Shown: piece by piece, positions 1 through 43,281 of the stretch | How positions within the stretch are numbered: position 1 is the first letter of the stretch | Layout of the letters: every line of letters begins with the position of its first letter | IMG/VR virus record: IMGVR_UViG_3300028025_004089 | Location: 1 to 43,281 of that record | Length of the DNA stretch: 43,281 bases | Reading direction: 5' to 3' (one strand) | Source of the DNA: a virus | Lineage: Duplodnaviria; Caudoviricetes | Translations under genes and position numbers: made by a program | The notes under the pieces: generated by a model | Databases searched by the model: none | Told to the model about the DNA's origin: nothing | Seen by the model: the letters and a program-made list of their open reading frames with translations, nothing else

Positions 1-43
1 CGTTCTCGGAGCGAACTGGGCCGTTGAATGTGGTATTTGCCAT
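1..43 (-). CDS. 5' fragment of a probable virion structural protein (MANTTFNGPVRSEN...), truncated by the window edge
   Basis: ATG at 43-41 with GAGGA SD at 55-51; frame open to position 1; same strand as and downstream of the major capsid gene; N-terminus resembles ones I recall from post-capsid genes of similar phages. Confidence 0.7.
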   Translation of the reverse strand, partial: MANTTFNGPVRSEN

Positions 44-127
44 GATTTTTTCCTCATGCGGTTAAGGTGTATCTGTCTGCATGACGTCGGCCCGGAGCCG
101 TCAGATACACCGGAAAAGTCCGGGAGT
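44..127 (-). ncRNA. Structured 5' leader RNA (10-bp stem with two 6-bp pseudoknot pairings, one overlapping the SD)
   Basis: Perfect 10-bp inverted repeat 66-75/102-111; CCCGGA (124-119) pairs with loop UCCGGG (96-91); loop UCAUGC (84-79) pairs with GCAUGA (59-54). Confidence 0.6.
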
Positions 128-133
128 AATCGA

Positions 134-161
134 AATATACCTGAAATTTTCCCAACGTCAA
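134..161 (-). promoter_or_regulatory. sigma70-like promoter for the structural gene at 43
   Basis: TTGACG (161-156), 16-nt spacer, TATATT (139-134) on the minus strand; predicted start near 127, at the 5' end of the structured leader. Confidence 0.55.
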
Positions 162-197
162 GCACCATTTTGTCACATTGTCAGAAAATAATACGAT

Positions 198-626
198 ATG
201 CGCTACAAAATCAACCGTACTGATCTAGGCTGTCTGAACACGCAGTTAACGCTAACGCAGCTTCAAAAACAGTGCTTACCCTACGACGACCCCACCCCTA
301 CGACATCAGGCTTTTGGTGGCTCGTTCACTCTGAAGAGGGTGTTCCTGTAGCGTTTGCTGGGCTTGTCCCCTCGCGGCGCTGGGGCGACTGCGGGTATCT
401 GTGCCGAGCAGGCGTACTACCCGCGCACCGCGGACAAGGCATACAAAAAAGGCTTATTCGAGTCCGCGTCCAGCAAGCCCGTGCCCTAAAGTGGAATTGG
501 TTGGTCACCGACACGTATGAGAACCCTGCATCGGCCAACAGCTTGATAGCTCAAGGTTTCAAAATGTTTGACCCAACTAAACCTTGGGGTGCCGATAAAA
601 CGCTTTACTGGAGGCTGAAGCTCTAA
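198..626 (+). CDS. GNAT-family acetyltransferase
   Basis: Acetyl-CoA-binding motif A (V-LPAHRGQGIQKRLI), followed by N-x-AS and GF motifs; no SD visible, possibly leaderless. Confidence 0.85.
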   Translation: MRYKINRTDLGCLNTQLTLTQLQKQCLPYDDPTPTTSGFWWLVHSEEGVPVAFAGLVPSRRWGDCGYLCRAGVLPAHRGQGIQKRLIRVRVQQARALKWNWLVTDTYENPASANSLIAQGFKMFDPTKPWGADKTLYWRLKL

Positions 627-1009
627 TGCCCTACAAAGACCCAGCGGTGCGTAACGCCAAGCAAAAAGCCTACTCCGCCGCACACTATCAAAAAACAAAA
701 GAAGAAACTAAGCGCCGCTCCAAGGAAAAGCGGTCGTCTCTGCGAAAAGAGTGGAAAGCCTTTAAGGCTACGTTGTATTGCACCCAGTGCGGGTTCAACC
801 ACTCAGCCGCGTTGGATTTTCACCACAAAGACCCCAGCACCAAAACCGACAGCGTTAACGCCCTAGTAAGCAACGGGCGGTATGCGTTGGCTATGAAAGA
901 GGTAGAGAAGTGTGTTGTCTTGTGCGCCAACTGCCACCGTATACACCACCACAACGAGCTTCATGCGGCCAAGAAGAAGAAAAAGAAAAAGGGGGCCGAG
1001 GCCCCCTAG
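626..1009 (+). CDS. HNH endonuclease with Zn-binding CxxC pairs
   Basis: CTQCG...LDFHHKDP...KCVVLCANCHRIHH; start overlaps the GNAT stop (TAATG). Confidence 0.85.
   Translation: MPYKDPAVRNAKQKAYSAAHYQKTKEETKRRSKEKRSSLRKEWKAFKATLYCTQCGFNHSAALDFHHKDPSTKTDSVNALVSNGRYALAMKEVEKCVVLCANCHRIHHHNELHAAKKKKKKKGAEAP
981..1006 (-). terminator. Intrinsic terminator for the minus-strand acidic ORF
   Basis: GGGGGC-CTCG-GCCCCC followed by TTTTTCTTTT on the minus strand; embedded in the 3' end of the HNH gene, which explains its poly-Lys tail. Confidence 0.75.
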
Positions 1010-1032
1010 CTGTATACACGCTGTATATACAT

Positions 1033-1290
1033 TTACTCGTCAGTTTTAGTGATGACGTACGTAGAGACAGTCAAGGGCTCGTCGTCTTCGTCAACTTCTT
1101 CGTCAACTTCTTCGTCTTCCGCTTCGTCTTCCGCTTCGTCGAACTCAACCACGGCTTCGTACTCAACCGCCCAACCATGCTCTTATTGAAACTCCACAAA
1201 CTTTTGGAAAATTTCAATCAGCTCAAAATCGTGAGTTTCAATAGACAACTTGTTGTTACCAAAGTAACCGAATTCCATTTCAAATTTCAT
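1033..1290 (-). pseudogene. Highly acidic 85-codon ORF interrupted by an in-frame TAA
   Basis: Translates MKFEMEFGYFGNNKLSIETHDFELIEIFQKFVEFQ*EHGWAVEYEAVVEFDEAEDEAEDEEVDEEVDEDDEPLTVSTYVITKTDE*; internal TAA at 1185-1183; AGGGG SD upstream and a terminator downstream; absent from the ORF track. Confidence 0.65.
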
Positions 1291-1356
1291 GGCACGCCCC
1301 TGTGTTTATGCAGCCACGTCGGCTGCAAAACGATCGTAATCTAGATTTATGACAAG

Positions 1357-1380
1357 AAAAAAGCCACCCGAAGGTGGCTT
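1357..1380 (-). terminator. Intrinsic terminator after the major capsid gene
   Basis: AAGCCACC-TTCG-GGTGGCTT then TTTT on the minus strand; cUUCGg tetraloop. Confidence 0.85.
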
Positions 1381-1408
1381 CCAAACTGGCCCTTGTGGGG
1401 CGGTTTGA

Positions 1409-2341
1409 TTAGGACGAACCGGAGCTGCCCCACATGCCCAATGGATCAGACCAGCCAAACGAGTAACGCTCGCGGGCTTTGTAACGGACGTTGCCGGTAT
1501 CAAAGTCGCCGTCCATCGAAGTGGACAGAGCGGTACGCTCGAAGTGCTTCATGCCGTTTGGAACGTCGGTGCAAAGGAACCAAGCGTTTGTGTCGGTCAA
1601 GAAGTTGTTGACGGTGTAGCCACCAGAGATGGTGCCCATCTGCTTCAACGCGTTGATGTCGTTGTCAGCAGTACCAACACGCAGTTCGGTGTCCAGCAAG
1701 CGCTTGGCAACGAACATCAGTGATGGAGGGATCACCAGCTTGACTGGTTTGGCAGCGATCAACAGACCGCGTTCATCAACCCAAGCAGCGATCTGGATGG
1801 TAGCGTTTTCCAACGAAGTCTCGTTCAAGTCAACACCGGTGGTGGGGCTGTTAAAGTTAACGCCGCCGCCGACCAGAGGGTGACCAACGCGAGTGCCGCT
1901 GGAGTTGTTACCGAACAAAGACACGCCGTCGCCGCCGAGAGCGGTGCCAGCAAAGCCAGTGTTCAACACCGAAGCAGCTTTAACTTGCTTGGTGTAAGCC
2001 ATACCGCGAGCCAAAGCCTTGGTGTAGCGGGCAGACAGACTGTCGTACAGGTTGTCTTCCACAGCTTCTTCCGTGATGGAGAAGCCCAGAGCGATGGTTT
2101 CGTGGGTGTAGCGTGCAGTGAAGGCTTCCTGCGCGTTGTCGTAAGCGATGGCGGAGCCTTCGTTCTTGACAGGTGCAGCGCCAAAACCGGACAGCTTGGT
2201 TTCTTCTTCAAACGAACGCTCAGATTTCTCTGTTTCGTACAGTTCTTTGTGCTGCTCGCCGTAGCGTGCATACTCCAAACCAAACAAGGCGTTCAAACCG
2301 GGGAGCAGCTCTTTGAGCAGTTGTGCGCGTGAAATAGCCAT
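1409..2341 (-). CDS. Major capsid protein
   Basis: 310 aa starting MAISRAQLLKELLPGLNALFG and ending KARERYSFGWSDP, typical of this capsid family; strong TAAGGAG SD, terminator behind it, last gene of the head operon. Confidence 0.9.
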   Translation of the reverse strand: MAISRAQLLKELLPGLNALFGLEYARYGEQHKELYETEKSERSFEEETKLSGFGAAPVKNEGSAIAYDNAQEAFTARYTHETIALGFSITEEAVEDNLYDSLSARYTKALARGMAYTKQVKAASVLNTGFAGTALGGDGVSLFGNNSSGTRVGHPLVGGGVNFNSPTTGVDLNETSLENATIQIAAWVDERGLLIAAKPVKLVIPPSLMFVAKRLLDTELRVGTADNDINALKQMGTISGGYTVNNFLTDTNAWFLCTDVPNGMKHFERTALSTSMDGDFDTGNVRYKARERYSFGWSDPLGMWGSSGSS

Positions 2342-2352
2342 GGTTTAGCTCC

Positions 2353-2961
2353 TTAGATGCCGACGGCGTTAGAGAAGGCGTGTGCGCCGGGGTTGAACTT
2401 AACCAACACGTCTGGGAAGGCATCGGACACTGGGGAAGCGAAACCGATGATCTTGAACGCGGCGGCTGTAGTTACAACAGTCGATTCCAAAGCGCTGGTC
2501 GAGTTACCTGTACGGGTAGAACCTGTAGAGGTGGACTGTGCAGCAGCAAAGAACGTGTTGGCTCCGAGCGCGGCTTGGGTGATGGTGCCATCAAGCTGAG
2601 CTTGGAATGTCACGCTGTCGTCAGTCACCACGTACGCTGTGATAGGACCACCGTTGGCAGTGCCAGAGGGGTAGTACTGAGCGTAGATTTGCTGACCTTG
2701 TGCGTTGACGTAAGAGCAACCGACAAACACGCCGATAGCACCCAGACTAGAACCGCCAAGGTTGTTGGTAGTCAGGTCAGCGCCAGTAGCGGTTGACAGA
2801 GCGATGTAACCGTCGGCACCGATGATGACGACTTGCCCGTAAAACAGGTTGGTCGCTTCGCCAGCGGGGTCGATCAGAAACTGCGAAGTAGCGCCAGCAT
2901 ATGCCATGCCGTCGATACGGTTTACGGGAATCAGCCCGTAGGGGGTAGCTGTAGTTGCCAT
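2353..2961 (-). CDS. Probable capsid decoration/minor structural protein
   Basis: 202 aa, Gly/Ala/Thr-rich, N-terminal PYGLxPV motif, directly upstream of the capsid gene, CAAGGAG SD. Confidence 0.65.
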   Translation of the reverse strand: MATTATPYGLIPVNRIDGMAYAGATSQFLIDPAGEATNLFYGQVVIIGADGYIALSTATGADLTTNNLGGSSLGAIGVFVGCSYVNAQGQQIYAQYYPSGTANGGPITAYVVTDDSVTFQAQLDGTITQAALGANTFFAAAQSTSTGSTRTGNSTSALESTVVTTAAAFKIIGFASPVSDAFPDVLVKFNPGAHAFSNAVGI

Positions 2962-2975
2962 TTAAGGACTCCTTG

Positions 2976-3434
2976 TTACTTTGAACCAGAACCAAAACCA
3001 CCACCGCGACTGGTCGTTGACTTGCGGTCAGCGAAAAGCGGCATGCGGGGGTCATTGTTTCGCATGAAACTGTTATCAACAGATTCCATCTGAGACTGCG
3101 CTTGTTTGGCGTAATACTCGTCCCGGGCTTGGGCGCGTTCACGAGGCATCTTGCAGAGCATGAGGCCACCGATCTCGACGTTGCCAGTCTTCGCATTACC
3201 TTCCAGCATCAGTTCCGGATGGTCTACTGCTTTGACCGGTTCCCAACCTTCGCGCATCTTGGTAGACACGTTCGTGTTTTGTGCTTCGCCAAGTACGTGT
3301 GTCGCAATCCAGCGATACACCATACCGGGTTCAGGGGTAGGATCAGGCAGTGAACTCGGGGGTGTATACACGTACCGAGTCGTTTTATCGCGTGCCTCAA
3401 GAGCACGAGGGTTCCGGTTAATTGTTTCAGCCAT
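2976..3434 (-). CDS. Conserved head-module hypothetical protein
   Basis: 152 aa with YRWI...REGWEPV...GGLMLCK motifs; GGAG SD; coupled to the upstream gene. Confidence 0.7.
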   Translation of the reverse strand: MAETINRNPRALEARDKTTRYVYTPPSSLPDPTPEPGMVYRWIATHVLGEAQNTNVSTKMREGWEPVKAVDHPELMLEGNAKTGNVEIGGLMLCKMPRERAQARDEYYAKQAQSQMESVDNSFMRNNDPRMPLFADRKSTTSRGGGFGSGSK

Positions 3435-4380
3435 TCGATTTCTCCAGTTTTGCTACTTCAGCAGCGTATTGCTGCGGGGTTAATCCATATTTCTTTGCCA
3501 ACGCAACCTGCGTGGGGGTCAACTGGACTTTGCGTGCTCCAGTCGAACGAGTCGCCGGAGCCACAACCGATGTAGGTCGCTTGGAGCTATCGCCAGATTT
3601 TGGCCGGTCTTCATTTCCGAACATCTCCGGGAATGTTGACTTGATGCGAGCATCAATGCGCTCGAAATATTCTTCAGAGCGGGGATCAACCCCGGAGTTG
3701 ACTAGTTTTTGGTGCAGCCCTAGTGCGAAGCTGGTGACTTCCTCGTACCCCGAAGAACCGAACCACTGGTTTTTTGCCTGCCAGCGAACAGTCTTATCGT
3801 CGAGTTCTTGACGTGGTACTTGCGTTTGTTGAGTTTGTACCTCAGTTTCTTCCATCTGTAAAGGGGCGGGACGGAAATTTTTTGCTGACTGCACCTTCAT
3901 CTTGGCATCCATCAGGGCATCTTGTGCCGCAATGACGCCATCAGTGTCAAACGCTTCAGTAGCTTCCTTGAGCTGGCGCTTGGCTTTCTCAACCTCGGTC
4001 TCGGCCAACGACAGCTGCGAAGCAGCGTACTGCTCGGTACCCGTGTTCACGTATTGCTTGAGTCGGTTGTTCTCGGCCACCATGTGCTGGGCAAGGCGTT
4101 CTAGCTCCTGCTTCTCGCGCAGAAGGGTCTCTTTGGCCCGGCGCTCGTCGTGACGGGCGTGGGTCAACTCCTTGATGCGCTTTTTTACGCCATCGGAGTA
4201 GCTCTCGATCTCGTCGTCCGTGGGATCAGCCACTTCGCGGTCCAGAGGCTTGCGGCCCCGGTCACGCTCAGGCGTGTCATCAACGATCTCAATTTCGACA
4301 TCGTCGTCGGTGGAGACGTCTACTTGGACTTGGCTTTTAGCCTCGTCTTCAAGTTCGTCTGGAAATTTGTACTCACTCAT
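3427..4380 (-). CDS. Probable capsid scaffolding protein
   Basis: Acidic N-terminus, long coiled coil, C-terminal helix pair (LTPTQVALAKKYGLTPQQYA); lies between portal and capsid genes. Confidence 0.65.
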   Translation of the reverse strand: MSEYKFPDELEDEAKSQVQVDVSTDDDVEIEIVDDTPERDRGRKPLDREVADPTDDEIESYSDGVKKRIKELTHARHDERRAKETLLREKQELERLAQHMVAENNRLKQYVNTGTEQYAASQLSLAETEVEKAKRQLKEATEAFDTDGVIAAQDALMDAKMKVQSAKNFRPAPLQMEETEVQTQQTQVPRQELDDKTVRWQAKNQWFGSSGYEEVTSFALGLHQKLVNSGVDPRSEEYFERIDARIKSTFPEMFGNEDRPKSGDSSKRPTSVVAPATRSTGARKVQLTPTQVALAKKYGLTPQQYAAEVAKLEKSNG

Positions 4381-4389
4381 TTCTGCTCC

Positions 4390-4848
4390 TTATGCGCGGG
4401 TATAGCCGCGTGGGTCTTGCACAACACATTCAATTTGGTCGTCGTTCAGAACCCTGAACTCCTTGCCAAACACCTTGAAACGCGTACCTGTATAGGTGCG
4501 CACGAGCACAAAGTCACCTTCCTTGCACCATGCGCCCGAGGGGAACTTGGCGGTGTCTTTGTAAGCGTCTGGTCCGACCCGCATGACGAACAGCACCGTG
4601 GTGGCATGTTCTTCCGCACGCATGGTCGCGGCATCTCGAATCAAATCGAGAGTCGTACCGGCGATCTTTTCATCGACCTCTGGCACGATGCACAGCAGCT
4701 TGTACCCCGTAGGGATAGGCAGTGCTGAGGCTTTAGTTTCACTGTCCGCTTCGGCCTCGGGGGCTTCAATCGGCTGGATGTGTTTGGGCAGTATGATGCC
4801 CGGAGGCAGTGCAAAAGCACCGGGGGGAGGGAGCTCAAAATCACTCAT
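4390..4848 (-). CDS. groES: GroES/Cpn10-like co-chaperonin
   Basis: PTGYKLL...V-VGPDAY...WCKEGDFVL...YTGTRFK...EFRVLNDDQIECVV matches the GroES pattern. Confidence 0.85.
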   Translation of the reverse strand: MSDFELPPPGAFALPPGIILPKHIQPIEAPEAEADSETKASALPIPTGYKLLCIVPEVDEKIAGTTLDLIRDAATMRAEEHATTVLFVMRVGPDAYKDTAKFPSGAWCKEGDFVLVRTYTGTRFKVFGKEFRVLNDDQIECVVQDPRGYTRA

Positions 4849-5035
4849 CTGATTGCTCTACTTTCTCTACAAGGTCGAGGAGGTGACGCTCTGCGGTGGC
4901 TAGACCTTGAATCACGCCACAGAGTTTTTGGTAGTCGTCGAAAGAGCGACACGCTCCACCCGCCAAGTCATCAGCGTAGTTGTTCATGTCGGTGCGTAAT
5001 TTTTCGCGCAATACGCGTGCGAATTCGGAGATCAT
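4841..5035 (-). CDS. Small conserved head-module protein
   Basis: 64 aa with Y-x-x-x-CG-x-I-x-GL motif; overlaps both neighbours (translational coupling). Confidence 0.7.
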   Translation of the reverse strand: MISEFARVLREKLRTDMNNYADDLAGGACRSFDDYQKLCGVIQGLATAERHLLDLVEKVEQSDE

Positions 5036-7533
5036 TTGTTACCGGGACCTTTCCTTTGGTTTTGGGCAGCAGACTGTTGTCTGCTTCTTGCGATGTCAAC
5101 GCCCATACGAGCGCCGTCACGTTCTTGGTCAGCCTCCAGCTTGTCGGCCTTGTAGGCCGCGTCAATCTGCATCTGCTTTTCCTTGAGCTCCAGCTCGTCG
5201 GCTTTGGTTGCAGCGTCAACTTGGAGCTTCTTCTCGTTGAGTGCCAGCTCTTGTGCGGCACGTTGCTGCTCAGCCTGCATCTTCTGCTGTTTAAGCTGCA
5301 GCTCGCCCTCTTTGATCTTGAGCTCCTGCTGTTGCATTTGTACAACAGGGTCTTGCTGTTGTTGCTGCGCCTGCTGCTGGGCTGCTTGCGCTTGGTTTTG
5401 CTGCAGCACCTGCTGCGCGGCTGTGGCCATCATCCCAGACAGGGCGATCTCGATCTGCGGTGGCAACTCTTCGCCTTCGGGTGGCAGAGGCATACCCAAC
5501 TGCTGTTCGATCTTCTGACGGTAGCCAAAGCCAACGTGCTCGGCAATGTGCGCCTGCATCGCTGCCATGATCTGTGGAGCGCGGGGGTTTTGGCCAATCA
5601 ACTGCGCAATGATTGGGTCCTGCATGGCCGACATGTGTACTTGGATGTGCGCCTGATGGTCTTGGTACTGAAACGCTTTTAAGGGTTTACCCTTGAGCAC
5701 ATTCATGTTCTCGGACACAGGGTCGGTCGGCTTTTGATCCTCGTCCATTGGCACGAGCTTGTCCGCGTTCTTGATGCCCAGCACATCCAACATGCCCCGG
5801 TGCAGCTTAGGCAGGTCATAAATGTCGGGGGCAGACTGCGCCAGCTGGATCACCGCTTGGTACTGCACCACACGCTGCGACAGTGTGGCCGCGTTGGGGT
5901 CACTCACGGGCATGATGTCCACGTGACGGTAGTCGCCCTTCTTGGCCCGTGGGCCTTCTTCGCCGTCTGGCTCGTAGGTGTACTCGTCGTCGGTGTAGTC
6001 GCGGATGATCGCGGCCAGCAGCTGGAGTTCTTGCTTGAGTGTGAAGTGCACACGCGCCTGAACGGCCGTCATCACTTTGAGCTGGCGCTCCAGCAGCGCA
6101 AGGGTCGAGCCCACCGGTGCGTTGGCACCCATGTCGCTGATCTTCATGTCCGCTGTTGCGGCAAACCGGCGACCCTCTTCCACCACGGTGTTGAGCAGGT
6201 TGTACAGGGTCTGGCTTGGGTCTTTGTAAGGCAGCGGCAAAATGTTGTCGCGGATAGCCCCAGAGCCCACGTCCACATCGCGCCACTCACCGGGAGCGAT
6301 CGGGGTGTCGTCGCCCTTGATCCGCAGACCACGGGATTTCAAGCCACCGGGCAGGTTGCTCAGCGTGCCTGCGTCGATCAACTGGCGCATGAGGGACGTT
6401 GCGGAATTGGCAAAGCCACCAATCAGGTGGAACAGACCGAAGCCATACGCACCGAAGCCGGGGATGTACTGGTAGTGCACGAAGTGCTGACGCTTCAAAT
6501 GCAGCTCGTCGTCCTCGTTCCAGTTGCGGCGCAGTGCCAGCACGGTGTTGTTGCCCCGGATGTACGTCAGCACGTACGGCAACGCGATGCCTGTCGGCTC
6601 GCCGTCCTCGCCCGTCTCTGACAGCGGGTCGCTCTTAACAACTAAGTCCACATGGGACTCGTACAGGGTGTAGCGCTCGTCGTTCAGATCGGCAAACCCG
6701 GTCTCTTTGTCCTTGGCTTTGTTGATCTCTTCAATGTGTTTGTCGGGCGAACCGATGTCCACGTCCCGGTAAAAGCCTGCCTGCTGGAGCTTTTTGATCT
6801 CGTTCTCGGTCTTGCGCATGACGTGCGTGACGCGATAGCAGCTCTGGATGTCCGAGGTGCCGTAGGGCAGCAAGATGTCTTCGGCAGGAATAAACACCGA
6901 CGTTTGACGGCCGATGTTGGGGTCAAAGTAGACCTTTTTGAACGCCGAACCGGTGGCCGGGAGGCTCCACAACATGCGCTCGTGCTCTGGACGGAACTCC
7001 TGCATGACCTCTGTCAGCTGGAAATTCATGTCTTCCTGCACTCGGGCGGCGGCTTCTTTCTTCTCGGGGGTCTCTTTACCCACGATTTTTGTGCGCACTG
7101 GGCCCATGGCCGGGAAGGTTTCAGTGATGGTCTCGGACTGGAAGCGCACCACGGCTTCTGTAATCATCGGGTGGAACACACCGGACGCGCCATCCCAAGG
7201 CTCGGTGCGCTCTTCAATCTGCAGGCCCAGCAGTTTTAAGCCCATAACGTAGGCTTTCTCCCACTCTTTGCGGGAGTTGCGGTCGTTGTCCACGTCACTG
7301 TCAAGGTCGCTGACCATTGAAGACAGCTCACTATCGGGTATGTACTCGGCCAAGTTAGCGTCAAAGTCCTCCACGCTGGGCTCGCCCGGCTCAATGTCGA
7401 TCTCCATGTCCCCGGCGCGGATGCTCACGGCTTCTGGGTCTACGATCTCAATCTCGATCGGTTCTTCCATCTCGCCTGCGGCGTCGATGCCCATGGGTTG
7501 CTGGAAAAGGGCTTTGTCAATGTTCGTCGCCAT
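5032..7533 (-). CDS. Portal protein
   Basis: 833 aa immediately after terL; PWDGASGVFHP, GSAFKKVYFD and GFGAYGFGL motifs; long Gln-rich C-terminal coiled coil as in P22-like portals. Confidence 0.9.
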   Translation of the reverse strand: MATNIDKALFQQPMGIDAAGEMEEPIEIEIVDPEAVSIRAGDMEIDIEPGEPSVEDFDANLAEYIPDSELSSMVSDLDSDVDNDRNSRKEWEKAYVMGLKLLGLQIEERTEPWDGASGVFHPMITEAVVRFQSETITETFPAMGPVRTKIVGKETPEKKEAAARVQEDMNFQLTEVMQEFRPEHERMLWSLPATGSAFKKVYFDPNIGRQTSVFIPAEDILLPYGTSDIQSCYRVTHVMRKTENEIKKLQQAGFYRDVDIGSPDKHIEEINKAKDKETGFADLNDERYTLYESHVDLVVKSDPLSETGEDGEPTGIALPYVLTYIRGNNTVLALRRNWNEDDELHLKRQHFVHYQYIPGFGAYGFGLFHLIGGFANSATSLMRQLIDAGTLSNLPGGLKSRGLRIKGDDTPIAPGEWRDVDVGSGAIRDNILPLPYKDPSQTLYNLLNTVVEEGRRFAATADMKISDMGANAPVGSTLALLERQLKVMTAVQARVHFTLKQELQLLAAIIRDYTDDEYTYEPDGEEGPRAKKGDYRHVDIMPVSDPNAATLSQRVVQYQAVIQLAQSAPDIYDLPKLHRGMLDVLGIKNADKLVPMDEDQKPTDPVSENMNVLKGKPLKAFQYQDHQAHIQVHMSAMQDPIIAQLIGQNPRAPQIMAAMQAHIAEHVGFGYRQKIEQQLGMPLPPEGEELPPQIEIALSGMMATAAQQVLQQNQAQAAQQQAQQQQQDPVVQMQQQELKIKEGELQLKQQKMQAEQQRAAQELALNEKKLQVDAATKADELELKEKQMQIDAAYKADKLEADQERDGARMGVDIARSRQQSAAQNQRKGPGNK

Positions 7534-7541
7534 ATATGTTC

Positions 7542-9074
7542 CTAGTAGTAGGCAGCTCTGCGCCGCCGAAATGTCTTGTCTTCTTGCTCATCCGAGTCAA
7601 GGGGTATAAACCCACCCTTTCGAAAGCGTAACAGCGCTTGCGAGGTGGTGTCAACGTAGTCGTCGTTCTCTCCGTTGGGGAAAGATGCAACTTCCTCGAT
7701 CACCTCGCGGGCCCAGCGCGTGTCTGGGGCCCAGACCGTACCCGACGCAAAAAGGTCAGACACAGCGTTAAGCCGCACGATTTTATCGTTACCCCGGCTG
7801 GGGCTGAACTCCTCCACAGGTATCCCTGTGGCCCGCAGCTCTTGGATCAGTGGTGCACCGGCGGCCTTCTTCTCCACAATGAACGCATCTGGGGACCACT
7901 CCTTGTAGTGTTTGAGCGCTATGGCCTTAAGCTCGGGGAACGCCATCCGGTCTTTGAACGCATCGAGCAGGATCACCTGCGCCTTGTCGCCCTCTTCCTC
8001 GTTGTAGAACACCCCCCACGTCGTGCATGCGGAATAGTCGGCCGTGTTCTTGGTCTCAAACGCCGTGTCCCAGCTCTGGATGATGTAGTCGCAGCGCGGT
8101 GGCTCATCCCCAAGCCATATACGCCAAGACTTGCGTGAGATGATGGCCGCACTGTTGCTGGTGGGCTGCTGCATGTACTGTGCGTTCCAGTACTGTGGGT
8201 CAATGCTGGCTTTCGTCGCTTTCAGTGTGGCCAGTGGCCACTGGTCTGGCCAAAGCGACTTCTCGTTCTCTGTGCCCTCGTTCAGTATGGCCGGAAGCTC
8301 TACGATCTCCCACGGTTCAGCGTCGGGGTTCTTCGCTTGGTAGTCAATCAGGCGTCCGGTCAGGTCCAACTTGCCCCAGCGCGTCATCACGATGATGATC
8401 GCACCGCCCGGCATCAGCCGCTGGAGCGGTCCTGTTTGGAACCAAGACCATGCAGTGTCGAAAGCCAGCCGTGAGTTGGCCTTAACGTCCTGCTCCGAGT
8501 GAGGATCATCAATAACGAACAGATCAGCACCACGGCCAGCAAGAGCGCCGCCGACACCAGCAGCATAGTACTGACCGCCAGCGCTTGTAGACCATTTACC
8601 AGCAGCCTTTTGGTCGTCTGCCACCAGCGTTTGGGGAAAAAGTCCATGGTAGTCGTCATCTGCTAGTAAGTTTCGTACCCGCCGACCAAAATCTTCGGAC
8701 AAACCGGCCGTGTGCGTGCCCATGATGATCTTCTTCTCAGGGAAATTACCCAAAAAGAAGGCCGGAAACAGGTAAGAGCTGAACTCAGACTTGCCCATAC
8801 GCGGCGCAATGTTGATGATGACCCGCTTTTTGGTTCCGGCAATCACTTCCGTGAAGATTTTGGCCAGCTTTCTGTGATGCGGCCCGACTTTGAAACCCGG
8901 ATAGACTGACTTAGCAAACGCAATCATGTCGGTGCGTGCCAAGTTTTTTGTCTTGTGCTCCTGCGCTTTGTCCAAAAGCTCCAACGCCTCCAACTTTTCC
9001 GTGGAGGACATCTTGCCAAGGTTCTTAAACAGAACCGCAGCCTGCTCAGGCGTCAGTGGCGGGTTCGTCGTCAT
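7542..9074 (-). CDS. terL: Terminase large subunit
   Basis: Walker A APRMGKS, Walker B LFVIDDP, MTRW motif, nuclease residues SWDTAF and DDYVD. Confidence 0.95.
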   Translation of the reverse strand: MTTNPPLTPEQAAVLFKNLGKMSSTEKLEALELLDKAQEHKTKNLARTDMIAFAKSVYPGFKVGPHHRKLAKIFTEVIAGTKKRVIINIAPRMGKSEFSSYLFPAFFLGNFPEKKIIMGTHTAGLSEDFGRRVRNLLADDDYHGLFPQTLVADDQKAAGKWSTSAGGQYYAAGVGGALAGRGADLFVIDDPHSEQDVKANSRLAFDTAWSWFQTGPLQRLMPGGAIIIVMTRWGKLDLTGRLIDYQAKNPDAEPWEIVELPAILNEGTENEKSLWPDQWPLATLKATKASIDPQYWNAQYMQQPTSNSAAIISRKSWRIWLGDEPPRCDYIIQSWDTAFETKNTADYSACTTWGVFYNEEEGDKAQVILLDAFKDRMAFPELKAIALKHYKEWSPDAFIVEKKAAGAPLIQELRATGIPVEEFSPSRGNDKIVRLNAVSDLFASGTVWAPDTRWAREVIEEVASFPNGENDDYVDTTSQALLRFRKGGFIPLDSDEQEDKTFRRRRAAYY

Positions 9075-9672
9075 CTTGGATTGGGGTAGGGGTGACTTCG
9101 GTGATCTCTGTTATGTCCGTCACGTCAGCGTCTGACACATCCATGAACTTGGCCAGCTTCTCTTTCAAGCGCTGGTCGATCTCGGCCTCGGTCATGTCGG
9201 TCTTCTTGATCTCAATCTTCTCGGTGAACAGGCCGATCTCTGTGACCTTACCCAAAAGGCCCAGCGCTTTGAGACGGATGTTGGCGTTGGGGTTCTCACA
9301 GTCTTCGAGGATTTTGGCTACTGCGTACCCGCGCAGTTCTTTAGCTTGGTGCACAAACTCCCAGTCGTAGGCCGTCAGCATTCCCACAAGGTGCTTCACG
9401 GCCGCAGGTGTCTGAATGCTTGTGAGCGCGGATTGAATTGATGCGGGGGTGGAACCTGTAGTGAGCGTGGCAAATGCTGCGCGAGCAGTGTGCGTCTCTG
9501 CCTCTGTCTGGGCGTTGCCGTCGTCAAGCCCCAAGTCCTTGAGCCAGTCGGCCGTTGCGACCTTGGCGTCAATCATCTGGGCAGGGGCTGCCTTTTCGAC
9601 CGGCGTGAAATCCTCAGGGACATCCATGAAGACTGTGGGGTCGAGGTCTGACGAGATCAGGTGTTCTAACAT
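9046..9672 (-). CDS. terS: Probable terminase small subunit
   Basis: Directly upstream of and overlapping terL; RLKALGLLGK...GLFTEK motif; ATG at 9672 with a GGGA SD preferred over the track start at 9726. Confidence 0.7.
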   Translation of the reverse strand: MLEHLISSDLDPTVFMDVPEDFTPVEKAAPAQMIDAKVATADWLKDLGLDDGNAQTEAETHTARAAFATLTTGSTPASIQSALTSIQTPAAVKHLVGMLTAYDWEFVHQAKELRGYAVAKILEDCENPNANIRLKALGLLGKVTEIGLFTEKIEIKKTDMTEAEIDQRLKEKLAKFMDVSDADVTDITEITEVTPTPIQDDDEPATDA

Positions 9673-9694
9673 TTGGTCCCAAAGGAATTGCGGG

Positions 9695-9742
9695 TTGCTT
9701 TCCCGATGTGCTGAGTATATACTCACATTGGCAGTGCCGCAA
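9695..9742. promoter_or_regulatory. Bidirectional sigma70-type promoter with a palindromic -10 region
   Basis: Plus: TTGCTT (9695-9700)-17-TATACT (9718-9723). Minus: TTGCGG (9742-9737)-17-TATACT (9719-9714). Both -10 boxes lie in the 14-bp palindrome TGAGTATATACTCA (9712-9725). Confidence 0.7.
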
Positions 9743-9806
9743 GGCGTTGCTTCTCCTTGGGTTGAGAGACCCCTTAACCCCCCGTGGCAACCCGGGGGGT
9801 TTTTTT
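9730..9806 (+). ncRNA. Candidate small RNA with an anti-RBS seed
   Basis: Promoter upstream; 5' hairpin GCAGTGCC-GCAA-GGCGTTGC (GNRA loop); seed TTCTCCTTGGGTTG; intrinsic terminator; no ATG in the interval. Confidence 0.65.
9776..9806 (+). terminator. Intrinsic terminator of the candidate sRNA
   Basis: AACCCCCCG-TGGCAACC-CGGGGGGTT running into a 7-T tract. Confidence 0.8.
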
Positions 9807-9879
9807 ATGCCCGAGATTTTTTGAAATTTTTATAAAATTTTTTGGAGGGTGCTTAATTTTTAAGCAGGGGGTGAGTTGC

Positions 9880-9895
9880 TGTCTAAGTTTATACA
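9880..9895. promoter_or_regulatory. Operator-like 16-bp imperfect palindrome, copy 1
   Basis: TGTCTAAGTTTATACA; resembles 17015-17030 and 25597-25612. Confidence 0.4.
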
Positions 9896-10008
9896 AAGTG
9901 GTGGGAGCGGGTGTGAAACAGTGTTCATGTGGACGACGGTCTCTGCTCCATACAAGGCTTGGTGGGGGTACGGTGGGGTCTAAGGTATGCCATTTGGCCC
10001 TGCCAGTA

Positions 10009-10037
10009 ATGCTTAGAAACACCCCCTTCCATACAAT
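10009..10037 (+). promoter_or_regulatory. Probable early promoter
   Basis: ATGCTT-17-TACAAT upstream of a 12-bp leader hairpin (10044-10072) and the first early gene. Confidence 0.5.
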
Positions 10038-10072
10038 AGAGGCATCGGTTAGGGAATAGGTCTCTAGCCGAT

Positions 10073-10090
10073 CGGGGACACGTTGTCCCC
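10073..10090. repeat. Dispersed palindrome, copy 1 of 7
   Basis: C-GGGGACA-CGT-TGTCCCC. Confidence 0.9.
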
Positions 10091-10107
10091 ATTCAAAGGA
10101 GTCTCTC

Positions 10108-10524
10108 ATGTCTAAAGCAATCCGTTCTACAGTCCACGCCGTTCTCACTGCCGCCTTCGCATACGGTGAGGGCATCGAGTCCCTACGTGCCACGTACAAG
10201 GGGCACACACCTGAGGCCGTTCGTGCGGCCTTGCTGGCCGATGTGGCGAGCTTTCCCAAGTACGCAGTGCCGCTGGTCGCTGGTGCTGGCAAGGCCACAG
10301 GCACGATGGTGCTGGACAAAGAGCACGCAAACTACGAAGCGTGCCGCAAAGCCCTGAGTCGCTTGGTGAGCGACATCGTGGGCAAGTCTGACAACAAGTC
10401 CGAAGAGATCGAGATCCCCGCTGAGTTGCTGGCCGCCGCCGCAAAGCTGGCCAAGCTGGCGCAGGAGTACGAAGGCGCACGTTCGCTGGCATCCAAGGCA
10501 CTGGCTCAAGCCTTTGCAAAGTGA
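10108..10524 (+). CDS. Hypothetical early protein
   Basis: 138 aa, AAGGAG SD, Ala/Lys-rich helical. Confidence 0.8.
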   Translation: MSKAIRSTVHAVLTAAFAYGEGIESLRATYKGHTPEAVRAALLADVASFPKYAVPLVAGAGKATGTMVLDKEHANYEACRKALSRLVSDIVGKSDNKSEEIEIPAELLAAAAKLAKLAQEYEGARSLASKALAQAFAK

Positions 10525-10525
10525 T

Positions 10526-10543
10526 CGGGGACAGTTTGTCCCT
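10526..10543. repeat. Dispersed palindrome, copy 2
   Basis: C-GGGGACA-GTT-TGTCCCT, just after the stop at 10524. Confidence 0.9.
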
Positions 10544-10614
10544 GTTGTTTCTACGCAACGGTGTTGGCGTGAGGCTGGCCCGTTGTTCCTTTTCTTGTCT
10601 AACCGGAGATTTTC

Positions 10615-10782
10615 ATGAAACTCACCCAACAACAACACGAACTTCTTGGTCGCATCTTGACCCACGTACTCGAAACCGAGGAGCGCTCATACGAGGAGTG
10701 CGACTGCACCGACCAACACATCTACGCTCTTGCCCGCATCGCTTGGTGCGAGTTTGAGATGGACATCACCCCAACCAACTGA
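10615..10782 (+). CDS. Small hypothetical early protein (55 aa)
   Basis: GGAG SD; MKLTQQQHELLGRILTHVLETEERSYEECDCTDQHIYALARIAWCEFEMDITPTN; below the track cutoff. Confidence 0.65.
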   Translation: MKLTQQQHELLGRILTHVLETEERSYEECDCTDQHIYALARIAWCEFEMDITPTN

Positions 10783-10793
10783 AAGGAACCATC

Positions 10794-11006
10794 ATGCGCA
10801 ACCTCTCATCCCCCATCGTGTCCGAGAAGGGCACCATCGAAGTCCGTGGTCAGGCGTACCACCTGCAAACCATCAGCTACGGCTCACGCCACCACATCCA
10901 CGTCTTCCGTAAGGCAGAGCTCCAAAGGCACGGCCTCGTCTTCACCAGTCAGCGTGAGTACGAACTCTGGAAGGCCCAGCTTGGGGCCCAGCGTGAGCTG
11001 TTCTGA
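10794..11006 (+). CDS. Hypothetical early protein
   Basis: 70 aa, AAGGA SD. Confidence 0.75.
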   Translation: MRNLSSPIVSEKGTIEVRGQAYHLQTISYGSRHHIHVFRKAELQRHGLVFTSQREYELWKAQLGAQRELF

Positions 11007-11013
11007 GCACAGG

Positions 11014-11038
11014 GAACGGGGACAGTTTGTCCCCGTTC
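11014..11038. repeat. Dispersed palindrome, copy 3
   Basis: GAACGGGGACA-GTT-TGTCCCCGTTC (11-bp arms). Confidence 0.9.
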
Positions 11039-11424
11039 AACACTGGATGACTCGACTGCCTAAAAAAGAGGCAATTTTTCAGCTATCCAAGATTGGATGG
11101 CTTGGCCCAAATGCTGGACGCGCTAAGTCGTTGATTTTATTAGCGTTTGTCCAAAACGGTGCTCTCTATATATATCTATATCTTTATAAATATATTTATA
11201 TATATCTCTCTCTATGTGTTTTCTCTTTCTCTTCGCTTGTTTGTTTATGTTTGTTTGCCTTGCTCATCCCCGCACGGACACACATAGTACGCACACTTTT
11301 GCCCTTTCTTCAAGCAAACCCGCATGGTTACGCGGTAAAAAATGTCCAGCGACTCGGCACATCTAGCCAATCTTGGACAGAACAGGGTAGAATCAAGGCT
11401 TTTTAACACTGGATGGACTTAGAC
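11039..11424. other. Origin-like non-coding region
   Basis: Very AT-rich core at about 11167-11205; IHF consensus at 11124-11136; inverted pair 11084-11099/11364-11379; direct repeat AACACTGGATG at 11039 and 11405. Confidence 0.5.
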
Positions 11425-12252
11425 ATGACCAAGTACCACGCAACCTTCACCCCTCGGGAACTCACACGCAAGCTCAAAGCACAGGGGCTGGCGGGCACTG
11501 AGGTGTTCACCGCTGTCGAGAATGCCAAGGGCAGACGCCGCGCACTGCAATCGGATCGGGAATTCCTGCGCAAGCACAGGCAGGAGTGGAGTTCACTGCT
11601 CACCCCTTTGAGGCAAGAGCTCAACCATGCACGAGGCGGGATGCGCTACAACGAGGACGATGTACTACGCACCGATGCCTTCGAGGTGTACGTGGCCACG
11701 CTTGAGCAGATGTATTTCAAGATGCTGGCCCTGTCCGAGACGGTCACCGATGAGCGCAAGTCAATGCCTGCACAGACAGCGGCCCAACTGAACGAGGTGC
11801 ATGCGGAGACAGGCGCAGGCTTTCACATCCCCAACAACGGGGTGCACTGGGTTGACTGGGCCCCGCCCAAACGCAGGGAGAAGGTCGAGCAGGCTTTCAA
11901 TAATTGGATAGCGTCCGGCACCCGCAAGAAGAAGGCCAAGACCAAGACGCCGTTCCTGAGGGTCATGCGTGGTGACAGGTTCGATGCGGCCCGCCAGCGC
12001 TTGCTGGGTGCGGCCCTCAAGGAGAAAGACACGTTGTCCCTGCGGTACGAGATCGTTTTGCAGGGGCATCAGCGAAGACTGGATGAGTATGCAGACTTGG
12101 GGCTCACCCCCAAGGAGGATAAGAAAGCACCTCACCTGCGCTTGGCCAAGCGGGTCGACAAGGTAACGCGGGCGGTCAACATCCTGCGCCAATGGACACG
12201 CGAAGACGGAGCACTGCCACGCACATGGCACGGGGTGCTGCCCAAAGATTAA
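11413..12252 (+). CDS. Hypothetical protein (basic, helical)
   Basis: 279-aa ORF with a plausible protein sequence; start could be 11425. Confidence 0.75.
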   Translation: MDLDMTKYHATFTPRELTRKLKAQGLAGTEVFTAVENAKGRRRALQSDREFLRKHRQEWSSLLTPLRQELNHARGGMRYNEDDVLRTDAFEVYVATLEQMYFKMLALSETVTDERKSMPAQTAAQLNEVHAETGAGFHIPNNGVHWVDWAPPKRREKVEQAFNNWIASGTRKKKAKTKTPFLRVMRGDRFDAARQRLLGAALKEKDTLSLRYEIVLQGHQRRLDEYADLGLTPKEDKKAPHLRLAKRVDKVTRAVNILRQWTREDGALPRTWHGVLPKD

Positions 12253-12270
12253 CGGGGACAACTTGTCCCC
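12253..12270. repeat. Dispersed palindrome, copy 4
   Basis: C-GGGGACA-ACT-TGTCCCC abutting the stop at 12252. Confidence 0.9.
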
Positions 12271-12342
12271 ATCGGTTGGTGCGCTCAGCGGGGCGGCGCA
12301 CCATACCGCATATACCCTGCCCCCAAACCAAGGAGAACGAAG

Positions 12343-12537
12343 ATGAAGTCTTGCAGAAACTGCACCAAGTCCACCCACGGGTGGGGGTACAACCCCGAGC
12401 TTAGTTGCCGTGCGTTTGATAAGCGGGTAGCACCGCCCGTATCCATGAGCACAGAGGACAACCTCAAGGCAGACGCTGACTGCCGCACATACGCCAACAA
12501 CTGCCCCGCATACACACCCGAAGGAGAAACCAAATGA
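12343..12537 (+). CDS. Small Cys-rich hypothetical protein
   Basis: CCAAGGAGAA SD; CxxC plus further Cys residues, possible Zn finger. Confidence 0.7.
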   Translation: MKSCRNCTKSTHGWGYNPELSCRAFDKRVAPPVSMSTEDNLKADADCRTYANNCPAYTPEGETK

Positions 12538-12800
12538 GTGAAACAACGTACATCGACATGACTGCGGGAATGCTCAAGCACAAGCAACCCACCTTCCACA
12601 TCCTGTGCATCAACGCATTCGGGTGGCGCTCGGGTGATGACCTGCACGCCCTGATGAAGGCGATGGACAAAGAGAAGCACACCTACTGGGTGTGGTACGT
12701 GCCCGGTGAGTCGACCGCATCGTACGGTATCAACTTCTACCAACCCCAAGTCGAGGGCGCATTCGTGCTGGCCCAAGTCGAGAAGAAACAACGCAAGTAA
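12534..12800 (+). CDS. Hypothetical protein
   Basis: 88 aa, AAGGAG SD, ATGA overlap. Confidence 0.75.
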   Translation: MSETTYIDMTAGMLKHKQPTFHILCINAFGWRSGDDLHALMKAMDKEKHTYWVWYVPGESTASYGINFYQPQVEGAFVLAQVEKKQRK

Positions 12801-12810
12801 GGAGCCCGCC

Positions 12811-12978
12811 ATGACTGTCTTAGAAATTGACGAGCTGGCCGCACACGTATCACGCACTTGCAAGTGGGATGGCGTCGCCATCGTGGATGTGATGCTCGAA
12901 GCGCTGACCGATGCCAACTTCCACACACTACGAGAACAACTCGAAGCACACTGCAAAGAGTACTTCGACAAAGAGTAA
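12811..12978 (+). CDS. Hypothetical protein (55 aa, LTDANFH motif)
   Basis: TAAGGAG SD before ATG 12811 (start reassigned from 12706). Confidence 0.75.
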   Translation: MTVLEIDELAAHVSRTCKWDGVAIVDVMLEALTDANFHTLREQLEAHCKEYFDKE

Positions 12979-12996
12979 CGGGGGAACGGTTCCCCC
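12979..12996. repeat. Dispersed palindrome, copy 5 (compensatory variant)
   Basis: C-GGGGGAA-CGG-TTCCCCC abutting the stop at 12978. Confidence 0.85.
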
Positions 12997-13000
12997 ATTA

Positions 13001-13025
13001 ACCGTGGGCACTGCGGCTCAGTGCC
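13001..13025 (+). repeat. Second leader motif, copy 1
   Basis: ACCGTG-GGCACTG-CGGCT-CAGTGCC. Confidence 0.75.
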
Positions 13026-13055
13026 TTTTCATATCAACAATCCAAGGAGTTTTCC

Positions 13056-13526
13056 ATGTCTACATTTTCCAAGCAAGTCGCCAAGGCCGCACGTCAAACC
13101 CGTGAGGAGGCCAAACGCATGACCCTCAAAGCCAGCCTCTTGAAGCACCACGCAGTCAAAGAAGCGTTCGAGCTGATCCCGCTCAACCTGCGCAAGGATG
13201 CAACGATCGCCATGTCCAGCTTCACCAACACAGTGCTCATCAACGTGCCCCTGCTCGACCTCGACTCATTCAAAGACAAGAAGTTCACCAACCTGATCGA
13301 GCGCTTCATTGACTGGGAGGCCACGACCAATGACTACACCTACGGCACACCCAATCGGGACGTGCGCTTAGAAAAGAAGGACTACGATGACAAGGTGGGC
13401 AGCTTCACCATCAGCGTGCAGGTGATGGCCTATGTGAAACACGACAGCCCGCTGTGCCGCATCGTGACCACGGGTTACACCGAAGAAGTGGTGCGCAAAG
13501 AAGTCAAGCAGATTGTCTGCGCCTAA
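13056..13526 (+). CDS. Hypothetical early protein
   Basis: 156 aa, CCAAGGAG SD. Confidence 0.8.
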   Translation: MSTFSKQVAKAARQTREEAKRMTLKASLLKHHAVKEAFELIPLNLRKDATIAMSSFTNTVLINVPLLDLDSFKDKKFTNLIERFIDWEATTNDYTYGTPNRDVRLEKKDYDDKVGSFTISVQVMAYVKHDSPLCRIVTTGYTEEVVRKEVKQIVCA

Positions 13527-13535
13527 GCAACCAAC

Positions 13536-13558
13536 AACGGGGACACGGTGTCCCCGTT
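13536..13558. repeat. Dispersed palindrome, copy 6
   Basis: AACGGGGACA-CGG-TGTCCCCGTT. Confidence 0.9.
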
Positions 13559-13576
13559 CAACCAAGGAGAGAGAAG

Positions 13577-13786
13577 ATGAAACAAGTATGGTTTGTGATG
13601 GACGCTGATCCAGAAGATTCAATCCCGGTGTTGTTCACCACCAAGATGGGGGCCGAGATTTACGCCCGCACGCTCTGGCCTGATGTTGACCCCAATACCC
13701 GCTATGCCCGTATCCGCTATCGCTCGGTATGGGAAGAGTCGGACATGCGCGAACACATCGCCAACGCCATTCGATCGCAGGCTTGA
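13577..13786 (+). CDS. Hypothetical protein (69 aa)
   Basis: CCAAGGAGA SD before ATG 13577 (MKQVWF...). Confidence 0.7.
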   Translation: MKQVWFVMDADPEDSIPVLFTTKMGAEIYARTLWPDVDPNTRYARIRYRSVWEESDMREHIANAIRSQA

Positions 13787-13789
13787 ACC

Positions 13790-14056
13790 ATGAGGATCGA
13801 CGAGATACCCGACACGGCGCTCAATGCCGCGCCTACCCCGATACCCACCAAGGTGGTGTATGACTGGTACGCACTGTACGAAACGCTTCAATCGCAAGGG
13901 TTTGTTGTCATCGAGAGTGACCAACTACGCACCATGCCAAGCGGTGGTGTTGAGTCTGTGCTGGTTAAGATGTTCAACAGCTACCTGCGCCAGACCATAG
14001 GCATGCGCCTCAAAACCAAACGCATCAGCGCCCATCGCTGGTACTGCACCCTTTAA
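13790..14056 (+). CDS. Hypothetical protein
   Basis: 88 aa, tightly packed in the operon. Confidence 0.7.
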   Translation: MRIDEIPDTALNAAPTPIPTKVVYDWYALYETLQSQGFVVIESDQLRTMPSGGVESVLVKMFNSYLRQTIGMRLKTKRISAHRWYCTL

Positions 14057-14074
14057 CAACCCAAGGAAACTGAA

Positions 14075-14503
14075 ATGACCATCGAAATGATTGAACCCAC
14101 AGAGCAAAACGCATTCCCAACTCAACCCGCAACTCAACCAGCCCAAGGAGTATTCATGGACAACTTCCAAGCCCCCAACCTCGTCGGCATCATCATGCAG
14201 GCGCTCGAGTCACACATCACCGCACTTGTCGACAAGCGGTTCAACGAGCGTATGGCTGACCTGCCTACGCCAGACTTGGAGGAGCTCAAGGACGAGCTCA
14301 ACGAAACCATCGACGAGAAGATGTCCGAGATCAAGGACGAGTTCAACGACATGATCGACGAGAAGATCAGCGACCACCAGTCTGAGTACGACCACGACGA
14401 GTACGACCAGTGCGTGCGCAACGTCGACGACGCTGGGCTTGATGACATCGAGGACAAGATCAGAGATGTTCTGCGCGGCTCCTCCTTCACCATCAGCCTG
14501 TAA
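14075..14503 (+). CDS. Acidic coiled-coil hypothetical protein
   Basis: CAAGGA SD; second in-frame start with CCCAAGGAG SD at 14156; Asp/Glu-rich internal repeat (E-L/I-KDE-L/F-N-x-x-IDEK twice). Confidence 0.8.
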   Translation: MTIEMIEPTEQNAFPTQPATQPAQGVFMDNFQAPNLVGIIMQALESHITALVDKRFNERMADLPTPDLEELKDELNETIDEKMSEIKDEFNDMIDEKISDHQSEYDHDEYDQCVRNVDDAGLDDIEDKIRDVLRGSSFTISL

Positions 14504-14510
14504 CCAAATC

Positions 14511-14535
14511 ACCGTGGCCACTGCGGTTCAGTGGC
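14511..14535 (+). repeat. Second leader motif, copy 2
   Basis: ACCGTG-GCCACTG-CGGTT-CAGTGGC. Confidence 0.75.
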
Positions 14536-14562
14536 AACCTTTCAATCCAATGGAGAATTCAA

Positions 14563-15528
14563 ATGGCACACATGATCGACACTTTTTCCCGCGCAACCGC
14601 ATCCTACGCATCCACACAACGTGAGTGGCACGGCCTTGGCCAACTCATGACCACAGGTGCAACCATCGAAGACTGGCAACGTGAGGCTGGCATGGACTAC
14701 AAAGTCCAGCGCTCTGTCATCCGCTACGCTACTGAACGTGACATCGCTACACCGGATCAGTTCCGCACAGTGGACGACAAGCACGTATTGTTCCGCTCAG
14801 ACACAGGCGCACCGCTGGGTGTGGTCAGTGACTCGTACAAGGTGGTGCAACCCATGGAGGTGCTCGAGTTCTTCCGTGACTGGGCCGCGCAGGGTGGGCT
14901 GACCATCGAGAGCGCGGGTGTTCTATTCGGTGGGCGTCGCTACTTCGCCACGGCCAAGCTGTCTGACGCTGTGTCCATCGATGGTGGGCGTGACACTATC
15001 GTGCCCTATGCCTTGCTGTCCACGTCTGCGGATGGTTCGCTTGCAACGGAGTGCCGATGGACTACGGTGCGCACGGTGTGCAACAACACGCTGACGATGG
15101 CACGCAAGGGTGCGGCCGCATTCAAGGTATCGCATCGCTCTGTGTTCGTGGCCGAGGACGCACGCATGGCCGTTGAGTCGGCGCATGAGGAGTTCGGTGC
15201 GTTCATGACCGCTGCGCGTTACCTGTCGACGGTGGGTATGAAGGCGGACGAGGCCGAGGACATGACCCTGCGCTTACTCATGAAGACCAACGAGGAGGTG
15301 ACACGTGCATCGGCTGGGTTCAACCGCATCATGGGCCTGTTCAACGGGCAGGGCATGGGCAGCAACTTCGAAACCGCGCACGATACCGCATGGGGCTGGC
15401 TCAACGCTGTGACTGAGTACGTCGACCACCACAGCCGCACACGTAGCCCCGAGAACCGCACAGCATCCGCGCTGTGGGGCCAAGGAGAGGCGCTCAAAGC
15501 CAAGGCATTGGCGTTGGTGACAGCGTAA
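14563..15528 (+). CDS. DUF932-family phage/plasmid protein
   Basis: WHGLG, RSDT...LGVVS..YKVVQP, ESAG-L-GG, T-VR-VCNNTL and TAWG-LNAVTEYVDH motifs. Confidence 0.85.
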   Translation: MAHMIDTFSRATASYASTQREWHGLGQLMTTGATIEDWQREAGMDYKVQRSVIRYATERDIATPDQFRTVDDKHVLFRSDTGAPLGVVSDSYKVVQPMEVLEFFRDWAAQGGLTIESAGVLFGGRRYFATAKLSDAVSIDGGRDTIVPYALLSTSADGSLATECRWTTVRTVCNNTLTMARKGAAAFKVSHRSVFVAEDARMAVESAHEEFGAFMTAARYLSTVGMKADEAEDMTLRLLMKTNEEVTRASAGFNRIMGLFNGQGMGSNFETAHDTAWGWLNAVTEYVDHHSRTRSPENRTASALWGQGEALKAKALALVTA

Positions 15529-15535
15529 GAGAAAG

Positions 15536-15556
15536 ACGGGGACATGGTGTCCCCGT
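15536..15556. repeat. Dispersed palindrome, copy 7
   Basis: ACGGGGACA-TGG-TGTCCCCGT. Confidence 0.9.
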
Positions 15557-15581
15557 TCATTTAACCAAGAAGGAGAATGAA

Positions 15582-15749
15582 ATGAAAACGTATCAAGTAG
15601 AACTCAAGCGCACCAGTTACGTCACGATTGAGGTGGAGGCTGAGTCGCAAGATGCGGCCGAGGACGCAGCTTGGCTGGAATTGCAAACCTGTGACTACGA
15701 CGACAGCGACGCAGACTGGCAACTGGAATCAATCGAGGTGAGCAAATGA
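15582..15749 (+). CDS. Small acidic protein (VEAES-x-x-AE-x-x-A motif, DpnD/PcfM-like pattern)
   Basis: AAGGAG SD before ATG 15582; 55 aa. Confidence 0.7.
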   Translation: MKTYQVELKRTSYVTIEVEAESQDAAEDAAWLELQTCDYDDSDADWQLESIEVSK

Positions 15750-15976
15750 AAACGATTATTCACGTCAACCAGCACGTCATCAAGGCCAACGCCAAGACGG
15801 GGGCCAACGACCCTGTGCTGACAGTCAAGGACTACAAGCGCAACAGGTACGCGCACGAAGTGAAGATACACGGGGAAAGCCGGATTGTGTACTCGGCCGA
15901 CAAGCCGCTGTCATGCGGCGCACGAGTGTGGATTGAGACCCACGCAGAAGTTGAAATCGTTGAGGAGCAAGCATGA
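15746..15976 (+). CDS. Conserved phage hypothetical protein
   Basis: IHVNQH-IK-N...KPLSCGARVWIET motif; ATGA overlap. Confidence 0.8.
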   Translation: MKTIIHVNQHVIKANAKTGANDPVLTVKDYKRNRYAHEVKIHGESRIVYSADKPLSCGARVWIETHAEVEIVEEQA

Positions 15977-16095
15977 AATACAAAGGCCCACCCAAACCAC
16001 TACCCACCCACATCGAGATCGTCAGCGACAAGGCTGAGCGTGTGATCTTTCTTCTGTTGGCCTTCTTCTTGGCCGTCCACCTTTACTTGGAGTGA
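15973..16095 (+). CDS. Small membrane protein (40 aa)
   Basis: GAGGAG SD, ATGA overlap, C-terminal hydrophobic stretch VIFLLLAFFLAVHLYL. Confidence 0.6.
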   Translation: MKYKGPPKPLPTHIEIVSDKAERVIFLLLAFFLAVHLYLE

Positions 16096-16097
16096 CC

Positions 16098-16295
16098 ATG
16101 ACCTCTCTTCCCTATCAACAAGCTCTTTCTGACCTACAGAAAACACTAAACGCGGCTATCAAAGAATGCGAGCGCTACGCAAGACCTGCGCACGCTGTGC
16201 GTAACTGCCCATCAGACCTGCAAAGCGAAGACCAAGCATGGCGCAAGCGTCAGAGTATCGAGTTTCAAATCCGTCAACTAACCAAAGGAGAATGA
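16098..16295 (+). CDS. Hypothetical protein
   Basis: GGAG SD; fills the gap in the operon. Confidence 0.55.
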   Translation: MTSLPYQQALSDLQKTLNAAIKECERYARPAHAVRNCPSDLQSEDQAWRKRQSIEFQIRQLTKGE

Positions 16296-16296
16296 C

Positions 16297-16998
16297 ATGC
16301 CCGGAGCAACCATCTACAAAGGCCCGTCGCGCATCGACGGTGCACCCATCATCGCTGTCGCGGTATGGGACTCAAGCAACCGCAAGACAGGCAAGATGCT
16401 ACAGACGTACATCCTGCGCGAGGACATCGACCCACGCGATGCCAACAAGTACGGCGAGGACTACAGCATCTGCGGTACGTGCGACCTCAAGGGCGACCCA
16501 ACCTTCGACCCTGACGTCAAGCTGGCCACAGGCCGCAAGTGCTACGTGGTGCTGGGCCAAGGCCCGACCATCGTGTTCAAGACGTACAAGCGCGGCGGGT
16601 ATCCCGACTACACCAACACAACCCTGCGCAAGTCTCTGGGGTTCAAAGCCATGGTGCGCATCGGTACGTACGGTGATGGCGCGGCTGTGCCCGATGAAGT
16701 GTGGGACGACCTGCTCAGCGATGCCGCTGGCCATACCGCGTATAGCCACAACGGTGGCGACCCGGCTAGATACATGGTGAGCGCTGACTCACTTGGCAAG
16801 GCAGAGGATGCATGGCGCAGCAAGTACCGCACGTTCCGCATCGTCAAGGATAGGCACGAGATCATCAAGGGCCAAGAGATCGAGTGTCCGTCTGACCGTG
16901 GCGTCAAGTGCATCGACTGCGGCCTGTGCGCAGGCACATCTGTGCAAGCCAAGAGTATCGCCATCGTTGTGCATGGCGGCGGTGCAAAATATTTTTGA
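16297..16998 (+). CDS. Cys-rich probable Fe-S/metal-binding protein (GP88-like pattern)
   Basis: CGTC...CYV, RIGTYGD and CP...CIDCGLC motifs; AAGGAG SD. Confidence 0.7.
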   Translation: MPGATIYKGPSRIDGAPIIAVAVWDSSNRKTGKMLQTYILREDIDPRDANKYGEDYSICGTCDLKGDPTFDPDVKLATGRKCYVVLGQGPTIVFKTYKRGGYPDYTNTTLRKSLGFKAMVRIGTYGDGAAVPDEVWDDLLSDAAGHTAYSHNGGDPARYMVSADSLGKAEDAWRSKYRTFRIVKDRHEIIKGQEIECPSDRGVKCIDCGLCAGTSVQAKSIAIVVHGGGAKYF

Positions 16999-17006
16999 TA
17001 ACCCCC

Positions 17007-17036
17007 TTGACTTCTGTCAAGTGCTAGACAAATAAT
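17007..17036 (+). promoter_or_regulatory. Promoter with an operator-like palindrome in the spacer (operator copy 2)
   Basis: TTGACT (17007-17012)-18-AATAAT (17031-17036); TGTCAAGTGCTAGACA at 17015-17030. Confidence 0.55.
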
Positions 17037-17057
17037 CCCAATTCCAAGGAGAAAATA

Positions 17058-17249
17058 ATGGACTGCAAGAAAACAATACCGTTCGTTCCGGTAGGTCATC
17101 CCGACTTTAAATGGACGTCAGGCGCGGACGTGCAAGCTACGTGGCGCAAGTATGGCTGGACGCCGCCCTCCGAGGGCATTACTCCGCCGCCCCCACCCCC
17201 GGTACTGGAGGAGCCACCCTTCGCACCGTTCCTGCGCCGCTTTAAGTAG
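17058..17249 (+). CDS. Small conserved phage protein (DVQATWRKYGW motif)
   Basis: CCAAGGAGAA SD; 63 aa with a Pro-rich tail. Confidence 0.75.
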   Translation: MDCKKTIPFVPVGHPDFKWTSGADVQATWRKYGWTPPSEGITPPPPPPVLEEPPFAPFLRRFK

Positions 17250-17257
17250 GCGGTGAT

Positions 17258-18148
17258 ATGCAACGCGATATTGTCTATCAGACCCAAAACCGCCTACGCG
17301 ACATAGCAAACGGCGTGAAGCACACGCCCTTGCACACATTCCAAGAATGCTGCGAAGCAGCAGGTATCGACCACCGTGTGTTCGGCCGCTTAGCCGCTAA
17401 ACATCCCGATGCGCCCAAGCCCGTACTGGAACACGCAAAGACTGCGTGGAAAGCGGGGAAGAAGTACTACCGCAAGCACGAGTTCGTGCAGTGGGTTAAT
17501 CAGTTTCGTCAACAAAAGGAGAAGGCAGTGCCTGATATTAAATCCGCGCTTGAGAAGGCGCTCGCACAAACAGCAAACGCATGGGCCGCAGATGATGAGG
17601 CCCACAAACAAATTCAACCACAACAGGAGAATGAAATGCCAGTTGAGCAGCAGACCGAGCGCATGAACACCAACATATCCCGTACCACGTTTGATTTTAT
17701 TCGGGACAATCCGGGCCTTACCAATCAAGAAGTAACCGCCCGCCTTGCGGCGCACGGGTTCAAGGGAACCACAGTCTCATCGCTGGCCTACCAGATGCTG
17801 CGCGTGCGCCTGATCGTGGCCGATGAAGAGGGAAAGCTGACCGCCGCGGTGCGTGAGTATGCGCCCATCCAAACGAGCCAGATGCGCAAGGCGCGGAAGA
17901 AAACCAAAGCCAAGCCCGTGCAGGATGTAGCGCCAACACCACGCAAGCATATTGAGATCGTCAACACACGCACAGGGGAGGTTATCAACCCCAAGCCAGC
18001 AGGTATCGCTTCGTTGCCTGCCAAACACGTAACCACAGCGCTGTACACCACGCCTGCTGAGTGGTCAGTCGAGTCCGTGATCGGTGGCCTGAACGTACGC
18101 CAAGCCATGGCCGTATATGCAGAACTGCGCAACATATTTGGGGCGTGA
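17258..18148 (+). CDS. Hypothetical protein with two HTH-like segments and in-frame internal starts
   Basis: 296-aa ORF; SD plus start codon also at GTG 17528 and ATG 17636; wHTH-like segment FDFIRDNPGLT...VSSLAYQM. Confidence 0.7.
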   Translation: MQRDIVYQTQNRLRDIANGVKHTPLHTFQECCEAAGIDHRVFGRLAAKHPDAPKPVLEHAKTAWKAGKKYYRKHEFVQWVNQFRQQKEKAVPDIKSALEKALAQTANAWAADDEAHKQIQPQQENEMPVEQQTERMNTNISRTTFDFIRDNPGLTNQEVTARLAAHGFKGTTVSSLAYQMLRVRLIVADEEGKLTAAVREYAPIQTSQMRKARKKTKAKPVQDVAPTPRKHIEIVNTRTGEVINPKPAGIASLPAKHVTTALYTTPAEWSVESVIGGLNVRQAMAVYAELRNIFGA

Positions 18149-18151
18149 AGC

Positions 18152-18355
18152 ATGAAACTGTTTGAAGTACCAAGATACAGCCGAATCAGAGTTGGTGGAA
18201 ATGCGCTGGATTTTCACCACATTGACGGGATGTACAGCTATTGCACGGACAGAAACGGCAAAGTCCACCACATTGCTGCGTGGGCTGATGTCGAAGTTCT
18301 TGGGCCTTGGGAGGATGTGGCCCAGCCAGTACCCAAAGGAGAGAGCAATGAATGA
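18152..18355 (+). CDS. Small conserved phage protein (FHHIDGMYSYC motif)
   Basis: 67 aa, packed in the operon. Confidence 0.75.
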   Translation: MKLFEVPRYSRIRVGGNALDFHHIDGMYSYCTDRNGKVHHIAAWADVEVLGPWEDVAQPVPKGESNE

Positions 18356-18587
18356 AGCAATGAAACAAGCGTGGCTGGAGATCGACCAGCTATTGGGTGA
18401 GCCTACCCGCGAGGAGCTGGACGTGTTCCTACGCGCGTGGCAGAGGGCCATACAAGCGGAGCGCGAGGAGTGTGAAACAGTTTGCGACAACTTGTATCGT
18501 GCTTGGGTGTCGACAGACGATGACGACATCAACCCGCCGGACGCGTTGGACTGCAAGAGAGCGATCCGCGCAAGGGGGCAAGCATGA
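18348..18587 (+). CDS. Hypothetical protein, ERE-x-C...AIRARGQA family
   Basis: AAGGAG SD before ATG 18348; shares C-terminal motifs with 18721-18954. Confidence 0.75.
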   Translation: MNEAMKQAWLEIDQLLGEPTREELDVFLRAWQRAIQAEREECETVCDNLYRAWVSTDDDDINPPDALDCKRAIRARGQA

Positions 18588-18724
18588 CCGCCATCATCGA
18601 ATACATCAAAAAACTGTTCGCCCGTGTAGCGCCAGCCGCTACAGATGAACACTGCCCGTATTGCTATGGCTGCGGCTATGACAGCAGCGGATATACCTGT
18701 TCATGCATACGGGAGAAGAAATGA
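18584..18724 (+). CDS. Small Zn-finger-like protein (46 aa)
   Basis: ATGA overlaps at both ends; CPYCYGCGY...CSC. Confidence 0.65.
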   Translation: MTAIIEYIKKLFARVAPAATDEHCPYCYGCGYDSSGYTCSCIREKK

Positions 18725-18954
18725 AAGACATCATTGAGATGGCTACGGCGGTGGGCTACCCATTGATGGTATTTGATGGAGTGCCATACGTTTCGCCTGC
18801 GCTTGAACGCTTTGCCGCCCTTGTCCGTGCTGATGAGCGTGAGGCGTGTGCAAAGGTGTGTGAAACGTACAACAAACGGCAGTGCTACAACGACGAAGAC
18901 ATGGCGGTAGCAAACGAATGCGCCGCCGCCATCCGAGCAAGGGGACAAGCATGA
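18721..18954 (+). CDS. Hypothetical protein, EREACA...AIRARGQA family
   Basis: GGAG SD, ATGA overlaps; paralogous C-terminus with 18348-18587. Confidence 0.75.
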   Translation: MKDIIEMATAVGYPLMVFDGVPYVSPALERFAALVRADEREACAKVCETYNKRQCYNDEDMAVANECAAAIRARGQA

Positions 18955-19178
18955 ACACCGAAGACGATGAATTCAACCGCATCGAGCGTGAAGCTGCCAT
19001 GCGCAAGGCCGCCGTATCCGCAACCGTTGCAAAGCGTGAGTGGGTGGGGCTTAGCCTTGCGGAGATGGACGCCATCATCGACGGCAACATGACAATCACT
19101 GACTCAAAACTGCGCGATGCCGTATACGCGGTAATGCTCGACACAATGACAACTTTAATGGAGAAGAACCATGGCTAA
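18951..19178 (+). CDS. Hypothetical protein (REWVGL motif)
   Basis: ATGA overlap; MNTEDDEFNRIEREA... Confidence 0.7.
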   Translation: MNTEDDEFNRIEREAAMRKAAVSATVAKREWVGLSLAEMDAIIDGNMTITDSKLRDAVYAVMLDTMTTLMEKNHG

Positions 19179-19395
19179 ACTGCCGTACACATTCACGATC
19201 TGCCCTGACCAAGAGGCACCGAAGACTTTCACTGCGAGCTGTGCCGCCATGGGGCGCTTGCTTCAAGACAGCCCTGACGGAGACCTAACAATCAACCAAA
19301 AAAGATTTGGCATGTGGGACTCATGGACGGGCGGTGGGGTTGACGCTCCCATCGAAGAAAAACTACACGTGATGCTCCAAAAGGACAAGCCATGA
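19171..19395 (+). CDS. Hypothetical protein
   Basis: GGAG SD, 74 aa, overlaps both neighbours. Confidence 0.7.
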   Translation: MAKLPYTFTICPDQEAPKTFTASCAAMGRLLQDSPDGDLTINQKRFGMWDSWTGGGVDAPIEEKLHVMLQKDKP

Positions 19396-19688
19396 ACTGT
19401 AAATGCCATCCCGACTCGCCGTTCCACTGGGCCAGCAACCCACGCGACAGCATGTTTATGAAAGACCACACGTTCAGGGCCAAGGGTGCTGAGGGTAAAA
19501 GCGGAGCACAGATCGCCACGGATTTTGTGGACTACCAGCGCCAGCTCGGCAAAGAGGTCGGCACGATTAAAAAACTTGGATCGCGCACGAAAGAGAAAGA
19601 AAACGCACTGATTGCGTACAAGCAGTTCGGTATCTTTCTACGCGCCATGCCCCACATCAAACCGCAACTCAACAAGCACGAACTTTAA
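19392..19688 (+). CDS. Hypothetical protein
   Basis: AAGGA SD, ATGA overlap, 98 aa. Confidence 0.7.
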   Translation: MNCKCHPDSPFHWASNPRDSMFMKDHTFRAKGAEGKSGAQIATDFVDYQRQLGKEVGTIKKLGSRTKEKENALIAYKQFGIFLRAMPHIKPQLNKHEL

Positions 19689-19939
19689 TGAGAACCAACA
19701 CAACGCCTTCGCTGCGCACGCTGCTTAGAGACAACCCTGACGGGCTGGATGTAGGCACAATGGCCAACTACCTTGAGCGAGAACCCGGCAACATCCGCAG
19801 GTTGCTCAGCACAATGCCTGACGCATACATCGACAGGTGGATACGCCAAACCGGGAACCCCCCAACAGCCATCTGGTGCGTTGTTGTGCCCCCAGAAAAT
19901 TGCCCAAGACCAGACGCTAAACGAAAGAGAAAATCATGA
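19688..19939 (+). CDS. Probable winged-helix DNA-binding protein
   Basis: LLRDNPDGL...MPDAYIDRW...AIWCVVVPPENCPRP; TAATG coupling. Confidence 0.65.
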   Translation: MRTNTTPSLRTLLRDNPDGLDVGTMANYLEREPGNIRRLLSTMPDAYIDRWIRQTGNPPTAIWCVVVPPENCPRPDAKRKRKS

Positions 19940-20184
19940 ACATCAAAGACGGAACCAACGGCACTGCGGCCGATGACATACAGATCAGCGGCAACCACTA
20001 CAAAGACATGCCCATCCAGCCGTGGCACATCATGGAGGCAGTGCTGACCAGCGAGGAGTTCGTAGGCTTCCTCAAGGGTAACGTCATCAAGTACAGCCTG
20101 CGTGCTGGGCGCAAGGACGGCAGCGATGATGCGGGCAAGGCCAAGCACTACATGCAAAAGCTCAAAGAGTTCAGGGGGTACTGA
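19936..20184 (+). CDS. DUF3310-family protein (related to T7 gp1.7-type nucleotide kinases)
   Basis: G-HY...IQPW...GFLKGNVIKY..RAGRK...D..KA-HY motif. Confidence 0.8.
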   Translation: MNIKDGTNGTAADDIQISGNHYKDMPIQPWHIMEAVLTSEEFVGFLKGNVIKYSLRAGRKDGSDDAGKAKHYMQKLKEFRGY

Positions 20185-20185
20185 C

Positions 20186-20482
20186 ATGGCACAGACACCT
20201 GAAGGCAAGGTTAAAGCGGCGGTGCGTAAGATGCTGGACAAGCACGGCATCTACTACTTTATGCCCCCGGGCATGGGGCTTGGGCGCTCGGGTATCCCCG
20301 ACATCATCGGCTGCAAGAACGGCAAGTTTATTGCCATCGAGTGCAAGGCTGGCAAGGGCAAGACCACGGCCCTCCAAGATCGTGAGTTGGTTGCAATTTG
20401 CAACTCGGGCGGGTTCACGTTCGTGGTGAACGAGACCTGCATGGATGAACTAGAAGAAAGGTTGTTGGCATGGACAAGGTGA
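20186..20482 (+). CDS. VRR-NUC domain nuclease (Holliday-junction-resolvase-like)
   Basis: TPEGKVK...GIPDII...FIAIECKA...TALQ (PD-x-ExK); start reassigned to ATG 20186. Confidence 0.85.
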   Translation: MAQTPEGKVKAAVRKMLDKHGIYYFMPPGMGLGRSGIPDIIGCKNGKFIAIECKAGKGKTTALQDRELVAICNSGGFTFVVNETCMDELEERLLAWTR

Positions 20483-20754
20483 CACAAGAGGCGTGGGAGG
20501 ACACGATCGCCGCACTGAGCAAGAGCGACTCAGGACTGCGCGACCACTTCGCACAGCTCATCATGATGCTGGCCAAATGCTACGACCCCGACCTGCCCAA
20601 CAAGGCAGTTTTGCTGGTCGATACTGGCGAGGCGATGCTGACGTTCTGCGTCGGCGCTGACGAGATAGAGCTGGCTGAGATGGTCGGCCAAGCAAACGAG
20701 ATGGCGCAAGCGCTGACAATGCGCGACGCCCCACCCAAGGAGTTATTCAATTGA
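20470..20754 (+). CDS. Hypothetical protein
   Basis: 94 aa bridging the nuclease and polymerase genes, overlapping both. Confidence 0.7.
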   Translation: MDKVTQEAWEDTIAALSKSDSGLRDHFAQLIMMLAKCYDPDLPNKAVLLVDTGEAMLTFCVGADEIELAEMVGQANEMAQALTMRDAPPKELFN

Positions 20755-22748
20755 GCAAACCATTCGACCAAATCATTGTCGGTGACTTCGAGACAGCGTG
20801 GGGACGAGCCGCCCACATCAAGCTGGGGTTCTCGGCACAGACCAACGAGGAGTACGTGCGCGACCCGCGCTTCAAGGCATGGGGCATGTCGTGGAAATAT
20901 CTGGGCAGTGACGACGCACCTGTATGGGTGACACGCAAGGACCTGCCTACGTTCTTCAAGACCATTGATTGGAGCCGCACCGGGTTCTTGGCACAGAACA
21001 CCATGTTCGATGCGTTCATCTTGGCGCAGCACTACAACGTGCACCCCGCCTTTCTTATGGACACCCTGTCCATGGGCCGGGCACTGCGTGGGGTGGAGGC
21101 GGGCAACAGTCTTGCAAGACTGGCGCACATGCTTGGCCTGCCTGAGAAGGGCAAGGGGCTGGCCCCATCCGAGAACATACTGGACGAGCTACCCGCCGAT
21201 GTGGAGGAGGTGCTGGCCGAGTACTGCTGCCACGACACGTGGTTGTGCGAACAGATATTCTTTGGGCTGGGTGGTTGGAGTTACCCGATCAAGGAGTTGC
21301 GCCTCATTGACATGACGCTCAAGATGTACACCCGCGCCGAGCTGTTGCTGGACCGCAGCATGCTGATCAATGCGCTTAGCGAAGAAGGAGAAAAACGTGC
21401 AGGACTACTTAAAAGGCTCGGCGTGGAGGAAGCTGCGCTTGCGTCGAACGATAAGTTTGCGCAAGTACTTGCTGCCATGGGCGTCACTCCCCCTACGAAA
21501 ATCAGCAAGACCACTGGGAAGGAGGCGTTTGCTTTCGCAAAGAATGACGCGCTATTTCAAGCGATGCTCAACGGTGAACGTGAAGACGTTGCCCTTCTTT
21601 GTGAAGCGCGTCTACGGGTTAAGTCAACGACCGAACGTACACGAGCGCAGCGATTCCTTGACATATCGAGCAGGGGCCCGCTCCCGGTCCCGCTTAGTTA
21701 CTTCGGCGCGTCTACAGGCCGCTGGACTGCTGCACGTGGGTCGGCCATCAACATGCAAAACCTCAAGCGAGGTTCGTTCTTACGCAAAGCAATCATGGCA
21801 CCGGTGGGGCACCAGCTTGTCGTCGGGGACCTTTCGCAAATTGAACCGCGAGTCCTCGCGTGGCTTGCGGATTACCAAGATTTGCTCGACATCTTCCGGG
21901 CTGGCGGTGACCCTTACGCCACGTTCGGCTCTCAGATGTTCAACATACCCGGCCTTTCAAAAGAAAGTCATCCAGACCTGCGACAGTCTGCAAAGTCGGC
22001 GCTGCTCGGCTGCGGGTACGGTCTTGGCTGGGCGTCTTTCGCTTCCCAGCTTCTCGTTGGATTCCTTGGCGCTCCTCCCGTACGCTACGACTTGGCCTTT
22101 GCGAAGAAGCTCGGGGTCACAGGTGAGCAGGCGCAGAAGTTCCTTGACTGGGATGTGAACGTAGAGAAGCTGCAAGCCATACCACACACCTGCACAACCA
22201 AAGAGCTGGTGATCCACTGCCTTGCAGCCAAGGCCATCATCGACAAGTACCGCGCCACTGCCACCCCTGTAGTCTCATTTTGGGACCTAATGAGCAGCCT
22301 GATCGAGGAGTCGCTGTATACGGGTAAGGAGTACCAAGTCAAGTGCCTGACTTTCAGGAAGGGGCAGATCATGCTGCCAAGCGGGATGCCCATCAACTAC
22401 CCCGGGCTAAACGTCAAGCGCACAACTGATGAAAAAACAGGCAAATCAAACAAGGAGTGGACGTATGGCGAAAACCGTATTAAACTCTACGGAGGAAAAG
22501 TAACCAACAACGTCACGCAAGGCGTAGCAAGATGCGTGATGACTGATGGGATGTTGAGAACGTCAAAGCGGTACTTCGTAGCGGGTACGGTGCATGACGA
22601 ACAGATCGTGGTGGTGCCGGATGCGGACGTCGAAGAAGCGAAGACTTGGGTCTTGGCGCAAATGACTATGGAGCCGAGCTACCTGCCGGGTATACCTCTG
22701 GACGCTGACGGTGGCGCACACCGTCGTTATGGGTTAGCTAAAAACTAA
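20751..22748 (+). CDS. polA: Family A DNA polymerase with 3'-5' exonuclease domain
   Basis: Exo I DFET, Exo III YCCHD, TGRW, motif A DLSQIEPR, motif B KSALLGCGYG, motif C VHDE. Confidence 0.95.
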   Translation: MSKPFDQIIVGDFETAWGRAAHIKLGFSAQTNEEYVRDPRFKAWGMSWKYLGSDDAPVWVTRKDLPTFFKTIDWSRTGFLAQNTMFDAFILAQHYNVHPAFLMDTLSMGRALRGVEAGNSLARLAHMLGLPEKGKGLAPSENILDELPADVEEVLAEYCCHDTWLCEQIFFGLGGWSYPIKELRLIDMTLKMYTRAELLLDRSMLINALSEEGEKRAGLLKRLGVEEAALASNDKFAQVLAAMGVTPPTKISKTTGKEAFAFAKNDALFQAMLNGEREDVALLCEARLRVKSTTERTRAQRFLDISSRGPLPVPLSYFGASTGRWTAARGSAINMQNLKRGSFLRKAIMAPVGHQLVVGDLSQIEPRVLAWLADYQDLLDIFRAGGDPYATFGSQMFNIPGLSKESHPDLRQSAKSALLGCGYGLGWASFASQLLVGFLGAPPVRYDLAFAKKLGVTGEQAQKFLDWDVNVEKLQAIPHTCTTKELVIHCLAAKAIIDKYRATATPVVSFWDLMSSLIEESLYTGKEYQVKCLTFRKGQIMLPSGMPINYPGLNVKRTTDEKTGKSNKEWTYGENRIKLYGGKVTNNVTQGVARCVMTDGMLRTSKRYFVAGTVHDEQIVVVPDADVEEAKTWVLAQMTMEPSYLPGIPLDADGGAHRRYGLAKN

Positions 22749-22758
22749 GGAGAAGCAT

Positions 22759-23070
22759 ATGCAACCAATGAGAGTCCCGATCCACATGACTGTGGGTGAG
22801 CACAAGTACGGCGTCCATGTCGTCAAGTACATGCCCCGCAAGGGGGCCATGGGTGTCACCTACTACGGCAACAAATGCATCAGCGTTGCCACACACAGCA
22901 ACAAGTCGCGCACACAGTTCGCCCCGCCTGACTTCAACGAGACCTTCTGGCACGAGCTCACACACGCTGTGTTGTTCGAGATGGGTAGTTCGTTGTACAA
23001 GGACGAGGTGTTTGTGACCCGCTTTGCCAAGCACTTGTCCAACGCCATCGACACAGCGGAGTTCAGATGA
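22759..23070 (+). CDS. Small zincin-like metallopeptidase-domain protein
   Basis: TFWHELTHA (HExxH) followed by DE-FV; TAAGGAG SD. Confidence 0.7.
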   Translation: MQPMRVPIHMTVGEHKYGVHVVKYMPRKGAMGVTYYGNKCISVATHSNKSRTQFAPPDFNETFWHELTHAVLFEMGSSLYKDEVFVTRFAKHLSNAIDTAEFR

Positions 23071-23732
23071 AAAAACCAGCATGGAGTCACAGCTCCCTCA
23101 AAGACTTCGAGGGCTGCGCCCGCAGGTATCACGAGGTCAAGGTCTTGAAGAAGTACCCCTTCACAGAGACCGAGGCAACGCGTTACGGCAATCAAGTGCA
23201 CGAGGCCATCGAGCTCTACATCAGGGACAAGAAGCCGATACCGCCTGAGTACGCGCAGTTCAAGCCTGTAGTGGACGCCATGCTGAACAAACCCGGACGA
23301 GCTCTGGCCGAGTACGAGATGGCGTTGACCGTGGACTTGAAGCCCACCAACTGGAAATCGCCAGACGTGTGGGTGCGCGGTATTGCTGACATCCTGATCG
23401 TCGACGATGACAACCTGACAGCATGGGTGGGTGACTGGAAGACAGGCAACAACAAGTACCCAGACCGGGATCAGTTGGTGCTCATGTCTCTCATGGTCTT
23501 CGCCCACTTCCCCCACATCCGCAAGGTCAACAGCGCGTTGCTTTTTATCGTCAAGGAGTCTATGGTCAACATGCAGATGCAGCGTGAGCAGGCCGAGCAG
23601 TTCTGGTGGAAGTACCGTGAGCGCACCGCCCGTCTTGAAGCCTGCTTCGACAACGATGTGTGGAACCCCACACAAACACCGCTGTGCGGCTGGTGCCAAG
23701 TCACTGGCTGCGAGTTCAACCCCAAGCATTAA
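23067..23732 (+). CDS. PD-(D/E)XK / Cas4-like exonuclease
   Basis: WSHSSL..F..C, G...H, RGIAD...DWKTG, Q motif and C-terminal CGWC....C. Confidence 0.85.
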   Translation: MKKPAWSHSSLKDFEGCARRYHEVKVLKKYPFTETEATRYGNQVHEAIELYIRDKKPIPPEYAQFKPVVDAMLNKPGRALAEYEMALTVDLKPTNWKSPDVWVRGIADILIVDDDNLTAWVGDWKTGNNKYPDRDQLVLMSLMVFAHFPHIRKVNSALLFIVKESMVNMQMQREQAEQFWWKYRERTARLEACFDNDVWNPTQTPLCGWCQVTGCEFNPKH

Positions 23733-23742
23733 GGAGCCAGTC

Positions 23743-23988
23743 ATGGCACAACCGTCCAGCAAGCGTGACTACAAGCAAGAGTACAAAGATTTCCACGGCA
23801 AGCCTGAGCAAGTCGACAACCGTGCGGAGCGCGTCAAGGCGCGACGCATCATGGAGAAGTCTGGCCAAGCCAGCAAAGGCGATGGCAAAGATGTTGACCA
23901 CATCAAGCCGCTCAAGAGTGGCGGCACATCTGCCAAGAGCAACCTGCGAATGCGCAGCGTTGCCAAGAACCGCGCCAGTTCAAAATAA
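23743..23988 (+). CDS. Small HNH-motif protein
   Basis: TAAGGAG SD; GDGKDVDHIKPL..GG.....NL......NR. Confidence 0.8.
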   Translation: MAQPSSKRDYKQEYKDFHGKPEQVDNRAERVKARRIMEKSGQASKGDGKDVDHIKPLKSGGTSAKSNLRMRSVAKNRASSK

Positions 23989-24004
23989 AACCAAGGAGAA
24001 GCGC

Positions 24005-25561
24005 GTGCAGATCATTGAAGACAAGGCACTGCTGTTCAGAACCCGTAACCCCGACAAGTACAGAATCATTCCCAAGCACAAGGTCATCCCTGTGCCGGGT
24101 GGTTTTGAGGTCGCGGTTTACTGGGGGCTGGACGAAGCAAGGGTGCTGCGCAATCTGGGGGTGAAGGACGTACCTTCTCCCATAATCAAACGATACAACT
24201 GGCCCGGCCGTTATAAGCCGATGGCCCACCAAGTGGAGACGGCAGCGTTTCTCACAATGAACCGCAGGGCGTTTGTGTTCAGCGAACCCGGCACCGGCAA
24301 GACGCTCAGCGCTTTGTGGGCAGCCGACTACCTGATGACGTTGGGCAAGGTCAGGCGTGTGTTGGTCCTGTGCCCTCTGTCGATCATGCACAGCGCATGG
24401 ATGGGAGACATCAACTCCAGCGTGATCCACCGCTCCGCTGTGATCGCCCACCACCCTAAAGCATCGCGGCGCATTGAGCTCATCCAGCACGACTACCAGA
24501 TCGTTATCGCCAACTACGAAGGTCTCAACCTGATTGCAGACGAGATCGTCAATGACGGGCGCTTTGATCTGGTGATTGTGGACGAGGCCAACGCCTACAA
24601 GATGCCGACCACGCAGCGCTGGAAGTCGCTTAACAAGATCATCGGCCCTGAGACATATCTGTGGATGATGACCGGAACTCCTGCGTCGCAGTCTCCCGTT
24701 GATGCGTACGGGCTGGCCAAGCTGGTCAACCCAGAGGGTGTGCCCAAGTTCTTCACGGCGTGGCGCGACAAGGTGATGACCAAGCTGACCATGTACAAGT
24801 GGGTGGCCAAGCCAGATGCCAAGGAGACGGTGTTCGAGGCGCTGCAACCAGCGATACGCTTTACCAAAGCGCAGTGTCTGGACCTGCCGCCAGTGATCAC
24901 GATGACGCGTGACGTGCCGCTTACACCCCAGCAGGCCAAGTATTACAACCTGCTCAAAGATCAGCTACTGTTTCAAGCGGCGGGGGAGACGATCAGCGCA
25001 GTCAATGCTGGTGTGGCTGTGAGCAAGCTCTTGCAGATCAGTTGCGGCGCTGCCTACACCGACGACAAGGAGGTGGTGGAGTTCGACGCCTCGCCTCGCT
25101 TGGCGGTACTGGAGGAGGTGCTCGAGGAAACTACCCGCAAGGTCATCATCTTCGCGCTGTTCACCAGCACCATCGAGGCCATCCACCGGCACCTGCTCAA
25201 GAAGAACATCAGCGCCGACATCATTGACGGCAGCGTCAGCCCGTCCAAACGGGGGCAGATCATCCACAGGTTCCAGAACGAGCCTGACCTACGGGTGCTG
25301 GTGATGCAGCCTGCTGCTTCTGCGCACGGCATCACGCTGACTGCTGCCGACACGGTTGTGTTCTACGGCCCCCTGATGAGCGTGGAGCAATACATCCAGT
25401 GCTGCGCCCGTGCTGACCGCAAGGGGCAGGACTCCGACAAGGTGACGGTGGTGCACATTCAGGGCTCCGCCATCGAGAAGCGCATGTTCAAGGCGTTGGA
25501 AGGGAAAGTTAGCGATAACTCACTTCTTACCGACATGTTCAAGTCAGAAATAAATTTTTAA
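24005..25561 (+). CDS. SNF2-family helicase
   Basis: PGTGKT, DEAN, MTGTP, GITLT and Q...RA-R-GQ motifs; GTG start with CCAAGGAG SD (track start 23660 is too early). Confidence 0.9.
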   Translation: MQIIEDKALLFRTRNPDKYRIIPKHKVIPVPGGFEVAVYWGLDEARVLRNLGVKDVPSPIIKRYNWPGRYKPMAHQVETAAFLTMNRRAFVFSEPGTGKTLSALWAADYLMTLGKVRRVLVLCPLSIMHSAWMGDINSSVIHRSAVIAHHPKASRRIELIQHDYQIVIANYEGLNLIADEIVNDGRFDLVIVDEANAYKMPTTQRWKSLNKIIGPETYLWMMTGTPASQSPVDAYGLAKLVNPEGVPKFFTAWRDKVMTKLTMYKWVAKPDAKETVFEALQPAIRFTKAQCLDLPPVITMTRDVPLTPQQAKYYNLLKDQLLFQAAGETISAVNAGVAVSKLLQISCGAAYTDDKEVVEFDASPRLAVLEEVLEETTRKVIIFALFTSTIEAIHRHLLKKNISADIIDGSVSPSKRGQIIHRFQNEPDLRVLVMQPAASAHGITLTAADTVVFYGPLMSVEQYIQCCARADRKGQDSDKVTVVHIQGSAIEKRMFKALEGKVSDNSLLTDMFKSEINF

Positions 25562-25568
25562 AAAGGAG

Positions 25569-25612
25569 TTGTGCAAGCCAAAAAACCCGTGTAAAGTGTC
25601 AAGCCTTAGACA
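25569..25612 (+). promoter_or_regulatory. Promoter with an operator-like palindrome over the start site (operator copy 3)
   Basis: TTGTGC (25569-25574)-17-TAAAGT (25592-25597); TGTCAAGCCTTAGACA at 25597-25612. Confidence 0.55.
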
Positions 25613-25639
25613 AACAAAACAGATTTTTAGGAGAAGCAA

Positions 25640-26044
25640 ATGTCAGAAGCAGCCATCCCCCTCGACCGACTTGCGAAGATTTATCGCAAAGTTCGGACAC
25701 AGATCGCCACCCTCACGCAAGAGTACGACACGAAAGTGGAAGAACTCAAAGCTGTGCAGGATGAAGTGGCCAACGCCATGAAGGACCAGATGAAGACCAT
25801 GGGGGTCACATCAGTCCGTACATCGGAAGGCACAGTCGTGCTTTCTGTCAGCACCCGCTACAACACGCAAGACTGGGACTCTTTCAAGAAGTTCGTGGTC
25901 GAGCATGACGCAGTGGACCTGCTGGAAAAGCGCATCGCCCAAGGCAACATGCGCCAATTCCTTGAAGAAAATCCGGGCGCTGTTCCGCCCGGTCTGAACT
26001 CGAGTTCCGAGTATTCAGTGTCAGTTCGTAAACCAACCAAGTGA
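25640..26044 (+). CDS. Conserved replication-module protein (coiled coil plus DW..F...LLEKRI...PPGLN)
   Basis: AGGAG SD, 134 aa. Confidence 0.8.
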   Translation: MSEAAIPLDRLAKIYRKVRTQIATLTQEYDTKVEELKAVQDEVANAMKDQMKTMGVTSVRTSEGTVVLSVSTRYNTQDWDSFKKFVVEHDAVDLLEKRIAQGNMRQFLEENPGAVPPGLNSSSEYSVSVRKPTK

Positions 26045-27039
26045 GTACCCAAATGAGCAACATCACAATGTTCAACCCTTCCCAAGTCCCCGCCTTCGCT
26101 CGCAATGCTGAGCTGTCCGAAACAACACTGGCTCTGGCTGGTGGCTCTGGTGCCTCTGGCGTCAAGCGTGTGTCGATCAAAGGTGGCGTGTTCCGCCTGA
26201 TGTCCGCAGGCAAAGAGATCGCCGCCATCGATGAGCGTCACTTGGACGTGATCATCGTCAAGGCTGCGCCCAAGGTCAGCCGTGTGTTCTACGCTGCCAG
26301 CTACGACAAAGACGCAGCCGCTGCCGCTCCTGACTGCACATCCGCTGACGGCGAGAAGCCCGACGCTGGTGTGAAGAACAAACAGTCTGCCACCTGTGCT
26401 CAGTGCGCACAGAACATCGCAGGCTCGGGCACCGGTCAAAGCCGTGCATGCCGCTACCAACAGCGTCTGGCTGTGGTGCTGGCCAACAACCCTGACGGTG
26501 ACGTGATGCAAGTCACACTGCCTGCTGCGTCTATCTTCGGCAAGGAAGAGGGTGGCAAGCGCCCATTGCAGGCATACGCCCGCTACATGGCTGCACAGAC
26601 CCCACCTGTCAACCTCGACACCATCGTAACCCGCATGAAGTTCGACACCAAGGCGGAGTCTCCCAAGCTGGTGTTTGAAGCTGCGCGTTGGTTGACCGAT
26701 GACGAGTACGCCTCCGCCCAAGAGCAGGCCAAGTCCAGCGATGCTGCCAAGGCAGTGTCGGCTACGCCCGCCGCGTTGGATGGTGCAGCCTCCGCCCGTG
26801 CCCCGTTGGCTCTGGAAGGTAAGCGCCCCGCAGCCGCTACCGTTGCTGCCTTGCCTGAGCAAGACGAGACTGAAGAAGACGCCCCAGCGCCAGCACCCAA
26901 GGCCAAGAAAGCCAAAGCTGCCCCAGTGGCGGACGAGGGCGACGAGCCAGAAGTGCGCAAGCCTGAAGCCAAAGAGACGGCTGTGCCTGCCAAGAAGTCC
27001 AAGCTGGCTGACATCGTGGCCGATTGGGACGACGAGTAA
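26041..27039 (+). CDS. Probable single-stranded DNA-binding/annealing protein
   Basis: Position in the replication module; Cys cluster (C...C..C...C); Ala/Pro/Lys/Glu low-complexity linker; acidic-aromatic tail WDDE; function inferred, start may be ATG 26053. Confidence 0.6.
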   Translation: MSTQMSNITMFNPSQVPAFARNAELSETTLALAGGSGASGVKRVSIKGGVFRLMSAGKEIAAIDERHLDVIIVKAAPKVSRVFYAASYDKDAAAAAPDCTSADGEKPDAGVKNKQSATCAQCAQNIAGSGTGQSRACRYQQRLAVVLANNPDGDVMQVTLPAASIFGKEEGGKRPLQAYARYMAAQTPPVNLDTIVTRMKFDTKAESPKLVFEAARWLTDDEYASAQEQAKSSDAAKAVSATPAALDGAASARAPLALEGKRPAAATVAALPEQDETEEDAPAPAPKAKKAKAAPVADEGDEPEVRKPEAKETAVPAKKSKLADIVADWDDE

Positions 27040-27047
27040 AAAGAATC

Positions 27048-27175
27048 GGGGGGAAAGCGGATGCTGTGCCAGAGTCTGGTCTATTGGTGACATGACTAAA
27101 GAGTTTCAAGGGCTGTCATGAGCAATGCTTGGAACTCCGTGAGTTCGAATCTCACCAGACGCAGCGAGTACCCCC
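27048..27175 (+). ncRNA. tRNA-mimicking structured RNA (not a functional tRNA)
   Basis: T arm GTGAG-TTCGAAT-CTCAC (27139-27155); D arm CCA-GAGTCTGGTCTAT-TGG (27069-27087); stem CATGAC/GTCATG; 10-bp pseudoknot 27101-27110/27128-27137; closing GGGGG/CCCCC stem. Confidence 0.7.
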
Positions 27176-27185
27176 ACCTAACACT

Positions 27186-27464
27186 ATGGCCTACTCACAA
27201 AAAATCATTGATGACGTGATGAAGACTCCCAAGTCTCTGGGCAACCAGCTTGGGCGTTGGGCTATCCATCTGGACTTTCCCGTCACGAAAATTGCCTACG
27301 CCCTTGGCGTTACACGACAGACCGTTTACAACTGGTTCAACGGATCAGAAGTCTTCGTCGCGTACCGCCACCGCGTGGAAACCCTTTTAACAATAATGCA
27401 GTCCTCTAACACAGCGGACGAAGCATGGAGAAGAATATGTCACGAGTACAACCTCAAACCCTGA
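27186..27464 (+). CDS. HTH (Cro/XRE-like) transcriptional regulator
   Basis: VTKIAYALGVTRQTVYNWF helix-turn-helix; start reassigned to ATG 27186. Confidence 0.85.
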   Translation: MAYSQKIIDDVMKTPKSLGNQLGRWAIHLDFPVTKIAYALGVTRQTVYNWFNGSEVFVAYRHRVETLLTIMQSSNTADEAWRRICHEYNLKP

Positions 27465-27589
27465 CCGACGAAGAACTGTTGCGGCACATCTACATTTACG
27501 GCTTCGACGACGTGCCGCCTGACTGGATTCGCCAACTGTGTGCCCGCTTCGCGGCCTTACTTGACCAAGCGCAAGACGACAACAAATAA
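27437..27589 (+). CDS. Small hypothetical protein (50 aa)
   Basis: GGAG SD; MSRVQPQTLTDEELLRH...; fills the gap before the primase. Confidence 0.65.
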   Translation: MSRVQPQTLTDEELLRHIYIYGFDDVPPDWIRQLCARFAALLDQAQDDNK

Positions 27590-27601
27590 GCAAGGACAGT
27601 T

Positions 27602-30502
27602 ATGACACCGCTGGAATTTTTAGCGGCGGTTCTGCCTGCGCCCAGTACCGGGATGTACTGCGTGGCGGAGCTATCGTCCATCAGGAAGGAGCACCAATAT
27701 GAGGAATCACTGGAAGACCTGCAAGCGCCCATAGAGGCTTGGCACGCAGCAGACAAAGACGTTTACTTCGCCCTGTCCACCTTCGCAGTGGCAGGTAAGC
27801 GCACAGCAGACAACGCCCGGTTCATCCGTTCGTTGTTCATCGACATGGACGGGTACGCATCCAAGAAAGATGCCGCTACAGCACTGGGCGCTTTCCTTGA
27901 GAAGACAGGCATGGCCGCGTTGGGCAACCCCTACATCGTTGGTTCAGGTGGCGGCTTGCACGTTTACTGGCCGTTCGAGGAAGCCGTGGACATAGTGTCG
28001 TGGAAACCCGTGGCCGAGAACTTCAAGCGCTTGTGCAAACAAGAGAGCATGGCGATCGACATGACCGTGACGGCAGATGCCGCCCGTGTCTTGCGTGTGC
28101 CCGGCACGACCAACTTCAAGAAGAAGTACGCGACGCCGCGCCCCGTGCGGCTACTGGCTGCTGGGGATACGTTCAGCTTTGACGCGCTGTCCAAGCTGAT
28201 CAACGACCGACTGACCGCGCCGTCATACGAGGCACCAAAGAACGTGTTCGAGTTGCCGGGCATTCGCCCATCCACAGCGCCCAGCGCCACAAGCGTCAAG
28301 CTGTTTGAGAACAACTCGACCAAGTTCAAAACGATCTGGCTGGCAACGCAGAGCGGTAATGGGTGCGGGCAGTTGGCCAACTACGTTGAGAATGCGTCCG
28401 AGGACGGCATGGAGCCGATCTGGCGTGGGCTACTGTCGATCACCCAGAAGTGTGATGACGGCAACAAGGCTGCGGCATGGTTGAGCCAGATGCACCCGTA
28501 CCCACCGGAGCGCATGCACGAGAAGCTGCGCAGCATCAAGGGCCCATACCCCTGCATGAAGTTCGACTCGGAGAACCCCGGCATCTGCACAAGCTGTAAG
28601 CACTGGGGCAAGATCACCAACCCGCTGGCGCTGGGCCGTGAAGTCCGTGTGAACACAGAAGAAAAAGAAATCCCTATCAACATTCCTTCTTCCAGCGATG
28701 CGCTGCCAACCGAAAAGCGGACAGTCAAGCGCCCACCAGCGCCAAAAGGTTTTGCGTACGGCGACAAAGGCGGCGTCTACTTTGAGCGCATGGTCGAGCA
28801 GGACGATGGCACTAAGGTCAGGAAGATGGTGCCCATCCTCCCATACGACATGTTCGTGGTGGACATCCTGAATACCCAGAACGATCACTCGGTGCACATG
28901 GTGGCGTTGCGGCCGGAAGGCCCCGTCGATTTAATAATCCCACAGAAAGTTGTAGTGTCAAATATGGATACAGTCAAAGCGCTTGCGCAACAAAACATCA
29001 TCGCCAGCTTCGGCCAAGGCAACGACAAGAACTTATTCGACTACGTGCGGGCTTGCGTTGAGGAAGCCAGTGCCAACAAGGTGGCCGTCAAAGTCCCCGC
29101 CAGCTACGGCTGGCAAGACGATGGTACGTACGTCTTCGCAGGGCGCATCTTCTCCAAGGACAGACCCGCCTTCACGCTGCCCATGCCGGGACTGGAGAAC
29201 TTGCAATCATTTACAGAGCCTGCTGGCTCGGTCGAGAACTGGCGCAAGTTCATGAAGCTGCTGGTCGCCAAGAAGATGTACAAGCACCTTGCCGTGGTAC
29301 TTGCCGGTGCCGGAGCGCCGCTCATGCGTTACACCAAGCTGTTCGGCATGACGTTCCACTGCGCTAGTACCGAATCTGGTACGGGCAAGTCGTTGGCTTT
29401 GGAAGCCGCTGCCTCTGTCTGGGGTCACCCGACACGTTACCGCACAGGCAAGAGCACATCACCTGTGGCCATGCAGCAGCGTCTGGGCTTGTTGCAAAAC
29501 CACCCACTCATTACGGACGAGCTGACCAGCAAGAACCGCGACAACTTTGAGTGGCTTCCTGAGTTCCTGCTGGACATGACGCAGGGTAAAGGCAAGGAGC
29601 GTATGGAGGCTGGCTCCAACAAAGAGCGCTTGAACTTGTCTACATGGGCAACCAATGCGTTGCTTTCTTCCAACACTCACATGATCGACATCTTGACCGG
29701 AGGCCGCAAGCATGCTGCGGAAGGTGAGCTGCGCCGCCTGTTGGAGATTCTGATGGAAGACCCACTGTCGTGGGAGCCGCACGAAATCGAGATCATCAAG
29801 TCCTTACAAGACAACTACGGCGGTGCTGGCATCATGATGATCGAGTACATGGTCAACAACGAAGAGAAGTTGGAGCCGCTGGTGACCAGCACGGTGACAC
29901 GCATGTATCAAGAGTTCAACGCCACCAACGACGAGCGTTTCTGGATGGCGGGCATTGGTGCAAGCGTTGCCGCAGGCATCATCTGGAGTAACCAGTACGC
30001 GGGCATCATTGACTTGCCCATGAAAGAAATCATCAAGGCTTTCCAAGATGCTGTGAAGTACATGCGCAAGGCCATGAAGGCAGGGGCCCGCGCTGCGGAA
30101 GACGTACTGAACGCCTACACCGGTGAGAACTACGGTAAGTTTGTGGTGGTCAAGCGCAGCGATGGCAGCTTGCTGGCGCAGCTTGGCGGCAACCAAGAGA
30201 TCGACCAGTCGATCACCCGCACCAGCGTGGCAGGGCGCATTGAGCATGAGATCACGCCGGGCTACGTGGACTACTACATCGAAGAGACGCTGCTCAAAGC
30301 GTACTGCGCCACCATGAGCTTCGGGTACGCAGCGTTCATCAAGCAGTTGTCCGAGACCGAGGGGTTCTTTGTCGAGCGTATGAAGAAGGACATGACCTCC
30401 AAAACCAAAGGCCCACCAATGCGCGTGAACTCGTTGAAGATTCGCCGTCGTTCAGGAGAATGGGATGCTGAAGCGTTACCGCTTCCCTTGGCAGCAGCTT
30501 GA
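27602..30502 (+). CDS. Primase-helicase (RepB/AEP-like primase, Cys cluster, DUF927-type P-loop domain)
   Basis: FIDMD, SGGGLHVYW, D-ARVLRVPGT-N primase motifs; C...C..C; Walker A SGTGKS and Walker B ITDE. Confidence 0.88.
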   Translation: MTPLEFLAAVLPAPSTGMYCVAELSSIRKEHQYEESLEDLQAPIEAWHAADKDVYFALSTFAVAGKRTADNARFIRSLFIDMDGYASKKDAATALGAFLEKTGMAALGNPYIVGSGGGLHVYWPFEEAVDIVSWKPVAENFKRLCKQESMAIDMTVTADAARVLRVPGTTNFKKKYATPRPVRLLAAGDTFSFDALSKLINDRLTAPSYEAPKNVFELPGIRPSTAPSATSVKLFENNSTKFKTIWLATQSGNGCGQLANYVENASEDGMEPIWRGLLSITQKCDDGNKAAAWLSQMHPYPPERMHEKLRSIKGPYPCMKFDSENPGICTSCKHWGKITNPLALGREVRVNTEEKEIPINIPSSSDALPTEKRTVKRPPAPKGFAYGDKGGVYFERMVEQDDGTKVRKMVPILPYDMFVVDILNTQNDHSVHMVALRPEGPVDLIIPQKVVVSNMDTVKALAQQNIIASFGQGNDKNLFDYVRACVEEASANKVAVKVPASYGWQDDGTYVFAGRIFSKDRPAFTLPMPGLENLQSFTEPAGSVENWRKFMKLLVAKKMYKHLAVVLAGAGAPLMRYTKLFGMTFHCASTESGTGKSLALEAAASVWGHPTRYRTGKSTSPVAMQQRLGLLQNHPLITDELTSKNRDNFEWLPEFLLDMTQGKGKERMEAGSNKERLNLSTWATNALLSSNTHMIDILTGGRKHAAEGELRRLLEILMEDPLSWEPHEIEIIKSLQDNYGGAGIMMIEYMVNNEEKLEPLVTSTVTRMYQEFNATNDERFWMAGIGASVAAGIIWSNQYAGIIDLPMKEIIKAFQDAVKYMRKAMKAGARAAEDVLNAYTGENYGKFVVVKRSDGSLLAQLGGNQEIDQSITRTSVAGRIEHEITPGYVDYYIEETLLKAYCATMSFGYAAFIKQLSETEGFFVERMKKDMTSKTKGPPMRVNSLKIRRRSGEWDAEALPLPLAAA

Positions 30503-30683
30503 GAAGGGGCAGGCATTCTTCGTGCCTTGCCTTGACTTTAAACCGATGATTGAGCACGGACTGAAACAAGCGGTCTCAGCCCGTGTTCTGAATGCCCGGG
30601 CCGTCCCGGGCATCTATGGCGGTGCGTTTGGGGTTATGTTTTACCGCCCTGCACCCTATCTTCGATCGCCCGCTTCGTCTTGA
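30465..30683 (+). CDS. Small hypothetical protein (FPW..LE-GQ-FFVP motif)
   Basis: AGGAG SD; last plus-strand gene, overlapping the convergent giant gene. Confidence 0.7.
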   Translation: MLKRYRFPWQQLEKGQAFFVPCLDFKPMIEHGLKQAVSARVLNARAVPGIYGGAFGVMFYRPAPYLRSPASS

Positions 30684-33600
30684 GGAAAGCATCGGCCCGG
30701 TCCTGCTTGGCCTTCTCCAACGCGTCCAGTCGGATACGCTTTTCTTGCGCGTTCAAGTCGGTGCGCTCCTGTGTGCGGCGGATGTCTTCGTTGATGCGGC
30801 CCACCACTTGGCGGTACTGCCCTGCAACGGACGACAGCGCCAGCTCAGCTTGGTTGGCATCGCGGAACTCCATGGCCTCTTCCCGGCGACCTTCCTTAAT
30901 CATCTTGTTGAGCGTGTTGCGTGTCTGCTCGGCTTCTTTGGCTTCGCGGAACACCACGTCGGAGTCACCACCGCCGTACTTCTTCTGAAACGCAGTGCCA
31001 ACCAAAGGCAAGTCGGACGCACGGCTTTCAGGCTTCTCGCCCTTGCCTTCACGCTCAAACAACCCGTTAGCGGCAGCAACAGCGGCCAGCGGCAGCACGC
31101 CAAAATACCCGCGCACAATGTGCTCGATCTGGATAGGCGACAAGATTGGAACAGCCTTGCTCATCTGCTTGGCCAGCTCCGTTGTAGTGGCAAGGTAGCG
31201 CTCCTCTGTGTTCATGCCCTGCAAACGCAAAGACTCAACAGGACCGCCGGTCAGGAAGTTCTTGTTGGTCCACACCTCAAGCGCAGGCTTGGCAATCTGA
31301 GGGATGCCCATGGATGAGTAGCCGGGGATTGAACCCAAGAACAAGTCCCGAATAGCCTGCCACTGCGCTTTGCCGTCGGTCTCGGCACGCATGCTGTCCA
31401 CAGCCGCCACAGCCAACGAGAAGAAGTAACCTGCTTCAAACGGGATTGGCAGCTTCAGCGGCTCGTCCACGCCGGGGATCGGCATGAAGAAGTTGGAGTA
31501 CTTGTCCCGTGGGCGGGCGTTACGGAAGGTCTCGTCGTCTTCCATGGCCAAAGCGTACGCCATACCGGTGAAAGTTAACAGCAGCGCGTTGTTGTAGAAC
31601 TTGCGCTTGATTTGCTGCTGCTCCTCAAACGGCATGTTGCCTCGTGCGGCTTTGACCAACACGTTCAGGCCCTGAATCTGCGCGTTGAAGAACGGGATCA
31701 AACGGCTGGCGTATTGCAGCGTTGGCGACAGTCCGCGCTTGTAGAAGTTCATTGACTCCATCGTGGCCATGTCGGCCTCGACTTCGGACAGCCCTTGGGC
31801 CTCCGCGTTCTTGAGCACTAGCGCCAGTGTGGCGGCATCGGCACGCATCGCGTACCGGTCAGCGGCAGCAAACACTTTCTCCAGTGCGCCTTGGTCTTTG
31901 CCGCTGGCAAGCTGGAGCGCCATCTTCTTCATGTCAGACATATCGCCTGCAAAGATGTTGGACTGAATCAAACCCTTTTCAATCAGCTTGGCTTGCATGT
32001 CGCTGCTACCAGTGCTCATACGCAGATACTCAGCGCCTGCCTTGAAGACAGAGGAGAAAGCGTTGGACTCCAAACCGCCGGTAAACGACGCCGCCATTGG
32101 CTCGCGCAGCAACTTGCGGGCAATGTACAAGGGGGTGCGGGTCACACCGGCACGCAGCCAATCGGCAGCAATGCCGCCAAGTTTAAAGAACCCGGGCAGC
32201 GCAAGGCTTGCGCCTTCCATGCTCTGCACGACCAGCTCCGCAGGGATGCCTTCGGCAAGCGTGCCTTTGGTGTTCACCACGATGTGGCGCTTGCCGTCGT
32301 CGTCTGGTTTGCTTGGATCGGGCTCTTGGTAGAAGCGAATGACTTTGGCATCGTCAGGACCAAAACCGGGTTTGATCGCCATCAAGTTCGAAGGCTTGCC
32401 TGTCTTTGGATCAGCTGGCCCCCTGCCTTTACCCAGCGCTTGCAGGCCGTAGGCAACACTCTTGGCGGCGTTGTTGGTCAGCGCCATATCCGTCAGCAGC
32501 AAAGTGTTGCGCTGGATGGCTTCGTTCAATGGCAGTAACTTTGTGTCGCCGCCTTTGAGTTCTGCAAGGTATGGCTGACGGCGGATGTCGCCCACGTTGA
32601 ATGTGACGTTATTGTTGAAGACCAAGTCGGCGTTGCCGTCTTTGTCTACACGGTAGAAGGGGACGTAGTCGCCTTCCTTAAGCAAGTCAGCCGCTTCTTT
32701 TTTGGAGATGCGCCCGGTGCTGGCAAGGAACTCGATCATGCCCTTGTTGTACGCGCTGTACTTGCGGCGCACGTTCTCCAGCGCAGCTTTCAAGGCAGGG
32801 TTGGCATCGGCTGCGGCCAAGGCAGCGTCCAAGTCCGACTGCTTCAGCTCCATCGCACCCAAGTCTAGCTTGGGTAAGCCCTTGTTGTTGGCACGAACTG
32901 CAACCAGATATGTCTGCGCAAGGTCTGTCTTCAGTTGTGGGTTGTCCACAGGGATGTCGGCAATAGCGTCAAACACTTCCCGAGCGCTGTTCTGGTTGGA
33001 GCTGCGGTAGCCGACAAGACCTTTCTCATCCTTGTATGCCACCAACGGGCCGCTGTTCATCACAGTGAACATCTGCGCCATCTTCTGCTCAGCCTTGCGC
33101 ACGTGATACATAGCCTGCGTGAAGAGCGTGTCGTCGCCAAACTTCAAGGTCTCGCGCAAACCAGCACGCATGTCCACAGCCTGCATCTCGGCCTGCAACG
33201 CAAGGTTGCTCCCCGCCTTTTCGCGCAGAGTCTTGGGCTGTGCAATGATCTTCTTCGACAGCGCTTCCAATGCGTCAGCTGGAGCCGTAGCTGCTTTGGA
33301 ACGGTATGTAATATTACCGCTACCCATGGAGAACGTGCCACGATTACCAATTGCGGATTTAATCTGGTTGGGTTCAAAAACCACAAACTCCGTTTCAGGG
33401 TCAGTCAGCGAATCGGTAGCCCCCGCCAACACAATACGCCCGTCATATCCCGCAGCTTTCAACGCTTTTTGAATGTACGCGTTGCGGTCCCCTGATAGCA
33501 CCGCAAGCCGCTCAATTGACGGGATCGCAGCGACCTCGTACTCTGCCGTAGCCGTGTCATACAGCTTGGAAAAACCCGGCAACTCTTTTCGCAAAGTCGC

Positions 33601-36600
33601 AACATCTTCTGCCGTCAATTTACCCATAAAAGGGTTTTCTATGCGCAAGAACACAGGCATGATGTTGGGCGTGTCGTCTCCGGCAAACCCCTGCGCCGTG
33701 CCCGCATCGCCAAAGTAGAAACCGTTGCCGTGATACTTCCCGCTCACAGCTTTAGCGGTGTCGGAAAAAGTGTCAAAGTCCGCGCCGGTGCCGTGATAAA
33801 CCACCAGTGGCTTGCCTTGCGCGTCTACCACTTTGCTGTTGCCAAACCAGTTTTTAAACGCTTTTGTGTCTACGGGCCTGCCCTCAACGACAAACCTGCG
33901 GGCGTTGGCAATGATCTGGTTGACCTGTGCGTCAGTGACGGTATCCTTGAATCCCAAGGTGTCGCGTATCCACTTCTTCACAGTGTCGTAAATCTTGCGC
34001 ATGGCGCTGCGGGTATCAGGCGCGTTGGGGTCCAGCTCGGCTTGCTCAGCCAGCGCTTCTTCCACGGCGGTGTTCTGATCCAACGACTTGATCTGCTTCA
34101 TCTTGGCGTTGGCAGCTTTGCGAATAGCTGCGTTGCCGTTGTAGATGTCGGCCATAGTCTTGGCGTAGGTGTCGCCAAGGATAGACTGCAAGCCAAAGTG
34201 ACCGGCAATTTCATGCACCGTGGTCAGGATCACATCGTTGACGCTGCGCAAGTTGGATGCAACCAAGTACACCTTCTTGCTCTTTGGGTCATACAGTCCG
34301 GGAATCTTGCCGGTCATGTTGTCGCGCTCTGCCTGACTGCGGATACGCGCAGGCAGCCCCGTCTCGTCAGCCACAACAATCGTCTGCGGTTTGTTTACCC
34401 AACCCGCAGTCAGTGTATCAAAGGCCTTTTGCACCTGAGCCACGCTCATGCTGGGGCCGGTTGTCTTGGAGACACGGTACAGGGCGTCTTGATCAAACTC
34501 ATCAACGACGTCGGAAATACCCATATCGAAACCGCTGACCGTAGTGCCACCTTCAACAGCAGGTGCACGAAGGGATGCGTACTCCAGCATTTCCGCCTGC
34601 ATCTTCGTGCCTTCGGCTTTAGCCAACAAGCGTTGTTTGATGCCCAGCTCTTCCCGAATAGTGGCAAGCCGGTCACGGGTAACCACCGGTATTCTTAATG
34701 GGTCTTTGGCTAAATCAACAGACGCTTGCAAAGCGTCGCGTTCGCTTTCTAGCGTTGCTATTTGGCTACGGTACATCGACACGTTGGAATCCACTGCTGC
34801 CAAAACTGCTGCACGTGTTTTAACGTCTTGGTCGGCAAACTCGTCGGCCAAATCTGTCGGTGTTTTTGCAGCAATCAAGCGCTCAGCAAATGCGTTGGCA
34901 TCTTTCACAGCCTGCGTGGTTGTCGGCAACGCAACGGTGCGAGTCTCCACGATCGGGCGACGTGATACGCCTTTGTCGGCCTTGGTCTCGGCAGTGCCTG
35001 CGCGGAGTTTGGCAGGGGCACTGGACTCGACCTTGGTCGCCTGCGACACAGCGCCAACTGTTTTAGGAGCCAAGCGATCTACTTCTGCCTGCTGCGTGTT
35101 GACCTTCTCTTGCAGGTCACGAATCTTCTCGGCCCGTTCATCTTGTTTGGCTTTACCACGTGGCTCCTTTGCAGCCTTCATGGCAGCAAGCTGGCCTTCC
35201 ATAGCGCTCAGGCGGTCCTTCGCAAAGCCGTAAGCCTGCACACGCTCAACCTCGGCATCTATCTGCTCTTGCTCCGCAACACCGGCCTTCTTACCTTTGA
35301 CTGTGGTCTGCCCTGTCTTTTTGTCGGTGCGCAAGTCTTTTGTAGCAGCACCTGTGGCAACATCGACACGCTTGATGCCCAGTCGGTTTGAGCGCACCCC
35401 AGTCAGTACCTGCAACTCGCGCTTGTACCGCGCCAATGTTTTGGCCCGGTCCTTGATGGTTTCTGCGGACAGGGGTTTACCTGTCTTGGGGCTGACGGTT
35501 TGCTTCGCCAACTCCTCTTGGTTCTTGATGTTGGCTACCAGCTTGTCGATGCGCTTATCAAGGTCCTGCGTGACTTCAGGATCGCCTGACAACAGCACAC
35601 GGGCACGATTCTCGGCCACCAACTTGCGTGTCTTGGCCTTTTCGTAGTTACCCAAAGACGACTGCAACGCGGACACTCTGTCGTTTCCGTCTTTTATTTT
35701 TTTGTTTAGTGCGGCTACACGGTCCGGGGATGTTTCACCCACCAGCTGTTCTTCAGCAACGGCAACTTGAATCTGCATCTCTTCGATGCCACGCTCAATG
35801 TCCTTGATGTCCGCATCAATTCGGTCTGAATCTTTGGTGGACGCACGCAGCAACTCCAGCATCTCTTGGCGCTTGGAAAAGTCAATACGCTGACCGGGCA
35901 AAGCTGCCAGTGCAGCAGTGCTTGCCTGAAATGCCTCCAGCTTTTGCTTGTCTTCGGTTGTCTTGGCATCGCGCTCGGCTTTGGACAGCGGCTCAATCTT
36001 GATACTCTCAAGCGCTGCAGCAAGCGGGGCTTCTTGTTTGGCCGTTGTTGGCTGTAAAACCTGCTGCGCACGGCCCAGTTGTTTTTCCGCAGTCTGGATG
36101 TCACGCTCAACGCCTGCAATCTGGGCGTCAATGTCGCCTGCTTCTTTATCGACCACGCCTTTGATTGACAACGCAGCAGCCAGCTCTTGCTGCGCCTGTT
36201 TGATTTCTTTTTGGTTTTTGCGGCTACGCTTCTGCGTGGCAGCGGCCTGCTCCAACGCCAACCCGGCGTTCAGTAAAGCCTGCGCGTCTTGATCCAAAAC
36301 TTTCTCTTCGGCTTGCAACTGCATCTGCAAGTTTAGATCGGCGTTTAAAAACGCCAAGATTGTGTCATCAGCGCCAGCTTTGCGGCTGGCCGCAATCTGT
36401 TTCTCAATTGCTGTGATGATGCCGCGACGCGCTGTACGCAGCGCAGAAAAGTTTTGTTTTGTTACAGGTTGCTCAACGGCAGTAGCGTACGCGTTCTTGG
36501 CGGTGGCCGTCTTCTGCGCTGCTGCAACCAGTTCGGTATCCGTGCTTTGGAAAGCAGCAAGGTTGTCGGCAATCTTCTGGCCAATGTCCGCAACAGTTTG

Positions 36601-39600
36601 CGCAGTAAAGTCAAACTGCTGGCGAGCCTGCATGTACTCTGTTTGCAAGTCCAACAATTCAGCGTCGAGGCGGTCGTAGATTTTCTTCAGGTTTGCTTCA
36701 GCCGTGTTGAGCAAGTCCTTGGCCGTGTTGGACTCAACGCCGCGCTGCGCTTGCAGTGCTTTCTTGCGCTCTTCTAAGTTGGCAAGCTGCTTGGTGATGC
36801 CGTCGATACGCTTTTGGAACAGCCCCAGACGGGCGTGCATGCGACTGGCGGTGTCTTTGCCCATGCCCAACGCCTGACGCACAAGTTTGAGCGCGTCACT
36901 GGCCAAGTATTTCTGGAACTCTGCGGCTGTTGCAAACGCGGTGGACTTCTTTGCCGGGGCTTGCATCTCACCGGGAGCACCAAAAGTTGCTTTGCCGCCT
37001 TCTACAGTTGTCGGAGATGCGCCTCGTACCGTTTTAGGCATGAACCGTCCGGGCAGCTCTTGCTGGCCACTCTCTTGCAGTTTGCCTTCTTCCAATCGCG
37101 CCAGCTCATTTTGCAAGTCGCGGGTCATCTCGGGGGATGGGCGGCCTGTGGTTGTTGCGCGGTTAAGCCACTCGCCCGCCATGTTGAGGCGTTCTGGGCT
37201 GGCGCTGAATGCTTTGAGATTGTCGGCAATCTGCTCCAGTACCGACAGGGTTTGCGGGTCGTAGCGCTCACGTTGCGCAAAGGCGCGATCCAGTTGGCCG
37301 CGCAACATGTCGGCACTGGTTGTTTTGGGTGTGGCAACCTTTGTAGCGGTCTCACCACGTTCTGTGCCGCCGCGCCACTTCTGGCTGATGGCGTCAAGCC
37401 GAGCGTTGGTGTATGTCAGCACTTCAGGGGTTGCCCCGTACCGTGCAAGGGTGCCGAGCTCGCTTCGTACGTCCTGTTCAATCTCAGTCAGGGTTTCGGG
37501 GCGTAGGTCAGGGCGAGCAGAGCGAATCTCGTCAACTATGCTGGCAGCTACAGCCTCTTGTGCGCCTTCTTCTTTGTTGGCCACCTTTGTGAGCGCGGCT
37601 TGCCGTGCTGCTTCTGCCTCACGCTTGGCTTCCAGCGATGTTGGGAACTGGCCGAGTTGTTCTTGAATGCCTGCTGTTTCTTGGCCAAGTCCACCAATAG
37701 TGGATTCCGATGCGCGGTCTTGCAGGTCCCGAATCTGTTCTGTTAGATCACGAATTGTTTCGCGGTACTGTGCACCGCCTTGTACGTTCCGTTGCGCATA
37801 AGCAATCTCCAGCTGGCGCTGCAAGTCAGCCAACTTCTGCCCCACATTCCTGCGATCCGTTACGCCTGCAGCTTGGCCAACACGCTGTTCACCAAAGAGT
37901 TCTCCCTGCTGAATAGCTTCCCGAGGCATGGCCGCTTGGCGCTCTGTAAAGGCAATGTCCGAGTCGGTCACGCCTTGACGGCGGTCGGTGTCCAGCGCCT
38001 CGGCCTGCTCCATGAAAGCAGCCATAGGGTCGGTGGTGGGCTTGCCGACGGTCTGCGCTTGAAGTTCCGCCTGACGTGCAGCCAGCTCTTCTTTACCCAT
38101 TGCCTTGAGGCGTTGGGCCACTTCTTTACGGATCAGGTTGCTCTCACTGGATGACAGACCGGGCAGCGGTGTGCGGGTCTCAATTACCAACGAGGCCTTG
38201 TACGGGTCTTGCAGCAGGTAGTCAACGTAGTCTTGCCCTGACGGCTCATACATCTGGGTACGGGCCAGCTCCATGCGCTCGGCGGCATACGCGGCAGGCA
38301 CTGCGGCAACGCGGGCGCTCTCTGCTTCTTCGGCTTTACGGCGCTCAACATTGGGCACCAACGGGTCTTGGAACGCAAGGCCCGACTCTTCGTACGTCAG
38401 GTCTTCTGCGGGCGTTGTTGTTTTGCGGTCACGCACTTCACCCGTACGCTCCAGCATGTAGTCCATAGGAGACATACCTGCCACACGCTCTTGCTCCAGC
38501 GCCTGCTGGTACAGGCCGCTTTGAATTAAACGGTTTTTCTCAGGGGCCAGCGCATCCCGCTCTGCTGCATTTTTCTTCAGTTGCGCTTGTATTTCTTTGT
38601 TGTGCGCTTTGTCTTCAGCTTCGGTCAGCGAGTCTTTGGAAACACTACGAACTTGCTTTTGCAAGTCCAGCTTCTCTTGCTCAAGGGTCTTAAGCTGGTT
38701 GGCGATCTGCAACGCATATTCAGGCGTTTGCTTTTCAGCTGCTTCTTTCTCAGCGGTAATGCGTTCTTGCTCAGCGGCTTCTTTGGCTGCCACGTTGCGT
38801 TCTTCCCTATCAGCTTTTGCTGCCTGTGACTTGGCTCCGCTGCGCTCGACGGCACGACCAATGGGAGCAAGAGTGCCGCCTAGTACTGCGCCTCCGATGA
38901 AGCTGTCGATGTACTCTTTGCGGGCGTCTGCGTCTGTGATGTTCAACCCAGCTTGCAAGCGCTCCAGCACCTGTTGCGTAGCTTCGGTCACGCCTTCCCG
39001 TCCTGCGGTTACGCCTGTCTTAGCGGTGTAGTCCAAGACGGTTTTGCCCAGCGTCTGGTTGGCAAGAGCCCGCGCTTGCTCGGTTGTCAGCTTGGAGCCC
39101 ACGGAGCCGAACAGTTTGCCAATACCGGGAACAAGCGCCATGGCTGCAGTGTCAAGCAGTGCTTGCGGAACGGCTGCGGCCGCAGCTTTACCGAGGCTGG
39201 CCTGCTCAAGAGTCTTGCCGGTATCTACCTGAGCGCCAAGGTTGGAAGCCGTAAACTGCCCTGCGGACGCAGCCCCTGCGCCCAGCAAACCCAAGCCCGC
39301 AGCAACCGGCACCGATACTGGCGCAGCCAAAGCGGCAAGACCTGCAGCAGCAGGGAGGGCCATGGACGGCAGCGATCCGCCAAGAAGTTCTCGGAACTTC
39401 AGGAACGGAGATTCAGCAAAACTGTCTTCGGTGGGGGTGAAGCGTGCGGCAGCTTTGGCTTGCGCGGCTTCGTATTCTTTCTGCGCTTCGGCCTCGCTCT
39501 TGAGGCCCAGTTTGCCTTTTAGCAGCTCGGCCTGTCCACCCAAACGGGTAAGCCCCGCAGAGAACGCAGCTTTACCGCCCGTGGTGTCTTGCTTGGGACC

Positions 39601-39726
39601 TGCTGCTACAGGTGCCCCGAACGCGTCGGGGTACATCTGCTTGGCTACAGACAGTGCCTGTTCCTTACTCTCGCCCTCTTTGACAGGAAAGAAAGCACCG
39701 TTTGGGAGTTGGATTTTGTCAGCCAT
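30634..39726 (-). CDS. Giant polyvalent internal virion/ejection protein (coiled coils, zincin-like domain, ADP-ribosyltransferase-like domain, LPD38-like C-terminus)
   Basis: ~3,030 aa; HEIAGHFGL near 34190-34215; FKNWFGNSKVVD...VYHGT...GFYF...EFVVFEPNQIKS at 33331-33870; C-terminal IPFFNA-IQG, LPIPFEAG and SPIQIEH-VRGYFG motifs; ATG 39726 chosen. Confidence 0.85.
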   Translation of the reverse strand: MADKIQLPNGAFFPVKEGESKEQALSVAKQMYPDAFGAPVAAGPKQDTTGGKAAFSAGLTRLGGQAELLKGKLGLKSEAEAQKEYEAAQAKAAARFTPTEDSFAESPFLKFRELLGGSLPSMALPAAAGLAALAAPVSVPVAAGLGLLGAGAASAGQFTASNLGAQVDTGKTLEQASLGKAAAAAVPQALLDTAAMALVPGIGKLFGSVGSKLTTEQARALANQTLGKTVLDYTAKTGVTAGREGVTEATQQVLERLQAGLNITDADARKEYIDSFIGGAVLGGTLAPIGRAVERSGAKSQAAKADREERNVAAKEAAEQERITAEKEAAEKQTPEYALQIANQLKTLEQEKLDLQKQVRSVSKDSLTEAEDKAHNKEIQAQLKKNAAERDALAPEKNRLIQSGLYQQALEQERVAGMSPMDYMLERTGEVRDRKTTTPAEDLTYEESGLAFQDPLVPNVERRKAEEAESARVAAVPAAYAAERMELARTQMYEPSGQDYVDYLLQDPYKASLVIETRTPLPGLSSSESNLIRKEVAQRLKAMGKEELAARQAELQAQTVGKPTTDPMAAFMEQAEALDTDRRQGVTDSDIAFTERQAAMPREAIQQGELFGEQRVGQAAGVTDRRNVGQKLADLQRQLEIAYAQRNVQGGAQYRETIRDLTEQIRDLQDRASESTIGGLGQETAGIQEQLGQFPTSLEAKREAEAARQAALTKVANKEEGAQEAVAASIVDEIRSARPDLRPETLTEIEQDVRSELGTLARYGATPEVLTYTNARLDAISQKWRGGTERGETATKVATPKTTSADMLRGQLDRAFAQRERYDPQTLSVLEQIADNLKAFSASPERLNMAGEWLNRATTTGRPSPEMTRDLQNELARLEEGKLQESGQQELPGRFMPKTVRGASPTTVEGGKATFGAPGEMQAPAKKSTAFATAAEFQKYLASDALKLVRQALGMGKDTASRMHARLGLFQKRIDGITKQLANLEERKKALQAQRGVESNTAKDLLNTAEANLKKIYDRLDAELLDLQTEYMQARQQFDFTAQTVADIGQKIADNLAAFQSTDTELVAAAQKTATAKNAYATAVEQPVTKQNFSALRTARRGIITAIEKQIAASRKAGADDTILAFLNADLNLQMQLQAEEKVLDQDAQALLNAGLALEQAAATQKRSRKNQKEIKQAQQELAAALSIKGVVDKEAGDIDAQIAGVERDIQTAEKQLGRAQQVLQPTTAKQEAPLAAALESIKIEPLSKAERDAKTTEDKQKLEAFQASTAALAALPGQRIDFSKRQEMLELLRASTKDSDRIDADIKDIERGIEEMQIQVAVAEEQLVGETSPDRVAALNKKIKDGNDRVSALQSSLGNYEKAKTRKLVAENRARVLLSGDPEVTQDLDKRIDKLVANIKNQEELAKQTVSPKTGKPLSAETIKDRAKTLARYKRELQVLTGVRSNRLGIKRVDVATGAATKDLRTDKKTGQTTVKGKKAGVAEQEQIDAEVERVQAYGFAKDRLSAMEGQLAAMKAAKEPRGKAKQDERAEKIRDLQEKVNTQQAEVDRLAPKTVGAVSQATKVESSAPAKLRAGTAETKADKGVSRRPIVETRTVALPTTTQAVKDANAFAERLIAAKTPTDLADEFADQDVKTRAAVLAAVDSNVSMYRSQIATLESERDALQASVDLAKDPLRIPVVTRDRLATIREELGIKQRLLAKAEGTKMQAEMLEYASLRAPAVEGGTTVSGFDMGISDVVDEFDQDALYRVSKTTGPSMSVAQVQKAFDTLTAGWVNKPQTIVVADETGLPARIRSQAERDNMTGKIPGLYDPKSKKVYLVASNLRSVNDVILTTVHEIAGHFGLQSILGDTYAKTMADIYNGNAAIRKAANAKMKQIKSLDQNTAVEEALAEQAELDPNAPDTRSAMRKIYDTVKKWIRDTLGFKDTVTDAQVNQIIANARRFVVEGRPVDTKAFKNWFGNSKVVDAQGKPLVVYHGTGADFDTFSDTAKAVSGKYHGNGFYFGDAGTAQGFAGDDTPNIMPVFLRIENPFMGKLTAEDVATLRKELPGFSKLYDTATAEYEVAAIPSIERLAVLSGDRNAYIQKALKAAGYDGRIVLAGATDSLTDPETEFVVFEPNQIKSAIGNRGTFSMGSGNITYRSKAATAPADALEALSKKIIAQPKTLREKAGSNLALQAEMQAVDMRAGLRETLKFGDDTLFTQAMYHVRKAEQKMAQMFTVMNSGPLVAYKDEKGLVGYRSSNQNSAREVFDAIADIPVDNPQLKTDLAQTYLVAVRANNKGLPKLDLGAMELKQSDLDAALAAADANPALKAALENVRRKYSAYNKGMIEFLASTGRISKKEAADLLKEGDYVPFYRVDKDGNADLVFNNNVTFNVGDIRRQPYLAELKGGDTKLLPLNEAIQRNTLLLTDMALTNNAAKSVAYGLQALGKGRGPADPKTGKPSNLMAIKPGFGPDDAKVIRFYQEPDPSKPDDDGKRHIVVNTKGTLAEGIPAELVVQSMEGASLALPGFFKLGGIAADWLRAGVTRTPLYIARKLLREPMAASFTGGLESNAFSSVFKAGAEYLRMSTGSSDMQAKLIEKGLIQSNIFAGDMSDMKKMALQLASGKDQGALEKVFAAADRYAMRADAATLALVLKNAEAQGLSEVEADMATMESMNFYKRGLSPTLQYASRLIPFFNAQIQGLNVLVKAARGNMPFEEQQQIKRKFYNNALLLTFTGMAYALAMEDDETFRNARPRDKYSNFFMPIPGVDEPLKLPIPFEAGYFFSLAVAAVDSMRAETDGKAQWQAIRDLFLGSIPGYSSMGIPQIAKPALEVWTNKNFLTGGPVESLRLQGMNTEERYLATTTELAKQMSKAVPILSPIQIEHIVRGYFGVLPLAAVAAANGLFEREGKGEKPESRASDLPLVGTAFQKKYGGGDSDVVFREAKEAEQTRNTLNKMIKEGRREEAMEFRDANQAELALSSVAGQYRQVVGRINEDIRRTQERTDLNAQEKRIRLDALEKAKQDRADAFLKTKRAIEDRVQGGKT

Positions 39727-39795
39727 AGCAGTTCTCAAATTGTGATCGGGTGGCGCGACCCCGAATGTTTAAGCGCCTGCCTATTATGGCAAAGA

Positions 39796-41451
39796 TCAGC
39801 GCGGCAGCATAGCCCCAAACTGACCTGCGTAAGCCCCCATCGACATGGGCGGGGTCAAGCCTTCCTTACCCGCAAACGCCTTGAGGTAGTCTGCGTACGA
39901 CGAGCGCACATCAAACTTGTCACCTTTGGCCAGCTTGAACGCTTCCAACGCTTTAACGGCGTCGTTTTCGTTCTTCTTCAACAACTGGTCGAACAAAATC
40001 CGATCCGGCGTGTTAAGCGTAGCGGCAATCTGCGCGGCAGACCGTGCGTTCGCCCCAATCTCGCCTGTAGCAGCAATCTTTTCGGAAGACGCAATCTTCT
40101 TGTCGGTTTCCAACGCACCTGCGGCCGCGCCAAAGATAGCTGTGACGTTCTTCTGCTTGATCCCCAAATCGGATACCAAGCCGTTGTACAGCAACTCTTG
40201 GCCTTTGAGTTTGGACTCGCGGGCGTCTTTCTCTGCCGCACGAATGTCTTTGGCGTTCATGTCGTCGCGGTTAATGCGCAGGTCGTCCAGACGATCGCGG
40301 GCCTCGGCAAACTTGGACTTAGCGGCTTCGATCTTGTCCAGACCTGCGGCATATCTCTCACTGCCAACCTGCACGCCTTTGCCCAGCGCAGCGCCAAGAC
40401 CTCCGGGAGTGGACATCATGGCGGCACCTGCTTGCAGCAGTGCCAGCCCCATGTTCTTGTCGCCCATGCCTTCCAAACCTTTTTCCTGTTTGGCGAGGCG
40501 CTCTTCACGGCCTTTGTACACGTCGCCGCGCTTCTCAATATCCGCTTTGGTTGCGGCCAAGTTTTGCTCGGTCAGGTCCTTGATACCGGCAACTAGCCCG
40601 GCACGGGCGTTGCGCAACCCGCCAACTTCTTGGTCAATTGCGCCAAAGTATTTTTGCTGCAACGCGTCAATGTCGGTTGGGCCTGTACCTGCCTTTGCTG
40701 CGGCCGCAGCGCCAAGCCCTGCATCTGGAGTTGCGACGGGAGCTTTGCGGCCAGTATTGGGTTTGGGCGCGGCACCGCTGGTGCTGGCAGGTGCTGAAGA
40801 CGGAGTGTTCAGTCGAGGGTCATACAACATGCCCGGACGCGTGTAGCCCGGCTCGGGCATAGTCCCGCTTCTTGCAGGAGCCCCAACGGGCGTAGTAGCT
40901 AACTGGGCAAGTTCGGCCTTACCTTCGGCTTCGCGCTCGGGGCTTCCAAACAAGTAGTTGGCAAAACTTGTTTTTTGTCGGGCGGCAAGTTCGTCTTGAC
41001 GGCGCTGCGCCATTTCTTTTTCTCGCTGCGCTTTGATAGCGTCTTCTTCCCGAATACGTTGCTGATACGCTGTGTACCGTGCAGGCACCGACATAATATC
41101 TTGGACGAACTGAGACTGCGAACCATTAAAGCGCTCAACATCACCGCCGTCAGCAAACGCAATGATGCCGCCATCGGCAAAGTTCATGTCGCCTGCGGGG
41201 AGCTGGCCAATACCCATATCTTCGGGCAGTCGTTGGGGAGCCATCTCGGCCACCATCTGGTCAACCACCTTGGGCTGCTCTTGCACACCCTGTGCGCCCT
41301 GACCAGCAGAGCGCATTTCTTTGCGGCGGTTGGACTCCGACATGGCCAAAGCCATGATGTAGGGGTCGTTCTTGTGCATCTGCGCGTATTGCTGCAGTTG
41401 CTGGTCTGGCAACTTGGCCAGCGTGGAGGTAATTTTATTGACGTCGATCAT
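39796..41451 (-). CDS. Probable internal virion/ejection protein
   Basis: 551 aa, Ala/Gln/Lys-rich helical; FADGGIIAFADGGDV motif; hydrophobic Gly-rich segment MGLALLQAGAAMM; GAGGT SD. Confidence 0.7.
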   Translation of the reverse strand: MIDVNKITSTLAKLPDQQLQQYAQMHKNDPYIMALAMSESNRRKEMRSAGQGAQGVQEQPKVVDQMVAEMAPQRLPEDMGIGQLPAGDMNFADGGIIAFADGGDVERFNGSQSQFVQDIMSVPARYTAYQQRIREEDAIKAQREKEMAQRRQDELAARQKTSFANYLFGSPEREAEGKAELAQLATTPVGAPARSGTMPEPGYTRPGMLYDPRLNTPSSAPASTSGAAPKPNTGRKAPVATPDAGLGAAAAAKAGTGPTDIDALQQKYFGAIDQEVGGLRNARAGLVAGIKDLTEQNLAATKADIEKRGDVYKGREERLAKQEKGLEGMGDKNMGLALLQAGAAMMSTPGGLGAALGKGVQVGSERYAAGLDKIEAAKSKFAEARDRLDDLRINRDDMNAKDIRAAEKDARESKLKGQELLYNGLVSDLGIKQKNVTAIFGAAAGALETDKKIASSEKIAATGEIGANARSAAQIAATLNTPDRILFDQLLKKNENDAVKALEAFKLAKGDKFDVRSSYADYLKAFAGKEGLTPPMSMGAYAGQFGAMLPR

Positions 41452-41459
41452 GGCCTACC

Positions 41460-43280
41460 TCAGATTTTAGACAGGGCCAGCTCAGCCAGACCTGCTGATT
41501 TTTTCTTTACTGCTCCGCCTTTGGCCAACTTGCTTGCGCCATACAGCGCAGTGCCTGCGCCAACAAGCTGCTGTCCAATACCGGGCTGAGGTTGGTACAT
41601 GGACTGTACCGTACCCATTGGCGTGCCGCGCAGGATGTTGGACATGAACTCCAGCTGCTGATACGGATAGCGTTGCTGGGCTGCAAAGTTTTGGGCTTCG
41701 GCGTTGATGAGTGCCTGTTGTTGCGCCTGTTGCTGACCACCAAACTGGTTTTGCAAACCGAGGATGTCTTTTTGCTGGCCAAACTGCTGGCCACCAAGCT
41801 GGCCCAACTGACCCGCACCAGTCATAGCTGTCTGCAAACCCTGAATGCCCAGACCCGCACCGTACTGGCGCGACTGCTCGCCCAACTGCTGCGCAGCTTG
41901 ACCGTACTGAGCGCCCTGCGCTGCTTGCTGGGCTGCTTGGCTGGATGCAAATTGGCGTGAGGCCTCTTGGGCTTGTTGCGCCGACATCCCATACTGCGCT
42001 TGCAACTGAGCGGCGGTCATGCCTTGGCCTGCGCCAAACTGGCGAGACTGCTCCCGCATACGCTGCGCTTCGAGGTTTTGCTGCTGGTTGGCCAGTTGCG
42101 CTTGCATGTTCTGCCCAGCGCCAAGCTGCTGGACACCAAGGTTGGCTGCAAGGTTTTGCTGCCCCGTAGTGAGTCCGGCTTGCTGGTTGGCCAAAGCCGC
42201 TTGCATTGCTTGCTGGGCATTCATGCCCATGGCTTGGTTCTGCGCGGCTTGGTTCTGCACGTTAGCTTGCTGCTGACTGGACAGGTTGGCCAGCGATGTC
42301 TGCAATCCAATTTGGCCTGCGCCAAGTTGTTGCGTACCAATCTGCGAAGCAAGGTTTTGCTGCCCCACGGTGAGGCCTGCCTGTTGGTTGGCTTGCTGCG
42401 CCGCAAGGCGTGCTTGCTGCTCTGCGTTGAACTGTCCCTGTGCTTGTTGAAATGCGGCCTGCAGACCTGTGGCTTGGATGTCACCCTTTTGCTGCGCCAG
42501 ATTACGGGCAGCTTCGGCCTCCATGATGGCTTGGCGGCTACCGCCAAACGCACCAGACTTAACCGCCGCAGCGCCGCGCTGAGTACCAGCAATGTCTGCT
42601 TGACGTTGTGCTTCGCGCTGTTGTATGCCCACAACACTTTGCATGTACGGCGACATGTACGCATCGGCCGAGCCGGGCTGTGCAAAAGATTGTGTTTCTA
42701 CGCGCTCTGCGGGCCCCATCTGAAATGTTTGCAGCTGGGGGTTGTAGCCGGTTTGGGCAGCGCCCATCGTAGCTGCATCGTAGCCCTGCGAACGAACGTC
42801 GGCAGGAGCCTGCATCTGGTAGTTCTGGAGGTCCTGCGCTTGCACGCGATCCGCACCAAACTGCCCTGACTGGTACTGGCCGGGCGCTTGGAACTGGTTT
42901 TGAAACTCACCAGACTGGTAAGGGTCGAAGCCGTAGTATTGGTTTTGGAACTGGCCGGGGTTGTAGCCTGTATTCAACGCACGCTGCGACGCAGCCGCCA
43001 TCAAGCCGCTGGCCATCCCCAATTGGGGAGAAGTCTGCAAGTTGCCTGCGCCTTCATAAGCCTTCGTCTGCAGTGGGTCCTGTCCGGCAACTACTTTGCT
43101 GGGGTCAAAACCTACTTGCTTACCCGACGCATCCTTGATGCCGCCAAAAGATTGGAATGGGTTTTTGTTGATGTCAGTCACAGCTTCAGTGAGGCCCAAC
43201 TGTTTCTGCGCTGTAGGTTTGGCCCACTCAGGCAGGTCAACAACTTGGGTACTTGTACCGCCGCCACCCCCGCCACTACC
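41460..43280 (-). CDS. Gln/Ala/Gly-rich probable DNA-pilot/ejection protein, 5' end outside the window
   Basis: Frame stays open past the track start at 43199 to the edge (GSGGGGGGTSTQVVDLPEWAKP...); YMSPY...GAFGGSR motif and repeated ANQQ units. Confidence 0.75.
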   Translation of the reverse strand, partial: GSGGGGGGTSTQVVDLPEWAKPTAQKQLGLTEAVTDINKNPFQSFGGIKDASGKQVGFDPSKVVAGQDPLQTKAYEGAGNLQTSPQLGMASGLMAAASQRALNTGYNPGQFQNQYYGFDPYQSGEFQNQFQAPGQYQSGQFGADRVQAQDLQNYQMQAPADVRSQGYDAATMGAAQTGYNPQLQTFQMGPAERVETQSFAQPGSADAYMSPYMQSVVGIQQREAQRQADIAGTQRGAAAVKSGAFGGSRQAIMEAEAARNLAQQKGDIQATGLQAAFQQAQGQFNAEQQARLAAQQANQQAGLTVGQQNLASQIGTQQLGAGQIGLQTSLANLSSQQQANVQNQAAQNQAMGMNAQQAMQAALANQQAGLTTGQQNLAANLGVQQLGAGQNMQAQLANQQQNLEAQRMREQSRQFGAGQGMTAAQLQAQYGMSAQQAQEASRQFASSQAAQQAAQGAQYGQAAQQLGEQSRQYGAGLGIQGLQTAMTGAGQLGQLGGQQFGQQKDILGLQNQFGGQQQAQQQALINAEAQNFAAQQRYPYQQLEFMSNILRGTPMGTVQSMYQPQPGIGQQLVGAGTALYGASKLAKGGAVKKKSAGLAELALSKI

Positions 43281-43281
43281 C

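Follow-up and report, generated by a model that had tools for sequence, protein, structure and literature searches.

A candidate phage sRNA that co-varies with the ribosome-binding sites of early and replication genes

Positions 9730..9806 of an uncultured phage genome from a large family of lake phages, together with the promoter upstream, form a conserved promoter-hairpin-UCUCCU-hairpin-terminator unit that is the likely source of a trans-acting sRNA. Changes in the seed of this RNA go along with changes in the ribosome-binding sites (RBSs) of early and replication genes in the same phage, but not in those of capsid genes, so the RNA is likely to shut off the early and replication genes. On these comparative grounds, we consider it probable that a trans-acting anti-RBS sRNA represses the translation of its own phage's early and replication genes, spares the capsid genes and acts as a self-silencing timer.

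The predicted RNA unit and its distribution

The window, that is, the whole stretch of DNA analysed here, is an uncultured phage record of 43,281 bases that is 67% complete. Virion and packaging genes run leftward from 9672, and small early genes and a replication module (DNA polymerase, nuclease, SNF2-type helicase and primase) run rightward from 10108. The first gene of the late operon is a putative terS (9046..9672, minus strand), named from its position before terL (7542-9074, phrog_38); PHROG and Pfam gave no match for it. The window terL shares 47-54% identity with the terL of DSL-LC04, HTVC027P, 023Pt_psg01 and HTVC023P, and DSL-LC04 is described as metagenome-assembled and outside any known family (PMC10611076). 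About 1,600 stretches in IMG/VR have a related terL, and about 490 and 150 match the two seed patterns. In MAGs, terL fragments were found on four short contigs with four unrelated labels, which give no consistent host assignment; Burkholderiales is a weak guess for the host.

The predicted sRNA (9730..9806, plus strand) is 77 nt long, and none of 200 shuffles folded as well (z=-3.5); across the family the predicted length had a median of 88 nt and a range of 62-141 nt. Its predicted promoter (9695..9723, plus strand) combines a -35 box TTGCTT (9695-9700), a 17-nt spacer and a -10 box TATACT (9718-9723), which were read off the sequence by eye and are absent from the listing of the consensus scan. 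It overlaps a divergent predicted terS promoter (9714..9742, minus strand; -35 TTGCGG at 9742-9737, -10 TATACT at 9719-9714), and the two divergent -10 boxes form a single palindrome (9714-9723) that varies in step across the family (AGTATATACT, AGTGTACACT, AATGTACACT). In the predicted fold, the 5' end of the RNA pairs with the UUGCU half of the seed to form a 5' hairpin, P1 (9730..9751, plus strand). The conserved seed UUGCUUCUCCU (9747..9757, plus strand) leads into a second hairpin of variable sequence, P2 (9759..9772, plus strand), and into an intrinsic terminator with a U-tail (9776..9806, plus strand), placed by terminator prediction with its U-run and by the fold. UCUCCUU at 9752-9758 is predicted to be single-stranded and is a likely toehold; these are only about 7 of the 19 nt that had been proposed as the seed. 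The fold, the terminator with its U-run and the promoter boxes confirmed the complete promoter-hairpin-seed-terminator unit that the earlier note had described. The opposite strand contained no conserved ORF among the relatives compared. At the level of sequence the unit has what is generally asked of a trans-encoded sRNA, namely its own promoter, an intrinsic terminator and no conserved ORF.

Relatives were gathered via terL and terS, with the best 80 kept per viral scan and one scan seeded with an RNA-less terS. Among 130 distinct terS upstream regions, 123 carried the unit head-to-head with terS: 112 with a canonical-type core (70 GCTTCTCC, 28 GCTTTCTCC and 14 other) and 11 with a variant CU stretch and a terminator; the remaining 7 had no unit. 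We then compared 229 distinct core-bearing sequences, comprising relatives and loci found by the seed pattern, for which the core and the terminator, not the promoter, had been preselected. The plus-strand -10 box reads TAnnnT in 228/229 and TTG stands at the -35 position in 226/229, while on the minus (terS) strand the -10 consensus is kept with TTG in the -35 window in 216/229. The -10 box had decayed to TACACC in 7 distinct RNA-less sequences, all from one clade.

In 217/229 sequences the pairing partner of the seed G lies 8-11 nt beyond the -10 box, which indicates that P1 starts at the expected transcription start. The base facing this G was C in 104, U in 13, A in 3 and G in none of 120 cases, a G.U pattern that is weak evidence because C-to-U is also the commonest mutation. 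The RNAs' own 5' end/extension pairings outscored all 200 swaps, and the median z was -2.6 for P1 and -2.4 for P2 (80 sequences sampled from 229). Two hairpins followed the core in 217/229, and the UCUCCU positions had a mean unpaired probability of 0.89-0.97 over the 229 sequences. Per-sequence folds were used because column-wise pair counts on a MAFFT alignment were uninformative, slid controls being equally high. The seed UGCUU(U)CUCC starts 24-85 nt past the -10 box, and one relative (L464) reads UGUCUCCU at this place. Both flanks of the RBS match had been said to fit the sRNA; of the two, the family keeps the AAGC side and not the CC side.

Of the 239 viral hits of the seed pattern, 206 had terS as neighbour and 11 had primase. 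Distant relatives, whose helicase is about 50% identical, carry the unit after primase, where it faces a giant DarB-like gene. In this sub-lineage (L382, L354, L223, L232, L440; G057, G052, G047, G066) it closes the primase operon and is convergent with the DarB-like gene, and its promoter, TTGCGG-17-TA.ACT, lies within the 3'-terminal part of a short ORF. Two complete genomes had a single strong copy each and no more than 1-2 core sites. This location far from terS shows that the RNA has a gene of its own, while it loosens the tie to the late promoter. No unit was found within 2.5 kb terL flanks of DSL-LC04, HTVC027P, HTVC023P, 023Pt_psg01 or MinM2. In G070 and G072 the unit is absent and no second copy was found; the loss looks recent, the helicase distance to the RNA-bearing G073 being about 0.07.

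A scan of metagenomes for the pattern gave 119 hits; a family marker was missing from 81, and many look like chance or reversed RBSs. One hit (G068:C1, L442) is the reverse complement of a real gene's RBS, which calls for caution in pattern scans; a reversed RBS with a terminator is also a possible route to the origin of such RNAs. In a Limnohabitans-labelled genus, 8/61 genomes had a match to our model R1 at E<=0.01, and the best of five inspected (38 bits) lacked the seed. Two weakly scoring anti-SD units were also seen in genomes of this genus (L708:1501-1584 and L713:1501-1568, both minus strand), one with GCUUCUCCU and one RF02278-like with UGUCUCCUCC.

A TGTC-N8-GACA palindrome occurs at window positions 17015-17030 and 25597-25612 and in degenerate form at 9880-9895, and at the same three places in 21 genomes: ahead of the 17058/17258 genes, directly behind the -10-like box that precedes gene 25640, and a little beyond the terminator of the sRNA. 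The last of these sites was present in 138/247 terS upstream regions. The palindrome is a candidate operator for the HTH gene at 27129-27464, and its recurrence at two promoters on the replication side and next to the RNA hints at a parallel transcriptional switch.

Start sites matched by the RNA

All eight seed/RBS matches quoted in the earlier note proved exact and lie before starts; a further 10-nt match before the DNA polymerase (20733-20742) was missing from it. On the plus strand, 7 of the 8 matches of at least 10 nt to the 19-mer were at RBSs. Matches of at least 8 nt were found at 13/32 plus-strand starts and 0/10 minus-strand (late) starts (Fisher p=0.018, hand-curated start list). 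With CUCCU fixed and the flanks shuffled, none of 300 shuffled seeds reached the pairing of the real seed at the plus-strand starts or at its three best targets; 8/300 gave an early-late gap as large.

The best-supported predicted target is the RBS and GTG start of the SNF2-type helicase gene (23991..24007, plus strand; gene 24005-25561, Pfam SNF2-rel_dom), which has a 12-nt match at 23991-24002, ranks 1 of 42 starts by seed duplex energy and shows co-variation. The RBS at 22747..22761 (plus strand) ranks 2 of 42; it belongs to a conserved gene after the DNA polymerase (22759-23070, phrog_1233; here g22759). The third, at 25629..25642 (plus strand), was predicted from pairing energy and RBS comparison and belongs to gene 25640-26044 (g25640), which opens the operon ending in primase. 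PHROG labels this gene a 'minor head protein' (phrog_13900), yet it lies on the early strand, in the replication operon, with a predicted-target RBS. Weaker predicted targets (12328..20742, plus strand) are the RBSs before 12343, 12534, 13056, 13577, 14075, 14156, 15582, 16297, 17058 and the DNA polymerase at 20751, with matches of 8-11 nt that are mostly on the non-conserved CC side. In the helicase of another genome (G011:C1:41373-43793), the match is split by an in-frame insertion of ~280 codons in an open frame of 812 aa, possibly an intein.

Across relatives, the RBS motif GGAGAA(A)GCA is enriched before early and replication genes, and hardly any late gene has it. Starts were anchored either on GGAG or on homology. 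Among the GGAG starts of 17 genomes in which both modules were present, AA(A)G[CT] followed GGAG at 104/425 early/replication starts versus 2/163 late starts, which bears out the expected excess of extended pairing at early over late RBSs. The mean extension was longer at early starts in 17/17 genomes, a fairer result than the pooled counts because related genomes share genes. Net binding of the full-length RNA was -13.9 kcal/mol for the three targets versus -4.9 kcal/mol for capsid, decoration and scaffold, with the same order in 16/16 genomes (one of the 17 lacks these three late genes). A 16S-like anti-SD, whose tail motif we assumed, binds both classes alike (-7.5 vs -7.6 kcal/mol), i.e., their Shine-Dalgarno strength is equal. 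A second start motif, GGAGAAGAAC(AC)-ATG, was observed at 34/716 early/replication starts of relatives and is not complementary to the RNA. In G002, an early-gene block ~2.8-6.4 kb past terS occurs twice, probably through assembly overlap, and nine distinct starts read GGAGAAAGC, matching the genome's own three-U RNA.

The seed/RBS co-variation that had been suggested as a check in relatives was found, with two-U and three-U forms of the seed corresponding to two RBS types. Cross-tabulation of RNA type and RBS type gave 23/0/1/15 for the helicase, where the types matched in 38 of 39 typed sites (of 46), 15/6/0/13 for g22759 (34 typed of 45) and 20/6/1/17 for g25640 (44 typed of 48). Genome-wide, AAG outnumbered AAAG sites by 71 to 41 in the 20 genomes with the two-U form and was outnumbered by 6 to 56 in the 9 genomes with the three-U form. 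The preference of sites for their own RNA, uncorrected for kinship, had z=-8.6 for the helicase and -4.1 and -4.9 for g22759 and g25640, versus -2.0 to +1.7 for five controls.

For phylogenetically independent comparisons, we used edge-disjoint pairs on a quick helicase tree of 55 genomes and ran ten such tests. The own RNA was better in 14 versus 3 of 21 pairs for the three targets together (p=0.013) and in 12 versus 2 of 19 for the helicase, and in 9 versus 8 of 19 for the five pooled controls. Primase, chosen as a control, also scored (12 vs 3, p=0.035). The tests of g22759 alone and g25640 alone were non-significant, and a binary test gave 4/0/1 (p=0.125). The RNA therefore appears to have an exposed seed co-varying with distant targets, as is generally expected of an sRNA, with moderate phylogenetically independent support (p=0.013, several tests).

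Matched changes beyond the core were seen by eye: AAC/AAC in G020 and G033, ATC/ATC in G021 and G024, AAAGC-ATG in the G059 group, and CAG/CAG in G085 and G086. The last two are among six genomes that were added after the pattern had been seen, in which 18/18 target RBSs were of the predicted type. The agreement has exceptions. One two-U clade carries three-U sites at g22759 and g25640 (6 genomes each), 7/46 helicase RBSs lack any match, and the genomes with a variant core (G073-G079) match their own RBSs poorly. In the RNA-less G070, the helicase and g22759 sites have no match and the g25640 site does.

Alternative explanations and known systems

As to purpose, immunity is the main rival: the RNA of a resident phage would silence these genes in incoming kin (superinfection exclusion) or keep the genome silent in a carrier state, and the two-U and three-U forms would be immunity types. 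All of the pairing evidence fits this equally, a sigma-70-type promoter needs no late factor, and starred branches in the helicase tree record at least 5-7 switches of RNA type; the c4 heteroimmunity of P1/P7 and STnc6030 are reported precedents (PMC12197685). We still regard it as unlikely, given that no integrase or lysogeny repressor was found among the 51 window proteins scanned of this 67% complete record, and that late RBSs without the motif are expected mainly if the RNA and late mRNAs coexist in productive infection. A somewhat less likely explanation does without a base-pairing regulator, the RBS motif being a protein site (for a RegB-like nuclease or a translation factor) or a strong A-rich initiation signal that recombination has spread between gene cassettes, with its inverted copy homogenised at the DNA level. 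The motif indeed persists without the RNA in G070 and G072 (4/22 and 3/14 early starts, together 7/36, near the 24% of RNA-bearing genomes) and resembles the reported T4 RegB site GGAGAAUAAAA (PMC1702504); GGAGAAGAAC is likewise unmatched to the RNA, and the UUGC of the seed is also held by P1 pairing. Yet the antisense copy is single and comes with a promoter, P1, P2 and a terminator of its own, all conserved while the sequences vary, and a decoy would be expected to have the motif in sense orientation. C is excluded from RegB sites, and the phage motif has a conserved GC; PHROGs named no RegB gene among the 51 window proteins, in a record where most early genes have no family.

The RNA might also be directed at the host, slowing its translation as an anti-SD RNA like the toxic sRNAs of betaproteobacteria, with the phage RBS match secondary. 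With UCUCC, a hairpin, a linker and a terminator, its layout is that of RF02278; growth is slower when ncS27 is overexpressed (PMC5688073), and GGAGA occurs at 26/72 GGAG starts of two Burkholderiales MAG samples. The AA(A)G[CT] extension, however, was found at 0/72 of these starts (0/38 and 0/34), a small sample from MAGs that may not represent the true host. The seed tracks each phage's own helicase RBS, and a best match to its own replication genes is not what such an RNA is expected to have, which makes this explanation improbable. The same count lends no support to host mRNAs as additional targets. The silencing scheme in the earlier note is thus partly supported: the conserved sRNA-type unit, the early-over-late pairing and the co-variation speak for phage genes as probable targets. 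Finally, the region might act only in cis, as the RBS and start of a minus-strand leader peptide of terS or as a terminator against read-through from the bidirectional promoter. A minus-strand ATG does follow the motif at RBS spacing in 46/88 relatives, but no start exists in 31/88, frames relative to terS are scattered and the peptides are not conserved, and we rejected a minus-strand uORF or terS extension as largely refuted. The predicted terS transcript begins downstream of the motif, the unit is also found away from terS and insulation requires neither seed nor P1; a role confined to cis is thus highly improbable.

Rfam gave 0 matches at E<=1 for the whole window, and the C4 antisense RNA (RF01695) was not among 23 weak matches in 9680-9830. 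RF02278 scored 20.1 bits against its gathering cut-off of 50, in a loose search that also rings in 13/14 control genomes; reciprocally, model R1 gave two true RF02278 hits 18.4 and 16.6 bits. RF02278 comprises the Burkholderia RNAs ncS03, ncS05, ncS27 and ncS62, which are described as short independent RNAs predicted to cover many RBSs; as in the phage unit, an unpaired anti-RBS stretch rich in C and U is followed by a hairpin, a U-rich linker and a terminator hairpin (PMC5688073, PMC4603805). They differ in being chromosomal, in 3-5 copies, with UGUCUCC near the 5' end and predicted metabolic targets (PMC5688073, PMC4603805), whereas the phage unit has one copy per phage, lacks a 5' UGUCUCC and instead carries UGCUU(U)CUCCU, half of which is masked by an additional 5' hairpin and which matches the phage's own genes.

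T4 RegB is alike in outcome, as it picks early mRNAs by GGAG and A-rich bases 3' of it and inactivates them; it differs in being a protein that cuts, needs S1 and has a site excluding C (PMC1702504). In the phage family, by contrast, the predicted selector is an RNA that changes with its sites, and the motif has a conserved GC. The c4 RNA of P1/P7 and the sar RNA of P22 are phage RNAs that pair over a phage RBS and block translation, but with one target (the antirepressor) and in lysogeny control (PMC12197685), whereas here a shared motif precedes up to about ten early/replication genes per genome, all predicted targets. VpdS of VP882 and PreS of lambda are trans-acting phage sRNAs in lytic growth; they are Hfq-dependent, PreS acts on host dnaN, and neither is described, in the review passages that treat them, as an anti-SD RNA co-evolving with its own start sites (PMC12197685). 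In the passages on phage sRNAs of that 2025 review, most RNAs that pair with phage mRNAs have one target and serve lysogeny, and none targets start sites of its own phage as a class (PMC12197685). A full-text literature search, which left most subscription papers and supplements outside its reach, returned no account of this RNA or of a phage anti-SD sRNA against its own early genes. We regard the RNA as a candidate phage sRNA that is uncatalogued, occurs across the family and has predicted targets backed by sequence comparison.

A possible mechanism and its meaning for the phage family

If the RNA silences early and replication genes, the exposed UCUCCU(U) would nucleate on the Shine-Dalgarno sequence, and A(A)GCA and the start codon of the mRNA would displace the RNA's own weaker 5' strand in P1. 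The outcome would be a duplex of 10-14 bp over the SD, the spacer and often the AUG, by which 30S loading would be blocked; the CAU beside the seed makes better sense as a complement to the start codons of the targets. A stable RNA would accumulate as time passes and genome copies increase, whereas mRNAs are degraded, and could thereby serve as a timer by which ribosomes are shifted from replication genes to virion genes. Since a promoter of the sigma-70 type would be active from the beginning of infection, gradual accumulation of the RNA is a more likely mode of action than late activation. Timing is the least supported part of this mechanism.

We tentatively extend this reading, with less confidence than in the repression itself, to a general scheme in which the early-to-late switch of the family would consist of one sRNA and a co-evolving start-site code. 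Early and replication genes would be tagged with GGAGAA(A)GCA, late genes would have equally strong untagged SDs, and toehold/P1-gated silencing would act on the tagged class, possibly also providing lineage-specific superinfection immunity. If true, this would be an RNA-only counterpart of T4 RegB, in which a single RNA appears to fit an entire temporal class of genes. The natural two-U and three-U alleles are ready-made compensatory pairs. The system would show, in an abundant uncultured phage family, how an anti-Shine-Dalgarno RNA gains specificity by using the spacer between the SD and the start codon as an address.

Follow-up and report, generated by a model that had tools for sequence, protein, structure and literature searches.

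The question raised by this locus is what kind of RNA is encoded in the narrow gap between two phage genes, where the landmarks of a tRNA appear without an anticodon arm. The window, that is, the whole stretch of DNA that was analyzed, is a 43,281-base virus record (IMG/VR IMGVR_UViG_3300028025_004089) that is 67% complete and in which the packaging and the replication genes lie on opposite strands. The element (27048..27175, +) starts 8 nt after the stop codon of a gene for a 328-aa protein (26053..27039, +), which the initial annotation described as SSB-like; this was not confirmed, as the gene gave no named PHROG, Pfam or PDB match and the AlphaFold model of the protein had a pLDDT of 34, and the name reflects the acidic C-terminal tail and the position only. 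Downstream lies an HTH-like gene for 92 aa (27186..27464, +), the ATG of which is 10 nt past the stem of the element and is not preceded by an SD sequence; it gave a weak Pfam HTH_23 match (E 4e-4, below the cut-off) and is treated here simply as a neighbour. No promoter-like site was found in 25400-27800, which is compatible with read-through transcription, though of small value as proof. The first codons of the HTH-like gene (27190-27196) are complementary over 5 nt to the loop-E 3′ strand of the element (27166-27170), probably by chance. Elsewhere in the window, an ORF of 3,034 codons (30634-39738, −) has an unnamed PHROG family as its sole match.

ARAGORN produced no call in the window, nor any with the intron search switched on at normal thresholds, and only at 90% of the threshold was a pseudo tRNA-Leu call obtained. 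Rfam was likewise silent, both for the element (E ≤ 10) and for the window as a whole (E ≤ 1). The initial annotation had expected no call or a pseudo call, and a known Rfam family would have counted against its reading. All the tRNA landmarks that it named were found by inspection of the sequence, and on this basis the D and T arms appear to be those of the tRNA family (RF00005). U8 (27067) and G9 are followed by a class II, Ser-like D arm (the whole at 27067..27087, +) with a D stem at 27069-71/27085-87, A14 at 27073, G15 at 27074 and GG at 27078-79, and C48 (27138) directly precedes the T arm (together 27138..27155, +), the stem of which (27139-43/27151-55) closes the loop UUCGAAU. An anticodon stem with a 7-nt loop is absent. 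A 7-bp acceptor followed by N73-CCA is likewise absent from the window but is present or nearly so in the relatives L145, L158 and L188/L428.

The tRNA-Ser-like core comprises 90 nt (27067-27156) and is mounted on a stem, hereafter the carrier. The 5′ strand of the carrier (27048..27066, +) consists of the G-C base, the GAA strand of a loop-E motif (27053-56), 2 bp, an inner loop (27059-63) and one side of an acceptor-like part of 3 bp (27064-66/27156-58), and its 3′ strand (27156..27175, +) contributes AGUA (27167-70) to the loop-E motif and C5 to the base. The base stem thus has 5 G-C pairs (27048-52/27171-75), and next to it GAA is juxtaposed with AGUA (27053-55/27167-70). The element had been described as having no CCA; this holds at the end of the T arm but not after the base stem, where a conserved A-C-C tail (27176..27178, +) follows, an R-CC sequence comparable with tRNA positions 73-75 and a predicted RNase P anchor and CCA-addition site.

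In the place of the anticodon arm, a 13-nt single strand (27088..27100, +) follows the D arm and contains UGA, the 5′ strand of helix S1 (27091-96) and a 4-nt U-A-N-A linker, and its middle 6 nt pair with the entire loop of a long hairpin arm (27101..27137, +) that stops directly at C48. This long arm is built of helix P2 (10 bp, 27101-10/27128-37), a G.G or U-A pair, an AAU bulge, helix P3 (3 bp) and the 6-nt loop (27115-20), which is at the same time the 3′ strand of S1 (6 bp, 27091-96/27115-20). The initial annotation had recognized a 6-bp anticodon-arm stem and a 10-bp pseudoknot helix; both helices were recovered, while its reading of S1 as the arm was not, and the conserved P3 (27112-14/27121-23, GCY/RGC, then the AAU bulge) had been overlooked. 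The nested fold with P2 and P3 as the long arm was calculated at −36.1 kcal/mol, vs. −27.8 kcal/mol for S1 as an anticodon stem. Being 8 kcal/mol better, the P2+P3 hairpin is taken as the primary nested arm, with the S1 5′ strand docking on its 6-nt loop.

The core resembles class II tRNA-Ser of phages. Positions 27135-27156, a 22-nt region covering the T arm, match annotated phage tRNA-Ser genes exactly, the D arm, compared with two phage tRNA-Ser genes, is similar to theirs, and a long arm precedes C48 in both; therefore, descent from a class II tRNA-Ser is likely from sequence. The element differs from these tRNAs in having no anticodon stem-loop, a long arm of 14 bp with the AAU bulge and a paired loop, and an acceptor that is not fixed. 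Such likeness would also be left by a decayed or intron-containing tRNA-Ser, a reading in keeping with the pseudo tRNA-Leu call at the lowered threshold and with the T arm that is identical to that of tRNA-Ser genes. Since the nested fold was only moderately better than shuffles (z = −2.3), the case for a conserved structure rests on the comparison with relatives.

With only the T loop and the carrier 3′ strand as the query, 22 stretches were obtained, and the core was present at a fixed length in 20 of them, the remaining two holding another tRNA-like insert with a short hairpin. The UGA, U-A-N-A, AG/CU, GCY/RGC and AAU motifs were kept in these 20 loci, although the query specified none of them. 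Core-anchored patterns yielded 28 distinct cores at the spacing of the window; the alignment of 28 left out L145, which is one base from the window, and added L201. Over these 28 homologues, 95.9% of the 784 cells of the pseudoknot alignment were paired and 20 of the 28 pairs changed on both sides, while none of 500 shuffles reached the observed value and slid controls gave at most 7 pairs. By helix, covariation was found for all 6 pairs of S1, 8 of 11 of P2, all 3 of the D stem (both sides changing in each), 1 of 3 of P3 and 2 of 5 of the T stem. As such counts can be inflated by kinship, the S1 strand types were counted separately: 12 different 5′ strands occurred, and 13 of the 15 combinations were fully paired, vs. 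27 of 198 cross-combinations. Consistently, a contig from an RNA library (X5) carried 10 changes, all compensatory and all within S1 and P3. The later patterns fix UGA, GCY, RGCAAU and C48, so that the invariance of these in the alignment is partly due to selection, but the 20 loci from the T-loop and carrier query lack this bias and keep them as well.

The initial annotation had held that a decayed tRNA would show no covariation in the pseudoknot; the pseudoknot covaries, all six S1 pairs changing on both sides. The fixed length and the compensatory changes in all five helices speak against a decayed tRNA, and neither the silence of the intron search at normal thresholds nor the lack of a U33-type loop fits a decayed or intron-containing one, so that we regard such an origin of the present structure as extremely improbable.

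One pattern search returned 53 matches, 51 of them true, and with L148 and L188 the family amounts to about 53 IMG/VR contigs. L580 and L612 were discarded as chance pattern matches. A covariance model of the core was run over 72 of 119 and 100 of 120 loci from two loose gap patterns, which return mostly chance matches, and distant members were found at 32-64 bits (L188, L428, L415, L155, L165, L154 and L172); because ordinary tRNAs reach 34 bits on this model, L172, L154 and L165 were included by motif and not by score. S1 had 4-6 bp in 13 of the 14 parsed members and was not found in L415. A scan of 3 of 64 parts of a metagenome collection gave 4 true members among 120 stretches, and BLAST gave no match for L165 against cultured phages or for L158 against E. 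coli genomes. L172, L188/L428 and L415 have an additional hairpin within the D arm or immediately after it, which suggests that the scaffold tolerates further insertions. Separately, L155, L165 and L154, from different temperate phages, share a conserved non-coding element 3′ of the core that gave no Rfam match at cut-off. A different tRNA-like RNA lies in a tRNA array of L190 (585-691, −), with G3.U70, an encoded CCA and an extended nested anticodon arm; against the tmRNA model, its match covers the tRNA-like ends (35.5 bits, E 4.9e-11).

The core and the loop-E stem had been presented as one unit, but each module was found without the other. The first 89 nt of the core are identical in L576/L145, where the acceptor is a plain 7-bp helix and the upstream gene belongs to an unrelated cluster, one member of which matches a gp2.5-like family; conversely, the carrier holds about 80 clusters of inserts. 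Among 33 distinct core contexts, the upstream ORFs fell into several non-homologous groups and the downstream genes differed. Core copies also sit on plain 10-11-bp stems within tandem arrays of different small modules (L193, L197 and L157). Distant members occupy tRNA-type sites in temperate phages. Of their contexts, four of the five examined lie before or among packaging genes and one after a Q-like antiterminator; the records of two distant members were classed as proviruses. In L158, the core follows two tRNA-Gly calls with a 2-nt spacer. That the structure is real and that core and carrier are modular can be taken as virtually certain. The flanks of L193, L197, L157, L139 and L152 contain tandem arrays with a second constant-stem module carrying variable inserts; a few bases separate this module from the core or the loop-E carrier, with which it alternates, and the arrangement resembles a polycistronic pre-tRNA.

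The acceptor ends of these copies bear on whether the RNA is charged. In stand-alone members, an acceptor of 7-8 bp precedes G-CC, U-CCA or A-CC (L158, L188/L428 and L201, respectively), and across the family the acceptor varies from 3 bp plus the carrier to 7, 8 or 10-15 bp, with G, U or A as the discriminator. SerRS ignores the anticodon, and the RNA could be aminoacylated, for example by SerRS, and then enter the ribosome or bind EF-Tu like the tRNA-like domain of tmRNA; the Ser-type D and T arms, the long arm, the 7-bp acceptor with G73 of L158 and the encoded CCA of L188/L428 would agree with this. The variable acceptor length and discriminator, however, argue against a fixed aminoacylation identity and place the conserved function in the elbow and the pseudoknot, and neither a tag ORF nor a tmRNA call was obtained. 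Charging is thus improbable.

The carrier was searched with a 17-base pattern from its 5′ strand in 10 of 64 parts of the viral collection; 120 loci were found, and the collection as a whole is estimated to hold about 810 such stretches. By eye, the matching 3′ strand was present in 117 of the 120 loci, and 3 lacked it under a strict pattern. The inserts were 103 distinct sequences of 22-89 nt in 80 clusters (by shared 9-mers), 11 of which sequences contained a T-loop-like string and one of which was the core of the window. In loci found via the insert, the base-stem sequences differed yet paired right beside the GAA/AGUA loop, supporting the loop-E register of the initial annotation; 14 of 44 rows of this comparison (CAAC/GAGTA) were antisense matches inside the HTH gene and were disregarded. 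By sequence, AGUA opposite GAA between helices would constitute a loop E/bulged-G motif, and AGUA/GAA is one of the four motif sequences of the sarcin-ricin/bulged-G motif, its strands facing each other as here (PMC1865062). In the element, the motif lies at the carrier base and not under a GAGA tetraloop, so the likeness is of a structural motif only and not of a copy of the ribosomal loop. The inner loop of the carrier is dispensable, being replaced in some copies by a plain helix of about equal length.

The carrier started at a median of 8 nt past a stop codon. An acidic-aromatic tail ended 37 of 100 ORFs upstream of carriers vs. 9 of 387 controls, and 21 of 61 upstream-ORF fragments, taken from these 100 with most near-duplicates left out, matched SSB or annealing-protein families. 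The carrier was single-copy in the window and in 4 of 5 other records, the fifth having no carrier, and a stricter two-arm pattern in 185,579 bacterial and archaeal genomes found 4 short MAG contigs only. A host search gave a best polymerase match of 31%. Betaproteobacterial hosts are faintly suggested by L030, where a Betaproteobacteria-1 RNA (RF02932, 101 bits; 18-135, −) follows a same-strand carrier copy at a distance of about 270 nt. The carrier also bears further tRNA-like inserts, L028, L075, L136, L142 (about 98 nt) and L085, which have a D/T elbow with a short hairpin for the anticodon arm; L028 scored 27.7 bits on the tRNA model, below the cut-off. In L596, two loop-E carriers with different stems and inserts stand in tandem, 7 nt apart.

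Processing by RNase P or RNase Z had been suggested for the element, and the sequence around the carrier makes it plausible. Of 112 carrier copies, 95 have R-CC after the G-C stem, whereas at a control position ten bases downstream only 2 do; when the stem was defined more strictly, the count was 76 of 111. These are not independent events, since carriers share ancestry. A pyrimidine preceded the stem in 97 of 112 copies. According to PMC11143913, bacterial RNase P RNA pairs with N73, C74 and C75, and the enzyme cuts hairpin model substrates; R-CC without the last A may therefore be what RNase P would need, and a helix followed by R-CC, with G at +1 and a pyrimidine at −1, has the look of an RNase P substrate. 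The same paper describes a measure of 12 bp from the T loop. In the element, the distance from the T loop to the R-CC end is about 20 bp and not 12, so that the T-loop measure would place the cut at 27060 and R-CC would place it at 27048. Overall, release of the element as a discrete, stable RNA is fairly probable.

A search of RNA-library runs returned 24 runs with small shares, and 8 of the 24 were examined. In five of the 8, from five studies, a contig covered the whole element or a homologue (X1, X4, X13, X5 and X8), contigs that may derive from DNA, 4 of the 5 extending past both element ends. X4 is a single 152-nt contig that begins at the 5′ end of the stem, a break that can also be an assembly branch, and in X16, X17 and X18 the core was not covered.

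The slot that the element occupies was surveyed in the 80 closest relatives of the HTH gene. A structured insert stood upstream in 45, a plain UUCG hairpin in 20 and neither in 15, the core was present in only 1 of the 80, and an SD-like string in none. The initial annotation had considered that the element recruits ribosomes to the HTH gene, much as an IRES would, from the ATG 10 nt past the stem and the missing SD. As no relative has an SD whatever lies upstream, the missing SD is a property of the gene and not of the element; 79 of the 80 relatives do without the core, and elsewhere the core precedes many unrelated genes at distances of 11 to over 200 nt. Ribosome recruitment has accordingly been set aside as most improbable. 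R-CC after the closing stem was found strictly in 36 of the 45 insert alleles and in none of the 20 plain hairpins; counting the outermost C-G pair as N-1/N73 adds 8 further alleles, and one of the 45 was misparsed. Other uncatalogued structured RNAs occupy the same slot (L494-L573), including an L527/L532 type of about 110 nt, L566, L546, L542, L562, L559 and L567; nearly all of them end in a stem and R-CC, and none of the representatives scanned matched Rfam. One slot insert occurs on a loop-E carrier (L541) and also on a plain stem (L546, L550 and L570).

The slot also bears on the possibility that the element acts in cis, the carrier being a cut site or an exonuclease barrier between genes and the insert only aiding its recognition. 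Its tight position past the stop codon, the R-CC tail, the plain hairpin at the same slot in 20 of the 80 relatives and the lack of a promoter-like site in 25400-27800 are what a processing or stability element would show. On the other hand, a processing mark would have no need of a pseudoknot whose three helices are maintained through compensatory substitutions, and the core is also found off the carrier and at other kinds of sites. The single copy in each genome also contrasts with a repeated processing signal, and 15 of the 80 relatives lack any such element upstream of the HTH gene. A cis role thus seems rather unlikely, though it deserves weight.

Among known RNAs, the layout fits neither YrlA nor tmRNA, as the initial annotation had stated, failing the membership tests of both. 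Like the element, YrlA is an RNA of two modules, a conserved stem and a non-decoding D/T elbow mimic, that occurs in phages, and one member is cut by RNase P and gains CCA (Chen et al. 2014, PMC4201824). The element differs in that it lacks the GNCGAA motif that YrlA has near its 5′ end, in that its D arm precedes its T arm and its ends are open, the T and D arms of YrlA being separated by a closed acceptor stem-loop, and in its pseudoknot, a feature unmentioned in the text of that paper. A Ro60/TROVE gene was present in none of 5 genomes (4 at least 90% complete, the window record 67%). With tmRNA (RF00023), the element shares a T arm and an acceptor-like end without an anticodon, and pseudoknotted RNA in place of the anticodon arm, but a D stem is present, the length is about 130 nt, and both a tag ORF and a fixed 7-bp acceptor of the alanine type with CCA are lacking. 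T4 RNA C and D and P1 C4 are small stable phage RNAs matured by tRNA enzymes; the element has no Rfam match and no evidence of homology to link it to them, and we know of no exchangeable inserts on one carrier for these RNAs. Some of its features may also resemble the pistol ribozyme, the ZTP riboswitch and CsrA sites.

The allo-tRNAs are likewise Ser-like irregular tRNAs, some in phages and some probably unused in translation (Mukai et al., PMC5389517), but their anticodon arm is retained and their branches are of the 8/4 or 9/3 type, while the element has a 5-bp T stem and no anticodon loop; the word "pseudoknot" does not occur in the text of that paper. Theta ribozymes are small pseudoknotted RNAs linked to phage tRNAs, with a nested double pseudoknot at the tRNA 3′ end (PMC10879173), whereas the element has a single pseudoknot in the tRNA body. 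The motif strings were not found in the literature searched, and topic searches returned no such RNA; the carrier may be among the unnamed candidates of Fremin et al. (2023, PMC10690425) and Weinberg et al. (2017, PMC5737381). Overall, it is well supported that the element represents a new architecture of tRNA mimic, one that travels as cargo of a phage small-RNA cassette not yet catalogued.

What the cassette does was considered on the same comparisons. The pseudoknot domain might be the effector, as a protein or metabolite aptamer or a small ribozyme, with the D/T elbow as a scaffold for processing and stability. The junction bases are conserved while the helices vary (20 of 22 loci), acceptor length and discriminator vary freely, and on other carriers the elbow of a tRNA is combined with another insert (L028, L075, L136 and L142), all of which an effector domain would explain; against it, the domain was never found without a T arm in the loci retrieved, a biased sample, no Rfam riboswitch or ribozyme matched, and the topology is not HDV-like. 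An effector role of this kind is an unlikely account.

A trans-acting role of the element, as an uncharged, non-decoding tRNA mimic for a host protein, is the most likely of the readings considered, although it falls short of being probable in itself. Carrier and core would be co-transcribed with the upstream gene, RNase P would cut 5′ of G27048, guided by R-CC, and 3′ trimming and CCA addition would follow. The RNA would then form the tRNA-like elbow and a compact, loop-hiding pseudoknot domain and be bound by a host protein that recognises the elbow or the long-arm side instead of the acceptor end; a defence or stress factor that targets tRNAs is the most plausible candidate. An anticodon nuclease as the target of such a decoy, which had been among the initial suggestions, appears doubtful on this analysis, because there is no anticodon loop to recognise and because, in a known case of tRNA counter-defence, rescue from retron-Eco7 required a tRNA with the right anticodon (PMC11555353).

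Slot turnover, movement between lineages and structural constraint together would fit an accessory gene under host pressure. We tentatively propose, as the fullest version of the trans-acting decoy, that freshwater phages possess an RNA-only accessory-gene system, in which a carrier mimicking a tRNA end may be placed behind a highly expressed replication gene, host tRNA-maturation enzymes may release any of dozens of swappable structured RNAs from it, and the core would be an anticodon-less decoy, armoured by its pseudoknot, that blocks a tRNA-targeting defence or stress protein.

The architecture was not found in Rfam or in the literature searched, its comparative support is unusually clean, and it is invisible to standard annotation. 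The element also provides a handle on a larger pool of phage small RNAs, dozens of them, that are missing from the catalogues and replace one another at a single slot. Because compensatory variants and empty alleles of this short RNA occur in nature, its structure, processing and partner can each be tested cheaply. If the decoy reading is true, the element would do at the RNA level what anti-defence proteins do, and would be a naturally occurring equivalent of the engineered tRNA scaffold. If these small RNAs act in trans, the accessory functions of phages would include a sizeable class of RNAs that protein-centred screens have missed.
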